This document shows positions 1-64,000 of a DNA stretch of 64,000 nt, one piece after another (position 1 is the first letter of the stretch; the number at the start of each line of letters is the position of its first letter). The translations under genes and the position numbers were made by a program. The notes beneath the pieces are model-generated. The model searched no databases. It saw only the letters and a list, made by a program, of their open reading frames with translations, and was not told the DNA's origin. Source of the stretch: a bacterium (GTDB taxonomy: Bacteria > Patescibacteriota > Minisyncoccia > Minisyncoccales > CG1-02-41-26). The DNA lies in contig JAUVXX010000002.1 of assembly GCA_030603395.1 (NCBI GenBank), positions 15,807 through 79,806 of the forward strand, in the 5' to 3' direction.

Positions 1-2
1 AC

Positions 3-383
3 TGTATTTTAGCCCACCGGTACCGAACCGGAGTTAAGCCAAGAACAAAGGAGGCGAAAATTCTTTTTGATGCTGATAAATTAGATTCTCTTGGTGCTAT
101 CGGAATTGCTCGAGCTTTCATTTGGGTCGAGAGACATAGGGCAAAAATTTATACCAATCTTCCCCTAAAAAAATATATTAAAGAGAATCTAATGGGTGGA
201 AGAATAAATGGCAGGATTAAAGATAAAACAAAGCACAGTCCTCTTATTGAATATGAACTAAAACTAAAACGCATTCCCAATAGATTACATGCCCGAAAGG
301 CAAAGAAAATAGCTAAAGGAAGATTAAACTATATGAAATCATTTTTTGATAGGTTTTCAAAAGAAATTAAAGGGGGAATTTAG
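3..383 (+). CDS. HD-domain phosphohydrolase, C-terminal part (5' end outside window)
   Basis: Frame is open from base 3 to TAG at 381-383. Translation includes LFDADKLDSLGAIGIARAF, typical of the distal part of HD-superfamily hydrolases. The listed ORF 192..383 is only its Met-initiated tail. Confidence 0.55.
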   Translation, partial: CILAHRYRTGVKPRTKEAKILFDADKLDSLGAIGIARAFIWVERHRAKIYTNLPLKKYIKENLMGGRINGRIKDKTKHSPLIEYELKLKRIPNRLHARKAKKIAKGRLNYMKSFFDRFSKEIKGGI

Positions 384-414
384 CTCCTGCGAAAAGAGAA
401 ACACATATTTTAAT

Positions 415-1410
415 TCATTTAAGAACGGTGCCGATAAAATCAGGGTAGCCCCTTAAAAGTTCCTGGGAAGAAATTGGTTTTCCTCCTTCAAGTTGTAATT
501 CCTCAACCAACAAGAAATCGGTGGGGGTGCCGCTGGGAATGCCGCCGCACTGGATATAGAATTTTTTATCTTCAGTCGCCACGGTTTTACCAAGAGGATA
601 GGGAATTCCTGAGGACTTTAAAACCTCGGCTTTGATAATTTTTATTCTTATGGTCTGGCCTCGCTTTCCCCACCTGCCTTTTCTCTCCCAGAAAGTATAA
701 CTTCCGGGCCAGGGGTAAAAAGCCCTTATTTCTCTTTTAATTTGTTTGGCTGACTTCCGCCAGTTTATTTCTCCATCTTCTTTGATAAAAATTTTGGTGT
801 AAGTGGCATCCCTCTCATCTTGGGGCGTAGATTCAATCATCTCCTTTAACCAGAAGGAGATGGTGTTTATCAAAAGGGTTGCCCCTGATTCAGCCAATTT
901 TTTACTGAGGTTTTCAAAAGTTTCATCTCCTTCTAACCTTACAACTTGTTGCTTGATAATGGGTCCGTGGTCCATTTTCTCGTCCATTAGAATTATAGTT
1001 ACTCCGGTCTTTTCCTCTCCATCCAAAATGGCGGATTGAATAGGAGAGGGACCTCGATATTTGGGAAGCAAAGAGGGATGGACATTTAAAGAGCCGTGCT
1101 TGGGAATATCTAAAATCTCCTTTGGTAGAATTTTCCCGAAAGCAGCTACCACGATTAAATCTGGTTTAATCTCTTTTAACTTACCGACTATCTCTCTTAT
1201 TTTCTCGGGTTGAATAACAGGAATATTGTGTTTTTCTGCAACAAGTTTAGTGGACGAGGGAGTTAAATCCTGCTCTCTTCCATTTGGTTTATCAAGAGAG
1301 GTAACCACCAAAACTGGTTTAAAAGAAGTTTTGGCAAGATTTTCCAGGACAATCGCCCCAAATTCAGGGGTTCCTATAAAAATTATTTTAAGTGATTGAG
1401 TTGGTTTCAT
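415..1410 (-). CDS. fmt: methionyl-tRNA formyltransferase
   Basis: 331 aa. N-terminal IIFIGTPEFG, formyltransferase core SLNVHPSLLPKYRGPSPIQ, plus a C-terminal Fmt domain. Confidence 0.9.
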   Translation of the reverse strand: MKPTQSLKIIFIGTPEFGAIVLENLAKTSFKPVLVVTSLDKPNGREQDLTPSSTKLVAEKHNIPVIQPEKIREIVGKLKEIKPDLIVVAAFGKILPKEILDIPKHGSLNVHPSLLPKYRGPSPIQSAILDGEEKTGVTIILMDEKMDHGPIIKQQVVRLEGDETFENLSKKLAESGATLLINTISFWLKEMIESTPQDERDATYTKIFIKEDGEINWRKSAKQIKREIRAFYPWPGSYTFWERKGRWGKRGQTIRIKIIKAEVLKSSGIPYPLGKTVATEDKKFYIQCGGIPSGTPTDFLLVEELQLEGGKPISSQELLRGYPDFIGTVLK

Positions 1411-1420
1411 GATTTATTGT

Positions 1421-2110
1421 TTATTTTATTATGCGCCATTCAACGTCGGACTCTTTGCCGGCAAACTCCAGCCACTCGTCATTTTCATCAATAACATACC
1501 ATTTCCTGTGAGTTTGGGACCAAACCATGGGATTTCCTTGATAAAACCGCTTTTTTACCACTTTTTTTGGTTTCAGCCTGTCAAGCTCCAGCCACTTTTT
1601 AAAGACGGTCTCAATGGCGTAATCCAAGTCCCTTGATTTTGCCCACAAAGAAACTTTATCAATAGCTTCTTTGGCTTTTTCGATTGACCCGGCTAATTCT
1701 AAAAGCTGTTTGGCCGGTCTGGTAAAGCGAGAATAAATAATTTTTCTTTTTTTGGCACTCCTTTTAAGTTCGTTTAAACTTAACTCTTTGGTTTTGAAGT
1801 AATGAGTAATAATCTGACGAATGGCTGTTTCTTGTTTTAGCCTTTTATAGTAATCAATTTTACCCTTTTTCAGATATTCTTCAATTTTTTCAGCAATGCT
1901 TTTGCCTATGCTGGGTATTTTCTCAAGACCCTTGATGCCGTTCTTTTTGTAGACGAGAGAAACATCTTCTTCCAATTCTTCTAAAGTACGGGCGGCTTTC
2001 CGGTAGGCCACTATCTTGTGAGTTATTTTCCTTGACTTGAAAGTTACCCCTTTTATTTCCAATAATTCTGCGAGCTCATATAATATTTTACTAATTTCCT
2101 GATTAATCAT
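1421..2110 (-). CDS. helix-hairpin-helix protein resembling the N-terminal 8-kDa/HhH module of family X polymerases, with an unknown C-terminal domain
   Basis: N-terminus NQEISKILYELAELLEIKG...AYRKAARTLEEL...LEKIPSIGKSIAEKIEEYL resembles the PolX lyase/HhH region. No polymerase palm motifs are seen. Confidence 0.4.
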   Translation of the reverse strand: MINQEISKILYELAELLEIKGVTFKSRKITHKIVAYRKAARTLEELEEDVSLVYKKNGIKGLEKIPSIGKSIAEKIEEYLKKGKIDYYKRLKQETAIRQIITHYFKTKELSLNELKRSAKKRKIIYSRFTRPAKQLLELAGSIEKAKEAIDKVSLWAKSRDLDYAIETVFKKWLELDRLKPKKVVKKRFYQGNPMVWSQTHRKWYVIDENDEWLEFAGKESDVEWRIIK

Positions 2111-2122
2111 TTTTCAGTATAT

Positions 2123-2686
2123 TTATTGGTGCTTCTCTACCGTGAACCGGTAGATAATTATCTTCTCGCGAGTCGGATTAATGCCTCCTTTTTGGCAGGC
2201 GATTGAAACCTGTTTTTCTGCCGTATCTATTCCTTCCAGGTCGGGCAATAGGAGAGCGGATTTTGCTACAGCATGGCCATCAAAGACCACGTCAGTCCTA
2301 TGGGATGAGCCAATAGGTGTTGTCTTAACAATAATACCGTATTTTTTAGGGTCTAATTCTTTAACGTCTTTTACCAATTCCGGCTTCCCTAAGAGATAAA
2401 CAGTATAGGAAAGAGAGGGGAGTTCTTCTTTTTGAATGGGTCCGAACCGGTAATCCTCGGTGGCAGCTGCCACGGCATTGTGAATTATTTCTCCAGCAAC
2501 GTTCTCTTTGGTTGGTAAATAAGTGCCGATACAACCCTTTAAATTTCCAGCTTTCTCAATAGTGACAAAGATTCCAGATTTTTTATTAAGTAGCTCTTTT
2601 GGTAAATCATCTGGTATTTCAATGATTTCTCCTTTCTCAACATAGCTCTCCACCGCCTTTTTCGCCAATTCAACATAAGGATTCAT
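2123..2686 (-). CDS. AMMECR1-domain protein (AmmeMemoRadiSam system protein A-like)
   Basis: 187 aa with the AMMECR1 hallmark LKGCIGTYLP and AAATEDYRF. Confidence 0.8.
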   Translation of the reverse strand: MNPYVELAKKAVESYVEKGEIIEIPDDLPKELLNKKSGIFVTIEKAGNLKGCIGTYLPTKENVAGEIIHNAVAAATEDYRFGPIQKEELPSLSYTVYLLGKPELVKDVKELDPKKYGIIVKTTPIGSSHRTDVVFDGHAVAKSALLLPDLEGIDTAEKQVSIACQKGGINPTREKIIIYRFTVEKHQ

Positions 2687-2690
2687 ATCT

Positions 2691-3005
2691 CTATTCTACC
2701 ACATTTAATTCTTTTTTAATCCTTGCCGCTTCTTTTTCTACCACTTCGCCTTCGTATTCACCACTGTGGGCAGGAGTACCTTTATAAATTGGTTTCTTTT
2801 GGTCAAGATGTAAATTAATGAATATTTCTCCGGTCTCTTTGTTCTCTTTGAGGTAAATATGGAAGCGGGGATAGGGAACCCCCTGAAGAGGCCGAACAAA
2901 AATTAATTCTGATTTTTCGTCATCTTTTCTCTGGAAATGATAACCAACCCTCCTCATCAAATTTATCACATTCTCTCCCGATTTATTTTTTAGAGTAAAT
3001 TTCAT
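2691..3005 (-). CDS. hypothetical protein (104 aa)
   Basis: ORF packed between two operon genes with 4-19 nt gaps. No family recognised. Confidence 0.4.
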   Translation of the reverse strand: MKFTLKNKSGENVINLMRRVGYHFQRKDDEKSELIFVRPLQGVPYPRFHIYLKENKETGEIFINLHLDQKKPIYKGTPAHSGEYEGEVVEKEAARIKKELNVVE

Positions 3006-3024
3006 AATTACAGGTTCTCATAGT

Positions 3025-3843
3025 TTAACTTTGAGTTTTTTGGTGATGGAAATAAATCGTAAAATTGAGGTTTTGTTTCTGGCAATAACCTTCTATTTCC
3101 TTCTCAAGCTGGTTCCAATAATCATTTTTAGTAAAATAAATTTCCTGAAATTTCTTTAATAAGTTGGGGTGGCTATTTCTTAACCACTTTTTAATGTCTC
3201 CCCAGTTGGTTGCTCTGACATTGAGATTTTCAAACCAATATTCATCGACAAACCCTTTGGTTTTAGCAATTATTTTCTTATAATCCGTTAGTTCTGGGAA
3301 CATTGGGGAGATAAAAATAAAGGTAGAAATTCCAGCCTTTTTTAGTTCTCTCACTGCCTTTATTCTTCTTTCAACAGTGGAAGCTAAGGGCTCAACCTCT
3401 TTCCTAGTGGAGTCATCCAGGAGGGACAAAGAACAGCCCGCTATACGTTTCTTAAATTTCTTCAATAAATCAATATCTCTCACTATCAAATCTGATTTTG
3501 TTATTAGACACAAGTCAGGTTGAAGGGGAATTAAATTTTTAAGTATCCCTCTCATTAATTTATATTTTCTTTCTGCTGGTTGGTAAGGGTCAGTCACCGA
3601 GGAAATCATGATTGATTTATTTTTGTATTTTTTAATGTTTTTGGGAATTAATTCAGCCGCATTAATTTTAACATCCAAAAATTTACCCCAGGGTTCACGG
3701 TGATTGGTGAATCTTTTCATAAATCGAGCATAACAGTAAATACATCCATGCATGCAACCAATATAAGGATTGATTACGTAATCCACGTCCAGCCCTGATT
3801 TTGTAATAATCGATTTTGCCTTAATTTCTTTAATTTTTATCAT
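3025..3843 (-). CDS. radical SAM protein, SplB/COG1533-like
   Basis: CxxxCxxC motif (GCMHGCIYCYA) about 30 aa from the N-terminus. Size and layout resemble the DNA-photolyase-like radical SAM family. Confidence 0.7.
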   Translation of the reverse strand: MIKIKEIKAKSIITKSGLDVDYVINPYIGCMHGCIYCYARFMKRFTNHREPWGKFLDVKINAAELIPKNIKKYKNKSIMISSVTDPYQPAERKYKLMRGILKNLIPLQPDLCLITKSDLIVRDIDLLKKFKKRIAGCSLSLLDDSTRKEVEPLASTVERRIKAVRELKKAGISTFIFISPMFPELTDYKKIIAKTKGFVDEYWFENLNVRATNWGDIKKWLRNSHPNLLKKFQEIYFTKNDYWNQLEKEIEGYCQKQNLNFTIYFHHQKTQS

Positions 3844-4400
3844 TGCTTATTGTTTTGTAATTTGCGATAGAGCATCCGTGCATAACCCATCACGGTCCTA
3901 AACTCGTATTCTACACCCAGTTTCTTTATAAAATCCCAGCAAGCTTGTTTGGTTTTCTTAATACCTCCAAGGTCCTTCTTTGCTTCAACCTCCATAAAAT
4001 CTCCCAATTGATTAACTTGGTCTAAGGTAACTTCAAAATCACCGCAATTAAAGTATTTACGGGTTTTCGTTACAGTCAATTTATGAATTAGGCCAACTTT
4101 TGTGAAGATTTCCTCAACGATTTTAGGGTCCTCGACCAAGGTTTCATATTCGTCCGTTGACATTTTCTGGCCATTTTTATCACGACGCACCAAGGAATAA
4201 CTCAAATGATCCCCACCTTTTTCATATCTAATACGAAGATATTCATTGATGGGATTTTCAGAGAAAAAATTATTATGCGGGGGAACAAAATATTTATCCA
4301 CTTGCTTTCTGGTTTTAATATAACATCCAACTTTCCGAAGTGTTCTTTCAACCTCAACAGGCTTTTTTATTATCACTTGAACTTCAACTTCTTGGTTCAT
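3840..4400 (-). CDS. CYTH-domain protein (class IV adenylate cyclase / triphosphate tunnel metalloenzyme-like)
   Basis: N-terminal EVEVQV (ExExK-like), LRIR, and TLDQVNQLGDFMEVEA motifs. 4-nt overlaps with both neighbouring genes. Confidence 0.65.
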   Translation of the reverse strand: MNQEVEVQVIIKKPVEVERTLRKVGCYIKTRKQVDKYFVPPHNNFFSENPINEYLRIRYEKGGDHLSYSLVRRDKNGQKMSTDEYETLVEDPKIVEEIFTKVGLIHKLTVTKTRKYFNCGDFEVTLDQVNQLGDFMEVEAKKDLGGIKKTKQACWDFIKKLGVEYEFRTVMGYARMLYRKLQNNKQ

Positions 4401-5212
4401 AATTTAAAGTTTACCACCGAATAACCTACACCAAAAGGTCCCTCATAGGATAGGATTTCTGACTGCCAATCAAGGTCATTGAGAGCGCCTAGTAAAATCA
4501 CTATTGACCGATAACCGCATTCGCCAGCTTCCTCAATTAAACCTTGGTCCATCTTTAAAATTCCCTCAGTATCTTTTTTCTTCAAAAGTTCAATTAACCT
4601 TTCATCGAATTCTTTGCCTTGAGGACTGTAACCGGCCGGTGCTTCAGGGGTTAAGCGGTGGGACAAATCCCCAGAGGCAATTATGGCTATCCTCTTGCCT
4701 TGAGATCCAGTAGCGGAGGACAGTCCTCCGCTAGTTGTTTGGTGGAGTATTTGCCCGAATTTAAAATGATTCTCTATATCCAAATAAGAATAGGCCATAG
4801 GTACTACTTTGAAATTTGGATGCTTTTTACTCAAATAATAAAGGGGGACCAAGGCTCCGTGGTCAAGCTCCTTGGAATCAGTTAATCTTAGAGGAATTTT
4901 TTCCTTTTGACAATCTTTTTTAATAACTTCAATAAGCTCTAAATCATTTTTAAAAATCAATTCTGTTTTAAAATCACCGAAATTATAAAAATGACCAACT
5001 AAAGTAGGGGACTGGTTAATGGTAAATTGCTTAAAATCAACCGGACCGTGGGGAGAAATGATTATGACAGTATCTGGTGCTGCTTTAGCAAATTTTTCAG
5101 CCAATTTCTCCATGGCCTCAACTGTTTTTGAGACCTTCTTTAGGTCAGCTGGAGCACCAATAGTTGGTACAATGATTGGAGGATGTGGGGCAATAGCGGC
5201 GAACTTAAGCAT
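4397..5212 (-). CDS. LigB/Memo-superfamily protein (class III extradiol-dioxygenase fold); candidate partner of the AMMECR1 and radical SAM proteins
   Basis: N-terminal AAIAPHPPIIVP, IIISPHGP, DHGALVPLYYL, SGDLSHRL. These are metal-ligand His patterns typical of the LigB-type fold. Confidence 0.6.
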   Translation of the reverse strand: MLKFAAIAPHPPIIVPTIGAPADLKKVSKTVEAMEKLAEKFAKAAPDTVIIISPHGPVDFKQFTINQSPTLVGHFYNFGDFKTELIFKNDLELIEVIKKDCQKEKIPLRLTDSKELDHGALVPLYYLSKKHPNFKVVPMAYSYLDIENHFKFGQILHQTTSGGLSSATGSQGKRIAIIASGDLSHRLTPEAPAGYSPQGKEFDERLIELLKKKDTEGILKMDQGLIEEAGECGYRSIVILLGALNDLDWQSEILSYEGPFGVGYSVVNFKL

Positions 5213-5215
5213 ATT

Positions 5216-6274
5216 TTATTTCTCTGTAAGAAATTTGATTAATTTTTTTCTCACCTTCGCACTTTTTAGCAAAAAGGCCATAAATTCAAATATAAGTTTA
5301 GTTGCCGTCTTATTAACTTTATAAAGAGTTACAATTCTCTCTTCCAGTTTTTTTGTTTTTACTATTTTTTTAAGCTCTTCAAAATCATATTCGGGATTAA
5401 CAATTTTACGAGCTACCTCTGTGCCGGAAATCATTGCCGGGTGAATTCCTTCTCCCGTAAACCCTGAAGCAAGACCGGCTGCATCACCAACCAGAAAAAT
5501 ATTATCAAATTTTACTCCTCGGTAATCATAATTTATTGGGGCTGCTTGGAATTCGTACTTTTCTGGATTAAGACCAAGTTCTTTACACCAATTATTAAGA
5601 TTTTGTTTCAATTTTTCTGCGTTTATAAATCTTGGGTCAGCGTCAGCTCCTATTGAAGTGTAATCTTGATGAGGAAATATCCAGGCATAACCAGGACCAA
5701 ATTTTTCTAGATCAATAAAAATTTCTAATTGATTAAATCTCCTTTCAGGAACAACATATTGAATAGCTACTTCAATTTTCTTTATTGGTAAATCAAGAAA
5801 CCTTCTAACCAGAGAGTTGCTTCCATCAGCTCCGATTAGATATTTGAAAAAAAATTCTCTTTTATCATTAACTAAAATAGAATCCTTTCGGATGGTCGTT
5901 ACTCTTGAATTAAGTAAAATTTCTGCCCCCACTCTTTTGGCTTCCTCCTGCTGCCATTCTCCAAGTTTCTTTCTATTGCATGTCCAAATCCACGGCCTTT
6001 CTGACTCAAGTTTTATTGAACGGCTACCAATATAAAGATTAATAGATTTAAACTCTCTCTCAGCAATAAATTTAGGAAGATTTGCTTCCTTAAAATCTTT
6101 TAAAGTTAGACCTCCAGCACAGACTTTCTCTCCAACTATTTTATTTTTTTCAAGAACTAATACTTTTTTATTGCTAGTCGCTAGAATTTTAGCTGCTGAA
6201 AGCCCAGCTGGGCCCGCTCCAACTATTATTACATCGTATATTTTATCCCCTGAAGACATATTTAAATTATTCAA
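5216..6274 (-). CDS. geranylgeranyl reductase-family FAD-dependent oxidoreductase
   Basis: DVIIVGAGPAGLSAA dinucleotide fold, GEKVCAGGLT (GGR Cys-Gly-Gly), GADGSNSLVRR, LVGDAAGLASGFTGEGI. Confidence 0.75.
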   Translation of the reverse strand: MNNLNMSSGDKIYDVIIVGAGPAGLSAAKILATSNKKVLVLEKNKIVGEKVCAGGLTLKDFKEANLPKFIAEREFKSINLYIGSRSIKLESERPWIWTCNRKKLGEWQQEEAKRVGAEILLNSRVTTIRKDSILVNDKREFFFKYLIGADGSNSLVRRFLDLPIKKIEVAIQYVVPERRFNQLEIFIDLEKFGPGYAWIFPHQDYTSIGADADPRFINAEKLKQNLNNWCKELGLNPEKYEFQAAPINYDYRGVKFDNIFLVGDAAGLASGFTGEGIHPAMISGTEVARKIVNPEYDFEELKKIVKTKKLEERIVTLYKVNKTATKLIFEFMAFLLKSAKVRKKLIKFLTEK

Positions 6275-6283
6275 GAATCAAAT

Positions 6284-6646
6284 TTAAATCTCACTGGATT
6301 TTTCCTTACGCTTTTTGTTTTGATATTCAATAAAAATTATTGTTAGAGCAGAAAAAAGGAAAGAAACCAAAATCATCCATAGAAACTCTTCGATGACGGT
6401 GCCTACAATCCAGATATTTAGGATTTTATCAGGATTGTAAAACCATATATGTAATACCTTCACAGCAAGTGGGTCAACAAGAAAATACCAAATAAAAGAG
6501 AAAAAAACCACTGTGGCAATAATAGTTTTTTTATATTTAACAATAATAGAATGAAAAATCAGAAATATTACAAAATCTGCTATAAGTATCGGTGCTAAAA
6601 GAAATAAATAAGAAAATTGTCCAAATGTAGATAATGAAATTATCAT
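6284..6646 (-). CDS. small multi-pass membrane protein, lycopene-cyclase-domain-like (CrtYc/d-type), tentative
   Basis: 120 aa, about 4 TM segments, GTVIEEFLW resembling the PxEE-F motif. 4-nt overlap with the paralogous upstream gene. Confidence 0.4.
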   Translation of the reverse strand: MIISLSTFGQFSYLFLLAPILIADFVIFLIFHSIIVKYKKTIIATVVFFSFIWYFLVDPLAVKVLHIWFYNPDKILNIWIVGTVIEEFLWMILVSFLFSALTIIFIEYQNKKRKEKSSEI

Positions 6647-6954
6647 TTTTGTTTCTCTAATAACTTTTTAAATAAAATTGTAGCTGTAAAAATAAACCAA
6701 GGTATGGAAAGAATAAGAATAAATTCTTCTAGGGGAATACCAGAGAATATCGGTCCAACAAAAGGAGGGATAAAATACCATACACCATTTTCAACTGCTA
6801 TAGAATCATAAATAACAGCTGGAATGAATGTTAAAATATTGAGAAAAAAGCCTATCTTAAAATAAGGCTTGAGATCATCGAAATATTTTATCCATATAAT
6901 CACCATTGGTACCCAGGTGATACTCAACCAAATTAAATAGCGATAGGTTTCCAT
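6643..6954 (-). CDS. small multi-pass membrane protein, lycopene-cyclase-domain-like (CrtYc/d-type), tentative
   Basis: 103 aa, 3-4 TM segments, SGIPLEEFILIL matching the PLEE-F signature of the heterodimeric lycopene cyclase domain. Confidence 0.5.
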   Translation of the reverse strand: METYRYLIWLSITWVPMVIIWIKYFDDLKPYFKIGFFLNILTFIPAVIYDSIAVENGVWYFIPPFVGPIFSGIPLEEFILILSIPWFIFTATILFKKLLEKQK

Positions 6955-6957
6955 AAA

Positions 6958-7329
6958 TTATAAACCAAGTGCTTTTATGAGAAGAAAGGCGGCTATTCCA
7001 ATAAATCCCCAAAAAGGAAGGGTAAGCCAGCTAGTATAACCATGCTTAGAGATAGGGAAACGTTTGTACTCCCAAAGTTTTGAAGAAAGTGTTTCATGGT
7101 AAGCCCAGCCTACCAGTCCTTCAATGATCATTCCTGAAACCGCTGAAGTGAGATATAAAATTAAGATTATCGGTCCATACTTAAATATCAACCAAAATAG
7201 AGAGATAAAGGGCAATAAAAATAAAGCCACATATTCTGACCAGCGAAAGCGCCTTGTACTTCTTCCATACAAACAAGCAAATAGAAGACCAATGATAAAA
7301 ATTAGAAAATATATTGATAATTCAAACAT
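6958..7329 (-). CDS. small integral membrane protein
   Basis: 123 aa, 4 hydrophobic segments, KLWEYKRFP loop. No family firmly recognised. Confidence 0.4.
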   Translation of the reverse strand: MFELSIYFLIFIIGLLFACLYGRSTRRFRWSEYVALFLLPFISLFWLIFKYGPIILILYLTSAVSGMIIEGLVGWAYHETLSSKLWEYKRFPISKHGYTSWLTLPFWGFIGIAAFLLIKALGL

Positions 7330-7330
7330 A

Positions 7331-8368
7331 TTACTTGATAATTAAATTTAAATCTTGACCGCATTGGGAGCATTGGCCGTTTTTGTCATGACGAGTGATA
7401 AGATAACCGGCTCTGTCTATCATTTTGGCGTCGCATTTTGGGCAATGGGTGTCTTCTGATGGTAAGCCGGGGACATTGCCAGTATAAACATATTTCAGGC
7501 CTGCCTTTTTGCCAATCTGCCAGGCCTTTTTCAGGGTTTCAACTGGGGTGTCAGGAATATTTTGAAGCTTCCAGGAAATTGCTCCGGAAAACTGAGAGAT
7601 ATGCCAGGGGGTTTCTTGACCAAGCTCAGTCTTAATAAATTGAGCGATATTCGTGAAAATCTCTTCAGAATCATTCAGGGTAGGAATAACTAAAGTCGTC
7701 ACTTCAACCCAGACTTGCCCTGAGCCGTGCCGAAGGGTTCCTTTCATTCTCTTCAAAGTATCCAAAACTGGCTGCAATCTACCCCCACAATATTTCTGGT
7801 AAAATTCGTCGCTGAAGCTTTTCAAATCAACGTTGGCAGCGTCTAAGTAGGGGGCAATTAAATCAAATGTTTCTTTAGATAAAAATCCGTTAGTTACCCA
7901 GGCGTTTTTCAAGCCAGCTTTTTTCGCCAATTTCATAGTGTCTAAAGCATATTCCAGGAATACGACTGGCTCTGTGTAGGTGTAAGAAATGCTCGGCAGC
8001 TTACTCTTCTGGGTCATTTCAACTATTTTTTCTGGAGGAATTTCTTCTCCTTCAACTTTTTTGAAAATCTTGGGGGCTTGTGAGATAGACCAATTTTGGC
8101 AGGAATGGCAGGCGAAATTACAGCCAACGGTAGCCATGGATAATGATTGAGTTCCCGGTAAAAAATGAAAAAATGGTTTTTTCTCAATCGGATCAATATT
8201 CACGGCGCAGGGCTTACTATAAACCAACGAGTAAAGTTTACCATTTTTGTTTTCTTTAACGAAACACTTGCCCTTCTCTCCGTTGTCAATAATACAATAG
8301 TGGCTGCAAGTCCGGCATTGAACCTTTTTCTCTTTAAGTTTTTTATAAAGATAACACTCCTTCATCAT
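7331..8368 (-). CDS. AmmeMemoRadiSam-type radical SAM enzyme (PFL-activase-related)
   Basis: N-terminal Cys-rich region (CRTCSHYC..KGKC), canonical GCNFACHSCQN radical SAM motif, and a C-terminal CPKC...CSQC zinc-ribbon-like pair. Confidence 0.75.
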   Translation of the reverse strand: MMKECYLYKKLKEKKVQCRTCSHYCIIDNGEKGKCFVKENKNGKLYSLVYSKPCAVNIDPIEKKPFFHFLPGTQSLSMATVGCNFACHSCQNWSISQAPKIFKKVEGEEIPPEKIVEMTQKSKLPSISYTYTEPVVFLEYALDTMKLAKKAGLKNAWVTNGFLSKETFDLIAPYLDAANVDLKSFSDEFYQKYCGGRLQPVLDTLKRMKGTLRHGSGQVWVEVTTLVIPTLNDSEEIFTNIAQFIKTELGQETPWHISQFSGAISWKLQNIPDTPVETLKKAWQIGKKAGLKYVYTGNVPGLPSEDTHCPKCDAKMIDRAGYLITRHDKNGQCSQCGQDLNLIIK

Positions 8369-8397
8369 TTGAATTTTAGCATAAAACGGGCTAAAAT
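8369..8397 (+). promoter_or_regulatory. sigma70-like promoter TTGAAT-17-TAAAAT, 6 nt upstream of the thpR ATG (leaderless-type)
   Basis: -35 at 8369-8374, -10 at 8392-8397, ATG at 8404. Confidence 0.5.
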
Positions 8398-8403
8398 TTA
8401 AGA

Positions 8404-8988
8404 ATGCGTAGGATTTTTATTGCCATAAATTTACCAGGAGAGATTAAAGAGAAGTTAGCAGATTTGGAAAAAGAAATAGCTGATATGTTTCCACAGGAAG
8501 TAAGCAGGGGAATGATTCGATGGGTGAGAAAAGAGAATTTACACCTTACCTTGCTTTTTATTGGCACTGTAAAAGATGAAGAAATCCCTCAAGTTTGCCA
8601 AATTATCAGAGACACTGCCCAAATCCAAAAGCCATTTCCTCTGAAGTTTGAAAAAGTTGGCTATGGACCGCCAAATAAAATGCCGCCTCGCTTAATCTGG
8701 CTTGATATTGGGAAAGAACCGGGATTGTTAACCCTGGCTGAAAAATTGAAAACAGAGATGGCAGAAAGTGGTATCCTGAGGAAAATTGAGAAAAGAGGGT
8801 TTTCTCCCCATATCACCTTGGGAAGAATTAGAACTTGGCAGTGGCGAGGAATGGCTCCTGAAGAAAGGCCAGCCATAGAAAAAGAGATTTCTTTAAATTT
8901 CGAAGTTAAGTCAATTGAGGTGATGGAAAGTATACTGAAAAGAACTGGTTCAGAATACATCGTGCTAGAATCAGTCAAGTTGGACTGA
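8404..8988 (+). CDS. thpR: RNA 2',3'-cyclic phosphodiesterase (2H phosphoesterase)
   Basis: Two HxT motifs: HLTLLFIG and HITLGRI. Confidence 0.8.
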   Translation: MRRIFIAINLPGEIKEKLADLEKEIADMFPQEVSRGMIRWVRKENLHLTLLFIGTVKDEEIPQVCQIIRDTAQIQKPFPLKFEKVGYGPPNKMPPRLIWLDIGKEPGLLTLAEKLKTEMAESGILRKIEKRGFSPHITLGRIRTWQWRGMAPEERPAIEKEISLNFEVKSIEVMESILKRTGSEYIVLESVKLD

Positions 8989-8989
8989 T

Positions 8990-9024
8990 TTTCAATTTTC
9001 AATTATCAATTATCAATTTTCAAT
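8990..9024 (+). repeat. five tandem 7-bp units TWTCAAT ending exactly at the murC ATG
   Basis: tttcaat tttcaat tatcaat tatcaat tttcaat, then ATG at 9025. Confidence 0.8.
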
Positions 9025-10335
9025 ATGAAAGTGCATTTTATTGGTATTGGTGGGATTGGGATTTCAGCTTTAGCCCAGTATTATTTAGCCAAACGCCACC
9101 AGGTTAGTGGCTCTGATCTGATATCTTCAGAAATGACTGAACTTTTAAAGAAAAAAGGGGTTAAAATTCTTATCGGAAAACATCAAGCTAAAAATATTCC
9201 AAAAAATGCTAATCTGGTAATTTATAGTTCAGCCGTCCAGTTAGATAACCCGGAATTGACAGAAGCAAAAAAATGCAGAATTAAGTGTCAAAGTTATCCC
9301 GAGGCATTGGGTAAACTCACTGAACAATACTATACTATTGCCATTTCTGGCACCCACGGCAAAAGCACGGTGGCTGCCCTGATTGGTTTAATTTTAGTGA
9401 AAGCCGGCCTGGACCCCACGGTAATTCTGGGAACAAAACTTAAAGAGTTCAAACAAAGTAATTTCCGGGTAGGCAAAAGTAAATATTTGGTAATAGAAGC
9501 TGATGAATGGCAGGCCTCTTTTTTAAATTATTGGCCCAATATTATTGTCATCACCAATATTGAAAGGGAACATCTCGATTATTATAAAGACCTCAACCAT
9601 ATCCTCGGAACGTACAAAGAATTTATCAATCGTTTGCTAACTAATGGAGTATTGATTATTAATGGAGACGACAACAATATTAAAAAACTTAAAATCCAAA
9701 TCCTGGGATTGCGTCTCCGAACTCAAACGTTCAGCTTAAAGCAGAAGGAGGTGAAGAAACTGAAAAAAAACTTAAAAATTCCAGGAGAGCATAATCTTTT
9801 AAATGCCCTAGCTGCTTTAACTCTAGCTCAAGTCTTAAAAATTCCTGACAGGGTTAGCTTCAAAACCCTATCAGGATATAAAGGTGCCTGGCGCCGCTTT
9901 GAAGAACACCAATTAAAAATTAAAAAAATGAAATTCAAAATTATTTCTGATTACGCCCATCATCCCACTGAAATTGCCGCTACCTTGAAAACAGCTCGCC
10001 AAAAATATCCCAAGCGAAAACTCTGGTGTGTTTTCCAACCCCATCAATACCAAAGGACATTTTATTTGTTCCAAGATTTTGTCAAGGTTTTTAAGGCTGC
10101 CTCTTTAGATAAATTAATTATTACTGATATCTATGACGTAGCTGGCAGGGAAGTAAAAAATCTCAGGAAGAAAGTGAACTCAAAGAAATTAATTGAGGCA
10201 ATTGGCAAAAAGGGGGCCAGTTATCTACCAAAAAGCAAGATAATAAATTACTTAAAGAAGAACTTGAGGGGTGGGGAAATAGTGATAATAATGGGAGCAG
10301 GGAACATCTACGAGATAATTAAAGAGCTTAAATGA
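9025..10335 (+). CDS. murC: UDP-N-acetylmuramate--L-alanine ligase
   Basis: N-terminal HFIGIGGIGISALA, P-loop ISGTHGKSTV, Mur ligase C-terminal domain. Confidence 0.9.
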   Translation: MKVHFIGIGGIGISALAQYYLAKRHQVSGSDLISSEMTELLKKKGVKILIGKHQAKNIPKNANLVIYSSAVQLDNPELTEAKKCRIKCQSYPEALGKLTEQYYTIAISGTHGKSTVAALIGLILVKAGLDPTVILGTKLKEFKQSNFRVGKSKYLVIEADEWQASFLNYWPNIIVITNIEREHLDYYKDLNHILGTYKEFINRLLTNGVLIINGDDNNIKKLKIQILGLRLRTQTFSLKQKEVKKLKKNLKIPGEHNLLNALAALTLAQVLKIPDRVSFKTLSGYKGAWRRFEEHQLKIKKMKFKIISDYAHHPTEIAATLKTARQKYPKRKLWCVFQPHQYQRTFYLFQDFVKVFKAASLDKLIITDIYDVAGREVKNLRKKVNSKKLIEAIGKKGASYLPKSKIINYLKKNLRGGEIVIIMGAGNIYEIIKELK

Positions 10336-10368
10336 AGGGTTTTAACTCTACATTTTGTCGCTTGCTTG

Positions 10369-10396
10369 GAAATACAAAAGCTTACTTTTGTATTTC
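10369..10396 (+). terminator. perfect 12-bp AT-rich hairpin downstream of murC
   Basis: gaaatacaaaag-ctta-cttttgtatttc followed by tctt. The T-tract is weak. Confidence 0.45.
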
Positions 10397-10514
10397 TCTT
10401 GCTTCGCTCCAAAATAGTTATCCACAGTTGACCAGTTGACTATTAAAGACCAAACTCCTAAAATAGACTAATATACTAAAAAGGTCTTTTCTAATTTTTA
10501 AAAAAAGATAAATT

Positions 10515-10694
10515 ATGCTTTATTGGTTATTTTGGGTAATTTTGGTTGTGGCGGTAGTTGGCATTATCTTTTGGTATTTGAAATCAAAAGGAAAAGGTGG
10601 AGAAAAAGAGAGCATGCCCGGAACTACGGCTCCAGAGGAACCAAAAGAACAAAGCTCTGAAACGCCACCATCTGAAACCCCGGAGGGAGAGTAA
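10515..10694 (+). CDS. small membrane protein (59 aa), tentative
   Basis: ATG..TAA ORF below the track cutoff: MLYWLFWVILVVAVVGIIFWYLKSKGKGGEKESMPGTTAPEEPKEQSSETPPSETPEGE. One TM helix plus an acidic P/E/T-rich tail, followed by a terminator. Confidence 0.35.
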   Translation: MLYWLFWVILVVAVVGIIFWYLKSKGKGGEKESMPGTTAPEEPKEQSSETPPSETPEGE

Positions 10695-10722
10695 ATTTAA
10701 GATATTTTTCAAAGAGAGCTTT

Positions 10723-10760
10723 AAAAAAAACAGGGGTGTTTGGCATTCCCTGTTTTTTTT
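10723..10760. terminator. bidirectional-looking terminator (A8 - caggg..ccctg stem - T8)
   Basis: aaaaaaaa caggg gtgtttggcatt ccctg tttttttt. Confidence 0.5.
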
Positions 10761-10829
10761 ATTTGAGGTGATAAAAATATAGTTGCTATTTCTTGTCAAA
10801 TTTATTAAAATTGATGAAGAGACAATTCT

Positions 10830-12020
10830 ATGAAAACCATTACTAACCCCAAAAAGATAAAAGAAGTCCTGGAAAGGGGAGTGGAAGAAGCAATTATTAG
10901 AAAACATTTAGAGAAAAGGTTGTTGAATGGCGAGAAATTACGAATAAAATTTGGGATTGACCCCACGACCAACATTTTGCATTTAGGTCATTCTGTTTGT
11001 TTATGGAAATTGCGGCAATTTCAAGATTTAGGACACCAAATTATTTTTCTTATTGGAGATTTTACAGCTAAAATCGGCGACCCCACCGGTAGAACATCAT
11101 CAAGAGTTCCTCTTTCTCTCACCGAGATAAAAAAGAATATGCGTAATTACAAGAAACAAGCAGGTTTAATTTTGGACCTTAGTAAAATAGAGATACGTTA
11201 TAACAGCGAATGGTGGGATAAAATGAAACTCCGAGAAATTATGACCCTCGCTACCAAAGTTACTTACGGTCAAGTCTCCGCCCGAGCAGACTTTAAAAAA
11301 CGGCTTCGCGAAGATAAAGATTTTACCTTGGAAGAATTTATCTATCCAATGTTACAAGGTTATGATTCGGTGAAACTCAAAGCAGACGTAGAAATTGGTG
11401 GTACGGACCAAAAGTTTAATATGCTGATAGGTCGGCGAATCCAAAGAAGATACAACCAAAATCCTCAAGATGTCATAACGTGCCCACTCTTGGAAGGAAT
11501 AGATGGTAAAGAAAAAATGAGTAAATCTCTTAATAACTATGTTGCTTTGACAGAAAAATCAAACAAGATGTATGGCAAAATTATGTCTATCCCCGATAAT
11601 TTAATTAAAAAATATCTTGAATTAACTACAAACTTAACTAAAAAACAGATTGAAGGAATTTTAGAAAAAAAACCGCAGATGGCCAAAGCTATGTTAGCCA
11701 AAGAAATTGTAAAATTATATCATAGAGAAAGAGCAGCGCTTTTAGCAGAAAAAGAATTTAATCAGGTATTTAGGGAAAAGAAGCTACCCTCTAAAATCCC
11801 CAATTTCAAGACATCAAAAAAGGTTTTACCCATTTTAGATTTAATCTTTGAATCTGGTTTGGCTTCTTCTAAAAGCCAGGCCAAAAGGTTAATTTTAGGA
11901 AAGGGAGTTAAAATTGACGGTAAAGTGAAGACCAATTGGCAAGAGAAAATTAAATTGAGAAAGGGAATGGTTTTACAGGTTGGGAAGCGGAGATTTAAAA
12001 AAGTAGAATTAAAAGGTTAG
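10830..12020 (+). CDS. tyrS: tyrosyl-tRNA synthetase
   Basis: HLGH (ILHLGHSV) and KMSKS motifs, with a C-terminal S4-like domain. Confidence 0.9.
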   Translation: MKTITNPKKIKEVLERGVEEAIIRKHLEKRLLNGEKLRIKFGIDPTTNILHLGHSVCLWKLRQFQDLGHQIIFLIGDFTAKIGDPTGRTSSRVPLSLTEIKKNMRNYKKQAGLILDLSKIEIRYNSEWWDKMKLREIMTLATKVTYGQVSARADFKKRLREDKDFTLEEFIYPMLQGYDSVKLKADVEIGGTDQKFNMLIGRRIQRRYNQNPQDVITCPLLEGIDGKEKMSKSLNNYVALTEKSNKMYGKIMSIPDNLIKKYLELTTNLTKKQIEGILEKKPQMAKAMLAKEIVKLYHRERAALLAEKEFNQVFREKKLPSKIPNFKTSKKVLPILDLIFESGLASSKSQAKRLILGKGVKIDGKVKTNWQEKIKLRKGMVLQVGKRRFKKVELKG

Positions 12021-12026
12021 AAAATT

Positions 12027-12395
12027 ATGGCAAAAAAAATACTAATCATTGAAGATGAGAAAATTCTAAGGGATATGTATGCCCAGAAGCTTTCCCGGGC
12101 TGGCTTTGAGGTGTTTTCAGTTGCTGGGGCTGAAGAGGGCTTGGAAACTGCCAAGAAAGAAAAACCAGACCTCATCTTGCTTGATATTCTTTTGCCTAAG
12201 GAAAACGGAATCTTCTTTCTGAAAAAGTTAAGGGAAGACCCGGATATAACTCAAAGTGAGGTGGTTGCTTTTTCAAACTTTGATGACCCCGACGCCCGAG
12301 AAGAGGCAGAAAGATTACAGGTCAAAGATTATTTAATCAAAACCGACTATACCCCTAAAGAAATCGTGGAGAAGATAAAAGAATACCTAAAATGA
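12027..12395 (+). CDS. stand-alone response-regulator receiver domain (CheY-like)
   Basis: 122 aa: ILIIEDE, phospho-acceptor LILLDILLP, no output domain. ATGA overlap with aspS. Confidence 0.8.
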   Translation: MAKKILIIEDEKILRDMYAQKLSRAGFEVFSVAGAEEGLETAKKEKPDLILLDILLPKENGIFFLKKLREDPDITQSEVVAFSNFDDPDAREEAERLQVKDYLIKTDYTPKEIVEKIKEYLK

Positions 12396-13750
12396 AAAGG
12401 ATACTAAATATTGAAACCCCCAAACATATTGGGAAACAAGTCAGAGTTTGTGGTTGGGTAAATAGCCGGCGAGACCACGGTGGAATAGTTTTTTTGGACG
12501 TGCGAGATCGTTCTGGAATTTTGCAAGTAGTTTGTCAGCCAGATTCAGCTAAAGATATCAAGGATGAATGTGTCTTGGAGATAATAGGGCAAGTAAAAAA
12601 AAGACCTCCCAAAATGGTCAACCCTGAGCTGGAAACCGGAACGGTTGAAGTAGAGGTCGGGGAGATTAAAATCTTAGCTGAAGCAAATAGTTTGCCTTTT
12701 GAAATAAGGGGTGATTTAAATTTAGGCTTGCCCACTCTTTTAGATTACCGACCATTAACATTACGAAATGAAAAGATTAGAGCTATTTTTAAAATTGAGG
12801 AGGAGATAATTTCAAGCTTCCGAAAAACCTTAAAAGATTTAGAATTTACTGAGTTTCAAGCCCCAACCATTGTCCCGGTCGCCACAGAGGGCGGAGCAGA
12901 GCTTTTTACTGTTGATTATTATGATTACAAAGCTTATCTCGGTCAAAGCCCTCAGCTTTATAAACAAATTATGCTCGGAGCATTTGAAAGGGTTTTTACT
13001 GTTACCAAGGCCTACAGAGCTGAACCTAGCGTTACCACCCGTCATATCTCAGAGTATATCAGTTTGGACGCTGAAATGGGTTTTATTGATTCTTGGGAAG
13101 AATTGATGGATACCTGCGAGATTATCATTAAGAATATGTTTGACGATGTGCAGAAAAACTGCCAAAAGCAACTAGAAATGTTTGGGATATCCCTTTCAAA
13201 AATAAGCTCAAAAATCCCTCATATAAAGATGAGACAAGCTCAAGAGATTATTTTTAAGAGAATTGGCCGAGATAACAGAAAGGAGCCGGACTTAGAACCA
13301 GAAGATGAGAAAGAAATCTGTCAATGGGCAAAGGAAAAACATGACACAGAGTTAATTTTTATCACCCATTACCCAACAAAGAAAAGACCTTTTTACACCT
13401 ATCCTGATCCTATTAACCCAGAGTACACGTTGAGTTTCGACCTCCTTTATCGAGGGGTAGAAATAGTTACTGGTGGGCAGCGGATTCATGAATTTGATAA
13501 ACTCTCAGAAAATATAAAAAAATGGGGAAACAAAATTAGAGATTTTCAATTTTATCTTCAGGCATTCAAATATGGCATACCACCAGAAGGGGGATTTGCT
13601 CTTGGCGCTGAGAGAATTGTTAAACAAATTTTAGATTTAGAGAACATCCGAGAAGCCACTTTATTCCCAAGAGATATGATCCGAATCGACCAAAGATTAT
13701 CTGTTTTACAACCCAAAAAGAAATCTAAAAAGAAAAATTCTAAAAAATGA
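12392..13750 (+). CDS. aspS: aspartyl-tRNA synthetase, archaeal/type-2 form
   Basis: OB-fold N-terminus (VCGWVNSRRDHGGIVFLDVRD), class II motif AYRAEPSVTTRHISEY, GGFALGAERI. Lys-rich C-terminal tail. Confidence 0.8.
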   Translation: MKRILNIETPKHIGKQVRVCGWVNSRRDHGGIVFLDVRDRSGILQVVCQPDSAKDIKDECVLEIIGQVKKRPPKMVNPELETGTVEVEVGEIKILAEANSLPFEIRGDLNLGLPTLLDYRPLTLRNEKIRAIFKIEEEIISSFRKTLKDLEFTEFQAPTIVPVATEGGAELFTVDYYDYKAYLGQSPQLYKQIMLGAFERVFTVTKAYRAEPSVTTRHISEYISLDAEMGFIDSWEELMDTCEIIIKNMFDDVQKNCQKQLEMFGISLSKISSKIPHIKMRQAQEIIFKRIGRDNRKEPDLEPEDEKEICQWAKEKHDTELIFITHYPTKKRPFYTYPDPINPEYTLSFDLLYRGVEIVTGGQRIHEFDKLSENIKKWGNKIRDFQFYLQAFKYGIPPEGGFALGAERIVKQILDLENIREATLFPRDMIRIDQRLSVLQPKKKSKKKNSKK

Positions 13751-14700
13751 CCAGGAAAATCAAACTTCTTTTAATAGTGATTTTGATAGGCTTGCCTTTT
13801 TGGTGGGTGGTGAATGTCTTGGAAAAAAACCTGGAGGACTTTTTTTATTCATGGGAAATGGAAAAAAATCCTTCCTCAATCTTTATTGCTCAAATTGCTC
13901 AAAATTATCTTGTAAAAGCTTCGGTAACCGTTGTTAGGAATGAGATACCGGAAGATTTTGAAATTACTGCTGAGAGTGTCATTTCGGTTGAAATAGATGA
14001 TAAAGGAAACGAGAAAGTTCTTTTTAACAAGGAAGAGGTCAAAAAAATGCCCATGGCCAGTATCACCAAACTTATGACGGCGCTTATTGCCTCAGAATTT
14101 TATTATCCTTCCCTGAAAGTTCCAATCTCAAAAACTGCGGTAGGGCAAGAAGAAGAATATGGTCATCTGAAAGTAGGGGAGATTTTACAGGTTCAAGACC
14201 TCTTATATGTGATGCTTATTGAATCAAGCAACGATGCTGCTTTTGCTTTGGGAGAAATAATTGGCATTGAGGGTTTCACTGACTTAATGAACTTAAAGGC
14301 AAGAGATATGGGACTCCAAAATTCTAAGTTTTTTAATCTAACCGGCTTAGACCCTAAAAATCCCAATCAACCGATAAACTACTCAACTGCCCGAGATTTG
14401 GTAAAATTAGCGAAATATCTATTGACAGAGAAACCAGAAATTTTGGAGATTCTCTCTAAAAAAGAATACGAGCTCTATTTGGAAAATGGAGTTTTTCATC
14501 ACACCTTACAAAATACCAATGAACTTTTGGGAGAGATTCCAGAAATAGTCGGAGGAAAAACTGGCTTTACTGAAAGGGCCGGGGGCTGCTTGCTTTTGAT
14601 TATGGAAGGTTTCAGTCCCGGAAATTACCTAGTAAATGTCGTATTGAGCTCTCCTCGCAGGTTTGAAGAGATGAGGAAATTGATAGAATTCATTCGTTGA
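13747..14700 (+). CDS. D-alanyl-D-alanine carboxypeptidase (S11 family)
   Basis: SITK (SxxK), SSND (SxN) and KTGFT (KTG) motifs, with an N-terminal TM anchor. Confidence 0.75.
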   Translation: MTRKIKLLLIVILIGLPFWWVVNVLEKNLEDFFYSWEMEKNPSSIFIAQIAQNYLVKASVTVVRNEIPEDFEITAESVISVEIDDKGNEKVLFNKEEVKKMPMASITKLMTALIASEFYYPSLKVPISKTAVGQEEEYGHLKVGEILQVQDLLYVMLIESSNDAAFALGEIIGIEGFTDLMNLKARDMGLQNSKFFNLTGLDPKNPNQPINYSTARDLVKLAKYLLTEKPEILEILSKKEYELYLENGVFHHTLQNTNELLGEIPEIVGGKTGFTERAGGCLLLIMEGFSPGNYLVNVVLSSPRRFEEMRKLIEFIR

Positions 14701-15761
14701 TTCTTATGCTTCAGATACAAGCAATTAAAATTTTGGTTCTTTGTGTCACAGCCGCTTTCCTGGCTGCTTTATGGACTCCCGCTTTAACTCATTTTCTTTA
14801 CAAATACAAACTCTGGAGAAAAGAACCCAGAAAAAAAACAATCGACGGCAAACCAGCCCCGGTCTTTTACAACTTACACAAAAAGAGGGAAGTTAAGGTG
14901 CCTCGTTTGGGAGGACTTTTAATTTGGCTGACTACCATTTTTGTGGCTTTTTTATTTGCTGGTTTAGCCAGAATCTCCAATAGTTTCTGGCTGCAAAAAC
15001 TGAATTTCTTATCAAGGAATCAAACCTGGCTTCCCTTGGCCACCCTGGTGGCGGCAGGCCTTTTGGGTCTGGGGGATGATATCTTGCAGATTTTTGGCAA
15101 GGGGAAGTATGCTGGTGGTGGCATAAGATTTACCCGGAGGTTGTTGATTGTCTTGATGATAGGAGTTGTTGGGGCTTGGTGGTTTTATTCTAAATTGGGC
15201 TGGCACACCTTGCACATTCCCGGCAACGGTGACCTTGAGATTGGTTTTTGGTATTTGCCTCTGTTTGTGATTGTTGTTCTGGCTTGCTGGGCCGGGGGAG
15301 TGATAGACGGCATTGATGGTTTGGCCGGAGGAGTATTTGCCACCATGTTTGGCGCTTTCAGCATTATTGCTTTTTCTCAGATGCAATATAACTTAGCGAG
15401 TTTCTGCGCTGTTCTGGCCGGGACAATTTTAGCTTTCTTGTGGTTTAATATCCCGCCGGCTCGCTTTTACATGGGAGAAACAGGCATGATTGGCTTGACT
15501 TCAACTTTGGCGGTGGTCGCTTTTTTAACCGATTCTCTGCTGGTTCTGCCAATTATTGGAGGACTCTTGGTTATTGAGGCCGGCTCGGTTATTTTGCAAC
15601 TTTTCTCCAAGAAAGTCTTTGGCAAAAAAATATTTCTCTGCGCTCCCATTCATCATCATTTAGAAGCCAAAGGTTGGTCTCCCGCCAAAATCACCATGCG
15701 TTTTTGGCTGATTGGCATGTTGCTTGCCGTTGTAGGAGTAGCTGTAAGGCTTTTAGGATAA
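14697..15761 (+). CDS. mraY: phospho-N-acetylmuramoyl-pentapeptide transferase
   Basis: 10-TM protein with GLGDDILQ, IDGIDGLAGG and CAPIHHHLE motifs. Confidence 0.9.
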   Translation: MILMLQIQAIKILVLCVTAAFLAALWTPALTHFLYKYKLWRKEPRKKTIDGKPAPVFYNLHKKREVKVPRLGGLLIWLTTIFVAFLFAGLARISNSFWLQKLNFLSRNQTWLPLATLVAAGLLGLGDDILQIFGKGKYAGGGIRFTRRLLIVLMIGVVGAWWFYSKLGWHTLHIPGNGDLEIGFWYLPLFVIVVLACWAGGVIDGIDGLAGGVFATMFGAFSIIAFSQMQYNLASFCAVLAGTILAFLWFNIPPARFYMGETGMIGLTSTLAVVAFLTDSLLVLPIIGGLLVIEAGSVILQLFSKKVFGKKIFLCAPIHHHLEAKGWSPAKITMRFWLIGMLLAVVGVAVRLLG

Positions 15762-15837
15762 CATTTAGATTATTACACGATATAAAATGTCCAGAGGGAA
15801 TATTTTTCCCTCTTTTTCTTTATTTTGAGGGAATTTT

Positions 15838-17214
15838 ATGGTATTTTTAAGTATGAAAATGCGTTTAGAAGGACTGGAAAACAAAAAAATACTGATTCTG
15901 GGATTTGGCAGAGAGGGGACGGATAACTTTTTGGCTTTGAGGAAATTATTCCCCAAAAAGTCCTTAGCCATAGCGGATAAAATGGAACCTAAAGAATTAT
16001 CCAAAAGCACCCGAAAGCTCCTGAAACTTGACAAAAATATAAAACTGTATCTTGGCAAAGATTATCTCCGAGCCCTTAAAAATCACGATTTGATAATTAA
16101 AACTCCGGGTATCCCGTTGAGCACGATAAGGCCGTTTTTGAAAAAGAGGACAAGGATTACTTCGCAGACCGAGATTTTTTTGGAAAATTGTCCGGGTACC
16201 ATTATTGGAATAACCGGTACCAAAGGAAAGGGGACTACTGCTTCTTTAATTTACCAGATATTGAAAAAAGGAGGTCTAAAAGTCCATCTGATTGGCAACA
16301 TCGGCAAACCAGTTTTCCAAACCTTGTTAAGGGCTAAACCTGAGGAAATTTTCATTCACGAGTTATCTTCCCATCAACTCCAAAATCTCAAAAAATCACC
16401 CCAGATTGCCGTTTTCTTGAATCTCTGGCCAGCCCATCTGGATTATTTCAAGAACTTCCAAGAATACCAGAGAGCCAAGGAGAATATCGCCCGTTATCAA
16501 ACCGAGAAAGATTTTTTTGTTTACAATTCAGACGAGAGCCGTTTGCGAGAAATTGTCAAAAAATCAAAAGCCAAAAAAATTCCCTTTGGCATTAAAAAGC
16601 TCAAGGAATTAGCAAAAATTATTCCTCAAAAAGAAATTCCCTTAAAGGGGAAATTTAACTTTTTAAATGTGCTGGCAGCGGTTAAGGCGGGGAAGCTCTT
16701 TAATGTTAAAGTTTCAAAGATAAGAGAAGCCGTAAAATCTTTCAAAGCCCTGCCCCACAGATTAGAGTTTGTTGGTAAATACAGAGGAATTGCCTTTTAT
16801 AATGATTCTTTAGCCACGGTACCCCAAGCAACAGTGGCTGCTCTTGATGGTCTGGGGGACAAAGTGAAAACATTAATCTTGGGAGGTTCGGACAGCAGGG
16901 TTGATTTTTCTGTTTTAATAAAGAGGATTTTAAAAAGCGATCTTAAAACCCTTATTTTTCTTTCACCAGGCACCGGAAAGCAAATTTGGCAGAAAATCAC
17001 CGCCTTAAAAAAAACCAAGTTGCCCCAGGCCTTCTTTTTCTCTTCAATGAGTGAGGCCGTGAGAAAAGCTTTTCAAAGCACGGGGAGCGGAGAGATTTGT
17101 TTGCTTTCACCCGCTGCTCCCAGCTTCAATCTTTTTCAAGATTATCAAGAAAGAGGGGACTTATTTAAAAAATTGGTAAAAAAATATGCCAGTAGAGCAA
17201 AAAAAACGTCCTGA
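15838..17214 (+). CDS. murD: UDP-N-acetylmuramoylalanine--D-glutamate ligase
   Basis: ILILGFGREG Rossmann N-terminus and GITGTKGKGTT P-loop. The true start may be the internal Met at MKMRLEG. Confidence 0.85.
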   Translation: MVFLSMKMRLEGLENKKILILGFGREGTDNFLALRKLFPKKSLAIADKMEPKELSKSTRKLLKLDKNIKLYLGKDYLRALKNHDLIIKTPGIPLSTIRPFLKKRTRITSQTEIFLENCPGTIIGITGTKGKGTTASLIYQILKKGGLKVHLIGNIGKPVFQTLLRAKPEEIFIHELSSHQLQNLKKSPQIAVFLNLWPAHLDYFKNFQEYQRAKENIARYQTEKDFFVYNSDESRLREIVKKSKAKKIPFGIKKLKELAKIIPQKEIPLKGKFNFLNVLAAVKAGKLFNVKVSKIREAVKSFKALPHRLEFVGKYRGIAFYNDSLATVPQATVAALDGLGDKVKTLILGGSDSRVDFSVLIKRILKSDLKTLIFLSPGTGKQIWQKITALKKTKLPQAFFFSSMSEAVRKAFQSTGSGEICLLSPAAPSFNLFQDYQERGDLFKKLVKKYASRAKKTS

Positions 17215-18304
17215 TTTTGTATTGTTGTTAGTGGTTTTTGTCCTGCTCGGTTGGGGGATATTTACCCTGGGAACTGTTTCTGCTCCTCTTTCTTTGGAAA
17301 ATTACGGAAATACCTGGCATTATTTCTTTCACCAAATATTATGGGGGCTTTTGCCGGGCATAGCATTGGGGCTCATTTGTTTTCGTTTACCCTTGAAGCT
17401 TCTCAAAAAATGGGGTCCCTGGTTGTTTTTTTTGAATCTAATACTTTTGTTTCTTGTCTTCTTGCCTAAGATTGGTGTAGAGCTTGGGGGAGCAAAAAGA
17501 TGGCTCGGTTTAGGACCAATTTTATTTCAACCTTCGGAATTCCTCAAAATTACCTTTGTCCTTTATCTTGCTTCCTGGCTTTCCAATAAATCGGGTGAGC
17601 TAAAAAAGAGTAAAAAAAATCAGACCCTGGTTGTCTTTTTAATAATTTTAGCTGTTTTGGGATTTGGTTTGCTCTCACAGCCCGATATGAGTACGGCTGG
17701 TATAATTCTGATTACGGCCGTTCTAATGTATTTTGCCGCTCCCACTCCTTTCTGGCATTCTCTTTTGATAATTATTGGTGGATCCGGGGCGGCCTTTGCC
17801 TTAATAAAAATTATTCCCTACCGAGCAGCCAGATTGCTTACTTTTCTCCATCCCGAAACTGATCCCTTGGGAGCAAGTTTCCAGCTGAAACAAGCTTTGA
17901 TTGCCATCGGCTCAGGGAAAATATTTGGCATTGAGAAAGGATTTGGGCTTGGCTGGAGCCGACAAAAATTTGGCTTCTTGCCTCATTCAATGTCTGACTC
18001 AATTTTTGCTATAATAGGAGAAGAGATAGGTTTCATCGGCTGCAGCATCCTTATTTTCCTTTTCCTGGTTTTTCTCTGGCGTGGTTTAAGGATAGCGGTC
18101 AGGGCAGAAAAAAGTTTCCTCCGTCTTCTGGCCCTGGGGATTACCTGCTGGATAATCTTGCAAACTTTCTTCAATATCGGAGGAATGACAGGAATTCTGC
18201 CTTTATCTGGAATCCCTCTGCCATTTTTCAGTTATGGAGGATCGCACTTAATAGCTGAGTTGATTGGGGTTGGTATACTTTTAAATATTTCTAAAAAATT
18301 ATGA
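17186..18304 (+). CDS. ftsW: SEDS-family cell division protein FtsW/RodA
   Basis: Polytopic membrane protein with PSEF..K and SGIPLPFFSYGGS motifs. Located between murD and murG. Confidence 0.85.
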   Translation: MPVEQKKRPDFVLLLVVFVLLGWGIFTLGTVSAPLSLENYGNTWHYFFHQILWGLLPGIALGLICFRLPLKLLKKWGPWLFFLNLILLFLVFLPKIGVELGGAKRWLGLGPILFQPSEFLKITFVLYLASWLSNKSGELKKSKKNQTLVVFLIILAVLGFGLLSQPDMSTAGIILITAVLMYFAAPTPFWHSLLIIIGGSGAAFALIKIIPYRAARLLTFLHPETDPLGASFQLKQALIAIGSGKIFGIEKGFGLGWSRQKFGFLPHSMSDSIFAIIGEEIGFIGCSILIFLFLVFLWRGLRIAVRAEKSFLRLLALGITCWIILQTFFNIGGMTGILPLSGIPLPFFSYGGSHLIAELIGVGILLNISKKL

Positions 18305-19413
18305 AAATTGTTTTTACCGGCGGCGGAACGGCAGGCCACACCTTTCCCTTAGTGGCTGTCGCAAGAGAAATTAAAAAAATCTACAGAAAAGAAGACCTCG
18401 AGTTGTTTTACCTTGGCCCTAAAGACAAATACAGCTTAACCCTACTCAGAGAAGAAGGGGTTATCATAAAAACAATATTGGCCGGGAAGCTAAGGAGATA
18501 TTTCTCCTTTAAAAATTTCTTGGATATTCTTAAAATTCCTCTGGGAATTCTGCAGGCTTTCTTCTGGCTCTTTTTTGCCGCTCCCGACCTTATTTTCAGC
18601 AAAGGGGGCTATGGCTCTTTCCCTACGGTGATGGCAGGTCGCATCTTACATATTCCCATCTTCTTACATACTTCAGATATCACACCGGGATTAGCCGCCA
18701 GAATGGAAAGCAAATATGCCTTGGAAATTTTCACCTCTTTTGAGGAGACCGAATTTTTCCCCAAAGAGAAAATAATTTGTACCGGGAATCCTATTCGTGA
18801 AGAAATTCTGAAGGGGTCTCTACAAGAAGCCAGGAAAATCTTTGAGTTGCAGGGAGGGAAACGGATAATTCTGATTCTGGGTGGCTCTCAGGGAGCCAAA
18901 AACATCAATGAAATAATTCTTGAAATTTTACCGGAGCTACTTGCCAATTTTGAAATAATCCATCAAACTGGCTCCAAAACCTTCACCCGGGTAAGGGCCG
19001 AAGCAGCAGCTATGATAAGGGAAGAAAGTTTGAAAAAATATTATCATCCTCTTCCTTTCTTAAATGAAAAATACCTAAAGAACGCTCTTGCTTGTTGCGA
19101 TTTGGTAGTTTCGAGGGGGGGAGCGGGAGGTATTTTTGAGATTGCTGGAGCCAAAAAACCATCTCTGTTAATTCCCTTGCCAACTTCAGCCCAAAATCAT
19201 CAGTTAAAAAATGCTTATGCCTATTCTCGAGCCGGAGCAGCTGAAGTTATTGAGGAGAAAAATTTGAAACCACATTTCTTTTTAGAGAGATTGAAACACT
19301 TGTTTTCCCGTCCCGACCTGCTCAGCAAAATGTCTGTTAGTGCTGAGAGTTTCGCTCGACCCAAGGCAGCCCAAATAATTGCCTCATACATTTTAGAATA
19401 TCTCGGTCAATAA
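18301..19413 (+). CDS. murG: undecaprenyldiphospho-muramoylpentapeptide beta-N-acetylglucosaminyltransferase
   Basis: FTGGGTAGH N-terminus, GGSQGA, and position in the dcw cluster. Confidence 0.9.
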   Translation: MKIVFTGGGTAGHTFPLVAVAREIKKIYRKEDLELFYLGPKDKYSLTLLREEGVIIKTILAGKLRRYFSFKNFLDILKIPLGILQAFFWLFFAAPDLIFSKGGYGSFPTVMAGRILHIPIFLHTSDITPGLAARMESKYALEIFTSFEETEFFPKEKIICTGNPIREEILKGSLQEARKIFELQGGKRIILILGGSQGAKNINEIILEILPELLANFEIIHQTGSKTFTRVRAEAAAMIREESLKKYYHPLPFLNEKYLKNALACCDLVVSRGGAGGIFEIAGAKKPSLLIPLPTSAQNHQLKNAYAYSRAGAAEVIEEKNLKPHFFLERLKHLFSRPDLLSKMSVSAESFARPKAAQIIASYILEYLGQ

Positions 19414-19414
19414 A

Positions 19415-20974
19415 ATGATTGACGATTTAAAATTAATAAGGCCCGGAGAAGTTAGGGTAAGGGTAGCTCCTTCACCAACGGGTCCGTTGCACATTGGGGT
19501 GACCAGAACCGCTCTCTTTAACTATCTTTTTGCTAAAAAATATCAAGGCAGCTTCATCTTGAGAATTGAAGATACCGACGTTGAGAGGTCAAAAAAAGAA
19601 TGGGAAGAAGATGTTATTGAAGGTCTAAAATGGTTAGGCATAGAATGGCAGGAAGGTCCTGATATAGGGGGCCAATATGGACCTTATCGACAGTCGGGTC
19701 GTGGAGAGATTTATCAAAAATATATCCAAAAACTCCTGGATGAAAAGAAGATATATTATTGTTTTTGCTCTAAAGAAGAATTGGAGGCCCATCGAAATTA
19801 TCAGATGAGTATCGGAGAACCACCACGTTATTCTGGAAAATGCCGAGACCTCTCCCCAAAAGACCTTAAAAAGAATTTGGACGCCAAAAAGTCCTTTGTC
19901 TTGAGATTTAAAACTCCTTTCAGGAAAGTTGGTTTCTTAGATATGCTGCGGGGTAAAATAGAAGTTGAAACAGATGCCTTCGGAGATATGACGGTGGCCA
20001 AAGATTTAACTACCCCTTTGTATAATTTAGCCTGTATCATTGATGATTTTGAAATGAAAATAACTCATGTCATCCGGGGAGAAGACCATATTCCCAATAC
20101 CCCCAAACAGATTTTACTGGCTGAAGCTTTAGGTATAGAGCCCCCTAAATACCTTCATTTGCCCTTAATTTTGGGTCTAAACAAAGCAAAATTAAGCAAG
20201 AGACACGAAGCTCGTTCAGTTTTAGAATATAAAGAAGAGGGATATTTACCCGAAGCCATAGTGAATTTTTTGGCGCTTTTGGGCTGGAATCCCGGCACCC
20301 CCCGAGAAATTTTCTCAATGAACTCTTTAATTCAGGAGTTTTCAATTGAAGGACTCCAGAGCGGGGGAGCGATGCTTAATCCCCAAAAGTTAACCTGGAT
20401 AAACGCTTTTTATATTCGCCAAAAATCTCCCGAAAAATTAACCGAACTCTGTCTGCCTTACTTAATAGAGTCGGGGTTGGTTGAACCTTTTTTCGGTCAA
20501 GAAAAATATCCACCGGCTTACGGAGGAGAGCTTATCACTCAACAATTTAAGATTAAAGAAACCGCAGAGGAAATTTCCTTTAATTTTCTTAAAAAGGTCG
20601 TCGGTTTATATCAAGAAAGACTGAGGAAACTTTCAGAGATTGTTGAGTTGACCGATTTCTTTTTTAAAAAGGAATTGGCTTATCCCAAAGAACTTTTGAA
20701 ATGGCAGGAATATTCTTGCAAAGAAATCAAAGAAACACTTGACAGATTAAAGAAAATATTGGCTCGCCCGAAACCAATTGAATGGATAAAAGAGAACTTA
20801 GAGAGAATTTTAATGTCAGAGGCAGAGAAAATAGGGGATAGAGGAAAACTATTGTGGCCCCTGAGAGTGGCTTTGACTGGCAAGAAGGCTTCGGCTGGAC
20901 CTTTTGAAATTGCTGAAATCCTGGGAAAAGAGAAGACCCTAGCAAGAATTAAGGAAGCACGTAAGAAATTGTAA
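19415..20974 (+). CDS. gltX: glutamyl-tRNA synthetase
   Basis: RVAPSPTGPLHIG (HIGH-type) and KLSKR motifs. Confidence 0.9.
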   Translation: MIDDLKLIRPGEVRVRVAPSPTGPLHIGVTRTALFNYLFAKKYQGSFILRIEDTDVERSKKEWEEDVIEGLKWLGIEWQEGPDIGGQYGPYRQSGRGEIYQKYIQKLLDEKKIYYCFCSKEELEAHRNYQMSIGEPPRYSGKCRDLSPKDLKKNLDAKKSFVLRFKTPFRKVGFLDMLRGKIEVETDAFGDMTVAKDLTTPLYNLACIIDDFEMKITHVIRGEDHIPNTPKQILLAEALGIEPPKYLHLPLILGLNKAKLSKRHEARSVLEYKEEGYLPEAIVNFLALLGWNPGTPREIFSMNSLIQEFSIEGLQSGGAMLNPQKLTWINAFYIRQKSPEKLTELCLPYLIESGLVEPFFGQEKYPPAYGGELITQQFKIKETAEEISFNFLKKVVGLYQERLRKLSEIVELTDFFFKKELAYPKELLKWQEYSCKEIKETLDRLKKILARPKPIEWIKENLERILMSEAEKIGDRGKLLWPLRVALTGKKASAGPFEIAEILGKEKTLARIKEARKKL

Positions 20975-20987
20975 ATTTTAAATTTTT

Positions 20988-21347
20988 ATGAAAAAATATT
21001 TATTAATATTTCTTATTTCTCTAATTTGTCTTAGCTCTCTGAGCCCGGTTTTTGCTCAAATTTCTCTTGAGCAAATCCCTTTGGGCGAAGAGGAAAAAAC
21101 AATAGTTAAGCAGGGAGTAGAAACCTTAAAAAAGACCCTGAGGGGAGTCCTGGTGGTCTGGAAAGAAGCCCATCAACGAGTGATGGAATACTGGAGAGAG
21201 AACATTCTACCGAGATTTCAACAATGGTTTGAAGAGAAAAAACCAATTATTAAAAAAGAATTCGAAAAAGAGAAAGAAGAATTAAAAAAGGGGTTAAGTA
21301 AAACTTTTTCTAAATTCTGGAGATGGGTCAAAGATCTCTTTAAATAG
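20988..21347 (+). CDS. secreted hypothetical protein (119 aa)
   Basis: Signal-peptide-like N-terminus (LLIFLISLICLSSLSPVFA) followed by a charged helical remainder. Confidence 0.4.
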   Translation: MKKYLLIFLISLICLSSLSPVFAQISLEQIPLGEEEKTIVKQGVETLKKTLRGVLVVWKEAHQRVMEYWRENILPRFQQWFEEKKPIIKKEFEKEKEELKKGLSKTFSKFWRWVKDLFK

Positions 21348-21367
21348 AGCTATCTATAGCAGGGGAC

Positions 21368-21397
21368 TTGACAAAGGGTCTTGTATATTAATATAAT
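21368..21397 (+). promoter_or_regulatory. sigma70-like promoter TTGACA-18-TATAAT upstream of the recombinase gene
   Basis: -35 at 21368-21373 and -10 at 21392-21397, giving a leader of about 75 nt. Confidence 0.5.
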
Positions 21398-21475
21398 GGA
21401 AGTAAGTATAATAACCCTTACACTTATTCATATATCATCCACTAGACGATATTCCTTTTAATAGGGCTCAAGCCC

Positions 21476-22429
21476 ATGAAAAATAAAAATATACAACTTC
21501 TTCCCTATTTAGATGATTTTCTTTTGAGTTTGCAATCAAATAATTACTCTCAGGAAACAATTTATAATTATGAAAGAGATTTAGAAGTGTTTCAAAACTT
21601 TTTGGAAGAAGTAGATACGGAATTTGATGATATAAATAAGAAAACTATTCTAAATTATAAGGCTTATTTAACCTCTCAGGACCGAAAAACACCAATTCTT
21701 GAGGTAGGAGAGAAAAAACTTAGTAGTTTCTCTATAAATAGAATGTTGTCTTCCCTTCGTTCGTATTTAAAATTTTTAATAGATATGGATTATAAAAGTC
21801 CGATTTCCCCAGATATGGTGAAATTAGTAAAAACCGAGCGGAAAAATCTTCGGGTTTCTGAGTTTGAAGAAATAGTAAAGATAATTGAATCTCCTATGCA
21901 ATTTGAAAAGAATGAGAAAGTTGCCTTAAGGAACCGTGCGATGTTTGAGATGTTATTCTCTACCGGTATGAGAATTTCTGAGCTGGTAAATTTAAAAAAG
22001 AGTCAAATTGATAAAACTGGACGAATTTTTATCATAGGTAAAGGGAAAAAAGAAAGGTTTGTTTATTTGACTCCAAGAGCTAAGAAGCATTTAAAAAATT
22101 ATTTGGAAATACGTGGAGACATAGATTCTCCTTATGTATTCATTCCTTATCGAGGAAAAAATGTTCACATTAAAGACAAAAAAATCTCCTGCACTTATTT
22201 ACAGAGAAAAATAAAAAAATATCGAGAATTAATAGGAATCAACTTACCTCTCTCTTGTCATTCAATTAGGCATGCGTTCGCCACCTATTTAGCAGAAAGT
22301 GGGGCAAATCCAGCAGCGATTCAAATTCTTTTAGGTCATGAATCTCTGGATACCACTACCCGATACGTTCACGTTTCCGATCGTTACGCTGAAAGAATGC
22401 ATCGGAAATATCATCCGTTAAAAGAATGA
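21476..22429 (+). CDS. tyrosine site-specific recombinase, XerC/XerD-like
   Basis: N-terminal SAM-like core-binding domain. Catalytic region RNRAMFEML..GMRISEL, HSIRHAFATYL, LLGHESLDTTTRYVHV. Confidence 0.8.
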   Translation: MKNKNIQLLPYLDDFLLSLQSNNYSQETIYNYERDLEVFQNFLEEVDTEFDDINKKTILNYKAYLTSQDRKTPILEVGEKKLSSFSINRMLSSLRSYLKFLIDMDYKSPISPDMVKLVKTERKNLRVSEFEEIVKIIESPMQFEKNEKVALRNRAMFEMLFSTGMRISELVNLKKSQIDKTGRIFIIGKGKKERFVYLTPRAKKHLKNYLEIRGDIDSPYVFIPYRGKNVHIKDKKISCTYLQRKIKKYRELIGINLPLSCHSIRHAFATYLAESGANPAAIQILLGHESLDTTTRYVHVSDRYAERMHRKYHPLKE

Positions 22430-22436
22430 TATAATT

Positions 22437-22595
22437 CTATTCCCCTGTATTCTCAATTTCTAAAGGGGGTTTTTGAAGATAAAATTGGGTCAGCATGCCG
22501 GCCCCAAAAGCTAATAGACACAAAAGGAAAATTATTAAAAACAAAAGGATATCATTTGAATGACTCTTGAAAAAATTCTTAATATCTGATAGCAT
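22437..22595 (-). CDS. possible small TM protein (52 aa), weak call
   Basis: ATG..TAG ORF below cutoff: [52 protein letters not shown]. Only 12 nt separate its start from the divergent rpmA start, which argues against it. Confidence 0.25.
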
Positions 22596-22607
22596 AGTAA
22601 TACCACT

Positions 22608-22880
22608 ATGGCGAAGACAAAATCAAAAGGATCTACCAGGTTGGGCAGAGATTCCCGACCAAAATATTTAGGAGTTAAGATTTACCAGGGTCAAAAAGTG
22701 AAACCTGGAATGATTATAATCCGCCAGCGAGGCACCAAGTTTTTGCCTGGCAAAAATGTTGGCTATGGCAGAGATTATACTCTTTTTGCCCTAAAACCGG
22801 GCGTTGTCAAGTTTAAAACAAAAAGAAAAAAGGGATTTGATAATTCTCAAAGAATTGTTAAAATTGTTGAAGTGAGCTAA
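22608..22880 (+). CDS. rpmA: 50S ribosomal protein L27
   Basis: [28 protein letters not shown]. Confidence 0.9.
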
Positions 22881-24476
22881 TCACTTCAAGCAGGTTTTAA
22901 TAAATTCTTTGAACAATGGATGAGGCCTTAAGGGCCTCGATTTAAATTCTGGGTGGAATTGAGTGGCCACAAAGAAAGGATGGTTAGGAATTTCCACAAT
23001 TTCCACTAAATCTCTTTCGGGATTTATGCCAGCCATGAGCATGCCTTTCTTCTCCAAGACATCCCTGAATTCGTTATTGAGTTCATAGCGGTGGCGATGA
23101 CGCTCAGAAACAAGAGGAGAACCGTAGACCTGGCGACTCCGTGTACCAGGAGTTAATTTACATTGATAAGCTCCCAATCTCATTGTTCCTTTCCGATCTG
23201 CCATAACATCAATTACCGGTACTTGACAATTCGGGACAAATTCAGTAGAATTTGCTCTTTTTAATTTACAAACATTTCTGGCAAATTCAACTACTGCCAA
23301 CTGCATTCCAAGACAAAGTCCCAGAAAAGGAATTTTATTTTTTCTACAATATTCAATGGCTTTTATTTTTCCTTCCACTCCCCTACCGCCTCTCTCAGAA
23401 TTATTGGGAATAATAACACCATCAAACTTTTTCAAGTTTTTGAGCAGACTTAAATCTCTCTCATAGCTTCTGGCTTCCAACCAATGAATCTCAGGTATCC
23501 TCTTAAAAGACCAAGCAGCATGCTTGATGGCTTCAATCATTGAGATATAACAGTCAGTCAGGGCGGTTGCTTTTGAGTCGATATTTTTCTCAATGGCAGC
23601 AATTTTAACAGTCTCTTTTGCGTTTTTTATTATCGTGACCAGCTTTTTCCAATCTTTCAGATTATTTTTTCGGGAACGTAAACCAAATTTTTCTAAAATG
23701 CGATTGCCTAAATTATCCTTTTCAAAGTTAAGCGGCACCTCATAAATTGATTCAATGTCTGGGGCAGAAATGACATTTTTCTCGTCAATATTGCAAAAAA
23801 TAGAGATTTTCTTTTTCCTTGGAGGATCTAATGGCACCTGAGCGCGAGCTATGATAATATCGGGCTGAATTCCAGCCATGTTCAAAGACCTGACCGCGTG
23901 CTGGGTGGGTTTGGTTTTCATCTCCCCAATCATCTTGGGAATTGGTAAATAACTTACCAAAACAAAAACGACATCTTGGGGATGTCGGAGTTTGAGCATA
24001 CGAGCTGCTTCCAGAAACAAAAGATTTTGATACTCCCCTACCGTACCCCCAATCTCAATCAAAACAAAATCTGCTTTTGTTTTCCTTTGGGCTTTTTTGA
24101 TTCTCCGGATTACCTCCTCTGGTATATGAGGAACAACTTCTACGCATTTTCCGCCGTAGCCAAGATTTCTTTCACGATTAATCACTGCCTGATAAACTCG
24201 GCCTGTGGTCATATAGTTATCTCGGCAAAGATTCTCACCTAAAAATCTTTCATAATTTCCCATGTCCTGGTCGCATTGATCGCCATCTTCAGTAACAAAA
24301 GCTTCTCCATGGATTGACAAATCCATGGTTCCAGCATCAATATTGATATAGGGGTCAATTTTTAAAGCAGTCACCAAAAATCCCTTGCCTTGGAGAATCT
24401 TGCCGATAGAAGCGCAGGAAACCCCTTTGCCAATACCACTCATCACTCCACCAGCAATAAAAATGTACTTTGCCAT
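22881..24476 (-). CDS. pyrG: CTP synthase
   Basis: N-terminal KYIFIAGGVMSGIGKG synthetase domain and C-terminal GATase with GLCLGMQ and HRHRYE. Confidence 0.95.
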   Translation of the reverse strand: MAKYIFIAGGVMSGIGKGVSCASIGKILQGKGFLVTALKIDPYINIDAGTMDLSIHGEAFVTEDGDQCDQDMGNYERFLGENLCRDNYMTTGRVYQAVINRERNLGYGGKCVEVVPHIPEEVIRRIKKAQRKTKADFVLIEIGGTVGEYQNLLFLEAARMLKLRHPQDVVFVLVSYLPIPKMIGEMKTKPTQHAVRSLNMAGIQPDIIIARAQVPLDPPRKKKISIFCNIDEKNVISAPDIESIYEVPLNFEKDNLGNRILEKFGLRSRKNNLKDWKKLVTIIKNAKETVKIAAIEKNIDSKATALTDCYISMIEAIKHAAWSFKRIPEIHWLEARSYERDLSLLKNLKKFDGVIIPNNSERGGRGVEGKIKAIEYCRKNKIPFLGLCLGMQLAVVEFARNVCKLKRANSTEFVPNCQVPVIDVMADRKGTMRLGAYQCKLTPGTRSRQVYGSPLVSERHRHRYELNNEFRDVLEKKGMLMAGINPERDLVEIVEIPNHPFFVATQFHPEFKSRPLRPHPLFKEFIKTCLK

Positions 24477-24479
24477 AAC

Positions 24480-24929
24480 TCACTTCTTCTCTTCCACCAC
24501 GATTACTTTTATTTGAGTTTCTAAATTATGCTCAAATTTAATTTTTACCTCAAACTCACCCAGTTCCGTTATCTCCTGAGCGAGCTCTATTTGACTTTTC
24601 TTAATCTCATAGCCCAATCCTTTCAGGTGAGTAGCAATTTTTTGGGCAGTTACTTTCTCAAAGAGCTGTTCTTTCTCACCCAGTTTAACCGGGATTTCCA
24701 CCTCAAGTTCATCCATTTTAGAAGCCAAGCTGCCAACTTTCTCTAATTCTTCTTCAGCTTTTTTCTCCGCCACTTCCCGCTGTTTTTCTACCCAGGCTAA
24801 AGTTTTCTCGTCAGCTATTTTGGCTAAACCTTGAGGAATGAGAAAATTACGGGCATAGCCTGCCTTAACGGTTTTAACTTCGTATTTCCTGCCAATTTTC
24901 TCAACATCTTTTAATAAAATAACTTTCAT
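24480..24929 (-). CDS. rplI: 50S ribosomal protein L9
   Basis: [36 protein letters not shown]. Confidence 0.85.
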
Positions 24930-24949
24930 ATTCTATATAATGTATTCTT

Positions 24950-26194
24950 TCACAAATCCTTTATTATTTCAATCGCTTTCTTTAATTGAGGGTCACGATC
25001 TTCCTCCCAATCTTCATCAGTCATCTCAACTTCTACGTCTGGAGTCAATCCTGCCTCATCAATTGAGGTGCCATTGGGAGTCAGCCAATTAGCAATGGTA
25101 ATTTTCATAGAAGAATTGTCCGACAAAAACACCTGCTCTTGGACCGAACCCTTGCCAAAAGATTTCTTGCCAATTAATTGGACTTGCCTGTTGTCCCTTA
25201 AAGCCCCTGCTAAAATCTCAGCCCCCGAAGCTGACCCCTCATTTATCAAAACTACTGTTGGGTATTGGGAAAACCTGGCAGGACCTTTTGATTTGTAAAC
25301 CTCCCTCTCTTTGCCTTCTCCAGAATCTTGCCAGACGACTACCTCGCCTTTCTCTAAAAACCAGCCAGCAATCTTCTGAGCTACCTCCAAATAGCCCCCG
25401 GGGTTGTTTCTTAAATCTAAAATTATTTTCTGGGCTGGTGAATTTAGAATTTCAATTGACTCCTTCTCAAATTCAGAAGACAAGATTTTGTTAAACTGAT
25501 AAATTTCTATTAAAGCGATGTTGTCTTCTTTTAATTCCCACTTCAAGGTAGGTATTTTTATAACTTCTCTTTTTATCTCAAACTCTTGGGGGTCTTGCCA
25601 TCCTTCTCTCTGGATTAAAAGTTTAACCTTAGTGTCCTTAGGGCCTCTTATCAATTTTACTGCTTCCTCGATTGAGATGTCTCTGGTAAAAGTTCCGTCA
25701 ATTTTAAAAATTTTATCTCCAGATCTTATGCCTGAACTTTGAGCCGGTCTTTCTACAAGTGGTGAAATGACAGTCAATTCATCTTTTTTAATGTCAATCA
25801 TCATGCCCACTCCCTGATACTCCCCCGAAAGCTCTTCCTCAAATTCTTCTGCCTCTTGAGGATTAAAAAAGGTAGTGTAAGGGTCTTCTAAGGTAGCAAG
25901 CATTCCCCTGATTGCCCCATAAACCATGCCCTGGTAGTCAATTTTTTCCTTCTTCAGAAAATCACTCTCCATTTTTCTCCAGACCTCCCAAAAAATGGCA
26001 AAATTAACTTTCTCTGGAGCCCCCTCTCCCTCAATTATCATATCGGGAGGCGTACCAAGTATTCTTTCCTTTTCCACAAAAACTCCCACCCGGAAACTTA
26101 CCAAGGCAACCCCCAAAATAACCAAGATTAAAACTATTCTTTTAACCCATCTCATTACTATATCATAGACCAATTTATTTTTTATTTCAATCAA
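24950..26194 (-). CDS. carboxyl-terminal processing protease (S41)
   Basis: PDZ region, SASGAEILAGAL and FGKGSVQ motifs. The listed TTG start is doubtful; the Met at MRWVKR with a TM anchor is more likely. Confidence 0.8.
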   Translation of the reverse strand: MIEIKNKLVYDIVMRWVKRIVLILVILGVALVSFRVGVFVEKERILGTPPDMIIEGEGAPEKVNFAIFWEVWRKMESDFLKKEKIDYQGMVYGAIRGMLATLEDPYTTFFNPQEAEEFEEELSGEYQGVGMMIDIKKDELTVISPLVERPAQSSGIRSGDKIFKIDGTFTRDISIEEAVKLIRGPKDTKVKLLIQREGWQDPQEFEIKREVIKIPTLKWELKEDNIALIEIYQFNKILSSEFEKESIEILNSPAQKIILDLRNNPGGYLEVAQKIAGWFLEKGEVVVWQDSGEGKEREVYKSKGPARFSQYPTVVLINEGSASGAEILAGALRDNRQVQLIGKKSFGKGSVQEQVFLSDNSSMKITIANWLTPNGTSIDEAGLTPDVEVEMTDEDWEEDRDPQLKKAIEIIKDL

Positions 26195-26224
26195 ATTCTA
26201 CAATAATTCCTTAGATTATTCTAT

Positions 26225-26261
26225 CTAAAACAAAGAGCCGCCTCTTTAACTTTGAGGCGGC
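26225..26261 (-). terminator. rho-independent terminator of the 26283-26759 orphan gene
   Basis: Minus strand: gccgcctc-aaagttaaa-gaggcggc followed by tctttgtttt. Confidence 0.65.
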
Positions 26262-26282
26262 CAATTGCTATTCTAATTCAAA

Positions 26283-26759
26283 CTATCTTGAGAGAAACTC
26301 TTTTGCCTTCCTGGAAATACAATCTTGAAGCATTTTCTCATCTCCGGGATATTTACCTTTAAGGCCTTTCCTTAGGTAGGTCTTCCATGCTTGCAGGAAG
26401 ATAGACCTTTGCCATTCGGGAAGTAGATTTTTCTTTTTTGTCTCCATCCCGGGATGGTTCTTCTTCCACTCCTGAAAGGCCTCTTTGACGATCTTTTCAA
26501 TATGATCCTCGATTATTTTTTTTCTTTCCTCTGGAGAAAGAGACATATCAAGAGTTCTTGGTTCTTCTAACTCCTGCTCAAAGCCAACCTTTCCTTCCTC
26601 CTGCTTTTTTTGCTTTATGAAATCCGAGCATTCGGCAAGGGAGCCCTTACATAGGGCGCGACGACCACTCCCTTGACTAATCCCATATTCATCTCGACCT
26701 ATTTTACATAGGTCGAAAATCCTATTACCTATAGCATAAGACCTAATCCATTTCCGCAT
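26283..26759 (-). CDS. hypothetical protein (158 aa), orphan with strong SD
   Basis: AAGGAGGA lies 5 nt upstream of the ATG (26765-26772). It has its own terminator. No family recognised. Confidence 0.45.
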   Translation of the reverse strand: MRKWIRSYAIGNRIFDLCKIGRDEYGISQGSGRRALCKGSLAECSDFIKQKKQEEGKVGFEQELEEPRTLDMSLSPEERKKIIEDHIEKIVKEAFQEWKKNHPGMETKKKNLLPEWQRSIFLQAWKTYLRKGLKGKYPGDEKMLQDCISRKAKEFLSR

Positions 26760-26866
26760 TGGATTCCTCCTTGTTTTTAAGGTAATTTAAACCAAATACT
26801 TTGATTTGGTTTAGTAAAACTATCTTAAAACAAACCCCGGAAAAAAGCAAGTGGAGATAAAAAAAG

Positions 26867-26937
26867 TGCCCCCAGAAGGAATCGAACTTTCATCAATTGC
26901 TTAAAAGGCAACTGCTTTACCATTAAGCTATGGGGGC
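26867..26937 (-). tRNA. tRNA-Lys (anticodon UUU)
   Basis: Cloverleaf by hand: acceptor GCCCCCA/TGGGGGC, D arm GCTT..AAGC, anticodon loop CTTTTAA, T loop TTCGATT (one T-stem mismatch). No encoded CCA. Begins 2 nt after the dnaJ stop. Confidence 0.8.
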
Positions 26938-26939
26938 AT

Positions 26940-28019
26940 TTATAAACCTTGTTCTTTTAGTTTTTCTAAAAGTTCTTTTTGTTTTTTGGTTAATTTCTTG
27001 GGTGTTTTAATCACCAACTTAATATACAAATTACCTCTGCCGAAGCCGGAAAAATGAGGTATTCCTTTGCCAGAGATTCTAAAAATCTTACCGGATTCAA
27101 TGCCAGAAGATACTTTCAATAGAATTTTCTTACCTTCCAGGGTTGGTACTTCAACCTCGTCTCCTAAAGCGACTTGGGTGAAAGAAACAGGCAAAGCCAG
27201 AAATAAATCATCACCTTTTCTTTCAAATACAGAATGGGGTTTAATGAAAATTTTAACGTATAAATCACCGTTCTTTGCTCCTCTTCTACCAGCTTCACCT
27301 TCTCCCGCAATTTTCATTATTTGGCCAGTGTCCACTCCCGAGGGAACATAAACTGCTACATCTTGGTAATCATCAATTCTTCCCTCTCCCTTACAAACAT
27401 TACAGGGACGCTCTGGAATCTTTCCCTGGCCTTTACATTCGGGGCATAAAACATAGCGAGTGATAGTCCCCAGAAGAGTTTTTTTCATCTGCTGGACCTG
27501 ACCGGTTCCCCGGCAACTGAAACATTCTTTTACTTGAGAACCAGGCTCTGCTCCCGAGCCCTGGCATCTTTGGCAAGTTATTTTTTTGCCAAGATTGATA
27601 TTTCTTTTCACTCCTTTTAAGGTATCTTTCAGGTCTATCTCAAGTTCAATCTCAATGTTTTTTCCTTGGTTGATATCTTTTCTCCTCTTGCTAGTTCTCG
27701 TAAAGCCGAGGAAGTCCTCAAAAATGTCTTCAAAGTCTATTCCCAAATCAAAATCCTCTCCCCTGACATTACCCCAAAAAACTCCCGGGTCAAATCCTCC
27801 CTGGGCTCCTGCTCCTTCAAAGGCTTGACCAAACCTGTCATACTGGGTCTTTTTTTCAGGATTACCTAAAACCTGGTAGGCCTCGCTTATCTCTTTGAAT
27901 TTCTCTCCATCTCCGCCTTTGTCCGGATGATATTTATGAGCTAATCTCCGGTAGGCCCTCTTGATTTCATCTTGAGAGGCTTCTCGAGAGATGCCCAAAA
28001 CTTGATAATAATCTCTCAT
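26940..28019 (-). CDS. dnaJ: molecular chaperone DnaJ
   Basis: J domain with HPD (KYHPDKGG), a G/F region, and four CxxCxGxG zinc-finger repeats. Confidence 0.95.
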
Positions 28020-29878
28020 GTTTGCTTTTTCTTGTAAAGTTCAGCTCCCACCTTCTGGATGGATTGTGAAAGCTCTGAGGTTTTCGCTTTTATTTCTTCA
28101 ACGTTATCACCGTCTTTAATTTTTTTCAAATCAGCAATTTTCTGCTCAATCTCTTTTTTGACCTCTTGAGAAACCTTGTCTCCGGCTTCCTTCAAAGTTT
28201 TCTCAGTGGTGTAGATTAAATTGTCAGCTATATTTCTTGTTTCAATTAATTCTTTCTTTTTTTGGTCCTCAGCAGCGTGCGCCTCGGCTTCTTTCTTCAA
28301 CTTCTCCACCTCCTCTTTATTCAAACCGCTTGAGCCTTCTATACGAATAGATTGACTTTTGCTGGTTGCCTTATCTTGAGCTGAAACATTCAAGATTCCA
28401 TCAGCATCAATATCAAAACTAACTTCAACCTGGGGAATACCTCGGGGAGCCGGAGGGATGCCGTCTAAAATGAATCTGCCCAAACTCTTATTGTCCACCG
28501 CCATGGACCGCTCACCCTGTAAAACATGAACTTCAACTGAGGCTTGACTGTCAGCCGCCGTTGAGAAAATCTGTTTTTTGGATGTAGGAATGGTGGTATT
28601 CTTGGCGATTAAGGTGGTATTAACTCCTCCCAGGGTTTCAATCCCTAAACCCAAAGGGGTAACATCCAACAAAAGAACATCTTTCACTTCTCCCTCTAGT
28701 TTTCTGCCCTCGTCTTTAGCTAAAAGAATTTCGCCTTCAATAGCAGCACCAATAGCAACTACCTCGTCCGGGTTAACATCTTTACTGGGTTCTTTACCAA
28801 AAATTTTCTTAATCTCTTCTTGAATTTTTGGCATTCTGGTCTGGCCCCCCACCAAAACTATTTCGTCAATATCAGCTGCTTGGAGTTTTGCCTCTTTCAA
28901 GGTGCTTTTTACCAGCTCAATTGATTTTTCAATAAACTCTCCGACCATATTTTCCAATTGGGCTCGGGATAGCTTATAAAGGAGATGTTTGGGACCGGAG
29001 CTATCTGAAGTAATAAAGGGAAGGTTTATTTCGGTTTCCTGGGTAGAAGATAGTTCAATCTTTGCCTTCTCCCCTGCCTCTTTAATTCTTTGTAAAGCTA
29101 AGGTGTCTTTTGACAAATCAATGCCCTGGTCTTTTTTAAACTCTTCAACCACCCAATCTATTATTTTTTGGTCAAAATCATCGCCCCCCAGATGAGTATC
29201 CCCTCCGGTAGCTTTAACCTCAACGTGGGGCTCTTTCTTGCCTTTTTCCATCTCTACCTCACCAACTTCTAAAATAGAGATGTCAAAAGTCCCGCCTCCA
29301 AAGTCATAAACCACAATTTTTTCCTCCTCTTTTTTGGTTAAGCCATAAGCTAAAGCGGCTGCAGTTGGTTCGTTAATAACTCTGCGAACCTTCAAGCCAG
29401 CGATTTCTCCAGCCACCTTGGTGGCTTTTCTCTGAGAATCGTCAAAGTAAGCCGGGCAAGTGATGATGGCTTCCTCTATCTTTTCTCCCAATTTTTCTTC
29501 AGCATCTTGCTTTAATTTTTGCAAAATCATAGCTGAAATTTCAGGAGGTCGATACCACCTCTCCCCCATCTTAACTTCCACACCTCCGTCCTTACTTTCT
29601 CTCATCTCGTAAGGGTAAAGTTTTTTGTCTCTTTGGACTTCTGCGTCAGAAAATCTCCTACCCATTAATCTTTTGATGGAAAAGATGGTATTTTGGGGAT
29701 TGGTAATGGTTTGTCTCTTGGCTAAAATTCCGGCTAATCTTTCTCCATTTTTAGCCAGAGCAACTACCGAGGGAGTAGTCCTTGAACCCTCTTTATTTTC
29801 AATTATGGAGGGACTGCCCGTCTCAACCACAGCCATGGCCGAAAAGGTAGTTCCCAGATCAATTCCTAAAATCTTCAT
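28016..29878 (-). CDS. dnaK: molecular chaperone DnaK (Hsp70)
   Basis: [27 protein letters not shown]. Confidence 0.95.
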
Positions 29879-29901
29879 AAATTTATAATGTCATTTGAAT
29901 T

Positions 29902-30396
29902 TTACTTGGTGACCTTTACACGGGCGGACCTGATGACCCTACCTGCTAACTGATAACCTTTTTGGATTACTTCTAAAATTTCTCCTGATTTTTTGTCTTT
30001 TACTCCGACTTCTTCCACGGCTTGGTGAAAATTAGGGTTAAATTTTTCGCCCAAACATTTTATCTCCTCCACCCCTTGTTCTTTCAAAAATCCTTGAAAT
30101 TGTTTCTCAATTTGACTTAAACCCTCCAAGTAATCTGAAAGTTCTTTGCTTTCTGATAATTCTCTCTTTGCTTTTTCAAGGTTATCTAAAACTGGCAAAA
30201 TCTTCAAAATCATCTCAGTTTTCTCTGTCTCGAAAAATTTCTTGAACCTCTCCCCTTCTTCCTTCTTAAAATTAATAAAATCTGCCCGGGAGCGCTGCCA
30301 ACCAGCTAAATATTCCCCTCTTTCTTTCTGGTATTCTTTTAACTTTTTCTTTAAATCTTCAATTTGGCCAGAGGATTTTTTATCTTCTTTTTTCAT
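29902..30396 (-). CDS. grpE: nucleotide exchange factor GrpE
   Basis: Coiled-coil N-terminus, RADFINFKKE motif, and position upstream of dnaK. Confidence 0.9.
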   Translation of the reverse strand: MKKEDKKSSGQIEDLKKKLKEYQKERGEYLAGWQRSRADFINFKKEEGERFKKFFETEKTEMILKILPVLDNLEKAKRELSESKELSDYLEGLSQIEKQFQGFLKEQGVEEIKCLGEKFNPNFHQAVEEVGVKDKKSGEILEVIQKGYQLAGRVIRSARVKVTK

Positions 30397-30519
30397 CGTT
30401 TTTTTTCACGTATATTACAATTATACTCATCTAAAATCAGTAATCAAGCCCTATTATAATAAGCGGCAGAGCTGCTTTTCTTGCTTCCTTGACAAAATTA
30501 TTTGTGGTAAAATAAGATA

Positions 30520-31431
30520 ATGCAAATTATCAAAGCGGAAAAATTAACCTGGATTGACATCAAAAATCCCAAAGATGAGGATATCCAATGGTTAAAGAAC
30601 CATTTTGACCTCCACCCTCTGGTCTTGAAAGAACTCCTCCCTCATCTTGATTATCCCAAAATTGAAAACTTTGGTAACTATTTGTTTGTCGTCCTTTTCT
30701 ATCCTTTCTTTGATAGAAAAACTTCCAGAACCATTCCCTTTGAATTAGACATTATTATTTCAAAAAACTACATCATCACCAACCACTACAAAGACATTGT
30801 TCCCCTCAAAGCTATTTTTAATAAATGTAATCTCTACGAGGACATTAGGAGAGAATATACCGACGAAGGTCCAGCCGAACTCTTATATCGAATTATCAAT
30901 CAAATATTTTTAGCCTGCTTCCCGAAACTAAGCCATACCAAACGAAATATTGACGAGATTGAACAACAAATATTTCAAAAAGAGTACAAAAAAACCGTCA
31001 CTCAATTATCTATGGTTAAAAGAGACATTATTGGCTTCCAAAGGATAATTGAACCTCAAAAATTGGTTTTGGTAAATTTAGCCAAAGAGGCCCAGGCCCT
31101 TTTTGATAAGAAATTTCTCCCCTATTTTCATAACCTAATAAGCTTGTTTAACCAGGTACAAAATATCCTCAATACCCGCCATAGAACCCTTAATGCTCTG
31201 GAATCCACCAATCAATTACTCTTGACCACCAAAACTAACGAAATTATAAAACTTTTAACTATTTTTTCAGTTATTGTCTTCCCTTTAAGCTTGCTGGCTG
31301 CAGTCTTTGGCATGAACACAGCCTATCTCCCTTTTGTTGGAGGTCCTCAAGATTTTTGGATAATTTTTGGCATAATGATGGGAGGAGCAATAGCTATGCT
31401 TGTCCTCTTTAAGATAAAAAAGTGGATATAA
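30520..31431 (+). CDS. corA: CorA-family magnesium/cobalt transporter
   Basis: C-terminal two TM helices with the GMN motif (VFGMNTAYLPF). Confidence 0.85.
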   Translation: MQIIKAEKLTWIDIKNPKDEDIQWLKNHFDLHPLVLKELLPHLDYPKIENFGNYLFVVLFYPFFDRKTSRTIPFELDIIISKNYIITNHYKDIVPLKAIFNKCNLYEDIRREYTDEGPAELLYRIINQIFLACFPKLSHTKRNIDEIEQQIFQKEYKKTVTQLSMVKRDIIGFQRIIEPQKLVLVNLAKEAQALFDKKFLPYFHNLISLFNQVQNILNTRHRTLNALESTNQLLLTTKTNEIIKLLTIFSVIVFPLSLLAAVFGMNTAYLPFVGGPQDFWIIFGIMMGGAIAMLVLFKIKKWI

Positions 31432-31453
31432 TAGAGCAGGGAAGTCAAAATTT

Positions 31454-33208
31454 ATGAAACTTTCTAGTCGTCTCACCAACTCAATAGCAGCTGGTTTTTT
31501 AATGTTAATGTTTTGTTTAGCTTTCTTCAGCATGAAAGATATCCCAGCCACCACGGATGAAGTACCTCACATTTCAGCCGGTTATTCCTATTTAAGCCAG
31601 AAAGATTTTCGACTTAATCCAGAACATCCCCCTCTAATCAAAGATTTGGCGGCCTTGCCTCTTCTGTCTCAAAACCTCAATTTTCCAGAAAATTATCCTT
31701 CCTGGCTCCAAGGGGTTAATCAACAATGGTGGTTTGGCAATCAATTTTTATATCAATCGGGCAATGATGCTGATAAAATTATCTTTTCGTCACGAATCCC
31801 CATGATTCTAATTTTATTGCTTCTCGGTTGGTTAATTTTCCACTGGGCTCGAAAACTTGGAGGTAATTTTGTGGGTTTAGCTGTCCTGTTTCTCTTTACC
31901 CTCTCACCTACCTTTTTAGCTCACGGCAGACTGGTAACCACTGATGTAGGAGCTGCCCTGGGAATTGTTTTAGCCACTCTTTTCTATCTAAGATTCTTAA
32001 AAAATCCTAAGAAATTAAATATAATTTTAGCTGGCCTTACTTTAGGGATTGCCTTGCTTTTGAAATTCTCTTGCATTTTACTCCTGCCGCTTTTTGTTGT
32101 GATAACCTTAGTTTATGTCTTCCTTTTTCCAGAAAAAAAAGAGGCTAAAAAAGTTTCTAAAAATCTATTAAAATATCTGGGATTGGCTCTCCTTATTTTG
32201 GTAATTGCTGCTTTGGTAATTTGGTTAGTTTATTTATTCCATACCTGGAATTATCCCATAGAGAAACAAGTTGAAGATACCAAATCCCTTTTGAGCTCAA
32301 ATCCCCTCGTTAAAATAAATCTCTGGCTGGCTCAAAGTAAGATTTTCCGGCCCCTCGGCCATTATCTTTTGGGTCTCAGTATGGCAACCCAAAGGGTGGC
32401 CGGGGGAAATACAATCTACTTTTTGGGTAATGTCTCAAACATTGCCTGGTGGTATTATTTCCCGGTTGTTTATTTTCTAAAAGTTCCTCTGGCTTTCCAT
32501 ATTTTAACAATCCTGGCAATTTTATTGGCGTTTCTCTCTGTTTCTATTTCTCGCCTGAAATCCTGGTGTAAAAACCATTTTACTGAACTTACCATGCTAA
32601 TATTTTTAGCAATTTATTGGACAACCTCAATTAAAGGCAATCTAAACATTGGGGTAAGGCATATTCTGCCAATTTTCCCCTTCACTTACATTTTAGTCTG
32701 TCTCGCTATTAAAAATGGCTACCAGAAACTAAAAAGTATTCCTTTAAGGAAAACCATTGTTATTGTTTCACTGATTCTTTTCAGCTGGTATGGATTCTCT
32801 TCTTTAAAAGCTTTTCCTCATTATTTATCTTATTTCAATGAAACAGCCGGGGGTTCAAGCCAGGGGTATAAATTAGTGGTTGATTCAAATTATGATTGGG
32901 GTCAAGATTTAAAATGGCTCAAAAATTGGCTGGAAGAAAACAAGGTTGAGAAAATCTACGTTGATTATTTTGGCGGTGGAGACATTCCCTATTATTTAGG
33001 AGAAAAATATCTTCACTGGCAAGGAACAAAATCTCCCAACGAATTTCCAAAAGGTAATTATCTGGCAGTTTCTGCCACCCTGTTGAAGGGAGGCCAAGGG
33101 ATTCCGGTCAAAGATTTCAACCAACCCACTACCTACTACAATTGGCTCAATAGTTACGCTCCTGTTGCCCGCGCGGGCAACTCCATCTTCATTTACTATA
33201 TTGATTAA
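31454..33208 (+). CDS. GT-C fold glycosyltransferase (family 39 / PMT-ArnT-like)
   Basis: 584 aa, at least 10 TM segments, first-loop DE motif (TTDEVPHISAGYSY), and a soluble C-terminal domain. Confidence 0.7.
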   Translation: MKLSSRLTNSIAAGFLMLMFCLAFFSMKDIPATTDEVPHISAGYSYLSQKDFRLNPEHPPLIKDLAALPLLSQNLNFPENYPSWLQGVNQQWWFGNQFLYQSGNDADKIIFSSRIPMILILLLLGWLIFHWARKLGGNFVGLAVLFLFTLSPTFLAHGRLVTTDVGAALGIVLATLFYLRFLKNPKKLNIILAGLTLGIALLLKFSCILLLPLFVVITLVYVFLFPEKKEAKKVSKNLLKYLGLALLILVIAALVIWLVYLFHTWNYPIEKQVEDTKSLLSSNPLVKINLWLAQSKIFRPLGHYLLGLSMATQRVAGGNTIYFLGNVSNIAWWYYFPVVYFLKVPLAFHILTILAILLAFLSVSISRLKSWCKNHFTELTMLIFLAIYWTTSIKGNLNIGVRHILPIFPFTYILVCLAIKNGYQKLKSIPLRKTIVIVSLILFSWYGFSSLKAFPHYLSYFNETAGGSSQGYKLVVDSNYDWGQDLKWLKNWLEENKVEKIYVDYFGGGDIPYYLGEKYLHWQGTKSPNEFPKGNYLAVSATLLKGGQGIPVKDFNQPTTYYNWLNSYAPVARAGNSIFIYYID

Positions 33209-33274
33209 GGTCTTTCATTTATGTTAAGCTATTTTAAAATGTTTTTTTAACAAATTAAGAAGGGAGGAATAGTT

Positions 33275-33559
33275 ATGAAGAGAAAAGTTTTAACTGCAGA
33301 TGATGTCAGGAAAAAGCTGAAACCATTGAACCTCAAATGCAAGCCTGTAAATCCAAATGAGATTGTTGAGATTTATGACGATTGCATGAGAATCCGCAGA
33401 ATACCCCCAATAAGGATGACCAAGAGAGAATATACAAAAATGCGGAATCGACAAATGGGGCAACAGTTGAGAAGATTGAGAGAGTGGTTACAAGAAAAAG
33501 AACGCCTTGAGAAACTGTCTCCAGGGAACAACATAACTTTTGGTTTTGCTTGTCCATAA
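33275..33559 (+). CDS. hypothetical basic protein (94 aa), orphan with strong SD
   Basis: AGGGAGGA lies 6 nt upstream of the ATG (33261-33268). It has its own strong terminator. No family recognised. Confidence 0.4.
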   Translation: MKRKVLTADDVRKKLKPLNLKCKPVNPNEIVEIYDDCMRIRRIPPIRMTKREYTKMRNRQMGQQLRRLREWLQEKERLEKLSPGNNITFGFACP

Positions 33560-33597
33560 TTCCCTCAGGCCCGGCTCATCAGCAGGCCCAATAGCAA

Positions 33598-33638
33598 CGA
33601 GAGGTTGTTGGTTCTACCAACAACCTCTCGTTTATTTT
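33598..33638 (+). terminator. rho-independent terminator
   Basis: 14-bp stem cgagaggttgttgg / ccaacaacctctcg followed by tttatttt. Confidence 0.75.
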
Positions 33639-33703
33639 CCAAAGAATACAAAGAACAGTTCTCTGCACAAATTCAATCGCATAGAGGTCGAACCTCGTGC
33701 GAT

Positions 33704-34498
33704 TTATTTGTAATACACTTTTGAGAAACGGAGGTCGATGTATTGAAGATTTTCTCTATCTTCGGAAGAAATTTCTTTTTCTAAAAGCAAGCTGAGCTTG
33801 GTTAAAATTAAATTAATGTCTCCTGCCAAATCAAAATAGATTTCCCAACCCTCAATTGTCTTGACATCTAAGTTGTCTGAGCCCCTTAAAATAAACTTTT
33901 CTACATCTATCCCCAGGTTTTCCTCCAGTTCATCATGAATTCCCAAAAGCTGATTCATTTTCTCTTTTGGAATAATTTCCTCTCCCAGATTTTTAACCTC
34001 CCCTCCCCTAGAAAATATCTTCACCAAATCCTTCGAGGTTGAACCTCGAAAGATTATTCCGTTATCGTCGATTAAAAAACAGTTATCTTCTTCAAAACAC
34101 CAAATTCCCACAGCTATTCTTTTTTTGACCTCTAAGGTTAAACTTTTGGGAAACTTCTTTTTCAAGATTACTTCTTTTATTTCCGGATACTCTTTTAAAA
34201 TCCTATCCTCTATTTTTTGGGAATTAACTAAAAAGAAAGTGTTTTTACGAAAAAAAATAAAAAAGGAAGTTTCTAATTCTTTCTGCAAAAGGACCTGAAT
34301 TTCTTCTTTAGAAATGTCTTCCGGGGCTGAAATGTCAATTTCTTTTATCCTGAATATTTCAGAAAGAAAAAAGAGGTAAAAAACTAAAATTGCTGAAGCA
34401 AGGATCAAAATAAAAATCCAAAAAAATCGACTCTTTAAAAGCGATTTTCTTTTTTTAAATCTCTTAAACCTCCGATATTTTCTAAATTTCCTTCGCAT
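33704..34498 (-). CDS. ftsQ: cell division protein FtsQ-like (POTRA domain)
   Basis: Basic N-terminus, single TM helix, POTRA-like IKEIDISAPEDISKEEI. Lies downstream of murF-femAB. Confidence 0.6.
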   Translation of the reverse strand: MRRKFRKYRRFKRFKKRKSLLKSRFFWIFILILASAILVFYLFFLSEIFRIKEIDISAPEDISKEEIQVLLQKELETSFFIFFRKNTFFLVNSQKIEDRILKEYPEIKEVILKKKFPKSLTLEVKKRIAVGIWCFEEDNCFLIDDNGIIFRGSTSKDLVKIFSRGGEVKNLGEEIIPKEKMNQLLGIHDELEENLGIDVEKFILRGSDNLDVKTIEGWEIYFDLAGDINLILTKLSLLLEKEISSEDRENLQYIDLRFSKVYYK

Positions 34499-34502
34499 AA
34501 AC

Positions 34503-35588
34503 TCAAAAGCCTCTCGCTTTTTTCCTTAATTTTTCAAAAACAAAAGTGAACCAGTACTTAAAAGAAAGGGGTAAATCCTGGGTTTTAACGTATTTTTTTT
34601 CATAACCGCCGAAGCCCTTTTTGAACAAACTCAATCCCCAAAAAGGATGCCTTCGATATTTCGACATTTCGACATTTCGAGTATCGGCGATTCCCCAGAA
34701 ATTGTAAAGTTGACAACCCCTTCTTTTGGCCTCTTTGATGGCTTCCCATTGTAAAAGATAAGAAGCGGGAACTTTGGGATATTTTTGAATTGAGGCACCT
34801 TGGTGGTAAAAAGCAATTCCCTGCCAAAAAATGACCAGAGAAGAAGCTAAACATTCTCCCCGGTATTTTGCCAAAAAAATAAGCACTTGATTGTCCGGTA
34901 AAAAGGCTGAAAATTCATTTTTTAAATAATCCAGAGAAAAAGGAACAAAATGATGGCGGTCAACTGTTTTCTGGTACAAAGTATTGAAAACTTCAATGTC
35001 TTGGGAGTTTTGAGATTTTTCTATTTTTAATTCCTCGTTTTTAAAGCCCTGCTTGATTAAATAGCGGGTGGTTTTTCGCATCGCCCGCAAAAGCTCCTCT
35101 TCTGATTTTTCAAGATTTAATTGCCAGGTTATTTCAGGGTGAGTATGCAGGGGAGCCGTTCTCAAACCCAAATCTTTAAATATTTTTTCGTTTTCTTCTG
35201 TTCTTTCCCAAATCGGCGCCACCCTAACAAAACCGCACTGTTCTTGTTTAGCAATCTTTTTCAATTCTTCCAATAAAGCTTTTAAAATTTTGGACTTGGG
35301 GCTTGGGATTTGTTTGGGATTTGGGATTTGGGGTTTGGGATTTTTAATAACCGGTCCATGCGGTAAAAATAAAAACTTCCCTCTTCTTGCTGCAACCCTA
35401 AAAACCTGAGCCACCCCCTTCAAATCACCTTCTTCGTAAACTCCCTGGCGCCAAATCTTACCTCCCATCATCTTTTGAAATTCTCCCCAAGACCAACTTT
35501 GTAAAAAAGTTTTTTCTTGACATCCCGAAAGAAAATCTTCCCATATTTTTTTATCTTTAATTTCTCGAACCTCCATATGTTTATTCAA
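34503..35588 (-). CDS. FemAB-family peptidoglycan interpeptide-bridge aminoacyltransferase
   Basis: FLQSWSWGEFQ N-terminus, YHQGAS, and YNFWGI motifs typical of the FemX/FemAB fold. Confidence 0.75.
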   Translation of the reverse strand: MNKHMEVREIKDKKIWEDFLSGCQEKTFLQSWSWGEFQKMMGGKIWRQGVYEEGDLKGVAQVFRVAARRGKFLFLPHGPVIKNPKPQIPNPKQIPSPKSKILKALLEELKKIAKQEQCGFVRVAPIWERTEENEKIFKDLGLRTAPLHTHPEITWQLNLEKSEEELLRAMRKTTRYLIKQGFKNEELKIEKSQNSQDIEVFNTLYQKTVDRHHFVPFSLDYLKNEFSAFLPDNQVLIFLAKYRGECLASSLVIFWQGIAFYHQGASIQKYPKVPASYLLQWEAIKEAKRRGCQLYNFWGIADTRNVEMSKYRRHPFWGLSLFKKGFGGYEKKYVKTQDLPLSFKYWFTFVFEKLRKKARGF

Positions 35589-36954
35589 TTAACATCTTAA
35601 CTAAAGATTGAGGCACTCGGCTTTCTAAAAGGACGATGTCACCGGGAGTGTTGAAATCTTTTAACTTTTCAAAAATTTCTTTTGGTTTTTCAAGAAGTAA
35701 AATATTATCTGAAGTCATACCAGCTTTTTGGGCGCCTTCCCTTAATTCCCTGAATCTGTCTTTGGTGGTAATGATGGCTAAGTCGCAAATTTCGCCAATC
35801 TTCTCCCCTATTCGTTGATGAACCTCTTTGGAAACAGAACCAAGTTCAATAAGACAGGGCATAACCATAACTTTTTTGCCGGTTCTGCCTTTTAAATAAT
35901 CTAAATGAGCCAGAACACTTTTGGGGTTAGCAGAGTAAGTGCTGTCTATTAAGGTAATATTATTAATGCCTTTTTTAATTTCTATCGGGCTTTTAAAGTC
36001 TGCCAAAGTATTTTCTATCTCTTCCCTGCTCACCCCCAAATATTCTGCGGCTGTGGCAGCCAGAGAAAGGTTCTCAATATCCCAAGGAAATAGCTTTTTA
36101 CCAGCTAAGTCAAACTTATAATCGCTTGAGGAGACAAGATTTTTTGAAACTTTTGTTTCCTGAAAAAGCTGTTGGCAGTATTTATTGTTGCCGTTGAAAA
36201 TTGCCAAACCATTTTGAGGTAAACTCTCTATTAATTCAAATTTTGCCTTGATAATATTTTCTTGAGAACCGAAAGTTGAAAGGTGCTGCTCATTGATACC
36301 GGTTAAAATCCCTATATTGGGTTTGAGCATTTGACAAACTTCCTTTATCTTTCCTCTCTGGTAAGCTCCGATTTCAGCGATAAAAATCTCGTACTCTTGA
36401 GTTAATTCGTTTAAAATGGTTTGAGCAATGCCAATTTCAGCATTAATATGTTTTTTTGTCTTTAAAACCTTGAACTTTTTTGATAAAATTTCAGCCAAAA
36501 ATTCTTTGGTTAAGGTTTTACCATAACTCCCGGTAATGCCAATTACTAAAAGGTTTTTACATCTCTCTATTTTCTGTTTGGCTTTCTTTAATATTCTCTT
36601 TCTTAAAACAAAGGTCGGAACTTGAAAGAATAAAACGAGTAAAGAGGAAATTACTGGGCTTAAAATGAGTAGAATTAAAAGCAAAAGATAAAATATGACA
36701 TTTTCTAAAGGAAAAATATAAAATATTATTAACCACTCCAATAATATCCCAAAAAATAAAATGACAATTGTTTTTTTGGTAAGTTTAGGTAATTTAATCC
36801 AGTGGAAACTAGAGATTATCTTTCTCGCTCTTTGTGTCTCAAAATGAGCTCGGAGTCTGCCAAAGTGATATTCTTTGAGCTGCCATAACCAGACCCAAAA
36901 AAAGAGAGTTTTGAAAAAAATCAAAAACCAAAGAATTGTAATGGTTAATTTCAT
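35581..36954 (-). CDS. murF: UDP-N-acetylmuramoyl-tripeptide--D-alanyl-D-alanine ligase with N-terminal transmembrane extension
   Basis: GITGSYGKT P-loop, NAEIGIAQTIL, IAEIGAYQRGKI and INEQHLSTFGS match MurF. The first ~125 aa are 3-4 hydrophobic helices. Confidence 0.75.
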   Translation of the reverse strand: MKLTITILWFLIFFKTLFFWVWLWQLKEYHFGRLRAHFETQRARKIISSFHWIKLPKLTKKTIVILFFGILLEWLIIFYIFPLENVIFYLLLLILLILSPVISSLLVLFFQVPTFVLRKRILKKAKQKIERCKNLLVIGITGSYGKTLTKEFLAEILSKKFKVLKTKKHINAEIGIAQTILNELTQEYEIFIAEIGAYQRGKIKEVCQMLKPNIGILTGINEQHLSTFGSQENIIKAKFELIESLPQNGLAIFNGNNKYCQQLFQETKVSKNLVSSSDYKFDLAGKKLFPWDIENLSLAATAAEYLGVSREEIENTLADFKSPIEIKKGINNITLIDSTYSANPKSVLAHLDYLKGRTGKKVMVMPCLIELGSVSKEVHQRIGEKIGEICDLAIITTKDRFRELREGAQKAGMTSDNILLLEKPKEIFEKLKDFNTPGDIVLLESRVPQSLVKMLIE

Positions 36955-37646
36955 TTCAGAAATTCTTTAATTTTTTGAGCTAAAAGTTGAGGGTTCTCTG
37001 AATGAGGATTGTGTCTAATGTTTTTTAAAATTTCCAACTGAGAGAATTTTATTTCTTCTTTTATTAGATAAGCATCCCTTAATGGAAGGGTTTTATCTTT
37101 TTCACCCCACAAAATTAAAACCGGAACTTTTATTTCTTTCAAAAGGGGTATTAGATCTTCTTCAATTACTTTTTTAAAAGTATCTTTTAAATAACCTTTA
37201 ACTTCTAAATAATCTGTTTTCTTAACCACAAATTTATAGAACAATTTTCTAAAGAAATTATACCTCGGCAAAAAAGAAAATTTTTTGAGGCGAGGAGTTA
37301 AAAATTGGATAGTTAGTTTTTTTAAAGCTCTTTTTGATTCAACACCTCCTGCTGACACCAAAATCAAACCGAAAAGTTTCTGGGGATATTTAATGGCAAA
37401 CTTTATGGCTATTCTTCCTCCAAAGGAATGCCCCAACAAAAAAAATTTCTCTCTGTCTTGAGAAAAATCTTTGAGCCATTCAACATAATCATCCAAATTC
37501 CATGGCTTCTCTAATTCGGTTCCTGGCTTAAAACCGGGAATATCCGGGACAATAACCTCAATTTCGTCACTCTCAATATTTTCTTTCACCTTTTGCCATC
37601 TTTCCTCCGAACTTTGCCAGCCGTGTAAAATAATTAGAGTTTTCAT
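36951..37646 (-). CDS. alpha/beta-fold hydrolase
   Basis: Nucleophile elbow GHSFGG and C-terminal His (RHNPHSE). Confidence 0.7.
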   Translation of the reverse strand: MKTLIILHGWQSSEERWQKVKENIESDEIEVIVPDIPGFKPGTELEKPWNLDDYVEWLKDFSQDREKFFLLGHSFGGRIAIKFAIKYPQKLFGLILVSAGGVESKRALKKLTIQFLTPRLKKFSFLPRYNFFRKLFYKFVVKKTDYLEVKGYLKDTFKKVIEEDLIPLLKEIKVPVLILWGEKDKTLPLRDAYLIKEEIKFSQLEILKNIRHNPHSENPQLLAQKIKEFLK

Positions 37647-37669
37647 TTTCGTAGTGAAGCGAGAGAAAT

Positions 37670-38938
37670 TTATTTTCTTGGGATAATTTTGAAACCAAGA
37701 TATTTTTGTAAAACTTTTGGTACGTCAACCCTTCCGTCTTTTCTTTGATAGTTCTCTAAAATAGCAATGAGAATTCGGGGAGAAGCCAAGACAGTATTGT
37801 TTAAGGCATGGACAAATCTCTTTTCTCCCTTCTCCGTCTTATATCTTATGTTCAATCTTCTTGGTTGCCAATCAGTTAGGTTGGAATCGGAGTGGGTTTC
37901 ACCATAATTCTCACGGGAAGGCATCCAGGTTTCAATATCATACATTTTATACTTACCAGCCCCCATCTCACCGGTGGAAATTTGAACTACTCTGTAGGGT
38001 AATTTCAATTCTTCTAAAATCTCCTGGGAAATTTTTCTCATTTCTTCAAGCCAGTAATTTGACTCTTTGATATTGTCTTTACATAAAACTACCTGTTCGA
38101 CCTTCATAAACTCATGAATTCTATAAAGACCCTTGGTATCTTTTCCGTAACTGCCAATTTCTGAACGATAACATTGAGAAAACCCACAAATTTTTTGAGG
38201 TAAATCTTTTTCTTCCAGAATGGTATCTGAGAAATAAGCAAGTAGGGATGGCTCGGCAGTTCCTGCCAGGAAAACCGGCTCTTTGATTTCTTGTCCGTCA
38301 GCTAATCTGCCGGGATTGGCAATCTGATAAATATCTTCTTTACCGAAAGGAAAATGGCCCGACCCCCGGAGGACAAATTCTTTTATTATGGTAGGTGGAA
38401 GCATGGACACAAATCCCTTGTTGATTATCTTCAAAAGCGCATACCATAAAACAGCATAATGCAAGAGAACCGCCTCATTTTTCAAATAATAACCACGAAA
38501 ACCAGACACCTTGACTCCTTTCTCAACGTCAATTAAATCCAGGTCCTTACCAAGCTGAAGATGGTCTTTAATTTTGAAATCAAATTTGGGAATCTTACCC
38601 CACTGATGAACTTCTTTGTTGTATGATTCATCAGGACCCACCGGCGTGTCTTCGGAATAAACATTGGGGGTGAGCAGCATCAGTTCCTGATATTCTTTTC
38701 CTACTTCCACCAGCTCCCCTGAAAGAGTTTTAAATTTACCTTTGATTTCCCTTGCTTTCTCTAAATCTTCTCTGCCAAGTTTTTTCTGTTGAGCCCGAAG
38801 TTCCTCTGATTGTTTAATTAATTCTCTCCGCTTCTTGTCTAATTCAAGGAGATGATCTACGTCAAGACCAATATTCTTTGCCTTACAAATTTCTTTAACT
38901 TTCTCCGGATTTTGACGAATAAAATTAATGTCTAACAT
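37670..38938 (-). CDS. serS: seryl-tRNA synthetase
   Basis: N-terminal coiled-coil arm and class II core (CYRSEIGSYGKDTKGLYRIHEF, NNTVLASPRIL). Confidence 0.9.
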   Translation of the reverse strand: MLDINFIRQNPEKVKEICKAKNIGLDVDHLLELDKKRRELIKQSEELRAQQKKLGREDLEKAREIKGKFKTLSGELVEVGKEYQELMLLTPNVYSEDTPVGPDESYNKEVHQWGKIPKFDFKIKDHLQLGKDLDLIDVEKGVKVSGFRGYYLKNEAVLLHYAVLWYALLKIINKGFVSMLPPTIIKEFVLRGSGHFPFGKEDIYQIANPGRLADGQEIKEPVFLAGTAEPSLLAYFSDTILEEKDLPQKICGFSQCYRSEIGSYGKDTKGLYRIHEFMKVEQVVLCKDNIKESNYWLEEMRKISQEILEELKLPYRVVQISTGEMGAGKYKMYDIETWMPSRENYGETHSDSNLTDWQPRRLNIRYKTEKGEKRFVHALNNTVLASPRILIAILENYQRKDGRVDVPKVLQKYLGFKIIPRK

Positions 38939-38939
38939 A

Positions 38940-40415
38940 TTACTCTTTTGGTCGCATGGTTGGGAATAAAATTACCTCTCTCAAGCTGTGAGAGTCGGTT
39001 AACAGTGCTGTCAACCTGTCAATGCCCAGACCGAAGCCGGCGGCTGGTGGCATACCATACTCTAAAGCAGTCAGAAAATCCTCATCCATTCTTTGAGCTT
39101 CTTCTAATCCTTTTTTGTATAATTTTTCTTGCTCCTCAAACCTTTTTCTTTGTTCAACTGGGTCATTTAACTCAGAAAAAACTTTTATTAATTCCCAACC
39201 AGCAGCAAATCCTTGAAAACAGGCTAATTTCTTTGGGTTTTTTTCAAAGGTTTTTGATAAAGGAAAGGCTCCGGTTGGATAATGAAGAACGAAGGTGGGC
39301 TGTTGAATTTTTGGCTGGCAGAGTTTTTTGAAAATTTTATCGGCAATTTGTGGTTTTTGAGCTCCCTTTTCCAGTTTAACTCCTAACTTTTTGGTTTCTC
39401 TAGCTAATCCTTCTTTGGAAAGGTCTTCTAGGTTCAATCCAGTTTCTTCCTGAAAGAGTTCAAAGAAATCAACTCTTTTCCAGGGTGATTTAAAGTCTAC
39501 CTTTTTTCCATTGTATCTTATTTCAAGCTTGCCAAAAATTTTCTTTAACAAAAACTCAAACATTTTCTCGGTGAATTTCATCATATCATTATGGTCAGCA
39601 TAGGCACAGTAGAATTCAAGCATAGTGAAGTCTGGATTGTGAGCTTTATCTATGCCTTCATTCCGGAAACACTTTCCAATTTCGTAAACTTTCTCAAAAC
39701 CACCAACCAGCAATTTCTTTAAATAAAGTTCAGTAGCAATTCTCAAATACAAATCTATATCAAGAGCATTTAAATGAGTTTTAAAGGGTCGGGCTTCGGC
39801 TCCTCCGTAAATCGGCTGTAAGATGGGGGTTTCAACCTCCAAAAATCCTTCTTGCTCCAAAAATTCTCTCAAGGTTTTTATAATCTGCGCTCTTCTTTCA
39901 AATTTTTCTCTTACCTTTTTATTAAACAGTAAGTCCAAATATCTTTTTCGGTATCTTTCTTCAATGTCTTGAAGTCCGTGCCATTTCTCTGGCAGAGGAA
40001 GCAAGGATTTTACCAGAAAGTTGAAATCGGAAACCTCAATTGTTTTCTCGCCAGTTTTTGTTTTCATTAAAGTTCCCTTGACTTCAAGAAAATCACCGAT
40101 GTCCACCAGTTCTTGGAAAAACTGATATCCCTTCTCCCCTACTTTGTTTTTTCGCAAAAGTGCCTGGATTTTGCCCGAACCATCTTCAATATCAAAAAAA
40201 GTAGCTCCGCCATGACCCCGAAGAGTCCTTATCCTTCCAACAACAACTACCTCTTGTTTTTTTCTAGCTAATCTGGAAAATTCCTCAAGAACCTCCCCTA
40301 TTTTATGGGTTCTCCTTGTCTTTTGAGGATAAGGGTTAAGTCCCGAATCCAGAATTCTCTTTAACTTTCTTAAGCGATTTTTCCTAATTTCCGGAAGATT
40401 AGCCATATATTCCAT
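38940..40415 (-). CDS. lysS: lysyl-tRNA synthetase, class II
   Basis: OB fold plus class II motifs (FRNEGIDKAHNPDFTMLEFY, GFGLGIDRL). The track's TTG start at 40442 overlaps a terminator T-tract, so the ATG at 40415 (MEYMANLPE) is preferred. Confidence 0.9.
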   Translation of the reverse strand: MEYMANLPEIRKNRLRKLKRILDSGLNPYPQKTRRTHKIGEVLEEFSRLARKKQEVVVVGRIRTLRGHGGATFFDIEDGSGKIQALLRKNKVGEKGYQFFQELVDIGDFLEVKGTLMKTKTGEKTIEVSDFNFLVKSLLPLPEKWHGLQDIEERYRKRYLDLLFNKKVREKFERRAQIIKTLREFLEQEGFLEVETPILQPIYGGAEARPFKTHLNALDIDLYLRIATELYLKKLLVGGFEKVYEIGKCFRNEGIDKAHNPDFTMLEFYCAYADHNDMMKFTEKMFEFLLKKIFGKLEIRYNGKKVDFKSPWKRVDFFELFQEETGLNLEDLSKEGLARETKKLGVKLEKGAQKPQIADKIFKKLCQPKIQQPTFVLHYPTGAFPLSKTFEKNPKKLACFQGFAAGWELIKVFSELNDPVEQRKRFEEQEKLYKKGLEEAQRMDEDFLTALEYGMPPAAGFGLGIDRLTALLTDSHSLREVILFPTMRPKE

Positions 40416-40450
40416 TGTAATATTAAATCTCCAAAAAAACAATTAAAAAA

Positions 40451-40517
40451 ATCTCCATAATCTTGGAGATAAAATTTATATGGGGAGACAGAAAACTTAT
40501 CGTTGCCCTGTCTCCCC
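40451..40517 (-). terminator. tandem hairpins terminating the 40544-41014 gene
   Basis: ggggagacag..ctgtctcccc (10 bp), then atctcca..tggagat followed on the minus strand by ttttttaattgttttttt. Confidence 0.6.
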
Positions 40518-40543
40518 ATCTATACTATAAAAACTCGTGCTAT

Positions 40544-41014
40544 TTATATCTGCGCCTGTCCTTCTTTTAACCTCTTTTCAGTTTCAAGAAGAGCAAGCAT
40601 AACAACAGCGGAAATAACCATTTCTGCTATTGCTTCGTCTGTTTGACTCTTCGCCCCGGAAACCGCCACGCAAATTCCATCACGAACGGCTCCTCCGGCA
40701 TAAAGATACTCCCCTTTCTTTAACTGCCATGGCTTGGTCGCTACCACAATACTGGTATTCACGCCTTCACGCTCAACCACGCGCAGTTTTCTCTCGGCTA
40801 TCTCGCCAAAATCCTTTTCTTCGCCCCATGCCTCTTGCCATCCCATGGCTGGCCCGAAATAGAAACTGATTATCCCTTCCAATCCAGGTACTTTTACTCT
40901 CCCATCTACCCATTCAGGCCCCCAAATCATGTCCGACGCACTAAGAATTTCCTCGGCGGCGGGTTCAACAAGCTTTATGGCTCTTTCTACCAATTCTCTT
41001 GTCAAGATTCTCAT
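40544..41014 (-). CDS. hypothetical protein, distantly GlcG/HbpS (DUF336)-like; orphan with strong SD
   Basis: The C-terminal half (YAGGAVRDGICVAVSGAKSQTDEAIAEM) resembles the GGxPI..IGAIGVSG..QD motif of DUF336. GGAAGGGGGAG sits just upstream of the ATG. Visibly GC-richer than its surroundings. Confidence 0.35.
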   Translation of the reverse strand: MRILTRELVERAIKLVEPAAEEILSASDMIWGPEWVDGRVKVPGLEGIISFYFGPAMGWQEAWGEEKDFGEIAERKLRVVEREGVNTSIVVATKPWQLKKGEYLYAGGAVRDGICVAVSGAKSQTDEAIAEMVISAVVMLALLETEKRLKEGQAQI

Positions 41015-41119
41015 TTTCTCCCCCTTCCTTCATTTTGTTTTTTTGATTCTTTTCTTATCTACAACACCTATGAACTTTTAAAATAGCTAGATAATCCTAC
41101 TTCTTTTCTACTACTTTAT

Positions 41120-41147
41120 ATTTTACCCTATTATATAAAAAAGTCAA
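41120..41147 (-). promoter_or_regulatory. sigma70-like promoter TTGACT-16-TAAAAT for the 40544-41014 gene
   Basis: -35 at 41142-41147 and -10 at 41120-41125 (minus strand). Implies a ~100-nt leader. Confidence 0.5.
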
Positions 41148-41159
41148 GTAACAGCCATC

Positions 41160-43160
41160 TTAGTTTTTGGGGCGGGAAGTAAAGTACCATTCCAGCACCT
41201 CCTTAGCGACTTTTTGGGCGGCGATTCTGGTACCCTCTACTTTTTCAATAACCAGAGTCAAAACAATTTCAGGTGATTGATAGGGAGCAAAAACTGTTAT
41301 CCAGTTATGGTAAATTTCTTTTTTAGGATAAATTTGAGCCGTCCCGGTTTTAGCAGCAGCAGTAACCGGCAAAGAACTTAAAGAAAAAGCGGAACCTCCA
41401 GGAGAACTCACTGCCTGCAGCATTCCCTCTCTAATAACCTCAAGGGATGCAGAGCTGATGAAATTCTCCCTTATTAGTTCCTCAGCCAGTACTTCTTTCT
41501 GGCTTCCGTCGGCCGCCAAAATTTCTTTGGCTATTTTTGGTTTAAAAATTTTGCCTCCATTGGCCAAGGCCTGAAAGGCAGTAGCCATTTGCAAGGGGGT
41601 AGCCAAAAAATAACCTTGGCCAATTGAAATATTATAAGTATCTCCCAAGTACCACTTTTGCTGCTCGGGTCCCTCAAAGTAATTTTCCTTCCAATCGGGG
41701 TCGGGAACCCTGCCCTCAACCTCTCCGGGTAAATCTACGCCGGTTCTCTCTCCTAAGCCGAACAGACGCAGATATTTTGCTATATTTTCAATTCCTAATC
41801 CTTCAAATTCTTTTGGCAAATTGGGATTAAAAAATTCACTGGCTGTTGACGGCGAAACATACCCCCCGCCAATCATGTAAAAGAAGGGGTTAACTGATTC
41901 GGCTATGGCTCTTCTGATATTGGTCCAGCCATGGAACATCCAATCAGGAAAACATTCGGGCTCTCCCGTATATTTATGCTCAAGACAAAGTTCCAAAGGA
42001 CAATAAAGTTGGGTTGATTCTGAAACTATGTTTTCTTCCAAGGCCGCCAGCCCTATCAAAGGTTTAATCATTGAGCCGGTTGGATAACGACCGCCAATGA
42101 CCCGATTAAGTTGAGGATTTCTTTCATCCTGATTGAGTTCTTGAAGTTCGTCTTGGGTAATCCCTCTGGCAAAAAGATTATTGTTAAAGGAAGGAAGGGA
42201 AACTAAAGCTAAAATTTCACCGTTTTGAGGGTTGATGGCGACCGCCGCCCCGATTTGAGCGTCAACCTCCTCAAAAACTTTCTCCAAACTCTCCACAATC
42301 TTTTTTTGTAAAGAAAAATCCAAACTTAAGACTAAACTGCTTCCCGACTGAGGACTCTCTTTTATTTTTCTTGAAATCTCCCTCCCCTGCACATCTCTTT
42401 CTATTTCAAGCACTCCTTTCCTTTCAGCTAAAACTTCCTCATACCATCTTTCCACCCCCTCCTTGCCCACATAATCCTCCATTTCATAAGCTTCTTTGAG
42501 CTCTCTAAGGTCTTTAGCAGAAATCTTACCCAGGTAGCCTAAAAGATGGCTTAAACTCTCTTCCTCTTCATATAATCTTTGGGTTCTCTTTTTTACTCTA
42601 ATTCCCGGTAAGTCGTCAATTTTTGTTTCAAGTAAAATTAAATCTCGATGAGAAAGATTTTCCCAAAGCATAATAAGGTCTTGGGAACTCTGGGTAATTT
42701 TTCTTTCCAAATTCTGAAGGTCTTCTCCTAAAATTTCAGCAACTTCCCTTAGAACCTCTTCCCTTGCTGACTGGTTTTGAGAGAGCTCGGATTTTTCAGC
42801 AAAAAGGTCAAACCTGACTTCATTAAAAACAAGTTGCTGCATATTTCTGTCATAAATCACCCCTCTCTCTGCCCGGATACTCAAGGTGATGAATTTATTT
42901 TTCAAAGCCAATGCCTGGTATTTTTGATGCTCCCTGAATTGTAAGTTGGAACTGAAAACCAGGAATGAAATCAAAAGAAAAACTCCCAAGAGAAAGAAAA
43001 TAAAAAAGGCTTTTTTTCTCAAGGGAAGCTCAATTTTTCTTTCTGAAACTTCGTCTTCTTTTTCTTGCTTTTTCAGGAGATCGTCTAAAAAAATTTCTTC
43101 AAATTCAAGCTCTCGATTTGAATTAACTTTTTTCTTTTTACCTTTGAAGGAAAATAGCAT
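41160..43160 (-). CDS. mrdA: penicillin-binding protein 2 (elongasome transpeptidase)
   Basis: N-terminal TM helix; SMIKP (SxxK), SVN (SxN) and KTGTAQ (KTG). Follows mreC-mreD. Confidence 0.85.
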   Translation of the reverse strand: MLFSFKGKKKKVNSNRELEFEEIFLDDLLKKQEKEDEVSERKIELPLRKKAFFIFFLLGVFLLISFLVFSSNLQFREHQKYQALALKNKFITLSIRAERGVIYDRNMQQLVFNEVRFDLFAEKSELSQNQSAREEVLREVAEILGEDLQNLERKITQSSQDLIMLWENLSHRDLILLETKIDDLPGIRVKKRTQRLYEEEESLSHLLGYLGKISAKDLRELKEAYEMEDYVGKEGVERWYEEVLAERKGVLEIERDVQGREISRKIKESPQSGSSLVLSLDFSLQKKIVESLEKVFEEVDAQIGAAVAINPQNGEILALVSLPSFNNNLFARGITQDELQELNQDERNPQLNRVIGGRYPTGSMIKPLIGLAALEENIVSESTQLYCPLELCLEHKYTGEPECFPDWMFHGWTNIRRAIAESVNPFFYMIGGGYVSPSTASEFFNPNLPKEFEGLGIENIAKYLRLFGLGERTGVDLPGEVEGRVPDPDWKENYFEGPEQQKWYLGDTYNISIGQGYFLATPLQMATAFQALANGGKIFKPKIAKEILAADGSQKEVLAEELIRENFISSASLEVIREGMLQAVSSPGGSAFSLSSLPVTAAAKTGTAQIYPKKEIYHNWITVFAPYQSPEIVLTLVIEKVEGTRIAAQKVAKEVLEWYFTSRPKN

Positions 43161-43647
43161 ACTTCTTGGTAAGAAATAAAACTAAAATAATTAAAAGAAA
43201 ACTTAGAAAAAATTCTGAGAAAAAAGAACTTAAATTAAAAGAGATGCCAAAACTTCTTTTAAAAAGGAGGAGTGAAACAAAATTTTCAAAAATCAAAAGG
43301 GTTTTATAAAAGCTAAAATAGATTAAGAAAAGGATGGAAAAACCTAAAATGTTTGATTCTTTAAAAACCCCTGAAATTTTTTGGGTCAAAAAAGAGCTTA
43401 AGGTCAAATTCAGGGTAAAAATACCAAAGGGAATTGATGAAAATAAATCTAAAATTGTTCCCCCTAAAAATCCAGACAGAATCTTCGGGTTCTCAGAAAC
43501 CGAATTTTTCTCAAAGAAAATCAAAAGAAAAACTGAAATTAAAATAAGGTTGCAGGTTCCTCCGAAAAGAGAAAAATGACTGAGAAAGCTTTCTTGAAAT
43601 ATGGCTAAGAAACAGAAAAGTAAAATTAAGACTAATATCTTGCGCAT
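43138..43647 (-). CDS. mreD: rod shape-determining protein MreD (by position and topology)
   Basis: 169-aa polytopic membrane protein between mreC and PBP2. Confidence 0.55.
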   Translation of the reverse strand: MRKILVLILLFCFLAIFQESFLSHFSLFGGTCNLILISVFLLIFFEKNSVSENPKILSGFLGGTILDLFSSIPFGIFTLNLTLSSFLTQKISGVFKESNILGFSILFLIYFSFYKTLLIFENFVSLLLFKRSFGISFNLSSFFSEFFLSFLLIILVLFLTKKYAIFLQR

Positions 43648-44441
43648 TAAAATTTTCTAATGATGAATAAAGTTCCGAAATCTAGTTCCGGGAAAAAAGG
43701 TTTTATTTCTCCAGTAAGGAACGGCTCAGCATCGCTTCTCTTGAAGGAGCTGACAATGCCCACCAAAAGACCCTGAGGAAAATCCCCTCCCAGGCGGGAA
43801 CTCATCACCACGTTTCCCTCTTTAATTTGGGCTTCCTTGGGAATAAATTGGAACCGAACCCTGAATTCTCCCTTTCCTTCAGCCAGCCCCAAAACTTTTT
43901 CATTCTCCATGAGAACCTCAACGTCAAAAGTAATGTCTCCGTTGGAAATCAAGATTACTTCAGAAAAATCATCAAAAACTTCCCCAACTTTGCCCAAGAG
44001 CACTCTCTCTGAAGTAATAACCGGCATCCCTTGAAGAATCCCATCTTCCCTCCCCTGGTTAATCAAAATAAAATCCCCTTCAGTAGCTCTGGAGATTACT
44101 TTGGCTAAACTTAAAGTAAAATCTTTTTCAAGTCCCAAATTTAAGACCTCTCTCAGTGTCTCGTTTTCTCCAGCAACCTCTCGGAGAGCAATAATCTGAT
44201 GCTGGAGTTCTAAATTTATTTTTTCAAGTTCCTGGTTCCTTTTTTTCAGGCTCTCTATTTCAAAAAGAGCTCCCAAACCAGAGGAAACTTTTTCCCCGGC
44301 TTCCCAAAAGGCCTCTCCGACAGGAGCTGAAAGTAGAAAAACGGTGTTTCTTATTTTCCCTATTCCTAATTTGTTCAGACCGAAAAATATCAAAAAGATT
44401 ATTAAAAGAATTAAAAGAGGTTTTGCTTTTCCAAGATTCAT
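43647..44441 (-). CDS. mreC: rod shape-determining protein MreC
   Basis: TM anchor, coiled coil (ELEKINLELQHQIIALRE) and beta-barrel repeats (GMPVIT.., LLGKVGEV). Confidence 0.8.
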   Translation of the reverse strand: MNLGKAKPLLILLIIFLIFFGLNKLGIGKIRNTVFLLSAPVGEAFWEAGEKVSSGLGALFEIESLKKRNQELEKINLELQHQIIALREVAGENETLREVLNLGLEKDFTLSLAKVISRATEGDFILINQGREDGILQGMPVITSERVLLGKVGEVFDDFSEVILISNGDITFDVEVLMENEKVLGLAEGKGEFRVRFQFIPKEAQIKEGNVVMSSRLGGDFPQGLLVGIVSSFKRSDAEPFLTGEIKPFFPELDFGTLFIIRKF

Positions 44442-44449
44442 ATTATTTA

Positions 44450-44478
44450 ATTATACCTCTAGAGAGAAATTTAACCAA
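44450..44478 (-). promoter_or_regulatory. promoter TTGGTT-17-TATAAT, 8 nt upstream of the mreC ATG (leaderless-type)
   Basis: -35 at 44473-44478, -10 at 44450-44455, ATG at 44439-44441 (minus strand). Confidence 0.5.
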
Positions 44479-44502
44479 AATAAGAACCTTGCCTTCGGCA
44501 AG
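44476..44502 (-). terminator. short hairpin plus U-tract after 5S rRNA
   Basis: Minus strand: cttgcc-gaa-ggcaag followed by gttcttatttt. Confidence 0.45.
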
Positions 44503-44555
44503 AACCTTGATTTCGGTAAGGTAAAATAAATAATTCCGAAATTTAAAACCCTAGT

Positions 44556-44664
44556 AACTGGCGGCGACCTACTTTCGCCCTAAAGGACTATCATCGGCCC
44601 TGGGGTATTTCACTTCCGTGTTCGGAATGGGAACGGGTGGGACAACCCCGGCATTACCGCCAAA
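44556..44664 (-). rRNA. rrf: 5S ribosomal RNA
   Basis: Reverse complement reads UUUGGCGGUAAUGCC..CCCACCCGUUCCCAUUCCGAACACGGAAGUGAAA..GGUCGCCGCCAGUU, alignable by eye to bacterial 5S. Confidence 0.9.
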
Positions 44665-44695
44665 TACTAAGGTTTTAACTATATGAAATATTGAA

Positions 44696-44722
44696 AATGA
44701 TGATGATTGATTACCGGCTAAG
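44696..44722 (-). other. 3' strand of the ~27-bp 23S processing stem (pairs with 48093-48120)
   Basis: CUUAGCCGGUAAUCAAUCAUCAUCAUU is complementary to AAUGAUGAUGCAUUGAUUACCGGCUAAG with one bulge. This is RNase III-type precursor stem geometry. Confidence 0.7.
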
Positions 44723-44993
44723 AAGTTTGATCGATTAGTATCCCTCAGCTCAAGGCGTTACCGCCCTTCCACTTGGGACCTATCAAGGTCGTCATCTTCG
44801 ACCGATCTCAACGAGTCCTAATCTTGAGGTGGGCTTCGCACTTAGATGCTTTCAGTGCTTATCCCGAACCAACTTAGCTACCCAGCAATGCTCCTGGTGG
44901 AACAGCTGGTAGACCAGAGGTTAACTCCGGAAGGTCCTCTCGTACTATTCCGGACTCCTCTCAAGACTCAGCGCCTGCGGTAGATAGGGACCA

Positions 44994-45028
<35 letters not shown>

Positions 45029-45659
45029 ACTTTTTAATTGGCGAACAGCCAAACCCTTGGGACCTTTTCCAGCCCCAGGATAAGTTGAGCCGACATCGAG
45101 GTGTCGAACAGGATCGTCGATGGGAACTCTCGGATCCTACTAACCTGTTATCCCCGGGGTAACTTTTATCTGATTATCTCCCCCAATTCTATGAATTGAG
45201 GTCGGTTCACTAAGTTCTGGTTTCCCAACTGCGCGACATATCCGTCTTGCAGTAAAGTCGGCTTTTCCCTTTGCGGTATCACTCCGATTTCCATCCGGAG
45301 TTAGCCGACCTTTAAACGCCTCCGTTACCTTTTAGGAGGCAAGCGCCCCACTTAAACTACCCATTAGACACTGTTTCCACCGATAAGGCAGATTAGAACC
45401 AAGATTTCAGAAGGGTGGTGTTTCATTGGTGACTCCGCCCCGACCGAAATCGGGACATCAACATCTCCCACCTACACTACGCATCCAAAGTCAAAGCTCA
45501 ATATCTAACTATAGTAAAGCTCCCGGGGTCTTTCCGTCTAGCCGCAGGTAAAGGGCATCTTCACCCCTATTGCATTTTCACCGGGCACCTGGTTGAGACA
45601 GTCCCCTAGTCGTGAAGCCTTTCATGCAGGCCGTAACTTACACGGCAAGGGATTACGCT

Positions 45660-45912
45660 CAATAATGTTAAATCCTTAATGGAATTCTCTTTGTCGCCAA
45701 AGAGCTCGGACCATATCTTCACCGTCTTAATTTGTAATTATTGACGGGTCCGGCGTATGGCCTCTGAGGATTCCGAGTACATAACTTTTTATGTGCTCGG
45801 TCTTTCCTGCTGATTGTCTGCACCGGACGCTTTTTTACTCTTATCAGAGTAGCGCCGGATACACCAGAGTTTCCAGCATATAGCCGGATTTTATTAAAGC
45901 AACGCGCTGATT
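45660..45912 (-). mobile_element. ORF-less candidate group I intron in 23S rDNA at E. coli site L1931
   Basis: The exon alignment breaks between ..GUUAAAGU and AGCGUAAUCC (E. coli ..CCUAAGGU|AGCGAAAUUCC). The 5' exon ends in U and the insert ends in G. The internal guide GCUUUAA pairs with exon UUAAAGU (P1 with a U.G pair). A GNRA-capped hairpin CUCUUUG-GCGA-CAAAGAG is present. Confidence 0.65.
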
Positions 45913-47665
45913 ACTTTAACACGGTCAGAGTTACCGCGGACGTTCACTGGAAGCTTAACTCGGTTAGCCAGTCGATATATCGATATCGAGAGACCGCCAA
46001 GCTTGACACTCCAGTACTGGTCAGGCCTCAGCCCCTATACCTCCTATTACTAGTTAAGCAGGGACCTATGTTTTTGATAAACAGTCGCTAGGGGGACGTT
46101 TGTTGCAGCCCCTGAGCCCTTGCGGGCCGGGGCAGTCCTTATTGCGAACTTACGGACGCTTTTTTGCCGAGTTCCTTAACCAGGTTTCACCCGTTCACCT
46201 TGGCACTCTTACGCCAGCCTACCTGTGTCGGTTTACGGTACGGACCCTCCACCCTTTTAAATTTCTCCGAGGCTTTTCCAGGCAGAGTGCTCAACTGAGT
46301 TCATCCCGCCGAGGCGGGACTTCCCGCCAGCTCTTGGAAATCCTTAAGCTAGCGACGAAAATCCAATAATTCGCCCAGCCTACTACTCTGCGTCACCTCA
46401 TTGAAAAAGGTGAAAGGGGGCCGGAATATTAACCGGCTGTCCATCCCTCCCTACAACTTCTTGTAGGGGGTTAGGGCCGCCTAACCCTTGGCTGATGGTC
46501 ATTGCCAAGGAAACCTTAGGCTTTCGGTGGGCAGGACTTTCACCTGCCTTGTGGTTACTCATGCCAACATTCTCACTCCCTATCGCTCCACCCCAACGTT
46601 GCCGTGGGGCTTCAGTGCAATAGAGACGCTCCCCTACCACTCGACATATCGAAATATCGAAATATCGAATCCACATCTTCGGTACCGAGCTTGAGCCCCC
46701 TAAATCTTCGGCGCAGACCCTCTCAGGAAGTAAGCTGTTACGCACTTTTTAAAGGATAGCTGCTTCTAAGCTAACCTTCTCACTATTAAAGAGAATCCAC
46801 CTCCTTTAAACACTTAGCTCGAATTTTGGGACCTTAGATGGTGATCTGGGCTGTTTCCCTTTTGACTACGGAACTTAGCTTCCGCAGTCTGACTCCTCGT
46901 TTAAATTTTCCAGTATTCGGAGTTTAGTTGGAGTACCTGGATAAAATCCAAGGTATTCCATCTAGTGCTCTACCCCTGGAAAAGAATTTGACGAGGGCTA
47001 GCCCTAAAGCTATTTCGGGGAGAACCAGCTATTACCAAGCTCGTTTAGCTTTTTACTTCTTACCACAGTTCATCCCAGAGCGTTGAACGGCTCAAGGGTT
47101 CGGGCCTCCTCCGGCGTTTCCGCTGGATTCACCCTGACCATGGCAAGCTCGCTTGGCTTCGGGTCTCGAGCATATAGCCAAAAACGCGCTTTTAACGCTC
47201 GCTTTCGCTATGCTTTCGGGGCAAAACCCCTTAAACAAGCTATGTGCTCGAACTCGTTGGCTCGTTCTGCAAAAAGCACGCCGTCACCAAAACAGATAAC
47301 AAGTTATCTGCTTCGGCTCCGACTCTTTGTAAGCAAATGGTTTCAGGTTCTATTTCACCGCCCTCACCGGGCTACTTTTCACCTTTCCCTCACGGCACTA
47401 GTTCACTATAGGTGAGCGGGTAGTATTTAGCTTTAGCTGATAGTTCAGCCTGCTTCCCTCAGGGCTTTCATTTCCTGAGGTACTCAAGAAAGACAGCAAG
47501 GAGCATGAAGTCGTTTTCGTCTACGGGACTATCACCCTCTATGGTTGTCCTTTCCAGGACATTTAACTAACGAAACTTCACCAAAATGCTCTCCCTCAGT
47601 AAGTCCAGACCTTTCTGCAAAAACAGAAAGAGCTGGGCTCCCGACGCTATCCCCTTACAACCCCC

Positions 47666-47827
47666 ATCGCTCGCACCTCGCTATGCTCGGCACTCGCTCC
47701 AGTTTATAGTGTATAGTGTATAGTTTGTAGAAAATTGAAAACAAATTCTACTCACTACCAACTACTCACTACTCACTAATCACTACTCACTAAAGTTTGT
47801 GTCGAACGCAGTGAGGCACGAACGATA
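47666..47827 (-). repeat. 162-nt expansion segment in 23S domain I built from tandem heptamers
   Basis: It replaces a ~17-nt hairpin between ..CUCAAACC (bacterial consensus ..CCCAAACC) and GGGGUUGUA... It contains six TACTCAC units (47750-47791, plus strand) and about 3.5 TATAGTG units (47705-47730). The base stem is AUCGUUCGUGCCUC / GAGGUGCGAGCGAU. Confidence 0.7.
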
Positions 47828-48263
47828 GGTTTGAGCTTTTCCCTTTTCGCTCGCCGCTACTTGGGGAATAAACATTTTTGTCTTTTCCTCCGGGTACTGA
47901 GATGTTTCACTTTCCCGGGTTCGCTGCCCCGTCACTCGACAGGGCTGTTCGCGCTTATCACGCGAACGGGTTTCCCCATTCGGAAATCCCCGGATCAAAG
48001 GTTGCTAAGCACCTCCCCGAGGCTTATCGCAGCCACGCCACGTCCTTCATCGCCTCCCGCTCCCGAGGCATCCACCATCTGCTCATAATAATCTTAGCCG
48101 GTAATCAATGCATCATCATTTATTAATTTTTAAAGAACATCATTCATCTCTGGAATTTAAAAACTGCTTCTCAGAGAAGCAGCAAAAACCTATAAACTAA
48201 AACTATGGCTTTTAGCCGCTTCCTTCATATAATATCTTTCCAAAATTTCTCATACTGTTTGTA

Positions 48264-48291
48264 ATTTTAGCAAAATAAAAAGCTTTGTCAA
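48264..48291 (-). promoter_or_regulatory. dedicated promoter for 23S-5S: TTGACA-16-TAAAAT
   Basis: -35 at 48286-48291 and -10 at 48264-48269 (minus strand), about 145 nt upstream of the 23S processing stem. Confidence 0.6.
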
Positions 48292-48334
48292 CCCCCCACC
48301 ACTCTAAAAACGATTCCCAAAGTGACGGGGGGTT
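48290..48334 (-). terminator. 14-bp GC-rich hairpin after the upstream membrane-protein gene (terminator-like)
   Basis: AACCCCCCGUCACU / AGUGGUGGGGGGUU (two G.U pairs), 22 nt after the stop codon. The U-tract is displaced by ~8 nt, so function is uncertain. Confidence 0.45.
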
Positions 48335-48356
48335 AATTTCTGCTTTTGAATTCTTA

Positions 48357-49034
48357 TTACTCTCCAAATTTGCCTCTGAAATTCTCTAAAACATCTCTGG
48401 CTAAATCTTTTCCTCCAAGACCAAAAGCAATGGAGCAACTGATGACTATCAATGCTACAAATCCTGTCACCAAAATCTGAACAATATCTTTGGCGACGCC
48501 CAGTTGACTCAAGATAGCCAAAATGGCGAAAATCCAAATAGCCCACCTGACAATGCTCCCTATCAACTTAACATAACTTACGTTCATCTTGCCCACAATC
48601 GCTCTGACCAGCTTTTCTGAAATATCAGCAATAATTACTGCCACCACAAAGATAGCTGCTGCCACCACTAAGTTCGGCAGCCAACCAACAATAGCTCTCA
48701 AAAAGATGGCAAATTGGGTAAGCCCCAGAATCTCAACGGCAGCCAACAGAAAGACAATTATCAGAACCCATTTAACAATCCCTCCGATAAAATCCGACAT
48801 TTTCATCCGGAAATCTGCCTTCTGGAGGGTTTCGTCCCACTTGCTTTTTTCAAAAATGCGGTCAACCCTTAACTTCTTTAGAATTTCAGCCACCAGCTTG
48901 CCAATCCAAACGGATATAAACCAACCGACCACGAAAATAATTATGGCTCCTACTATTTTGGGAATAAAGCCCAGGAACCCTTGCCAGAGACTTTGCAAAG
49001 CTTGCCACGTAACGGTTGTCCAATCTTGAACCAT
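48357..49034 (-). CDS. membrane protein with repeated conserved-TM-helix modules (MscS N-terminal-like)
   Basis: 225 aa, 5-6 TM segments, with repeated IVGAIIIFVVGW / VVAAAIFVVAVIIA type helices. Confidence 0.55.
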   Translation of the reverse strand: MVQDWTTVTWQALQSLWQGFLGFIPKIVGAIIIFVVGWFISVWIGKLVAEILKKLRVDRIFEKSKWDETLQKADFRMKMSDFIGGIVKWVLIIVFLLAAVEILGLTQFAIFLRAIVGWLPNLVVAAAIFVVAVIIADISEKLVRAIVGKMNVSYVKLIGSIVRWAIWIFAILAILSQLGVAKDIVQILVTGFVALIVISCSIAFGLGGKDLARDVLENFRGKFGE

Positions 49035-49097
49035 ATTAATTATTTAAAAAATATGTTCTTGTGCGACCTTTAAGACTGTACGATAAAATATTATTTC

Positions 49098-49124
49098 ATT
49101 ATACCCCAAAAGAACCCCTGTCAA
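49098..49124 (-). promoter_or_regulatory. promoter-like TTGACA-15-TATAAT overlapping the 17-bp repeated motif
   Basis: -35 at 49119-49124 and -10 at 49098-49103 (minus strand). The 15-nt spacer is short. Confidence 0.4.
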
Positions 49125-49190
49125 CTGTGGATAACTTCAAGCGAGCAAAACGAGCGAGAACCCCGCCGTTCTTCAGAAGGAGCTGGGTGT

Positions 49191-49793
49191 TCACATTACT
49201 ATTTTATTTTTAATTAAAAACTCTTTTACAATTTCAAAGATTCTCTGATGACCTTTTGAATTCGGATGTAAACCATCATCCAGCATTGAGTTAGTTAGTT
49301 TATCATATATTAAGATTACTGGAATGTTATTTTTCTTTGCGATTCGATGTATGATTGCATTGTATTCCCTAATATTTTTGTTGTAGTAGTACTCTGTCCT
49401 GTGCCAGGGAATTGGACACACTTTTGACTCGTCAACACGTAATATTTCTGCAAAGAGCAGTTTATCTGTATGCTTCTTAGCTAATTTGATAAGGCTCGCT
49501 ACGTTCTTCTCAAAGCGTTCTGGAGGCACAAAATAATCATTTGTAGTTGTAGTATGACGAGAATCATTTGTTCCAAGATGAAAGATAACAACTTCTGGTT
49601 CTATTGATTCTAAATCTGTTTTTACTCGCTTTACAATATCATCAGTTGAATCTCCTGAAACACAGCGATTGTAAACAGCAATTTCATTGTCCTTGTTGAA
49701 GAAGAAAACTTTTAGCCGATTTACCCAACCACCCATTTTATAGTCATAATATCCTGCACTTATACTACCTCCAAAAACTAAGATTCGTGCCAT
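49191..49793 (-). CDS. SGNH/GDSL-family hydrolase
   Basis: Block I FGGSISAG, block III GTNDS, block V DGLHPN. Confidence 0.75.
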   Translation of the reverse strand: MARILVFGGSISAGYYDYKMGGWVNRLKVFFFNKDNEIAVYNRCVSGDSTDDIVKRVKTDLESIEPEVVIFHLGTNDSRHTTTTNDYFVPPERFEKNVASLIKLAKKHTDKLLFAEILRVDESKVCPIPWHRTEYYYNKNIREYNAIIHRIAKKNNIPVILIYDKLTNSMLDDGLHPNSKGHQRIFEIVKEFLIKNKIVM

Positions 49794-49834
49794 AAGAATT
49801 AGTTAAATTTTACAGGGATCTGACCCCTGTAAGG

Positions 49835-50098
49835 TTATTTTTTGGCTCGGTCATATTTTATCTTTAAGCTGATAAGTATTATTACCATTATCGTCTCAAC
49901 TGTTGAAAAAATCAAAAGCGGCATGATTGTATTTTTTGCTGCGTAAATGATGTATAAAAACAAGCCGGCCAAAAGCACAAACGTCCATAGAAACGATAAA
50001 TCTTTGGCGGACTTGGTTTTAAATGTTTTTATTAGTTGGGGCAATAAGGCTGAGGCAATTATGAATCCACCTGCATACCCTATAAATTCCAAAACCAT
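49835..50098 (-). CDS. PQ-loop / SemiSWEET-type 3-TM transporter
   Basis: 87 aa, three TM helices, PQ motif (ALLPQLIKTFKTKS). Confidence 0.7.
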   Translation of the reverse strand: MVLEFIGYAGGFIIASALLPQLIKTFKTKSAKDLSFLWTFVLLAGLFLYIIYAAKNTIMPLLIFSTVETIMVIILISLKIKYDRAKK

Positions 50099-50134
50099 AG
50101 CGCTATTGATTAAAAAGGTATATCATTTCAATTT

Positions 50135-50206
50135 TGGACCGTGCCAGACTCGAACTGGCGATCTCCTCATTGCAAATGAGGTGTTCTACCACTGAACTAA
50201 CGGCCC
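50135..50206 (-). tRNA. tRNA-Ala (anticodon UGC)
   Basis: GGGCCGU..ACGGUCCA acceptor with the G3:U70 identity pair, anticodon loop UUUGCAA, T loop UUCGAGU. Confidence 0.9.
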
Positions 50207-50215
50207 ACATTCCGG

Positions 50216-50289
50216 TGGGCACGGTAGGATTCGAACCTACGACCTCACGATTATCAGTCGTGTGCTCTAACCAACTGAGCTACGTGCCC
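50216..50289 (-). tRNA. tRNA-Ile (anticodon GAU)
   Basis: GGGCACG..CGUGCCCA acceptor, anticodon loop CUGAUAA, T loop UUCGAAU. Confidence 0.9.
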
Positions 50290-50611
50290 ATATTTCATTA
50301 CATTATCATAATTCTTTCCCTTTGAAAAGTCCCACAAACGAAAAACTCCCCTAAGGGAGTTTTCCTTTACTATTTTTGGTTTCTCTAAGTTGCTCCGAAA
50401 GTCGAGTTTTGAGGTGATTCGACCAACACCCTGAAAGTTAAAGAGAGAATTCTCACTCTTCAACTTTCGTCAACCAAATAAAAAAAGAAATGTTCCATCG
50501 ACAGCTTCCGCTACCGATGCCTTGTTACGACTTCGTCCTGATTACTGAGCCCACCTTAGGTCCCCAAAAGGAGCACTTCGGGTGTTCCCAGCTTTCCTGA
50601 CGTGACGGGCG

Positions 50612-51452
50612 AATGTTCTCTGGAAACTCAGAGTTGACGTTCCCACCGTACGTGCGGATTTCCCGCATACGGCGAGCTCTAATGCATTTTTTGTTTAAGC
50701 TTATACAAGCTTCTTAATCCTACTTTTGCAAGATGTCTCCCTTTGCCAATTTCTCTCATTATCTCAGAAAAAATTTTAAAATCTTTTCTCCTTGAAACTA
50801 ATCTTGGCCGATGTTTCTTAAAAAATGGAATAATAATCTTCTCTATATCTCTTCGATTTCCCACTTCATAACGATAACAATCTTTATGATTCTTCCGGCT
50901 ATCTTTCTGAAAATATACATTTCCACAACCAAAAGATTTTTTCAACCGATAAAGTATTTCTTTATCGGTTTCTTGAAGTCTCAAGTAAAATCTCGGTTCG
51001 GCTCTTACTCTTCGTTTAACTTTCTTCTTTTCATCGGGATTACGAATATAAACTGTAAAACTTCCTTCGCCATCTACTAGTCCTAAAATATATTCAGGGT
51101 TTAACATAAATACATTAGAGTGGATCCTTCCCCGCTAAACTTTTTATTTAGCCGGTACTATGATCCAGCTGACTTCTGACGCTGCGTCAGTTTCATTATA
51201 CAGCGTCAGACCTCCCCGGGTCAATACATAAACTATTCCCAACATCCCAAATTGAGCCAAGAAACGACCTTCCCCACGCTCACCACCCATTCATGGGTCG
51301 GCCAGCTCTTAAAAATTTGGGCTACTGTTTGCTTTCGGACCCTCCGCCATTTGTGTCACCACAAATGACTGTCCTTCAGCTTTACTCCGCTAACAGTCTG
51401 CGGAGAAAGAGATTTTAACTCTTTAGCTTATGTATCTGCCGGGCGCGTTTAT
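50612..51452 (-). mobile_element. intervening sequence in 16S rDNA carrying a homing-endonuclease gene
   Basis: The conserved string GUAC(A/U)CAC|CGCCCGUC (E. coli 1392-1407) is split. The flanks resume exactly, with about 840 bp between them. Boundaries are accurate to within a few nt. Confidence 0.7.
50679..51107 (-). CDS. LAGLIDADG homing endonuclease (single-motif type)
   Basis: 142 aa with YILGLVDGEGSF near the N-terminus. Located inside the 16S insertion. Confidence 0.85.
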   Translation of the reverse strand: MLNPEYILGLVDGEGSFTVYIRNPDEKKKVKRRVRAEPRFYLRLQETDKEILYRLKKSFGCGNVYFQKDSRKNHKDCYRYEVGNRRDIEKIIIPFFKKHRPRLVSRRKDFKIFSEIMREIGKGRHLAKVGLRSLYKLKQKMH

Positions 51453-52904
51453 CTGTGAGTACAAGAGACAGTGACTTATTCATCGCGGCGTAGCTGATCC
51501 GCGATTACTAGCGATTCCAGCTTCACGAGGTCGAGTTGCAGACCCCGATCCGGACTGAGACTGGCTTTGATGGGATTAGCTCCACGTTACCGTTTGGCAA
51601 CCCATTGTACCAGCCATTGTACCACGTGTGCTGCCCAGGGCATAAGGGCCATGCGGATTTGGCGTCGTCCTCGCCTTCCTCCCAGTTATCCCGGGCAGTC
51701 CCCTATAACAAATAAAACATAGGGTGAGGGTTACGCAGGTTTCCCCATTTAAGGGAGCATTTCACAACACCTACTGACGACAACCATGCAGCACCTGTAC
51801 CAAGTGCCTTGCGGACTCCCAAGTTTCCTCGGGATTTCACCTGGCATGTCAAGCCCTGGTAAGGTTCTTCGCTTACCGTCGAATTAAGCCACGTGGTCCA
51901 CCGCTTGTGTGCCTCCCCGTCTATTCCTTTGAGTTTCAACGTTGCCGTCGTACTTCCCAGGCGGGACGCTTAACGGGTTACCTTCGCCGGTGAAAGGGTC
52001 GACACTTCCACCAGCCAGCGTCCATCGTTTACAGCGTGGAATACGCAGGTATCTAATCTGCTTCTCTCCCCACGCTTTCGCCAATCAGCGTCAGGGTCGC
52101 CCCAGCCAGCTGCCTTCGCTTTTGGTGTTCCAGCCGATATCAACGGATTTCACCCCTACACCGGCTGTTCCGCTGGCCTCTAACGCCCTCTAGAAAAGAA
52201 GTATCTCTAGCGCTCTTGAGGTTAAGCCCCAAGAATTTGACCAAAGACTTTCTTAACCGCCTTAAGGCTCTTTACGCCCAATAAATCCGGATAATGCTCG
52301 GGGCACTCGTATTACCGCCGCTGCTGGCACGAGTTTAGCGGCCCCTTATTCAACCGGTACTGTCACCCGAAGGTTCATCCCGGTTAAAAGTTCTTTACAC
52401 CCCGAAGGGCTTCATCGAACACGCGGCGTCGCTCGGTCAGGCTTGCGCCCATTGCCGAAGATTCTCGACTGCTGCCTCCCGTAGGAGTGGGAACCGTGTC
52501 TCAGTTTCCCTGTTGGGGAACACACTCTCATGCCCCCTACCCGTCATCGCCTTGGTGAGCCTTTACCTCACCAACAAGCTGATAGGCCGCGGACTCTTCC
52601 TCAAGCGCCGGAGCTTTACTCTTGCGAGACCATCTAGTATTAGTCCCACTTTCGCGGGATTATGCTAGACTTGAGGGTAAATATCCACGTGTTACTAACC
52701 CGTTCGCCACTGTCCCTCACCAAAATTTGGTGTGGGACCGTACGACTTGCATGCCTTATCCACGCCGCCAGCATTCATCCTGAGCCAGGATCAAACTCTC
52801 AAAAAAAATAGTATTCGAAGCAACTCAGAAAAACCAAAGGTTTTTCTTCGTTAATATTCTGGACACTTTTTAACGGAAACCGAGGACGATTTCCTAAAGC
52901 GCCC

Positions 52905-52930
52905 GTCAAAGACAATCAATTGTCTTTGAC
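52905..52930. repeat. perfect 12-bp inverted repeat in the 16S leader
   Basis: gtcaaagacaat-ca-attgtctttgac. Confidence 0.8.
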
Positions 52931-52977
52931 CTCAAAAAAAACAATTATTCAATTTGAAAGAACTCGTCTAATTTTTA

Positions 52978-53005
52978 ATTCTACTTACTTAATTCTTAAT
53001 GTCAA
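52978..53005 (-). promoter_or_regulatory. candidate 16S promoter TTGACA-16-TAGAAT
   Basis: -35 at 53000-53005 and -10 at 52978-52983 (minus strand), about 175 nt upstream of the 16S 5' end and immediately after tRNA-Thr. Confidence 0.5.
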
Positions 53006-53011
53006 CCCCAT

Positions 53012-53082
53012 AGCCGGCGGTGAGAATCGAACTCACATTTCTGGTTTACAAAACCAGTGCTCTACCACTGAGCTACACCGGC
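53012..53082 (-). tRNA. tRNA-Thr (anticodon UGU)
   Basis: GCCGGUG..CGCCGGCU acceptor, anticodon loop UUUGUAA, T arm GUGAG-UUCGAUU-CUCAC. Begins 2 nt after the stop of the upstream ORF. Confidence 0.85.
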
Positions 53083-53084
53083 CC

Positions 53085-53369
53085 TTATCCCTTTCTTATC
53101 TTCTCCCAATAATCATCAGAGAAATTAACCTCTTTTTTTTCTTCTTTCTTTTCTTTCTTTAGGTCTTTAAATTTTGACCCGAACTCAGCCAAAAAAGAGG
53201 TTGTTTTTAAGGAAATCTTGCTTAAATTCAAAATCTTGTCCTTTCTCTCAACAAGGGACCTCACGTCAACTTCAGCCAATTCTCTCAAAGCCGGAATCTT
53301 CCTAAATATCATAAAACCTATTCCTAAAAGACCCCCGATTAAAATTATTTTTGCAGCTAGTTCAAACAT
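53085..53369 (-). CDS. small membrane-anchored hypothetical protein (94 aa)
   Basis: N-terminal TM helix and a Lys/Glu-rich tail. Lies 4 nt downstream of tsf. Confidence 0.4.
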   Translation of the reverse strand: MFELAAKIILIGGLLGIGFMIFRKIPALRELAEVDVRSLVERKDKILNLSKISLKTTSFLAEFGSKFKDLKKEKKEEKKEVNFSDDYWEKIRKG

Positions 53370-53373
53370 AATG

Positions 53374-53958
53374 TTAAATCTCGTATCTGGTAAACCCTAC
53401 CACCTCTATCTTCTCCCCGAGCTTTGCCACATACTCCTCAATCAACCCCCCTATCGTTTTTGTCTCATCTTTTACCCAGGGCTGCGACAATAAGGAAATT
53501 TCCTTCTGGTATTTTTCCAGTTTCCCTTCAACAATCTGGTCAATTACTTTTTGGGGTTTACCAGAGTCCTCAAATTGTTTTTGATATATTTTTCTTTCTC
53601 CATCTAAAAAGTCCTGGGGAATATCCTCCATCTTTAAAAATAAAGGTTTCAGGGCTGCTATTTGCAAACAAATCTCGTGGGCTAACTTTTTAAATTCTTC
53701 CCCTTTCGCCACGAAATCGGTTTCGGAATGAATCTCAACCAGCACCCCAAGTTTTGAGCCGGGGTGGACGTAACTGATAACAATCCCCTGGGAGACTTCT
53801 TTTCCTTCCCTTGTCTTGATAATCTCTTTGCCTTTTTCCCTCAAAATCTTCTTTGCCTCCTCAACGTCTCCCTTCGCCTCCTCAAGCGCCCTTTTACAAT
53901 CCATCAGGGAAATCCCGGTGGCTGCTCTAAGTTGTCTTATTTGTTCAATGGAAACCAT
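53374..53958 (-). CDS. tsf: translation elongation factor Ts (short form)
   Basis: UBA-like N-terminus IRQLRAATGISLMDCKRALEEAKGDVEEA. Follows rpsB. Confidence 0.85.
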   Translation of the reverse strand: MVSIEQIRQLRAATGISLMDCKRALEEAKGDVEEAKKILREKGKEIIKTREGKEVSQGIVISYVHPGSKLGVLVEIHSETDFVAKGEEFKKLAHEICLQIAALKPLFLKMEDIPQDFLDGERKIYQKQFEDSGKPQKVIDQIVEGKLEKYQKEISLLSQPWVKDETKTIGGLIEEYVAKLGEKIEVVGFTRYEI

Positions 53959-53961
53959 AAT

Positions 53962-54687
53962 TTATTTCTTCTTGGCTTTTTTAACTACTTTAGCAACCTT
54001 TTCCAAAATATATTTCACCGAAGAGACAGCGTCATCATTGGCGACAATCGGATAATCAACCAGGGTGGGGTCAACATTGGTATCCACTATGGCTATCACC
54101 TTGACCTTCTTCGCTTTGGCTTCCCTTAAAGCAAGTTTATCTTGGTTAATGTCGCAAATAAACACGGCCTGGGGAATTTTTTCCATATCTTTTATTCCCC
54201 CGAATTTCTGCTCGAGTTTTTCCAATTCCCTTTCAATTTTTATTCTTTCTTTTTTGGTATACTTTTCCAATTCCCCTTCTTTCTGCTTTTTTGCCAGGTC
54301 TTTAAAATATTTCATTCTCTCAGTGATTACTTTGAAGTTGGTAAAAGTTCCTCCCAGCCATCTTTCAGTAACATAGGGAAGTTGGCAATCCTGGGCTATC
54401 TTACGGACCAAGCTCTTGAGGGGAATTTTTGTCCCGACCAAAAGCATCTCTCCTTTTTTCTCTAAAATCTCAGCAATAAACTTCAGAGCCTTTATCAACT
54501 GCTGAGCTGTTTTTTGTAAATCAATAATATGGACGGTATTTCTTACCCCCAAAATATTCTCTGCCATCTTGGGATGAAGCTTGGAAATCCGATGGCCCAA
54601 ATGGACCCCAACCTCCATCATTTCTTCAACGTCAATGCCAAATCCATTTTTCTTTGTTTCCTTTTCGGTTTTCTTTACTTTTACCAT
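53962..54687 (-). CDS. rpsB: 30S ribosomal protein S2
   Basis: MEVGVHLGHRISKLHPKM, GTFTNF, IAIVDTNVDP. Confidence 0.9.
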   Translation of the reverse strand: MVKVKKTEKETKKNGFGIDVEEMMEVGVHLGHRISKLHPKMAENILGVRNTVHIIDLQKTAQQLIKALKFIAEILEKKGEMLLVGTKIPLKSLVRKIAQDCQLPYVTERWLGGTFTNFKVITERMKYFKDLAKKQKEGELEKYTKKERIKIERELEKLEQKFGGIKDMEKIPQAVFICDINQDKLALREAKAKKVKVIAIVDTNVDPTLVDYPIVANDDAVSSVKYILEKVAKVVKKAKKK

Positions 54688-54712
54688 ATTCTAAAATTTT
54701 ACAATACTTTCC

Positions 54713-54741
54713 TTGATTTTTCAATACCTTTGAGATATAAT
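54713..54741 (+). promoter_or_regulatory. promoter TTGATT-17-TATAAT, 8 nt upstream of the rpmE ATG (leaderless-type)
   Basis: -35 at 54713-54718, -10 at 54736-54741, ATG at 54750. Confidence 0.55.
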
Positions 54742-54749
54742 GCTAAAAT

Positions 54750-54974
54750 ATGAAGAAAGATATTCATCCCAAATATTATCCCAAAGCAAAGGTTCACTGC
54801 GCCTGCGGCCATAATTTTGAAGTTGGCTCCTCTCAAGAATTTATTGAAACGGAAATCTGTTTCCATTGTCATCCCTTTTATACCGGTAAAGAGAAGATAA
54901 TTGATGTTGCCGGGAGAGTGGAAAAATTCAAAAAGCGATTGGCCAAAAAAGCAGAACTAAAAAAGAAGAGGTAA
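54750..54974 (+). CDS. rpmE: 50S ribosomal protein L31
   Basis: [10 protein letters not shown].., CxxG..C..HPFYTGK zinc-ribbon pattern. Confidence 0.9.
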
Positions 54975-54975
54975 A

Positions 54976-55707
54976 ATGACGAAAGATTCAGTAATTGTAG
55001 AAATAAGAGCGGGGGCTGGCGGAGAAGAAGCCGCCCTTTTTGCTAAGGACTTGTTTAAGATGTATTCAAAATATGGCGCCTCCCAGGGTTGGCAGCAGAA
55101 GATTTTGGATTCAAGTATTTCAGAAATGGGTGGTTTTAAACAAATCGTCTTCATTCTCAGGAATGGTCAAGTTCTCTCAAAAATGAAATATGAGGGAGGC
55201 GTCCATCGAGTTCAAAGAATACCCAAAACAGAAAAAGCAAACCGAATTCACACCTCAACTGTTTCAGTGGCTGTTTTGCCACAACCCCAGGAAACTGAAA
55301 TCAAGCTCAGTCCTCAGGATATAAGAACGGAAACCTTCAAAGCTTCAGGACCCGGTGGGCAATACGTCAACAAACGCCAAACGGCGATTCGGATTATCCA
55401 TTTGCCAACCGGAATTTCTGTCGCTTCCCAAACCTCAAGAAACCTTGCCGAAAATAAAAAAGCTGCCCTGGAAATTCTAGCGGCTAAACTTTTTGCTAAA
55501 GAACAGGAGGAAATGGAAAGTGCCAGGGCACAAGAAAGGAAATCCCAAATTGGTCGAGCTCAACGAGCCGAAAAAATAAGGACCTACAATTTCCCCCAAG
55601 ACAGAATTACCGACCACCGAATAAAAAAAACCTGGCACAATCTTGAAAAGATAATGGCAGGGAATTTAAGACCAATAATCAAAAAACTGGGCCAATTGCT
55701 TAACTAA
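54976..55707 (+). CDS. prfA: peptide chain release factor 1 lacking the N-terminal domain 1
   Basis: 243 aa. Starts at the equivalent of E. coli RF1 residue ~105 (VEIRAGAGGEEAALFA). Contains a P-x-T codon-recognition tripeptide (IPKTEKANRIHTS) and GGQ (SGPGGQYVNK). Confidence 0.8.
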   Translation: MTKDSVIVEIRAGAGGEEAALFAKDLFKMYSKYGASQGWQQKILDSSISEMGGFKQIVFILRNGQVLSKMKYEGGVHRVQRIPKTEKANRIHTSTVSVAVLPQPQETEIKLSPQDIRTETFKASGPGGQYVNKRQTAIRIIHLPTGISVASQTSRNLAENKKAALEILAAKLFAKEQEEMESARAQERKSQIGRAQRAEKIRTYNFPQDRITDHRIKKTWHNLEKIMAGNLRPIIKKLGQLLN

Positions 55708-55735
55708 GTTAAGCAATTTTTAAGTTATTTCTAAT

Positions 55736-57073
55736 TCATCTTGGGATAAAAATTAACTTCTCACATCTTTCAGTCATGGTACCCCGATCAATAAAAGCTT
55801 GAAGACAATTAGCCCGAGTAATCACTAAATTCCCATAGAATTCTTCGTATTTTGTCCAGGAAGCTCCGGAGAAATATCTCATAGCCGCTAAAAATTCATT
55901 TTGGGCTGCTCCAAGATCTCTTAAATACAAAGCTGAAGCTAAAAAGGCGTGACGGATATCCCAGGGATTGGGAATGCCTTCAATATATCCTTCTAATACT
56001 GGCTGGCGAGCCGCCCAGGTTGAAGGAATAAATTGAGCAGGTCCCATTGCCCCCCCATAACCAAAAGCCATGGGGCAAGAAACTAAAGTATTATAAGGAT
56101 CTCGGTCTAGCTCCTGAGTAATATTTAAGAAAGGAGGTACATCTCGAGTCGGATGCATAATCCGACGTTTTCTATTTTCCGCCGGATCTCGGGGTAAATA
56201 ACACTGGCCAACATTTCTACCCAAAGCTGATTCTTGAGTAATTACGGCTAATAAAAAGGCTGGTTTTATTCCGGTTTGTTTTTGAATCCACTCGGCCAGC
56301 TCCAGGGCCTCACCAAAAGTCGGGGCTTCGGGCACTCCGATTAACTCAAAAATTCTTGCCTCTATTTCTGCTGCTTTTCTTTCGGTTTCTTCTTTCTCTC
56401 GGAGATACTTTTGATATTCCGCTTCGGTTAATTTCAAGAAATATTCTTGGGTTCTCTTGGCACCGGCACTCTCTTGTTTTTGAAGCAGCTGAATGGTTAC
56501 TATGTTCTCTAAATCGTCTTTTTCTTCAACCATAGTGTCCTTCTGGCTTTCTAGAGAACCTTTCAAACCCTTGATATCAGTTAGCAGATCTTGAGTCTCC
56601 AGATTCAGGGCTTCCAGAGCCATTAAATCGTCAAAAAAATCAGCCAAGCTTTCTTCGGCCAAAAATATCTCCAAAAGGCTCCTTTGGTCTTCCTCGTAAC
56701 GAAGTTGTAAAATACTGGCTAAGTTATCTTTAACCTCGTCAATTTTTAAACTTGTTACATCAATTGAAGTTTGAGTATCTCCAATTTGAAAATTAAGGTC
56801 TCCGATGATTAAATTATTTCGATAAGCCTGATAATCTAATTGTTCAATTCTTTTTCCTAAAATATAAATTTCATTCTGGAGGCTTTTTTTCTCCTGCTGG
56901 GTTTTAGTGATATCCTCTTCATATTGGGCGATTTGCTCCTCAAGTTCCCTTAACTCCGCCTCCAGGGCTTCTCTCTCCTCAGTTGAGGTCTGGGCAAAAC
57001 CTCTGAAGTTGGGAAATAAAAAAACAATAATAAGAATACCGAGCAAGACTGTTTTTGTGAAACGAGAAAACAT
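55736..57073 (-). CDS. secreted coiled-coil protein with C-terminal MltB/SLT_2-like lytic transglycosylase domain
   Basis: TM/signal region, ~200-aa coiled coil, then AVITQESALGRN and YGGAMGPAQFIPSTW. The start is placed at MFSRFTK (57073) to avoid overlap with rplY; the track start is 57121. Confidence 0.6.
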   Translation of the reverse strand: MFSRFTKTVLLGILIIVFLFPNFRGFAQTSTEEREALEAELRELEEQIAQYEEDITKTQQEKKSLQNEIYILGKRIEQLDYQAYRNNLIIGDLNFQIGDTQTSIDVTSLKIDEVKDNLASILQLRYEEDQRSLLEIFLAEESLADFFDDLMALEALNLETQDLLTDIKGLKGSLESQKDTMVEEKDDLENIVTIQLLQKQESAGAKRTQEYFLKLTEAEYQKYLREKEETERKAAEIEARIFELIGVPEAPTFGEALELAEWIQKQTGIKPAFLLAVITQESALGRNVGQCYLPRDPAENRKRRIMHPTRDVPPFLNITQELDRDPYNTLVSCPMAFGYGGAMGPAQFIPSTWAARQPVLEGYIEGIPNPWDIRHAFLASALYLRDLGAAQNEFLAAMRYFSGASWTKYEEFYGNLVITRANCLQAFIDRGTMTERCEKLIFIPR

Positions 57074-57083
57074 ATTTGATTTG

Positions 57084-57794
57084 TTATTTGGATTTTCCTT
57101 TCCCTTTTTCTTTCTTTTCACCTCCCTCCTCCCTCTTTTCTTCCTCCGGCTTCTCTCCTTCCGCTGGCTTTTCCTCCCCTGCCTTCTCTTCTTCTTCCTT
57201 CTCGGCTTCTTCAGCTGCTACTTCCTCCTCTTCTTCCTCCGCTGGTGGAACAACATTGGCTACCATTTCATCGGACTCCCTTGAAATCTTAATCCCTTCA
57301 GGAATTTTTAAATCGCCGATTGAAATTCTATCCTCAAACGTTTTAAGACCCCCTACATCCACTTTAATTTCCCGGGGCAGATTCTGGGCCAACCCTTTAA
57401 CCTCCACCACTTGTATCTCCTTGACTAAAGTGCCGTCCAACTCTTTAACGGCCGGAGGTTCCCCCTCAAAAACCAAGGGAATTTCTGCTTCAACTTCTTT
57501 GGTGGAGGAGGGATGATAAAAATCAACATGCAAAAATTTTCCTTCCACCGGGTCTCGAGCTATCTCGTGGATTAAAACCTGCCATTTCTTGGGAGGATTT
57601 TTACCAACCTCTAAGGAAACCAAGGAGCTCTCCCCTGCTTCGCCGTAAACCTTTTCAAATTCTTTCTCGTCAACCTCCAGAGAGAGATTTTTAATTTCCG
57701 GCCCATATAAAACAGCCGGCAATACTTTGTTTTTTCTCAACTCTTTTAATCCCTTGCCAACTTTTTCTCTAATTTTAGCTTTAAGTGAAAGCAT
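57084..57794 (-). CDS. rplY: 50S ribosomal protein L25 / Ctc with Glu/Lys-rich C-terminal tail
   Basis: LRKNKVLPAVLYG N-terminus, two-domain Ctc form, and a ~50-aa acidic low-complexity tail. Confidence 0.8.
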   Translation of the reverse strand: MLSLKAKIREKVGKGLKELRKNKVLPAVLYGPEIKNLSLEVDEKEFEKVYGEAGESSLVSLEVGKNPPKKWQVLIHEIARDPVEGKFLHVDFYHPSSTKEVEAEIPLVFEGEPPAVKELDGTLVKEIQVVEVKGLAQNLPREIKVDVGGLKTFEDRISIGDLKIPEGIKISRESDEMVANVVPPAEEEEEEVAAEEAEKEEEEKAGEEKPAEGEKPEEEKREEGGEKKEKGKGKSK

Positions 57795-57796
57795 AT

Positions 57797-58015
57797 CTAC
57801 TCTTTAATTTTAATAATTTGTACCGGGCAGACCTCAACTGCCTCTGGGGCACAACCAAGGTCTGAAATCTCAAGTGTTTCCACCTCTGTTTTAGAATCCT
57901 CTTGAGAGCCCTTCAAATGGGCTTTTCCCGCTTCAATCATTTCAAAATATTTGGGACACAAACTAACACAACTTCCACAACCAATACATTTTGCTTTTTC
58001 ATGAATTATTTTCAT
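57797..58015 (-). CDS. small 4Fe-4S ferredoxin
   Basis: CIGCGSCVSLCP plus a distal CP (VCPVQI). The start is placed at MKIIHEK, giving a 4-nt overlap with the upstream kinase gene. Confidence 0.65.
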   Translation of the reverse strand: MKIIHEKAKCIGCGSCVSLCPKYFEMIEAGKAHLKGSQEDSKTEVETLEISDLGCAPEAVEVCPVQIIKIKE

Positions 58016-59004
58016 AGTGGTTTTTTGATTACTTTCACTCTCGGCCATGAACCCCAATCATCCTTCTTAAGTAAGCCGTTTTTAGCTCCGACTTTCTGGA
58101 TACAACTCGTCGCATTGGCAGTTGCCAGTTGAATAGCATATCTTATATCATTTTTTTTCAAAAGTCCACTCAAAAACCCGCTTCCATAAGCATCTCCAGC
58201 TCCGGTTTTCTCAAGGGGCAAAATCGAGGGAGCGGGAGCCTCAAAAACATATTTACCATCAGAAACCACTGAACCCTCCCTGCCTCCCGTTACCACCACT
58301 ATGCCTCTGGTAAGAGAATTCAATTTTTTAATCGTCATCTCTTGGTTCTGTGCGGGAATTTTTGTTAAGAGAGCCGCTTCCTCTTTATTTAAGATTAAAA
58401 CGTCAATCTGGGAGAGAATTGGCTTCAAAACTTCTTCTCCCAAATTCAGTTGTCTTGATCCCGGATTGACAGCCACCTTTATCTTGTGCTCTCTGGCAAA
58501 TTTTACCAAGGGTTCAAAAAGCTGAACTGATTTCTCGCTTAAAGGCGCCAGATAAAACCATCTAACCTTGGTCAACTTTTCCCAGGGAATATCTGCCCCG
58601 TCCATAAAATGGCAAGCCCCCCGATAAAGTAAAATCGTTCTTTCCCCAATGGGGGAAGAAAGAATAACCGAGTAGGCGGTGGGGTGTTTTTTATCTTTTT
58701 TGATAAACTGAGTTTCCACCTTAAACTTTTTCAGTTCTTCAATCACTGCTTCTCCTCTTTTATCATTACTCACCTTGCTGCAACAAGCCACCTTGAATCC
58801 TTGATGGCTGAAAGTGCAGGCACTGTTGGTGGCTCCTCCCCCGCTGGCCACCTGCAAATTCTCAATAAATATTTTGGCTCCCAGGGGAAAACAAATAGAT
58901 TTGCTTTCTTGGGCTTCCCTCTCTTCCAAAATTCGATAATTCTCTTTCTTTAATCTCAAGAAACTATCCCTGGTCGCCGACCCAAATGTAACAATGTCGT
59001 ACAT
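58012..59004 (-). CDS. PfkB-family carbohydrate kinase
   Basis: GGGATN and TGAGDAYGSGF motifs of the ribokinase fold. Confidence 0.75.
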   Translation of the reverse strand: MYDIVTFGSATRDSFLRLKKENYRILEEREAQESKSICFPLGAKIFIENLQVASGGGATNSACTFSHQGFKVACCSKVSNDKRGEAVIEELKKFKVETQFIKKDKKHPTAYSVILSSPIGERTILLYRGACHFMDGADIPWEKLTKVRWFYLAPLSEKSVQLFEPLVKFAREHKIKVAVNPGSRQLNLGEEVLKPILSQIDVLILNKEEAALLTKIPAQNQEMTIKKLNSLTRGIVVVTGGREGSVVSDGKYVFEAPAPSILPLEKTGAGDAYGSGFLSGLLKKNDIRYAIQLATANATSCIQKVGAKNGLLKKDDWGSWPRVKVIKKPL

Positions 59005-59005
59005 A

Positions 59006-61384
59006 TTATTTTTTTAGTTTAGCTAAATTTAAGATTGTTTTAATGACCGTATCGGGATTTAAGGATATGCTTTCAATCCCCTCTTTCATTAAAAACTCAG
59101 CAAACTCCGGAAGATCGCTGGGACCCTGGCCGCAGATTCCGCAGTATTTCTTTTTCATTTTACAAAGTCGGATAACTTTTGAAACCATTTTTTTGATTGC
59201 GAGGTTTCTCTCATCACCAATCTTTTGCAGATAAGCATTATCTCGATCAATACCCAAAGCTAATTGAGTCAAATCGTTACTGCCAATGGACATACCATCA
59301 AATATCTTTAAAAACTCTTCAGCTAAAATCACATTGGAGGGAATTTCACACATCACATAAACCTCAAGTCCATTTTTGCCTCTTTCAAGTCCGGCTTTTT
59401 TCATTATTGTCAAAACCTTTTTTCCTTCTTCAACCGTCCGACAAAAAGGTATCATCACTTTTACATTTTTCAGACCAAAAACGTCGCGAACCCTCTTTAT
59501 TGCCTGACATTCCATCAAGAAGGCAGGTTTGAATTTTTCATCATAATACCGGGAGGCCCCTCGCCAACCAAGCATTGGATTGGCTTCATCTTTTGGTTCA
59601 AATAGTTCTCCGCCAATTAAATTTCGATATTCATTGGTTTTAAAATCAGAGAACCTGACAATCACCTCTTTGGGATAAAAAGCTGCGGCAATTTGAGCAA
59701 TCCCCTCAGCCAACTCTTTGATAAAGTACTCTTTTTTATCCTTGTGTTCAATGGTGATATTTTCAATTTTCTTTTTAATTACCTTGTTTCTTAATTTATT
59801 AAAGTGGTAAAGCGCCAAAGGGTGAACTCTTATTTTTTCAGCGATGATAAATTCCTCTCTGGCTAAGCCCACTCCATCATTGGGCAAAAACGAGGTTTTA
59901 AAAGCAATCTCTGGCGCTCCAATGTTTATCATAATCTTGGTTTTCAATTTGGGAATTTTCTTTAAGTCATATCTTTTTATCTTGAAGGAAACTTTTCCCA
60001 AATAAATTCTTCCGTTTAATCCCTGGGTGCAATCAACAGTTACCAGCTTTCCAGTTTTTAAAATTTGGGTTGCTCTTTCGGTGCCTACAATACAAGGGAT
60101 ACCCAATTCGCGACTCACAATTGCACTGTGGCAGGTTTTTCCTCCTTCATCAGTAACAATGGCTGAGCAATTTCTCATTATCGGAAGCCAATCGGGGTCG
60201 GTCATTTTTGTTACCAAAACTTCTCCTTTCTTGAATTGGGAAATTTTTGAAACGTCAGGAATTAAACGAACTTTACCAAAGCCGATTTTATCGCCGATGG
60301 CCGTGCCTCTTAACAGGGGCGGCTTTTTTGTTTTTATTTGATATTCCTCGAAAACCCTGCCTTTTTTGAGGGCGTGAACAGTTTCTGGTCTTGACTGGAT
60401 AATAAAGAGCTCCCCGGTTTTTCCATCTTTGGCCCACTCAATATCTTGAGGAATCTTATAAAGCTCTTCAATCACAAGGGCCCAGCGAGCTAAAGTTAAG
60501 ATTTCATCATCAGTCAAAGAAAATTTGAGCTGTTTTGAAGAAAGGACATTCACTTCTTTCAATCCTCCTTTTTTATGATAGATATATTTTCTTGTCTTCC
60601 TGCCTAAGTTTTTTAGAATGATTGACCGATATCCCTGTTTTAAAGTTGGCTTGAAAATATAAAATTCATCAGGGGTAATCTTTCCTTTAACAATAAGTTC
60701 TCCTATTCCATAAATTGAATTTATCAAAACTACGTTGTCAAAGCCCGTCTCGGTATCTAAGGTGAACATCACCCCGGAAGATGCCAGGTCGCTTCTTGCC
60801 ATTTTTTGAACGCCAACCGAGAGAGCAAATTTTAATTGGGGAAATCCTTTTTCCTGGCGATAAGCAATCACCCTATCATTAAAAGTTGAGGCCAGACATT
60901 TTTTTACGGCTGTTAAGAGTTTGTCTTTTCCTTTAATGTTTAAAAATGTTTCAAACTGGCCGGCAAACGATGCCTCGGGAGCATCCTCGCAAACCCCAGA
61001 AGACCTCACCGCCACGTCGGCATTTTCTTCTCGGTATTTTTTGCTCAATTTTTTATACGCCTTCTCAATCTCTCGTTTCAAATCTTCTGGGAATTCCGCT
61101 TTTAAAATAAGGGTTCTGGCTGCTTGGCCTGTTTCCTGTAAGCTCTTTAAATTTGCTGGATTAAAATTTTTAAAGATTTCTTTTAATTTCTTGTCAATTT
61201 TGTTCTTCCTCAAGAAATACCAATAAGCACGAGTGCTTAAGCTGAAGCCATCAGGAATATTTACCCCGTTTCTGCTCAATTTTGAGAGCATCTCTCCCAA
61301 AGAGGCATTTTTCCCTCCCACCAAACAAATATCCTTGGAGGAAATTTCCTTAAACCACAGAATATACTTTTGAGATTTTTTCAT
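59006..61384 (-). CDS. ppsA: phosphoenolpyruvate synthase (pyruvate, water dikinase)
   Basis: 792 aa: ATP-grasp N-terminus, phospho-His region GGKTCHSAIVSRELGIP, C-terminal PEP-utilising TIM barrel. Confidence 0.9.
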   Translation of the reverse strand: MKKSQKYILWFKEISSKDICLVGGKNASLGEMLSKLSRNGVNIPDGFSLSTRAYWYFLRKNKIDKKLKEIFKNFNPANLKSLQETGQAARTLILKAEFPEDLKREIEKAYKKLSKKYREENADVAVRSSGVCEDAPEASFAGQFETFLNIKGKDKLLTAVKKCLASTFNDRVIAYRQEKGFPQLKFALSVGVQKMARSDLASSGVMFTLDTETGFDNVVLINSIYGIGELIVKGKITPDEFYIFKPTLKQGYRSIILKNLGRKTRKYIYHKKGGLKEVNVLSSKQLKFSLTDDEILTLARWALVIEELYKIPQDIEWAKDGKTGELFIIQSRPETVHALKKGRVFEEYQIKTKKPPLLRGTAIGDKIGFGKVRLIPDVSKISQFKKGEVLVTKMTDPDWLPIMRNCSAIVTDEGGKTCHSAIVSRELGIPCIVGTERATQILKTGKLVTVDCTQGLNGRIYLGKVSFKIKRYDLKKIPKLKTKIMINIGAPEIAFKTSFLPNDGVGLAREEFIIAEKIRVHPLALYHFNKLRNKVIKKKIENITIEHKDKKEYFIKELAEGIAQIAAAFYPKEVIVRFSDFKTNEYRNLIGGELFEPKDEANPMLGWRGASRYYDEKFKPAFLMECQAIKRVRDVFGLKNVKVMIPFCRTVEEGKKVLTIMKKAGLERGKNGLEVYVMCEIPSNVILAEEFLKIFDGMSIGSNDLTQLALGIDRDNAYLQKIGDERNLAIKKMVSKVIRLCKMKKKYCGICGQGPSDLPEFAEFLMKEGIESISLNPDTVIKTILNLAKLKK

Positions 61385-61389
61385 ATAAA

Positions 61390-61890
61390 TTATTTACATT
61401 GGCCAGAATAAAAAGGTATTGAAACACTAATGTCATCTCCACCCCCTATTGTCTTGTCGGAACCTGCCGACCTTAACAAATCCAGTCGGCAAGGATCAGC
61501 TGGAGACTCAAATTCATTTTCATCTACCAAATATGGAGAACCCCAGCCATCTCTCATTCCCGAAGGCAAATTAATCTTAGCTGCCACATTTTCCCAATTC
61601 AAAATACACTGATGGTCATCCGGTAAAATACTTAGGTCATCAATATCCCGACAGACACAATCAGAACAGCCATTACCGGTGATATTTTTAAGGACGTCAT
61701 TGTGTATATATTGAGCTATTATTATCGAGCTGTAAATTTGGTTTATATCATGCTGGGTGGTTGATGTTTTTAGTTTCTCTTGTGAGATGTTATGGGTCAT
61801 CAACACGGTGCTAGCCAGAATTCCGATAATGGCAATCACCACCAAAAGTTCAAGCACCGTAAACCCCGTTTGAAAAGTTTTTTTATCCAC
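61390..61890 (-). CDS. type IV pilin / T2SS pseudopilin GspG-like protein
   Basis: Prepilin signature GFTVLELLVVIAIIGILA and DGWGSPY (GspG-like DxWGxxY). A GTG at 61890 gives a normal short leader (VDKKTFQTG|FT); the track ATG at 61947 lies inside acs. Confidence 0.65.
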   Translation of the reverse strand: MDKKTFQTGFTVLELLVVIAIIGILASTVLMTHNISQEKLKTSTTQHDINQIYSSIIIAQYIHNDVLKNITGNGCSDCVCRDIDDLSILPDDHQCILNWENVAAKINLPSGMRDGWGSPYLVDENEFESPADPCRLDLLRSAGSDKTIGGGDDISVSIPFYSGQCK

Positions 61891-63817
61891 AAACAATTTT
61901 CTTAATCTTTTCCACGCTCTGGGGATTAGCCAGGGTTGAAAGGTCACCCAGAGGTTCTCCAGTGAATAACTTTTTCAGAATCCGACGCATAATCTTGCCC
62001 GACCTTGTCTTGGGCAAATCTTCAACTAAATAAACCTCCTGGGGTAGGACAATCGGCCCAATTTCTTTTTTAACCTGCTCTACCACCTCTTTTTTTAATT
62101 GTTCAACCGGTTTTTCTGTTTTTTTGGAAACCACAAAAGCTATCGGCACCTCTCCCTTGATTTCATCCGGCTTCCCCACCACGGCGCACCCGATGATGTC
62201 TTCGTGCAAAGCAATGGCGCTTTCCAGCTCTCCAATGGTTATTCGGTGGCCCGCCACCTTAATAACATCATCCACCCTGCCAACAATCCTTACCAGTCCC
62301 GCTTTGTCCCTGTAGGCGGCATCGGAAGTAAAATAAATTTCTTTGCCATATTGTTTCCAATAGGTTTCCAGATATTTTTTGGAGTTTTTGTAAACTCCTC
62401 GTAAAAATCCTGGAGCAAAGGGTGGTAGAATAACCAAATTCCCTTGCTGGTCCGGCCCCAGGGATTTTCCCTTGTTATCTAAAATATCAATCTTAACGCC
62501 CGGGAAAGGCAAACCAATAAATGAGGGTTTGAAAGGTCCCATGCCTGGCAGAGAGCTAATTAAAATTCCACCGCTCTCTGTCTGCCACCAAGTATCAACG
62601 ATGGGACATCTCCTCTTGCCCACTTTTTCAAAATACCAATACCAAGCCGCCTCGTCAAATATCTCACCAACCGAACCTAAAATTCGCAAACTATCTAATT
62701 TATGTTTTTTCAGAAAATCCTCTCCATATTTTTCAAACATCCTGATGGCGGTTGGCGCAGTATAAAAAACTGTTACTTGATGTTTATCAACAATCTGGCA
62801 CCATCTATCGGGCTCGGGCCAATCAGGCGCTCCCTCAAAAATGAGAGTGGTGATGCCATTTAATAAGGGAGAATAAACTCCGTAGGTATGCCCGGTAATC
62901 CATCCTATATCAGCTGTACACCAAAAAATGTCATTCTCATGCCAATCAAATATCCATTTGCCGGTAAATTTTGCCTGAACAGCATAGCCACCGCAAGTGT
63001 GCATTATCTGCTTGGGGTGACCAGTACTTCCACTGGTTGCCAATAAAAACAGTAAGTCCTCCGAGTCCATTATTTCAGGCTGGCACTGGTCGCTCTCATC
63101 CTTTACCAACTCATGCCACCAGAGATCTCGCCCCTCCTGCCAGGGAATTTCGTTGCCTGCCCTTTTGACTACAATTACCTTCTCTACCTCTGTCTCTTTA
63201 ACGCCCTCATCGGCATTTTCTTTCAAATTCATAATCTTTCCTCTCCTGTAATATCCATCAGCCGTGATTAGAATCTTAGCTCCCGTGTCTTGTAATCTTA
63301 TCTTCAGAGCAGCTGGTGAAAAAGCTGAAAAAACCACGCTGTGAACGGCCCCTATCCTGGCACAACTCAACATGGCAATGATGGCTTCAGGAACCATAGG
63401 CAGATAAATACCGACCCTGTCTCCTTTTTTCACTCCAAGTTTCTTTAAGACATTACTGAACTTATTAACCTCCCTTAAAAGTTCTTGGTAACTCAAAACC
63501 CTGGCTTGTTCCTCAATGGGTTCAGGAATCCAAATCAAGGCCGGCTTATTTGCCCTTTCCTTTAAATTTTCATCAAGAGCATTTTGGGTAATATTTATCT
63601 TCCCTCCCTTGAACCACTCAAAGTAAGGCGGGTCGTGAGAAAACCCTTTCTCCCATTTTTTTGACCACTTGAGGTCTTGAGCTAATTCTTCCCAAAATTT
63701 AACCGGGTCTTTGGCTGCTTTTTGATAAATCGCTTCATCTTTCAGCTGAGCCCCTTTTTTAAGTTCTTCCCCGGGGAAATACAAATCCCCTTTTTTGATT
63801 ATGTCTTCTTTTCCCAT
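61883..63817 (-). CDS. acs: acetyl-CoA synthetase
   Basis: 644 aa: AMP-binding motif SGSTGHPKQIMH, YWQTETGG-like WWQTESGG, C-terminal PKTRSGKIMRR. Confidence 0.9.
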   Translation of the reverse strand: MGKEDIIKKGDLYFPGEELKKGAQLKDEAIYQKAAKDPVKFWEELAQDLKWSKKWEKGFSHDPPYFEWFKGGKINITQNALDENLKERANKPALIWIPEPIEEQARVLSYQELLREVNKFSNVLKKLGVKKGDRVGIYLPMVPEAIIAMLSCARIGAVHSVVFSAFSPAALKIRLQDTGAKILITADGYYRRGKIMNLKENADEGVKETEVEKVIVVKRAGNEIPWQEGRDLWWHELVKDESDQCQPEIMDSEDLLFLLATSGSTGHPKQIMHTCGGYAVQAKFTGKWIFDWHENDIFWCTADIGWITGHTYGVYSPLLNGITTLIFEGAPDWPEPDRWCQIVDKHQVTVFYTAPTAIRMFEKYGEDFLKKHKLDSLRILGSVGEIFDEAAWYWYFEKVGKRRCPIVDTWWQTESGGILISSLPGMGPFKPSFIGLPFPGVKIDILDNKGKSLGPDQQGNLVILPPFAPGFLRGVYKNSKKYLETYWKQYGKEIYFTSDAAYRDKAGLVRIVGRVDDVIKVAGHRITIGELESAIALHEDIIGCAVVGKPDEIKGEVPIAFVVSKKTEKPVEQLKKEVVEQVKKEIGPIVLPQEVYLVEDLPKTRSGKIMRRILKKLFTGEPLGDLSTLANPQSVEKIKKIVCG

Positions 63818-63840
63818 ATTTATTTATTTTAACAAAAAAA

Positions 63841-63872
63841 TCAAAAATAAAAAAGCTATGCAGAACATAGCT
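63841..63872 (-). terminator. rho-independent terminator after the gap fragment
   Basis: Minus strand: agctatg-ttctg-catagct followed by ttttttatttttg. Confidence 0.65.
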
Positions 63873-63899
63873 ATTCAAATTTCTAAAGAATTCAACTTT

Positions 63900-64000
<101 letters not shown>

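Follow-up and report, generated by a model that had tools for sequence, protein, structure and literature searches.

A split rRNA locus of a Patescibacteria member with a candidate leader-peptide attenuator before its 23S-5S unit

Knowledge of how rRNA synthesis is regulated comes mainly from E. coli and B. subtilis. There, regulation targets initiation, through ppGpp and initiating NTPs, and also involves antitermination by Nus factors, the rrn antitermination leader being built as boxB-boxA-boxC. In the trp, his, and leu attenuators, a short promoter-proximal ORF overlaps the first alternative segment, and the regulated gene lies behind an intrinsic terminator. The C-terminus of the TnaC peptide is RP. 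As to the arrangement of rRNA genes, Brewer et al. (bioRxiv 10.1101/705046) name Patescibacteria as one of the clades whose rRNA genes are exclusively unlinked, and the accessible text on Borrelia burgdorferi (BMC Microbiol 2011, PMC3037291) describes separate units for 16S with tRNA-Ala, for tRNA-Ile alone, and for 23S-5S. A split between 16S and 23S is thus far from new in the phylum, where it is already known, and by itself would be ordinary.

We analyzed a stretch of 64,000 nucleotides (hereafter the window; coordinates are window positions, and all features below lie on the minus strand), locating RNA genes with Rfam, tRNAs with ARAGORN, and protein domains by Pfam profiles. The order is promoter, 16S with an insertion, tRNA-Ile, tRNA-Ala, a PQ-loop gene, an SGNH hydrolase gene, the membrane-protein gene MSTM, a second promoter, 23S, and 5S, and it agrees with the order given in a sequence-only reading of the same DNA. 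The spacing of about 2.4 kb proposed there is likewise correct (~2395 nt from the 16S 3′ end at 50495 to the 23S 5′ end at 48099) and exceeds the 1500 bp beyond which Brewer et al. call rRNA genes unlinked. The whole genome has one 16S and one 23S. Our overall interpretation, which we hold with roughly even confidence, is that a Nealsonbacteria-like member of the Patescibacteria has its sole rRNA locus here, and that the locus is an old patchwork of three or more transcription units with an attenuator before 23S-5S.

Comparative synteny upheld the split as a natural state. In each of the six relatives whose 16S and 23S share a contig, 2.8–9 kb separate the two genes, and the order S2, EF-Ts, 16S, tRNA-Ile, tRNA-Ala, MSTM, 23S, 5S, MreC is shared; because all six keep this order across such gaps, the split is, judged from gene order, ancestral. 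The cargo between 16S and 23S varies by genome, and MSTM is usually directly upstream of 23S. Our check of the locus against public runs used Logan contigs only, and in every run fewer than half of the sampled words were present. The contig set with at least 90% likeness lacks coverage of 49874-50061 (PQ gene), and RNA run X20 has no contig on 48182-48369 (23S leader), both gaps being uninformative either way.

The promoter scan placed the 16S promoter (TTGACA-16-TAGAAT) at 52978..53005, with a boxA-like GTTCTTTCAAA (52963-52953) directly behind it. The 16S rRNA gene (50495..52806) has an Rfam match over 52806-51405 and a 3′ exon that runs on to ~50495 and is marked by AAGTCGTAACAAGGCA at 50533-50518; its insertion of ~800–850 nt holds a LAGLIDADG ORF (51107-50679, Pfam). 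The 16S 3′ tail is GGAACATTTCTTT and therefore lacks the CCTCC anti-Shine-Dalgarno (SD). SD-like motifs lie upstream of 7 of 53 genes, vs. 6 and 7 of 53 at control positions, so that translation without SD pairing is, by both sequence measures, normal in this genome. Duplex folding pairs the 3′ strand of a 16S processing stem (50375..50400) with ~52838-52813 in a contiguous 25-bp core read from the predicted structure; the duplex energy of the whole 16S flanks does not stand apart from that of shuffles. Behind it lie tRNA-Ile (GAT, 50214..50289) and tRNA-Ala (TGC, 50134..50207), each found by both Rfam and ARAGORN. That these tRNAs stay attached to 16S holds in this genome but not in relatives, where cargo is found between 16S and tRNA-Ile and between both tRNAs. 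We propose that the 16S promoter and boxA would drive a first unit consisting of 16S, tRNA-Ile, and tRNA-Ala.

The PQ-loop gene (50098-49835, 87 aa) passes the cut-off of PF04193 (45.3 bits, cut-off 22), but its product stays below that of NF037968 SemiSWEET_2 (49.2, cut-off 80). It forms a cassette (49807..50133) made up of a 35-nt leader, the SemiSWEET-like gene, and a hairpin at its 3′ end (49836-49806). From the contigs of run X3, precisely 49807-50134 is missing, and the start of the SGNH gene is fused directly to the 3′ end of tRNA-Ala. The SGNH/GDSL hydrolase gene (49191..49793, 200 aa; PF13472, 88.2 bits, cut-off 32.9) was assigned to its family by profile match, its product covering profile positions 1–178 of 178, and is accessory, with homologues in 3 of 60 relatives. 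The first protein gene does follow closely on tRNA-Ala, as had been read from the sequence: the PQ ATG lies 35 nt after it, and a promoter and terminator scan of that gap returned nothing. Weak promoter-like sites within the PQ gene (9 of 12 matches) are at chance level (17 found vs. 12.8 ± 4.0 expected), and the terminator scan found no strong terminator after tRNA-Ala, PQ, or SGNH. In two relatives (L004 and L005), 9–11 nt separate tRNA-Ile from the start of the first cargo ORF, and tRNA-Ala comes after the cargo. Because the 35-nt gap has neither promoter nor terminator, and because cargo begins close behind a tRNA in L004, L005, and the X3 contigs, co-transcription of the PQ-loop gene with 16S is plausible. 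Read-through from the first unit would probably also express both accessory genes, PQ-loop and SGNH, inserted just behind the tRNA.

MSTM (48357..49034) encodes 225 aa with two PF05552 TM-helix repeats (73.5 bits). Only these repeats match in Pfam, where a full MscS-type channel domain was not found, and the score against NF033912 is below the cut-off (93.1 vs. 100), with only profile positions 177–365 covered. The promoter region of MSTM (49098..49134) contains TTGACA (49124-49119), a 15-nt spacer, and TATAAT (49103-49098). Both hexamers are perfect; the site is absent from the sequence-only reading, and our promoter scan overlooked it because the spacer is 15 nt. The three protein genes do not make up a single unit, since the third, MSTM, has this consensus promoter of its own; the promoter would drive MSTM as a separate second unit. 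The end of an X20 RNA contig at 49082 is a weak hint only for the MSTM promoter. Upstream of the −35 element is a DnaA-box-like TTATCCACA (49134-49126). The GTTATCCACA copy upstream of MSTM was considered as the mark of a replication origin cluster and rejected, as only 6 copies, scattered, occur in the genome.

Among 80 loci from many Parcubacteria lineages, 47 have MSTM ahead of 23S and on its strand, 33 of them within 800 nt. Behind MSTM, a structure scan returned a GC-rich hairpin of 13 bp (48290..48334). The earlier description of a GC hairpin followed by a promoter is right about the hairpin (48334-48290) but not about the succession, given that hairpin and −35 element overlap by 2 nt. 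Most of nine relatives have a hairpin at the matching place after MSTM, several with a T-run.

As the sequence-only reading had claimed, a separate promoter precedes the 23S-5S unit (48264..48291); it reads TTGACA-16-TAAAAT, matches at 11 of 12 positions, and includes an extended TG. A comparable site, defined as TTGAC[AT]-16..18-TAnnnT within 420 nt upstream of 23S, is present in 53 of the 61 23S leaders examined. This promoter, the third when that of MSTM is counted, would drive 23S-5S as the third unit. The boxA-like TGTTCTTTAAAAA (48127..48139) has 0 mismatches to what we take to be the boxA consensus, the pattern behind all our boxA calls; it matches four times in the window vs. 3.3 expected and so is not rare alone, and it stands at the same place in relatives. 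The separate 23S processing stem, another earlier claim, was recovered at ~30 bp, its 5′ strand (48091..48122) pairing with 44724-44694 at −44.2 kcal/mol, vs. −9.1 ± 2.8 with shuffled 3′ flanks. As modeled, the long flank duplexes of 23S (~30 bp) and 16S (25-bp core) fit processing stems of the RNase III type. The 23S rRNA gene (44714..48099, 3386 nt) contains a group I intron (45943-45687, Rfam) and is followed by 5S (44556..44664, Rfam) and a terminator-like hairpin (44503-44487, terminator scan).

An element of ~110 nt, absent from the sequence-only reading, separates the 23S promoter from boxA. It begins with a mini-ORF, MRNFGKILYEGSG followed by TAA (48212..48253), which has 13 codons and an ATG 10 nt after the −10 element. 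Segment 1, GGAAGCGGC (48215..48223), spans the last codons of the mini-ORF and can pair with segment 2 as an antiterminator. Farther downstream, still within the 23S leader, is a terminator-like hairpin (48159..48183) composed of segment 2, GCTGCTTCT, a loop, and segment 3, AGAAGCAG(T), with TTTTT at its end. Segments 1 and 3 are identical in sequence and each is complementary to segment 2, a signature of mutually exclusive pairing. When the window leader is folded without constraint, the antiterminator is the minimum-energy state; when the ORF and ~10 nt past its stop are blocked, the fold is the terminator. In an Rfam search of 48050-50140 that admitted E values as high as 10, the sole matches were to snoRNA and sRNA families, at chance level, and the element is described neither in Rfam 15 nor in the literature searched. 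GGAAGCGGC resembles what we take to be the SRP domain IV motif; we rejected the leader as a divergent SRP RNA, because the segment forms the 5′ rather than the 3′ strand of its hairpin, and neither the SRP54 M-domain nor its GTPase gave a match in the genome.

The mini-ORF recurs far beyond chance. An ORF with an ATG start, at least 6 codons, and a stop on segment 1 is present in 37 of 45 leaders, vs. a mean of 6.7 (SD 2.3, maximum 14) in 1000 shuffles, and in 25 of the 27 hits outside the model-building set. These ORFs are near-leaderless and 9–26 codons long, and in most leaders the stop codon begins 4–13 nt after the start of segment 1. All three stop codons are used (TAA 19, TAG 11, and TGA 7 among the 37). 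Of the eight leaders not scored with an ORF, at least three are segment-finder errors; L011, L035, and L054 are real exceptions or variants. Comparison of the leader ORFs showed no conserved peptide sequence: the peptides are K/R/N-rich and share no run of one codon, so that the element, if an attenuator, would sense translation as such. SG is the C-terminus in 11 and RP in 5 of the 37, a count confounded with the conserved RNA segment.

A hairpin with a T-run is found in 50 of the 53 leaders with a promoter, beginning 61–116 nt past the −10 element, apart from L099 with its erroneous call at 151, and the T-run of 5–7 is nearly invariant. We aligned 45 of the 50 terminator-bearing leaders, with L024, L034, L035, L040, and L054 left out for length; columns for pair counting follow the L017 row, and for L099 we corrected the coordinates by hand. 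In these 45 sequences, the terminator helix has 89.6% of cells paired and 6 double-change pairs, with 0 of 500 shuffles reaching its score, and the antiterminator helix has 80.3% paired, with 2 of 500 shuffles reaching its score; one antiterminator pair reads CG 17, UG 10, UA 8. The leader sequences are related, and the shuffle controls therefore overstate significance. Strong sequence conservation of all three segments keeps the covariation modest. RNAalifold on 16 leaders recovered the terminator helix only, the variable middle part aligning poorly.

Folding was done on 46 leaders, leaving out L099, L064, L013, and L033, in which the terminator was mis-called. Before segment 3 exists, 45 of the 46 pair at least 60% of the terminator 5′ arm upstream, and the mean upstream-paired fraction of that arm is 0.87, vs. 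0.53 with shuffled upstream sequence. The antiterminator and terminator states differ by 0–7 kcal/mol; in 15 of the 46, the minimum-energy fold at full length is the terminator and not the antiterminator.

A covariance model of the element (R1) returned one hit in the window's own genome. In a sample of its class, 57 of 151 genomes have hits, one per genome except for one with two, and all 29 hits fetched are located 63–361 nt upstream of 23S. In the phylum sample, 16 of 151 genomes have hits, and all seven fetched are upstream of 23S, each with a 13–14-codon ORF ending near the GCGG segment when read by eye. Neither the model search nor examination of the 16S leader of the window's own genome found a mini-ORF or terminator element there.

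Three criteria of an attenuator are visible in the sequence, namely a promoter-proximal short ORF, a predicted intrinsic terminator before 23S, and an antiterminator pairing that overlaps the ORF; a regulatory codon run, also a usual criterion, was not found in the leader peptides. We infer that the best reading is a leader-peptide attenuator controlling 23S-5S transcription. The mini-ORF would then be translated, the leader hairpin is predicted to terminate transcription, and the constrained folds suggest a switch that runs from translation to termination. The near-leaderless 13-codon ORF would end on segment 1, and segments 1 and 3 would compete for segment 2. With no ribosome on the ORF, segments 1 and 2 would pair, the terminator would be blocked, and polymerase would continue into boxA and 23S-5S. 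With a ribosome at the stop codon, segment 1 would be masked, segments 2 and 3 would form the hairpin before the T-run, and transcription would stop. The outcome would be negative feedback by translating ribosomes on large-subunit rRNA synthesis. As a tentative proposal, which we rate somewhat short of even, this may be a feedback device of Patescibacteria in which idle ribosomes load the mini-ORF and force termination before 23S-5S, and in which short capacity leaves the antiterminator in place and 23S-5S is made. One would not expect a terminator before the RNA that the cell transcribes most heavily, and this counts against an attenuator.

Promoter, mini-ORF, and terminator could instead constitute a free-standing micropeptide gene or a small RNA of ~100 nt, stabilized by the segment 1–segment 2 hairpin with no switch involved, 23S then being transcribed by leaky read-through or from upstream. 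The consensus promoter, the ORF, and the strong hairpin with T-run at a fixed distance would suit such a gene, as would the long hairpin of segments 1 and 2 being the minimum-energy fold in the window, and no Rfam match contradicts it. We nevertheless consider it unlikely, because all 36 fetched hits lie 63–361 nt upstream of 23S on the same strand and once per genome, only boxA and the processing stem and no further promoter were seen between terminator and 23S, the peptide sequence is not conserved, and segments 1 and 3 are the same and both complementary to segment 2. Alternatively, the hairpin could be a structural part of an rRNA leader, boxB-like or an aid to co-transcriptional folding and Nus-factor assembly before boxA, with an untranslated ORF and an incidental T-run. 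A hairpin followed by boxA does resemble the order of boxB-boxA-boxC in rrn leaders, and a boxA-like motif follows in most leaders. This explanation is nonetheless quite improbable: the genome's own 16S leader has boxA with no hairpin or ORF, the T-run hardly varies, and conservation of the ORF, of its length, and of where it stops goes far beyond chance, with all three stop codons in use.

A trans-acting factor, such as a large-subunit ribosomal protein or a small ligand, might bind segment 1 or the long hairpin, the ORF being secondary, as in ribosomal-protein leaders or riboswitches. The GCGG-containing segments are kept in sequence and not just in pairing, as a binding site would be, and the two folds are close in energy; but no Rfam family matches, the stretch that links segments 1 and 2 shows little conservation of sequence or length, unlike an aptamer, and the fixed position of the stop codon would be left unexplained, all of which makes such a factor highly unlikely. 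Finally, the whole interval might be one long transcript from the 16S promoter, with passengers and a minor 23S promoter, or an assembly chimera. The lack of a strong terminator behind tRNA-Ala, PQ, or SGNH and the boxA of the 16S leader, which could carry polymerase through, are compatible with the former, and none of the public contigs covers the full 2.8 kb by itself. We regard both as very remote, given the near-consensus promoter in 53 of 61 23S leaders, the hairpins (several with T-runs) before the 23S promoter in most of nine relatives, the separate 16S and 23S processing stems, and a gene order shared by six independent genomes; X1 records 1 and 2 also bridge 23S, leader, promoter, and the MSTM 3′ end, and contigs of other runs partly bridge the MSTM and SGNH regions.

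If the leader-peptide attenuator is true, 23S would be the first rRNA gene known under such control, and the mechanism would explain subunit balance in lineages that transcribe 16S and 23S separately. A conserved mini-ORF and terminator switch, found only before 23S, offers a concrete, testable mechanism for ribosome number and for 50S/30S matching, and the candidate switch can be studied away from its uncultured host. The 16S-23S interval appears as an insertion hot spot for accessory genes beside spacer tRNAs, where rRNA-level transcription may be borrowed, and one membrane-protein gene, MSTM, is kept linked to 23S across much of the phylum.

Among known systems, the rrn boxB-boxA-boxC leader is similar in having a hairpin upstream of the 23S boxA and in the boxA-like motifs before 23S and 16S. 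It differs in that the hairpin of the 23S leader here has a T-run, a competing upstream partner, and an ORF, and the 16S leader has none of these. The unlinked rRNA genes of Brewer et al. (bioRxiv 10.1101/705046) share the distance of >1500 bp, but here 16S and 23S stay close together in a fixed order, and the interval between them contains both spacer tRNAs (Ile and Ala), a single conserved protein gene, and variable cargo; the accessible part of that preprint does not describe interval content, promoters, or leaders. Borrelia burgdorferi is alike in having 16S apart from, and transcribed separately from, 23S-5S, but belongs to another lineage and has tandem 23S-5S copies, and the accessible text (PMC3037291) reports no leader ORF or attenuator. 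Stop-codon stalling peptides such as TnaC (PMC8429421) resemble the mini-ORF of one clade, which ends Arg-Pro-stop (5 of 37), and also let the position of the stop codon decide downstream transcription; TnaC, however, acts via Rho and not an intrinsic terminator, and more of the leaders here end Ser-Gly-stop. With the trp, his, and leu attenuators of amino-acid operons and with translation-sensing ones such as that of B. subtilis bmrCD (PMC4191407), our element shares a promoter-proximal ORF, alternative segments, and a terminator. Unlike in those systems, the regulated product here would be rRNA and not mRNA, three segments are involved with no regulatory codon run, the mini-ORF would be read from a near-leaderless mRNA in a lineage without Shine-Dalgarno pairing, and the predicted logic leads from translation to termination.

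RNA genes were located with Rfam and ARAGORN and protein domains with Pfam. All lie on the minus strand, in the order given by the sequence-only reading: 16S rRNA (Rfam match 52806-51405, 3′ end at ~50495), tRNA-Ile (50289-50214), tRNA-Ala (50207-50134; both tRNAs by Rfam and ARAGORN), three protein genes, 23S rRNA (48099-44714, Rfam) with a group I intron at 45943-45687 (Rfam), and 5S rRNA (44664-44556, Rfam). The protein genes between tRNA-Ala and 23S encode an 87-aa PQ-loop protein (PQ, 50098-49835), a 200-aa SGNH/GDSL hydrolase (SGNH, 49793-49191), and a 225-aa membrane protein with two PF05552 "conserved TM helix" repeats (MSTM, 49034-48357), whose nearest named relatives come from Candidatus Nealsonbacteria and other Parcubacteria MAGs. 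The 16S gene extends past 51405 through an insertion of ~800-850 nt to a 3′ exon with AAGTCGTAACAAGGCA (50533-50518) that runs to ~50495. Inside the insertion Rfam called no group I intron, unlike in the 23S, and a LAGLIDADG ORF is present (51107-50679, PF00961); a near-consensus TTGACC-18-TATAAT (51195-51224) lies ~90 nt upstream of this ORF. The host genome (678 kb, seven contigs, completeness rated at 98%) has one 16S and one 23S gene.

The 16S promoter found by signal scan (TTGACA-16-TAGAAT, 53005-52978) has a boxA-like GTTCTTTCAAA directly behind it, and the 16S has its own 25-bp processing stem, closing before tRNA-Ile. The 35-nt stretch from tRNA-Ala to the PQ start codon contains no promoter- or terminator-like site by our scan, in agreement with the earlier statement that none was visible there. 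A hairpin of 9-12 bp with a poor T-tail follows PQ (49836-49806, minus strand), and a weak terminator-like site follows SGNH (49167-49153, minus strand). The GC hairpin and TTGACA-16-TAAAAT reported ahead of the 23S were both recovered: the 13-bp hairpin after MSTM (48334-48290) runs into the -35 element of the 23S promoter, which has an extended TG (48291-48264; signal scan). The separate 23S processing stem was likewise borne out (~30 bp, 48122-48091 with 44724-44694; -44.2 kcal/mol vs. -9.1 ± 2.8 in shuffled sequences). The sequence-only observation is confirmed. Its interpretation was largely right but incomplete: it noticed neither the mini-ORF/terminator arrangement in the 23S leader nor a promoter with two perfect hexamers before MSTM (TTGACA-15-TATAAT, 49124-49098, minus strand), which the promoter scan missed because its spacer is 15 nt.

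Just ahead of the MSTM TTGACA lies TTATCCACA (49134-49126); of 10 genomes compared (window, L003-L021), five carry this DnaA-box-like motif unchanged and two others with a single mismatch, 25-40 nt ahead of the MSTM -10. An AAGGTCG motif 25-35 nt before the MSTM start codon (49060-49067) is exact in 9 of 10 genomes, and GTTATCCACA occurs just six times in the whole genome. Two contigs (~96% alike, depth 8-9) from the metatranscriptome X20, a public RNA run, span most of MSTM (48563-49082) and stop at 49082, a few nucleotides downstream of where transcription should begin given the TATAAT at 49103-49098. The contigs are a hint that a related strain expresses MSTM from the gene's own promoter, and DNA carry-over may also account for them.

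We compared 23S leaders, at first in the MSTM-23S spacers of ten genomes and then in 61 leaders, 53 of which have a promoter. The layout behind the promoter is fixed: an ATG 4-18 nt after the -10 opens an ORF of 9-26 codons; conserved segment 1, AAGCGG(C/T), is followed by a variable 30-50 nt, segment 2, (A/G)CCGCTT, a loop of 3-10 nt, segment 3, AAGCGG, and five to seven T; a boxA-like motif, the processing stem, and the 23S come downstream. Segment 2 is complementary to both segment 1 (antiterminator) and segment 3 (terminator). Of the 53 leaders with a promoter, 50 also have the hairpin and T-run, which begin 61-116 nt past the -10 (the terminator of one of these, L099, was mis-called at 151). 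Among 45 leaders with a usable segment 1, 37 have an ATG-initiated ORF of at least six codons that stops at segment 1 (no more than 8 nt ahead of it or 9 nt past it), vs. 6.7 ± 2.3 (maximum 14) when the upstream part was shuffled 1000 times. Several of the eight misses are segment-finder errors, the ORF being visible by eye in leaders L013, L038, and L099. All three stop codons occur at this one place (TAA 19, TAG 11, TGA 7), as expected of a real stop codon. The encoded peptides are K/R/N-rich and unconserved except at the C-terminus (Ser-Gly in 11, Arg-Pro in 5), which is set by the RNA segment.

Covariation in a 45-sequence alignment, with 500 shuffles per helix, was found in both helices: in the terminator 89.6% of cells are paired and double changes occur at six pairs (0/500 shuffles at that score), and the antiterminator has 80.3% paired (2/500 shuffles), with the pair following GCGG being CG in 17 sequences, UG in 10, and UA in 8. 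Unconstrained, the leader in the window folds as the antiterminator (-25.7 kcal/mol); with the ORF and ~10 nt past its stop blocked, it folds as the terminator. Before segment 3 exists, 45 of 46 leaders pair at least 60% of the terminator 5′ arm upstream (mean fraction 0.87, or 0.53 once the upstream sequence was shuffled). In the full-length folds, the antiterminator is preferred in 30 of the 46 and the terminator in 15, the two states lying 0-7 kcal/mol apart.

From three segments with a stop codon on the first, termination and read-through can be predicted. A ribosome at the mini-ORF stop codon would hide segment 1, so that segment 2 would pair with segment 3 and the polymerase would terminate at the T-run; with no ribosome, segments 1 and 2 would pair once segment 2 emerges, and the polymerase would go on to boxA and 23S-5S. 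Through the element, the large-subunit rRNA promoter would then receive a readout of translating capacity. Judged from sequence, such a translation-sensing terminator switch is the most likely working mode of the 23S leader. The chief alternative is a free-standing small gene with a leaky terminator; further rivals are a leader hairpin with a purely structural role and a switch set by a bound factor.

Between the expected start site and the mini-ORF ATG there are about 1-15 nt, which would make the mRNA nearly leaderless, and translation without a Shine-Dalgarno site is plausible. The 16S 3′ tail in the window (50495-50510) is GGAACATTTCTTT instead of GGATCACCTCCTT, CCTCC is absent from all 16 distinct tails seen (window and 15 relatives; L004-L039), and SD-like motifs are no more common in front of genes (7/53) than at control positions (6/53 and 7/53); the lineage seems to have abandoned Shine-Dalgarno pairing. 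The same 98%-complete genome yielded no SRP RNA (RF00169, RF01854), SRP54 M-domain (PF02978), or SRP54-type GTPase domain (PF00448, common to Ffh and FtsY). In 25 relatives we found five weak PF00448 matches of P-loop length and nothing else, and 14 of 14 control genomes were positive. Either the SRP pathway has been lost in the order, or its parts have diverged beyond the profiles used.

A covariance model of the leader element (R1) matched the genome containing the window just once, at the 23S leader; the window's 16S leader has no such element. In an evenly drawn sample of 151 genomes of the class, R1 matched 57 (one match each, save one genome with two), and in a phylum-wide sample it matched 16 of 151 (12 of them outside the class); both fractions are lower bounds, any 23S being assembled in just 36 of 61 related MAGs. 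Each of the 29 fetched class hits is followed on its own strand by a 23S 5′ end 63-361 nt away, and 25 of 27 hits outside the training set have an 11-17-codon ORF ending on segment 1. The seven fetched phylum hits all precede a 23S, with ORFs of 13-14 codons.

In the window and nine relatives, the 23S is immediately preceded by MSTM; none was found there in genomes G042 and G031. An MSTM alignment used to scan species-representative genomes picked up 80 loci (Nealson-, Wildermuth-, Kaiser-, Nomura-, Moran-, Colwell-, and other "bacteria"), 47 with a 23S 5′ end downstream on the same strand (<800 nt in 33). Of the remaining 33, eight have <900 nt of downstream sequence and 25 have at least 1 kb and no 23S start. 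MSTM is ≤600 nt upstream of the R1 element in 19 of the 29 fetched class hits.

The 16S-23S split is old; its cargo of protein genes is not. In all six of 60 surveyed relatives with 16S and 23S on one contig, the two are 2.8-9 kb apart, in the order S2, EF-Ts, 16S, tRNA-Ile, tRNA-Ala, MSTM, 23S, 5S, MreC, so the synteny check suggested earlier shows a shared split and gene order with differing cargo (pilin-like proteins, a Nudix-like protein, methyltransferase, rubrerythrin, serpin, and others). Cargo occupies three slots: 16S to tRNA-Ile, tRNA-Ile to tRNA-Ala, and tRNA-Ala to MSTM. In two relatives' loci (L004, L005) the first cargo ORF begins 9-11 nt past tRNA-Ile, with tRNA-Ala on the far side of the cargo, so that cotranscription of these protein genes with the 16S-tRNA precursor is, from the arrangement, hard to avoid. 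That slot (interval 414-2057 in L004, 393-1790 in L005) holds two prepilin-like genes with N-terminal KGFTLIELLVVI, each adjoining a small membrane-protein ORF. PQ homologues occur in 6 and SGNH homologues in 3 of the 60 relatives (21-40% identity), on contigs other than those where rRNA genes were found.

Contigs (Logan) from public sequencing runs reveal strain-level variation in the interval. In run X3, 49806 is joined to 50135, skipping exactly the PQ gene, its 35-nt leader, and its 3′ hairpin. The missing stretch (49807-50134), a presence/absence polymorphism, has AAAT at each end. A contig from X1 matches 48835-49138 with two differences and then has 760 nt unlike the window, and one from X2 has 49035-49159 replaced. 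Two X1 records bridge the 23S start, leader, promoter, and MSTM 3′ end. The chimeric join named earlier as a possible refutation has left no sign in these contigs, none of which extends over the PQ gene.

No Rfam 15 family corresponds to the 23S leader element, and a literature search turned up no leader ORF or attenuator described ahead of an rRNA gene. Unlinked rRNA genes are reported for Patescibacteria in 10.1101/705046, and three transcripts for the Borrelia rRNA region in PMC3037291. Separation of 16S from 23S is in itself familiar from the phylum; what appears to be undescribed is the conserved linkage of MSTM to 23S, the hot spot for cargo by the spacer tRNAs, and above all the putative 23S-specific mini-ORF/terminator switch, and all three are open to direct testing.

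What the first reader, a model, noticed from the sequence alone, without database searches (positions are those of the whole stretch)
50405..50520. 16S 3' end: no CCUCC after helix 45; an AUCACCUC copy lies 75 nt further 3', just inside the processing stem
I aligned the region by hand to E. coli (AAGUCGUAACAAGG - h45 - GGAUCACCUCCUUA). Helix 45 is intact (CAUCGGUAGC-GGAA-GCUGUCGAUG, 50496-50519), but the next bases read GAACAUUUCUUUUUUU, so the anti-SD core is missing at the canonical place. After a 13-bp internal hairpin (GAAAGUUGAAGAG..CUCUUUAACUUUC), 75 nt downstream, the RNA reads GGUCGAAUCACCUCAAAA (50407-50424). That is a 9 of 10 match to GGAUCACCUC. It lies 11 nt before the 3' strand of a 22-bp leader/trailer stem (52814-52835 pairs with 50378-50399, all Watson-Crick or G.U). 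The 5' strand of that stem lies 13 nt before the mature 5' end, which makes the layout symmetric. Two readings are possible. (a) A ~75-nt insertion (50421-50495) separates h45 from the real anti-SD tail; I am not aware of this insertion site having been described. (b) The tail has degenerated (CCUCC to UUUCU) and the downstream copy is a relic. Either reading fits the scarcity of SD sequences and the leaderless-type promoters in this window.
Basis: partly seen in the sequence, partly recalled or inferred. Interest (0 to 1): 0.65.

Follow-up and report, generated by a model that had tools for sequence, protein, structure and literature searches.

The report
16S rRNA lacking the anti-Shine-Dalgarno tail
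This candidate-phyla-radiation bacterium has lost the CCUCC ribosome-binding-site reader at the end of its 16S rRNA, a trait already reported for part of the Parcubacteria, and the "spare copy" 75 nt downstream is one strand of a conserved pseudoknot in the precursor's trailer.

Summary
Helix 45 is intact. The Rfam SSU model aligns GGAACAUUUCUUUU, without gaps, to GGAUCACCUCCUUU. AUCACCUC lies at 50411-50418, and the 22-bp leader/trailer stem is perfect.

Reading (a), a 75-nt insertion before the real anti-SD, is refuted. About 100 relatives carry the same trailer: hairpin 1 with a GAAUUC loop, then hairpin 2, then the stem strand. Relatives with a canonical GGAUCACCUCCUUUCU tail have this trailer downstream of that tail. 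Both hairpins covary. The CACCU of the "copy" pairs with GGGUG (50427-50431) as an H-type pseudoknot, also supported by covariation.

Reading (b) is half right. The tail has degenerated, but the downstream copy is not a relic.

In this clade, 43 of 73 distinct tails lack even CUCC, and they take dozens of different A/U-rich forms. SD motifs upstream of genes sit at background level. The loss of the anti-SD motif in a Parcubacteria subgroup is published (Tsurumaki et al. 2022, PMC9297842).

Verdict: a new member of a known kind, of low to moderate interest. The trailer hairpin-pseudoknot module matches no Rfam family and is the freshest by-product.

The parts
50483..52806 (-). 16S rRNA gene, interrupted by an insertion of about 843 nt at 50612-51454
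   Evidence: Rfam RF00177, 1271.6 bits for 51405-52806. The 3' exon with h44, h45 and the tail is aligned separately at 50483-50660, 83.8 bits.
50496..50519 (-). Helix 45, CAUCGGUAGC-GGAA-GCUGUCGAUG, intact
   Evidence: Read directly. All 10 pairs are aligned to the model's h45.
50481..50495 (-). 16S 3' tail GAACAUUUCUUUUUU. UUUCU (50486-50490) replaces the anti-SD core CCUCC.
   Evidence: Gap-free covariance-model alignment to GAUCACCUCCUUU. The tail is predicted unstructured. It is identical in the close relative L213. L217 has GAUCAUUUCUUUAC.
50469..50475 (-). GGUUGAC, the window's version of the clade-wide GUGUCGA(U/C) motif 5' of hairpin 1
   Evidence: Columns 7-13 of alignment A1; G, U, C and G are invariant or nearly so.
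50433..50468 (-). Trailer hairpin 1: a 13-bp stem with a GAGAAUUC apical part, where GAAUUC is invariant in the clade
   Evidence: Fold. 95.7% of cells are paired, and 9 of 15 pairs show changes on both sides in 45 relatives.
50427..50431 (-). GGGUG, the 5' strand of pseudoknot stem S1
   Evidence: Pairs with CACCU at 50412-50416. Four aligned pairs are 94.2% paired against 81.7% in shuffles (0 of 500 reach it). There are 29 double-change cells against 6.2 expected.
50400..50424 (-). Trailer hairpin 2 (pseudoknot stem S2), GGUCGA / UCGACU, with a 13-nt loop AUCACCUCAAAAC
   Evidence: 98.1% of cells are paired, and 6 of 6 pairs have compensatory changes.
50411..50418 (-). AUCACCUC, the 'anti-SD copy'. 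It consists of loop L2 (AU), pseudoknot strand CACCU (50412-50416) and the first base of the A-rich L3.
   Evidence: The close relative L217 has AUCAUCUC paired with AGGUG.
50385..50478 (-). The whole trailer module as matched by covariance model R1, built from 45 relatives
   Evidence: 80.9 bits, E = 4.6e-19, the only hit in the window. No Rfam family matches this stretch.
50378..50399 (-). Trailer (3') strand of the pre-16S processing stem. It abuts the last base of the pseudoknot.
   Evidence: 22 of 22 pairs with 52814-52835. The homologous GGGACAACUNNAAGAAAC is conserved in relatives.
52814..52835 (-). Leader (5') strand of the processing stem. It ends 7 nt before the Rfam-defined 16S start.
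50342..50363 (-). Terminator-like G+C hairpin followed by a U run, directly after the processing stem
   Evidence: Sequence. The scan lists the same palindrome on the + strand only. Relatives L020, L041 and L213 have an equivalent hairpin.
52978..53005 (-). Promoter-like TTGACA-16-TAGAAT upstream of the 16S leader
   Evidence: 11 of 12 consensus matches.

Best explanation
The window comes from a Parcubacteria-type CPR/Patescibacteria bacterium. Its nearest named relatives by EF-Ts are Gribaldobacteria, at about 66% identity.

Its 16S rRNA ends, directly after an intact helix 45, in GAACAUUUCUUUU. The GA(U/A)CA part of the tail is kept. The three cytosines C1535, C1536 and C1539 of the anti-SD core have decayed to U, so no SD:anti-SD helix can form. 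Initiation must therefore be SD-independent, on leaderless mRNAs or on A/U-rich unstructured leaders. This step is inferred from the lack of SD enrichment.

The roughly 95 nt that follow are not part of an interrupted 16S. They form a conserved pre-rRNA trailer:
- a GUCGA motif;
- hairpin 1 with an invariant GAAUUC loop;
- a compact H-type pseudoknot, with S1 GGGUG:CACCU, L1 UU, S2 GGUCGA:UCGACU, L2 AU and L3 CAAAAC;
- the 3' strand of a 22-bp leader/trailer stem, stacked directly on the pseudoknot. This stem is the presumed RNase III substrate (inferred).

The AUCACCUC 'copy' looks like an anti-SD only because it must be complementary to a purine-rich, SD-like GGGUG tract.

In relatives that keep CCUCC, the tail is predicted to pair with a second SD-like tract (GGGGUG) just before the GUCGA motif. 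In the window both partners of that helix have decayed.
For: - The covariance-model alignment places UUUCU at 1535-1539 with no gap.
- A tail-unbiased scan of GTDB genomes for the CPR-type h45 gives 102 of 117 tails with CCTCC. The exceptions cluster in the lineage that shares the window's trailer.
- A tail-unbiased metagenome scan for h45 plus hairpin 1 gives 92 loci. Pooled, there are 73 distinct tails: 17 with CCTCC, 13 with CTCC and 43 with neither, in more than 30 different A/U-rich versions.
- Per position, A1531, C1533 and A1534 are kept in 93-100% of tails. C1535, C1536 and C1539 are kept in 10% or fewer of the degenerate tails.
- Canonical-tail relatives carry the same trailer downstream.
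- Covariation supports hairpin 1 (95.7% paired), hairpin 2 (98.1% paired) and the pseudoknot (94.2% paired, 0 of 500 shuffles reach it; slid controls 34-67%).
- SD motifs are at background level: window 7 of 56 against 8.3%; degenerate-tail clade 22 of 250 against 6.6%. Other CPR with CCTCC show 66 of 470 against 6.3%.
- An independent assembly of a close relative (L213, EF-Ts 92% identical) has the identical tail, which rules out an assembly error.
- Published: the anti-SD motif was detected in only 48% of Parcubacteria 16S genes, and the loss is concentrated in one subgroup (PMC9297842).
- Published: RNase III, RNase J and PNPase are retained in at least 90% of CPR genomes (PMC12641178).
Against: - No RNA-end data exist, so the mature 3' end is inferred from homology only.
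- U1537 and C1538 are retained in 69% of degenerate tails, and CAU(U/A)UCUU is shared by the window, L213, L217 and L215. Some residual constraint on the tail cannot be excluded.
- AGAA is modestly over-represented upstream of starts (19 against 7.5 expected), and purines peak at -11/-10. This is also expected from A-richness and from -10 boxes of leaderless genes.
- My ORF starts are crude (first ATG after a stop).
- The sample of canonical-tail clade members is small (56 ORFs).
- Two genes (26283-26759 and 40544-41014) do carry strong SD-like sites.
Confidence: 0.85

Rival explanations
1. Reading (a): a roughly 75-nt insertion or intervening sequence (50421-50495) splits h45 from the true anti-SD tail AUCACCUC. 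After excision, or by looping out, this tail would function in SD pairing.
For: AUCACCUC matches GGAUCACCUC at 9 of 10 positions and lies just inside the processing stem. This organism's rRNA genes do carry other insertions.
Against: - Relatives with a canonical tail directly after h45 have the homologous hairpins further downstream.
- The GAACA after h45 aligns to GAUCA of the normal tail.
- CACCU covaries as a pseudoknot strand, and the loop is not anti-SD-like in most relatives.
- The sequence continues CAAAAC, not CCUUU.
- There is no SD enrichment.
Confidence: 0.02
2. The degenerate tail is a retuned anti-SD. AUUUCUUU would pair with A/G-rich AAAGAAAU-type motifs upstream of start codons, forming a weak, co-evolved SD system.
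For: - CAU(U/A)UCUU is shared by the window, L213, L217 and L215.
- U1537 and C1538 are kept in 69% of degenerate tails.
- AGAA and AAGAA are mildly over-represented at -20..-3 (19 against 7.5 and 9 against 3.1), with a purine peak near -10.
Against: - Tails differ widely between sub-lineages (AUAUCAUU, AAUUCUUU, AAAACUAA, CUACAUUU and others), with no sign of matching motif changes.
- The enriched k-mers are dominated by TAAA and AAAT, and the complement GAAAT occurs only twice.
- A-U duplexes of this length are very weak.
- The enrichment does not survive correction for the A-rich composition of upstream regions.
Confidence: 0.07
3. The hairpin-pseudoknot module is not removed. It would stay on the mature SSU rRNA as a 3' extension with a role in initiation or subunit joining in this clade.
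For: - The module is unusually conserved for a spacer. The GAAUUC loop is invariant, and UU and AAA are nearly invariant, across relatives whose 16S is only 74-80% identical.
- Structured 3' ends resist PNPase, the 3' exonuclease that CPR retain (PMC12641178).
Against: - The module also occurs in members with a canonical anti-SD, where an extension would bury the tail.
- It lies inside a long RNase III-type stem, as trailers of other bacteria do.
- No expression data are available.
Confidence: 0.05
4. Artefact: the locus is a mis-assembled or decaying rRNA pseudogene.
For: It has an unusual tail, introns, and protein genes inside the operon.
Against: - The full-length SSU, LSU and 5S models score 1271, 2355 and 78 bits.
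- h44 and h45 are intact.
- L213 has the same tail and trailer in an independent assembly.
- The same architecture is seen in about 100 contigs.
Confidence: 0.01

Closest known systems
Parcubacteria subgroup lacking the anti-SD motif (Tsurumaki, Saito, Tomita, Kanai 2022, RNA 28:1041; PMC9297842)
   Same: A CPR/Parcubacteria 16S gene in which CCUCCU is absent from the 3' end. The paper infers that the SD helix does not form. rRNA genes carry insertions.
   Different: The text I read reports a motif detection rate (48%) and an overlap with uL1 loss; I read only keyword passages, not the whole paper. Those passages do not describe what the tails have become, the retention of GA(U/A)CA, the background-level SD usage, or the conserved trailer structure. 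uL1 status cannot be checked in this window.
Bacteroidetes/Bacteroidia SD-independent initiation (from my own knowledge: e.g. Jha et al. 2021, NAR, sequestration of the ASD in the Flavobacterium ribosome)
   Same: Genes largely lack SD sites. Initiation relies on A-rich, unstructured upstream regions.
   Different: Bacteroidetes keep the CCUCC sequence and hide it in a protein pocket. Here the sequence itself has decayed.
Rare anti-SD-less bacteria catalogued by Lim et al. 2012 and Amin et al. 2018 (cited through PMC9297842)
   Same: Loss or mutation of the 16S 3' anti-SD core in reduced genomes.
   Different: Those are isolated cases. Here it is a large free-standing radiation with dozens of different tail versions.
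E. coli / B. subtilis pre-16S leader-trailer stem cut by RNase III (textbook knowledge)
   Same: A long duplex between the 5' leader and 3' trailer brackets the 16S. In relatives with CCUCC, the anti-SD is paired within the precursor.
   Different: About 83 nt of conserved, structured trailer (hairpin plus H-type pseudoknot) lie between the 16S end and the stem, against 33 mostly unstructured nt in E. coli. The stem starts only 7 nt from the 5' end.
Classical H-type pseudoknots (e.g. viral frameshift signals, SAM-II and preQ1-II riboswitch folds; textbook knowledge)
   Same: The same topology and loop lengths: a 2-nt L1, an A-rich 6-nt L3 and stems of 5 and 6 bp.
   Different: It sits in an rRNA trailer. 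No ligand or frameshifting context exists, there is no Rfam match, and the function is unknown.

Membership tests
Bacterial SSU rRNA with canonical 3' tail (Rfam RF00177) | Helix 45 of 10 bp with a GGAA loop | tested here: met
   50496-50519 is aligned pair for pair.
Bacterial SSU rRNA with canonical 3' tail (Rfam RF00177) | GAUCA (1530-1534) directly after h45 | tested here: met
   GAACA at 50495-50491, with one U-to-A change that is common in the clade (18 of 71 tails).
Bacterial SSU rRNA with canonical 3' tail (Rfam RF00177) | CCUCC anti-SD core at 1535-1539 | tested here: not met
   UUUCU at 50490-50486. There is no CACCTCC on the rRNA strand near the 16S end.
Anti-SD-less Parcubacteria subgroup (PMC9297842) | Affiliation with CPR/Parcubacteria | tested here: met
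   The h45 variant and trailer are shared with Nealson-, Portnoy-, Azam- and Spechtbacteria MAGs. EF-Ts homologues are named Patescibacteria or Gribaldobacteria.
Anti-SD-less Parcubacteria subgroup (PMC9297842) | CCUCCU motif absent from the 16S 3' end | tested here: met
Anti-SD-less Parcubacteria subgroup (PMC9297842) | Co-occurring loss of ribosomal protein uL1 | not testable with these tools
   No rplK-rplA region was found among the 50 of 56 ORFs scanned against Pfam. The whole genome is not available.
   Relatives with h45-GGAUCACCUCC still have the homologous hairpins and loop downstream.
   The loop consensus is RCCYUAAA and it covaries with the upstream G tract.
H-type RNA pseudoknot | A hairpin loop pairs with a single strand outside the hairpin, supported by compensatory changes | tested here: met
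   Pair 53-72 shows GC 19, AU 17 and GU 7. Four pairs are 94.2% paired, and 0 of 500 shuffles reach this.
H-type RNA pseudoknot | The fold is formed in vitro or in vivo | not testable with these tools
   Needs chemical probing.
RNase III processing stem of pre-16S rRNA | A leader/trailer duplex of 20 bp or more bracketing the 16S | tested here: met
   22 of 22 pairs, extendable to about 25.
RNase III processing stem of pre-16S rRNA | Cleavage by RNase III | not testable with these tools
   rnc is retained in at least 90% of CPR genomes according to PMC12641178. No rnc match appeared among the 50 of 56 window ORFs scanned.
Bacteroidetes-type SD-independent initiation | Anti-SD sequence conserved but functionally masked | tested here: not met
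   The sequence itself is lost.

The most novel reading that the evidence does not exclude
The covariation-supported hairpin 1 (invariant, self-complementary GAAUUC loop) plus H-type pseudoknot is not merely a disposable spacer. It would be a previously undescribed, clade-specific functional RNA. In this reading it either stays on the mature small-subunit rRNA as a 3' extension or acts as a maturation checkpoint that replaced the ancestral anti-SD-sequestering helix. It would thus take part in how these SD-less ribosomes are finished or start translation.
Probability: 0.07. Interest if true: 0.7.

Novelty: new member of a known kind. Interest (0 to 1): 0.3.

Why it matters
The SD:anti-SD interaction is usually treated as a near-universal bacterial feature. 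A large radiation in which the rRNA partner has freely decayed is a natural experiment on SD-independent initiation. It also matters for gene callers, which assume an RBS model, and for 16S 3'-end annotation in CPR genomes.

The lineage-level loss is already published, so this window mainly adds anatomy:
- which tail positions stay (GA(U/A)CA, and often U1537 and C1538) and which go (C1535, C1536, C1539);
- SD usage is at background even in clade members that still have CCUCC, though that sample is small;
- the precursor helix that sequesters the anti-SD is lost together with it;
- a conserved trailer hairpin-pseudoknot explains the deceptive AUCACCUC.

The case is also a useful caution. A pyrimidine-rich strand paired to an SD-like tract will mimic an anti-SD.

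Tried and rejected
- Looked for the window's source record by exact protein look-up of uS2, TyrRS and the 100%-identical EF-Ts cluster. None is on record.
- Looked for close relatives through EF-Ts synteny. L213 is too close to be informative: its tail is identical and its trailer nearly so. L214, L218 and L219 are cut before the 16S 3' end.
- Tested for a retuned SD complementary to the tail. Nothing emerged beyond A/T-richness.
- The minimum-free-energy fold of the trailer pairs GGUUGA (50475-50470) with UCGACU instead of forming hairpin 2. I rejected this because the upstream GUCGA motif stays constant in relatives whose hairpin-2 arms change (for example GGUCUC/GAGACU in L020 and L041), whereas hairpin 2 itself shows 6 of 6 compensatory pairs.
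- Considered that the 3' arm of hairpin 1 (CUCUUUAAC) is a boxA antitermination site. The match is window-specific: relatives have GUUUUUAAC, CAUCUUAAC or AUUUUCAAC. A better boxA-like GUUCUUUCAAA sits in the leader. I did not pursue this.
- An Rfam E-value scan of 50300-50660 gave only sub-threshold chance hits for the trailer.
- uL1 status could not be tested. Pfam scans of 50 of the 56 window ORFs (six ORFs at 41160-43160 and 54976-63817 were not scanned) found uS2, EF-Ts and bL9 but no rplKA cluster.

Full report
**Context.** The window carries an rRNA region on the minus strand:
- 16S (52806 down to about 50483);
- two tRNAs (50289-50216 and 50206-50135);
- 23S (48099-44714, with a group I intron);
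- 5S (44664-44556).

The 16S hit reported by cmscan stops at 51405. This is because the gene is interrupted by an insertion of about 843 nt that holds a LAGLIDADG ORF. The true 3' exon, with h44, h45 and the tail, aligns separately at 50660-50483.

**Checking the observation.**
- Helix 45 is CAUCGGUAGC-GGAA-GCUGUCGAUG at 50519-50496.
- The next bases are GAACAUUUCUUUUUUU.
- A 13-bp hairpin lies at 50468-50456 / 50445-50433.
- AUCACCUC lies at 50418-50411.
- The leader strand 52835-52814 pairs with 50399-50378 at 22 of 22 positions.

The test comes out in favour of the hand alignment. RF00177 aligns GGAACAUUUCUUUU to GGAUCACCUCCUUU with no gap and maximal posterior probability. UUUCU therefore occupies positions 1535-1539.

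Two small corrections are needed. The Rfam 5' end is 52806, so the leader strand ends 7 nt before the 16S, not 13. And ATCACCTC occurs four times in the window, against 1.3 expected.

**What the downstream segment is.** I scanned one genome per GTDB species for the window's h45 type, with the tail left free (GTCGTAACAAGGCATC-N6-GGAA-N6-GATGG). This gave 120 loci, almost all Patescibacteria/CPR. Of 117 readable tails, 102 have CCTCC, usually as GGATCACCTCCTTTCTAGGGAG.

A minority share the window's trailer. They are labelled Nealson-, Portnoy-, Azam- and Spechtbacteria, plus some unnamed Patescibacteria. An alignment shows one common architecture:
- the tail;
- a variable U-rich stretch;
- a GUGUCGA motif;
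- hairpin 1 with a GAAUUC loop;
- GGGUGUU;
- hairpin 2;
- GGGACAACUNNAAGAAAC, which is the 3' strand of the processing stem.

The decisive point is that L044 and L060 have the canonical GGAUCACCUCCUUUCU directly after h45 and the same hairpins further downstream.

A second scan, of metagenome contigs, required h45 plus hairpin 1 and again left the tail free. It gave 92 more loci with the same layout. The 75 nt are therefore ancestral trailer, not an insertion between h45 and an anti-SD. Reading (a) is refuted.

**Why the trailer contains AUCACCUC.** I aligned 45 distinct relatives (A1) and counted base pairs.
- Hairpin 1 is 95.7% paired, and 9 of 15 pairs change on both sides.
- Hairpin 2 is 98.1% paired, and all 6 pairs are compensatory.
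- The loop of hairpin 2 is complementary to the G-rich tract just 5' of the hairpin. The window has GGGUG (50431-50427) with CACCU (50416-50412). L119 has GGGAG with CUCCC. L137 has GGAGAG with CUCUCC. L020 has AAGC with GCUU. L172 has AGAAG with CUUCU. L131 has GGGUA with UACCC.
- Counted on its own, this four-pair helix is 94.2% paired against 81.7% in column shuffles (0 of 500 reach it). It has 29 double-change cells against 6.2 expected, and slid registers give only 34-67%.

The geometry is that of a textbook H-type pseudoknot: S1 of 5 bp, L1 UU, S2 of 6 bp, L2 AU, and an A-rich L3 (CAAAAC).

AUCACCUC is thus L2, plus the S1 strand, plus the first base of L3. It resembles an anti-SD because it has to pair with an SD-like purine tract. 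In relatives the same loop reads AGCCCUAAAU, GAGCUUUAAAU, AACCUCAAAG or UCUCCCUAAAA, so it is not a relic of the 16S tail.

A covariance model of the module (R1) finds exactly one copy in the window (50385-50478, 80.9 bits). Among the first 99 GTDB loci it finds the module only in the clade members. No Rfam family matches the stretch.

The last base of the pseudoknot (50400) abuts the first base of the processing-stem strand (50399).

**What happened to the tail.** Within the trailer-defined clade there are 73 distinct sequences. Seventeen keep CCTCC, 13 keep CTCC (mostly AUCUCC), and 43 keep neither.

The degenerate tails come in more than 30 versions. Examples are AACAUAUCAUUU, AACAAUUCUUUU, AAUAAAUCUUUU, AUCAAUUUAUUU, AUCAAAACUA, AUCAUAACAUAC and AAAUUUUUUCAA.

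Position by position:
- A1531, C1533 and A1534 are kept in 93-100% of tails.
- C1535, C1536 and C1539 survive in 10% or fewer of the degenerate tails and are replaced by U or A.
- U1537 and C1538 survive in 69%.
- G almost never appears (once, at 1539, in 71 tails).

This is the pattern expected from relaxed selection on the anti-SD core under A+T pressure, with the GA(U/A)CA part still constrained.

The window's closest relatives were found through EF-Ts synteny.
- L213 (EF-Ts 92% identical) has the identical tail.
- L217 (71%) has GAUCAUUUCUUUAC.
- L215 and L216 (77%) have GAUCAUAUCUUAC.

L217 keeps the pseudoknot through AGGUG with CAUCU.

In relatives with a canonical tail, CACCUC is predicted to pair with a GGGGUG tract just before the GUCGA motif. 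In the window both partners are gone, and the tail is predicted to be unstructured.

**Link to translation.** I used a simple ORF call: at least 100 aa, starting at the first ATG. GGAG or GAGG lies at -18..-4 in:
- 7 of 56 window genes, against 8.3% of random 15-nt windows;
- 22 of 250 genes (8.8% against 6.6%) in degenerate-tail clade loci;
- 3 of 56 genes (5.4% against 5.8%) in canonical-tail clade loci;
- 66 of 470 genes (14.0% against 6.3%) in other CPR loci with CCTCC.

SD usage is therefore at background throughout the clade and low in CPR generally. This fits decay of an anti-SD that was no longer needed. The order of events is an inference, and the canonical-tail sample is small.

Upstream regions are A/T-rich (TAAA and AAAT are the most enriched words). 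Several first genes have TANAAT boxes ending 7-9 nt before the ATG, as expected for leaderless mRNAs; I judged this by eye only. No motif complementary to the new tail stands out.

**Comparison with what is known.** Tsurumaki et al. (2022, RNA 28:1041; PMC9297842) report that the anti-SD motif CCTCCT was detected in only 48% of Parcubacteria 16S genes. The loss is concentrated in a subgroup that overlaps the uL1-lacking lineages. They infer that SD helices do not form there. They cite Lim et al. 2012 and Amin et al. 2018 for the rarity of such loss elsewhere.

The central phenomenon is therefore already known, and the window is a further member. Two searches of the held library for Shine-Dalgarno or anti-SD together with CPR names found no other treatment.

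A 2025 survey finds that CPR genomes retain RNase III, RNase J and PNPase (PMC12641178). This fits an RNase III stem, and it fits the need for an endonucleolytic cut upstream of a structured trailer. That last step is inferred, not shown.

I found no description of the trailer hairpin-pseudoknot module.

**Verdict.**
- Observation: confirmed.
- Reading (a): refuted.
- Reading (b): supported for the tail, not for the 'relic'.
- Best explanation (confidence 0.85): an anti-SD-less 16S of a Parcubacteria lineage with SD-independent initiation, followed by a conserved, structured pre-rRNA trailer whose pseudoknot strand mimics an anti-SD.
- Novelty: a new member of a known kind.
- Interest: 0.3. 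The undescribed trailer module is the part most worth a follow-up.

Noticed in passing
window 50612-51454 (-): An insertion of about 843 nt splits the 16S between E. coli-equivalent positions 1399 and 1400, in the decoding-centre region (boundaries judged by eye). It holds a LAGLIDADG_1 ORF (50679-51107, E = 1e-16). It gives sub-threshold group II intron hits: D1-D4 at 51124-51205 (32.9 bits) and domain V at 50644-50674 (28.9 bits). The 5' end is not GUGYG.
   Followed up: partly
window 44714-48099 (-): The 23S gene is 3386 nt against a 2925-nt model. A group I intron lies at 45687-45943 (67.1 bits), and further inserted sequence is present. The ORF at 46398-46745 inside the gene has no Pfam hit.
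   Followed up: no
window 48357-49793 (-): Two protein genes lie on the rRNA strand between the tRNAs and the 23S: a GDSL lipase/acylhydrolase (49191-49793) and a protein with mechanosensitive-channel TM helices (48357-49034). The same MscS-type gene follows the 16S in relatives L213 and L215-L217, so the 16S and 23S are probably separate transcription units.
   Followed up: partly
window 50342-50363 and 52978-53005 (-): A terminator-like hairpin with a U run lies directly after the processing stem. A near-consensus promoter (TTGACA-16-TAGAAT) lies upstream of the leader. A boxA-like GUUCUUUCAAA is seen by eye at about 52950 in the leader.
   Followed up: partly
window 50446-50451 (-); about 100 related loci: The apical loop of trailer hairpin 1 contains an invariant, self-complementary GAAUUC in every clade member. 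This selection is partly built into my metagenome pattern, but it also holds in the GTDB hits, which were not selected for it. A palindromic loop could form kissing dimers or be a protein site.
   Followed up: no
loci L001-L120, 16S trailers: Most CPR 16S trailers, not only this clade, show a (G)GUCG(A) motif 40-70 nt after the 16S end, usually between two hairpins. Most canonical tails are followed by CUAGGGAG, which is complementary to the anti-SD. This looks like a conserved processing or sequestration layout.
   Followed up: no
L215 / L216, about 9935-10729: A relative (EF-Ts 77% identical) carries a different intron, with a LAGLIDADG_3 ORF, between GAAGUCGU and AACAAGG, a few bases 5' of helix 45.
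   Followed up: partly
window 26283-26759 (-) and 40544-41014 (-): These are the only genes with strong SD-like sites at proper spacing (AAGGAGGAA and GGGGGAGAAA). Both are about 157 aa with no Pfam match. It is odd for a genome whose 16S cannot read them; chance or recent transfer could explain it.
   Followed up: no
window 24480-24929 (-), 53374-54687 (-): Ribosomal protein bL9, which some CPR lack, is present. uS2 and EF-Ts lie immediately upstream of the 16S unit, in a gene order conserved in relatives (PPDK-PfkB-Fer4-bL25-SLT-RF-bL31-uS2-EF-Ts-16S).
   Followed up: partly
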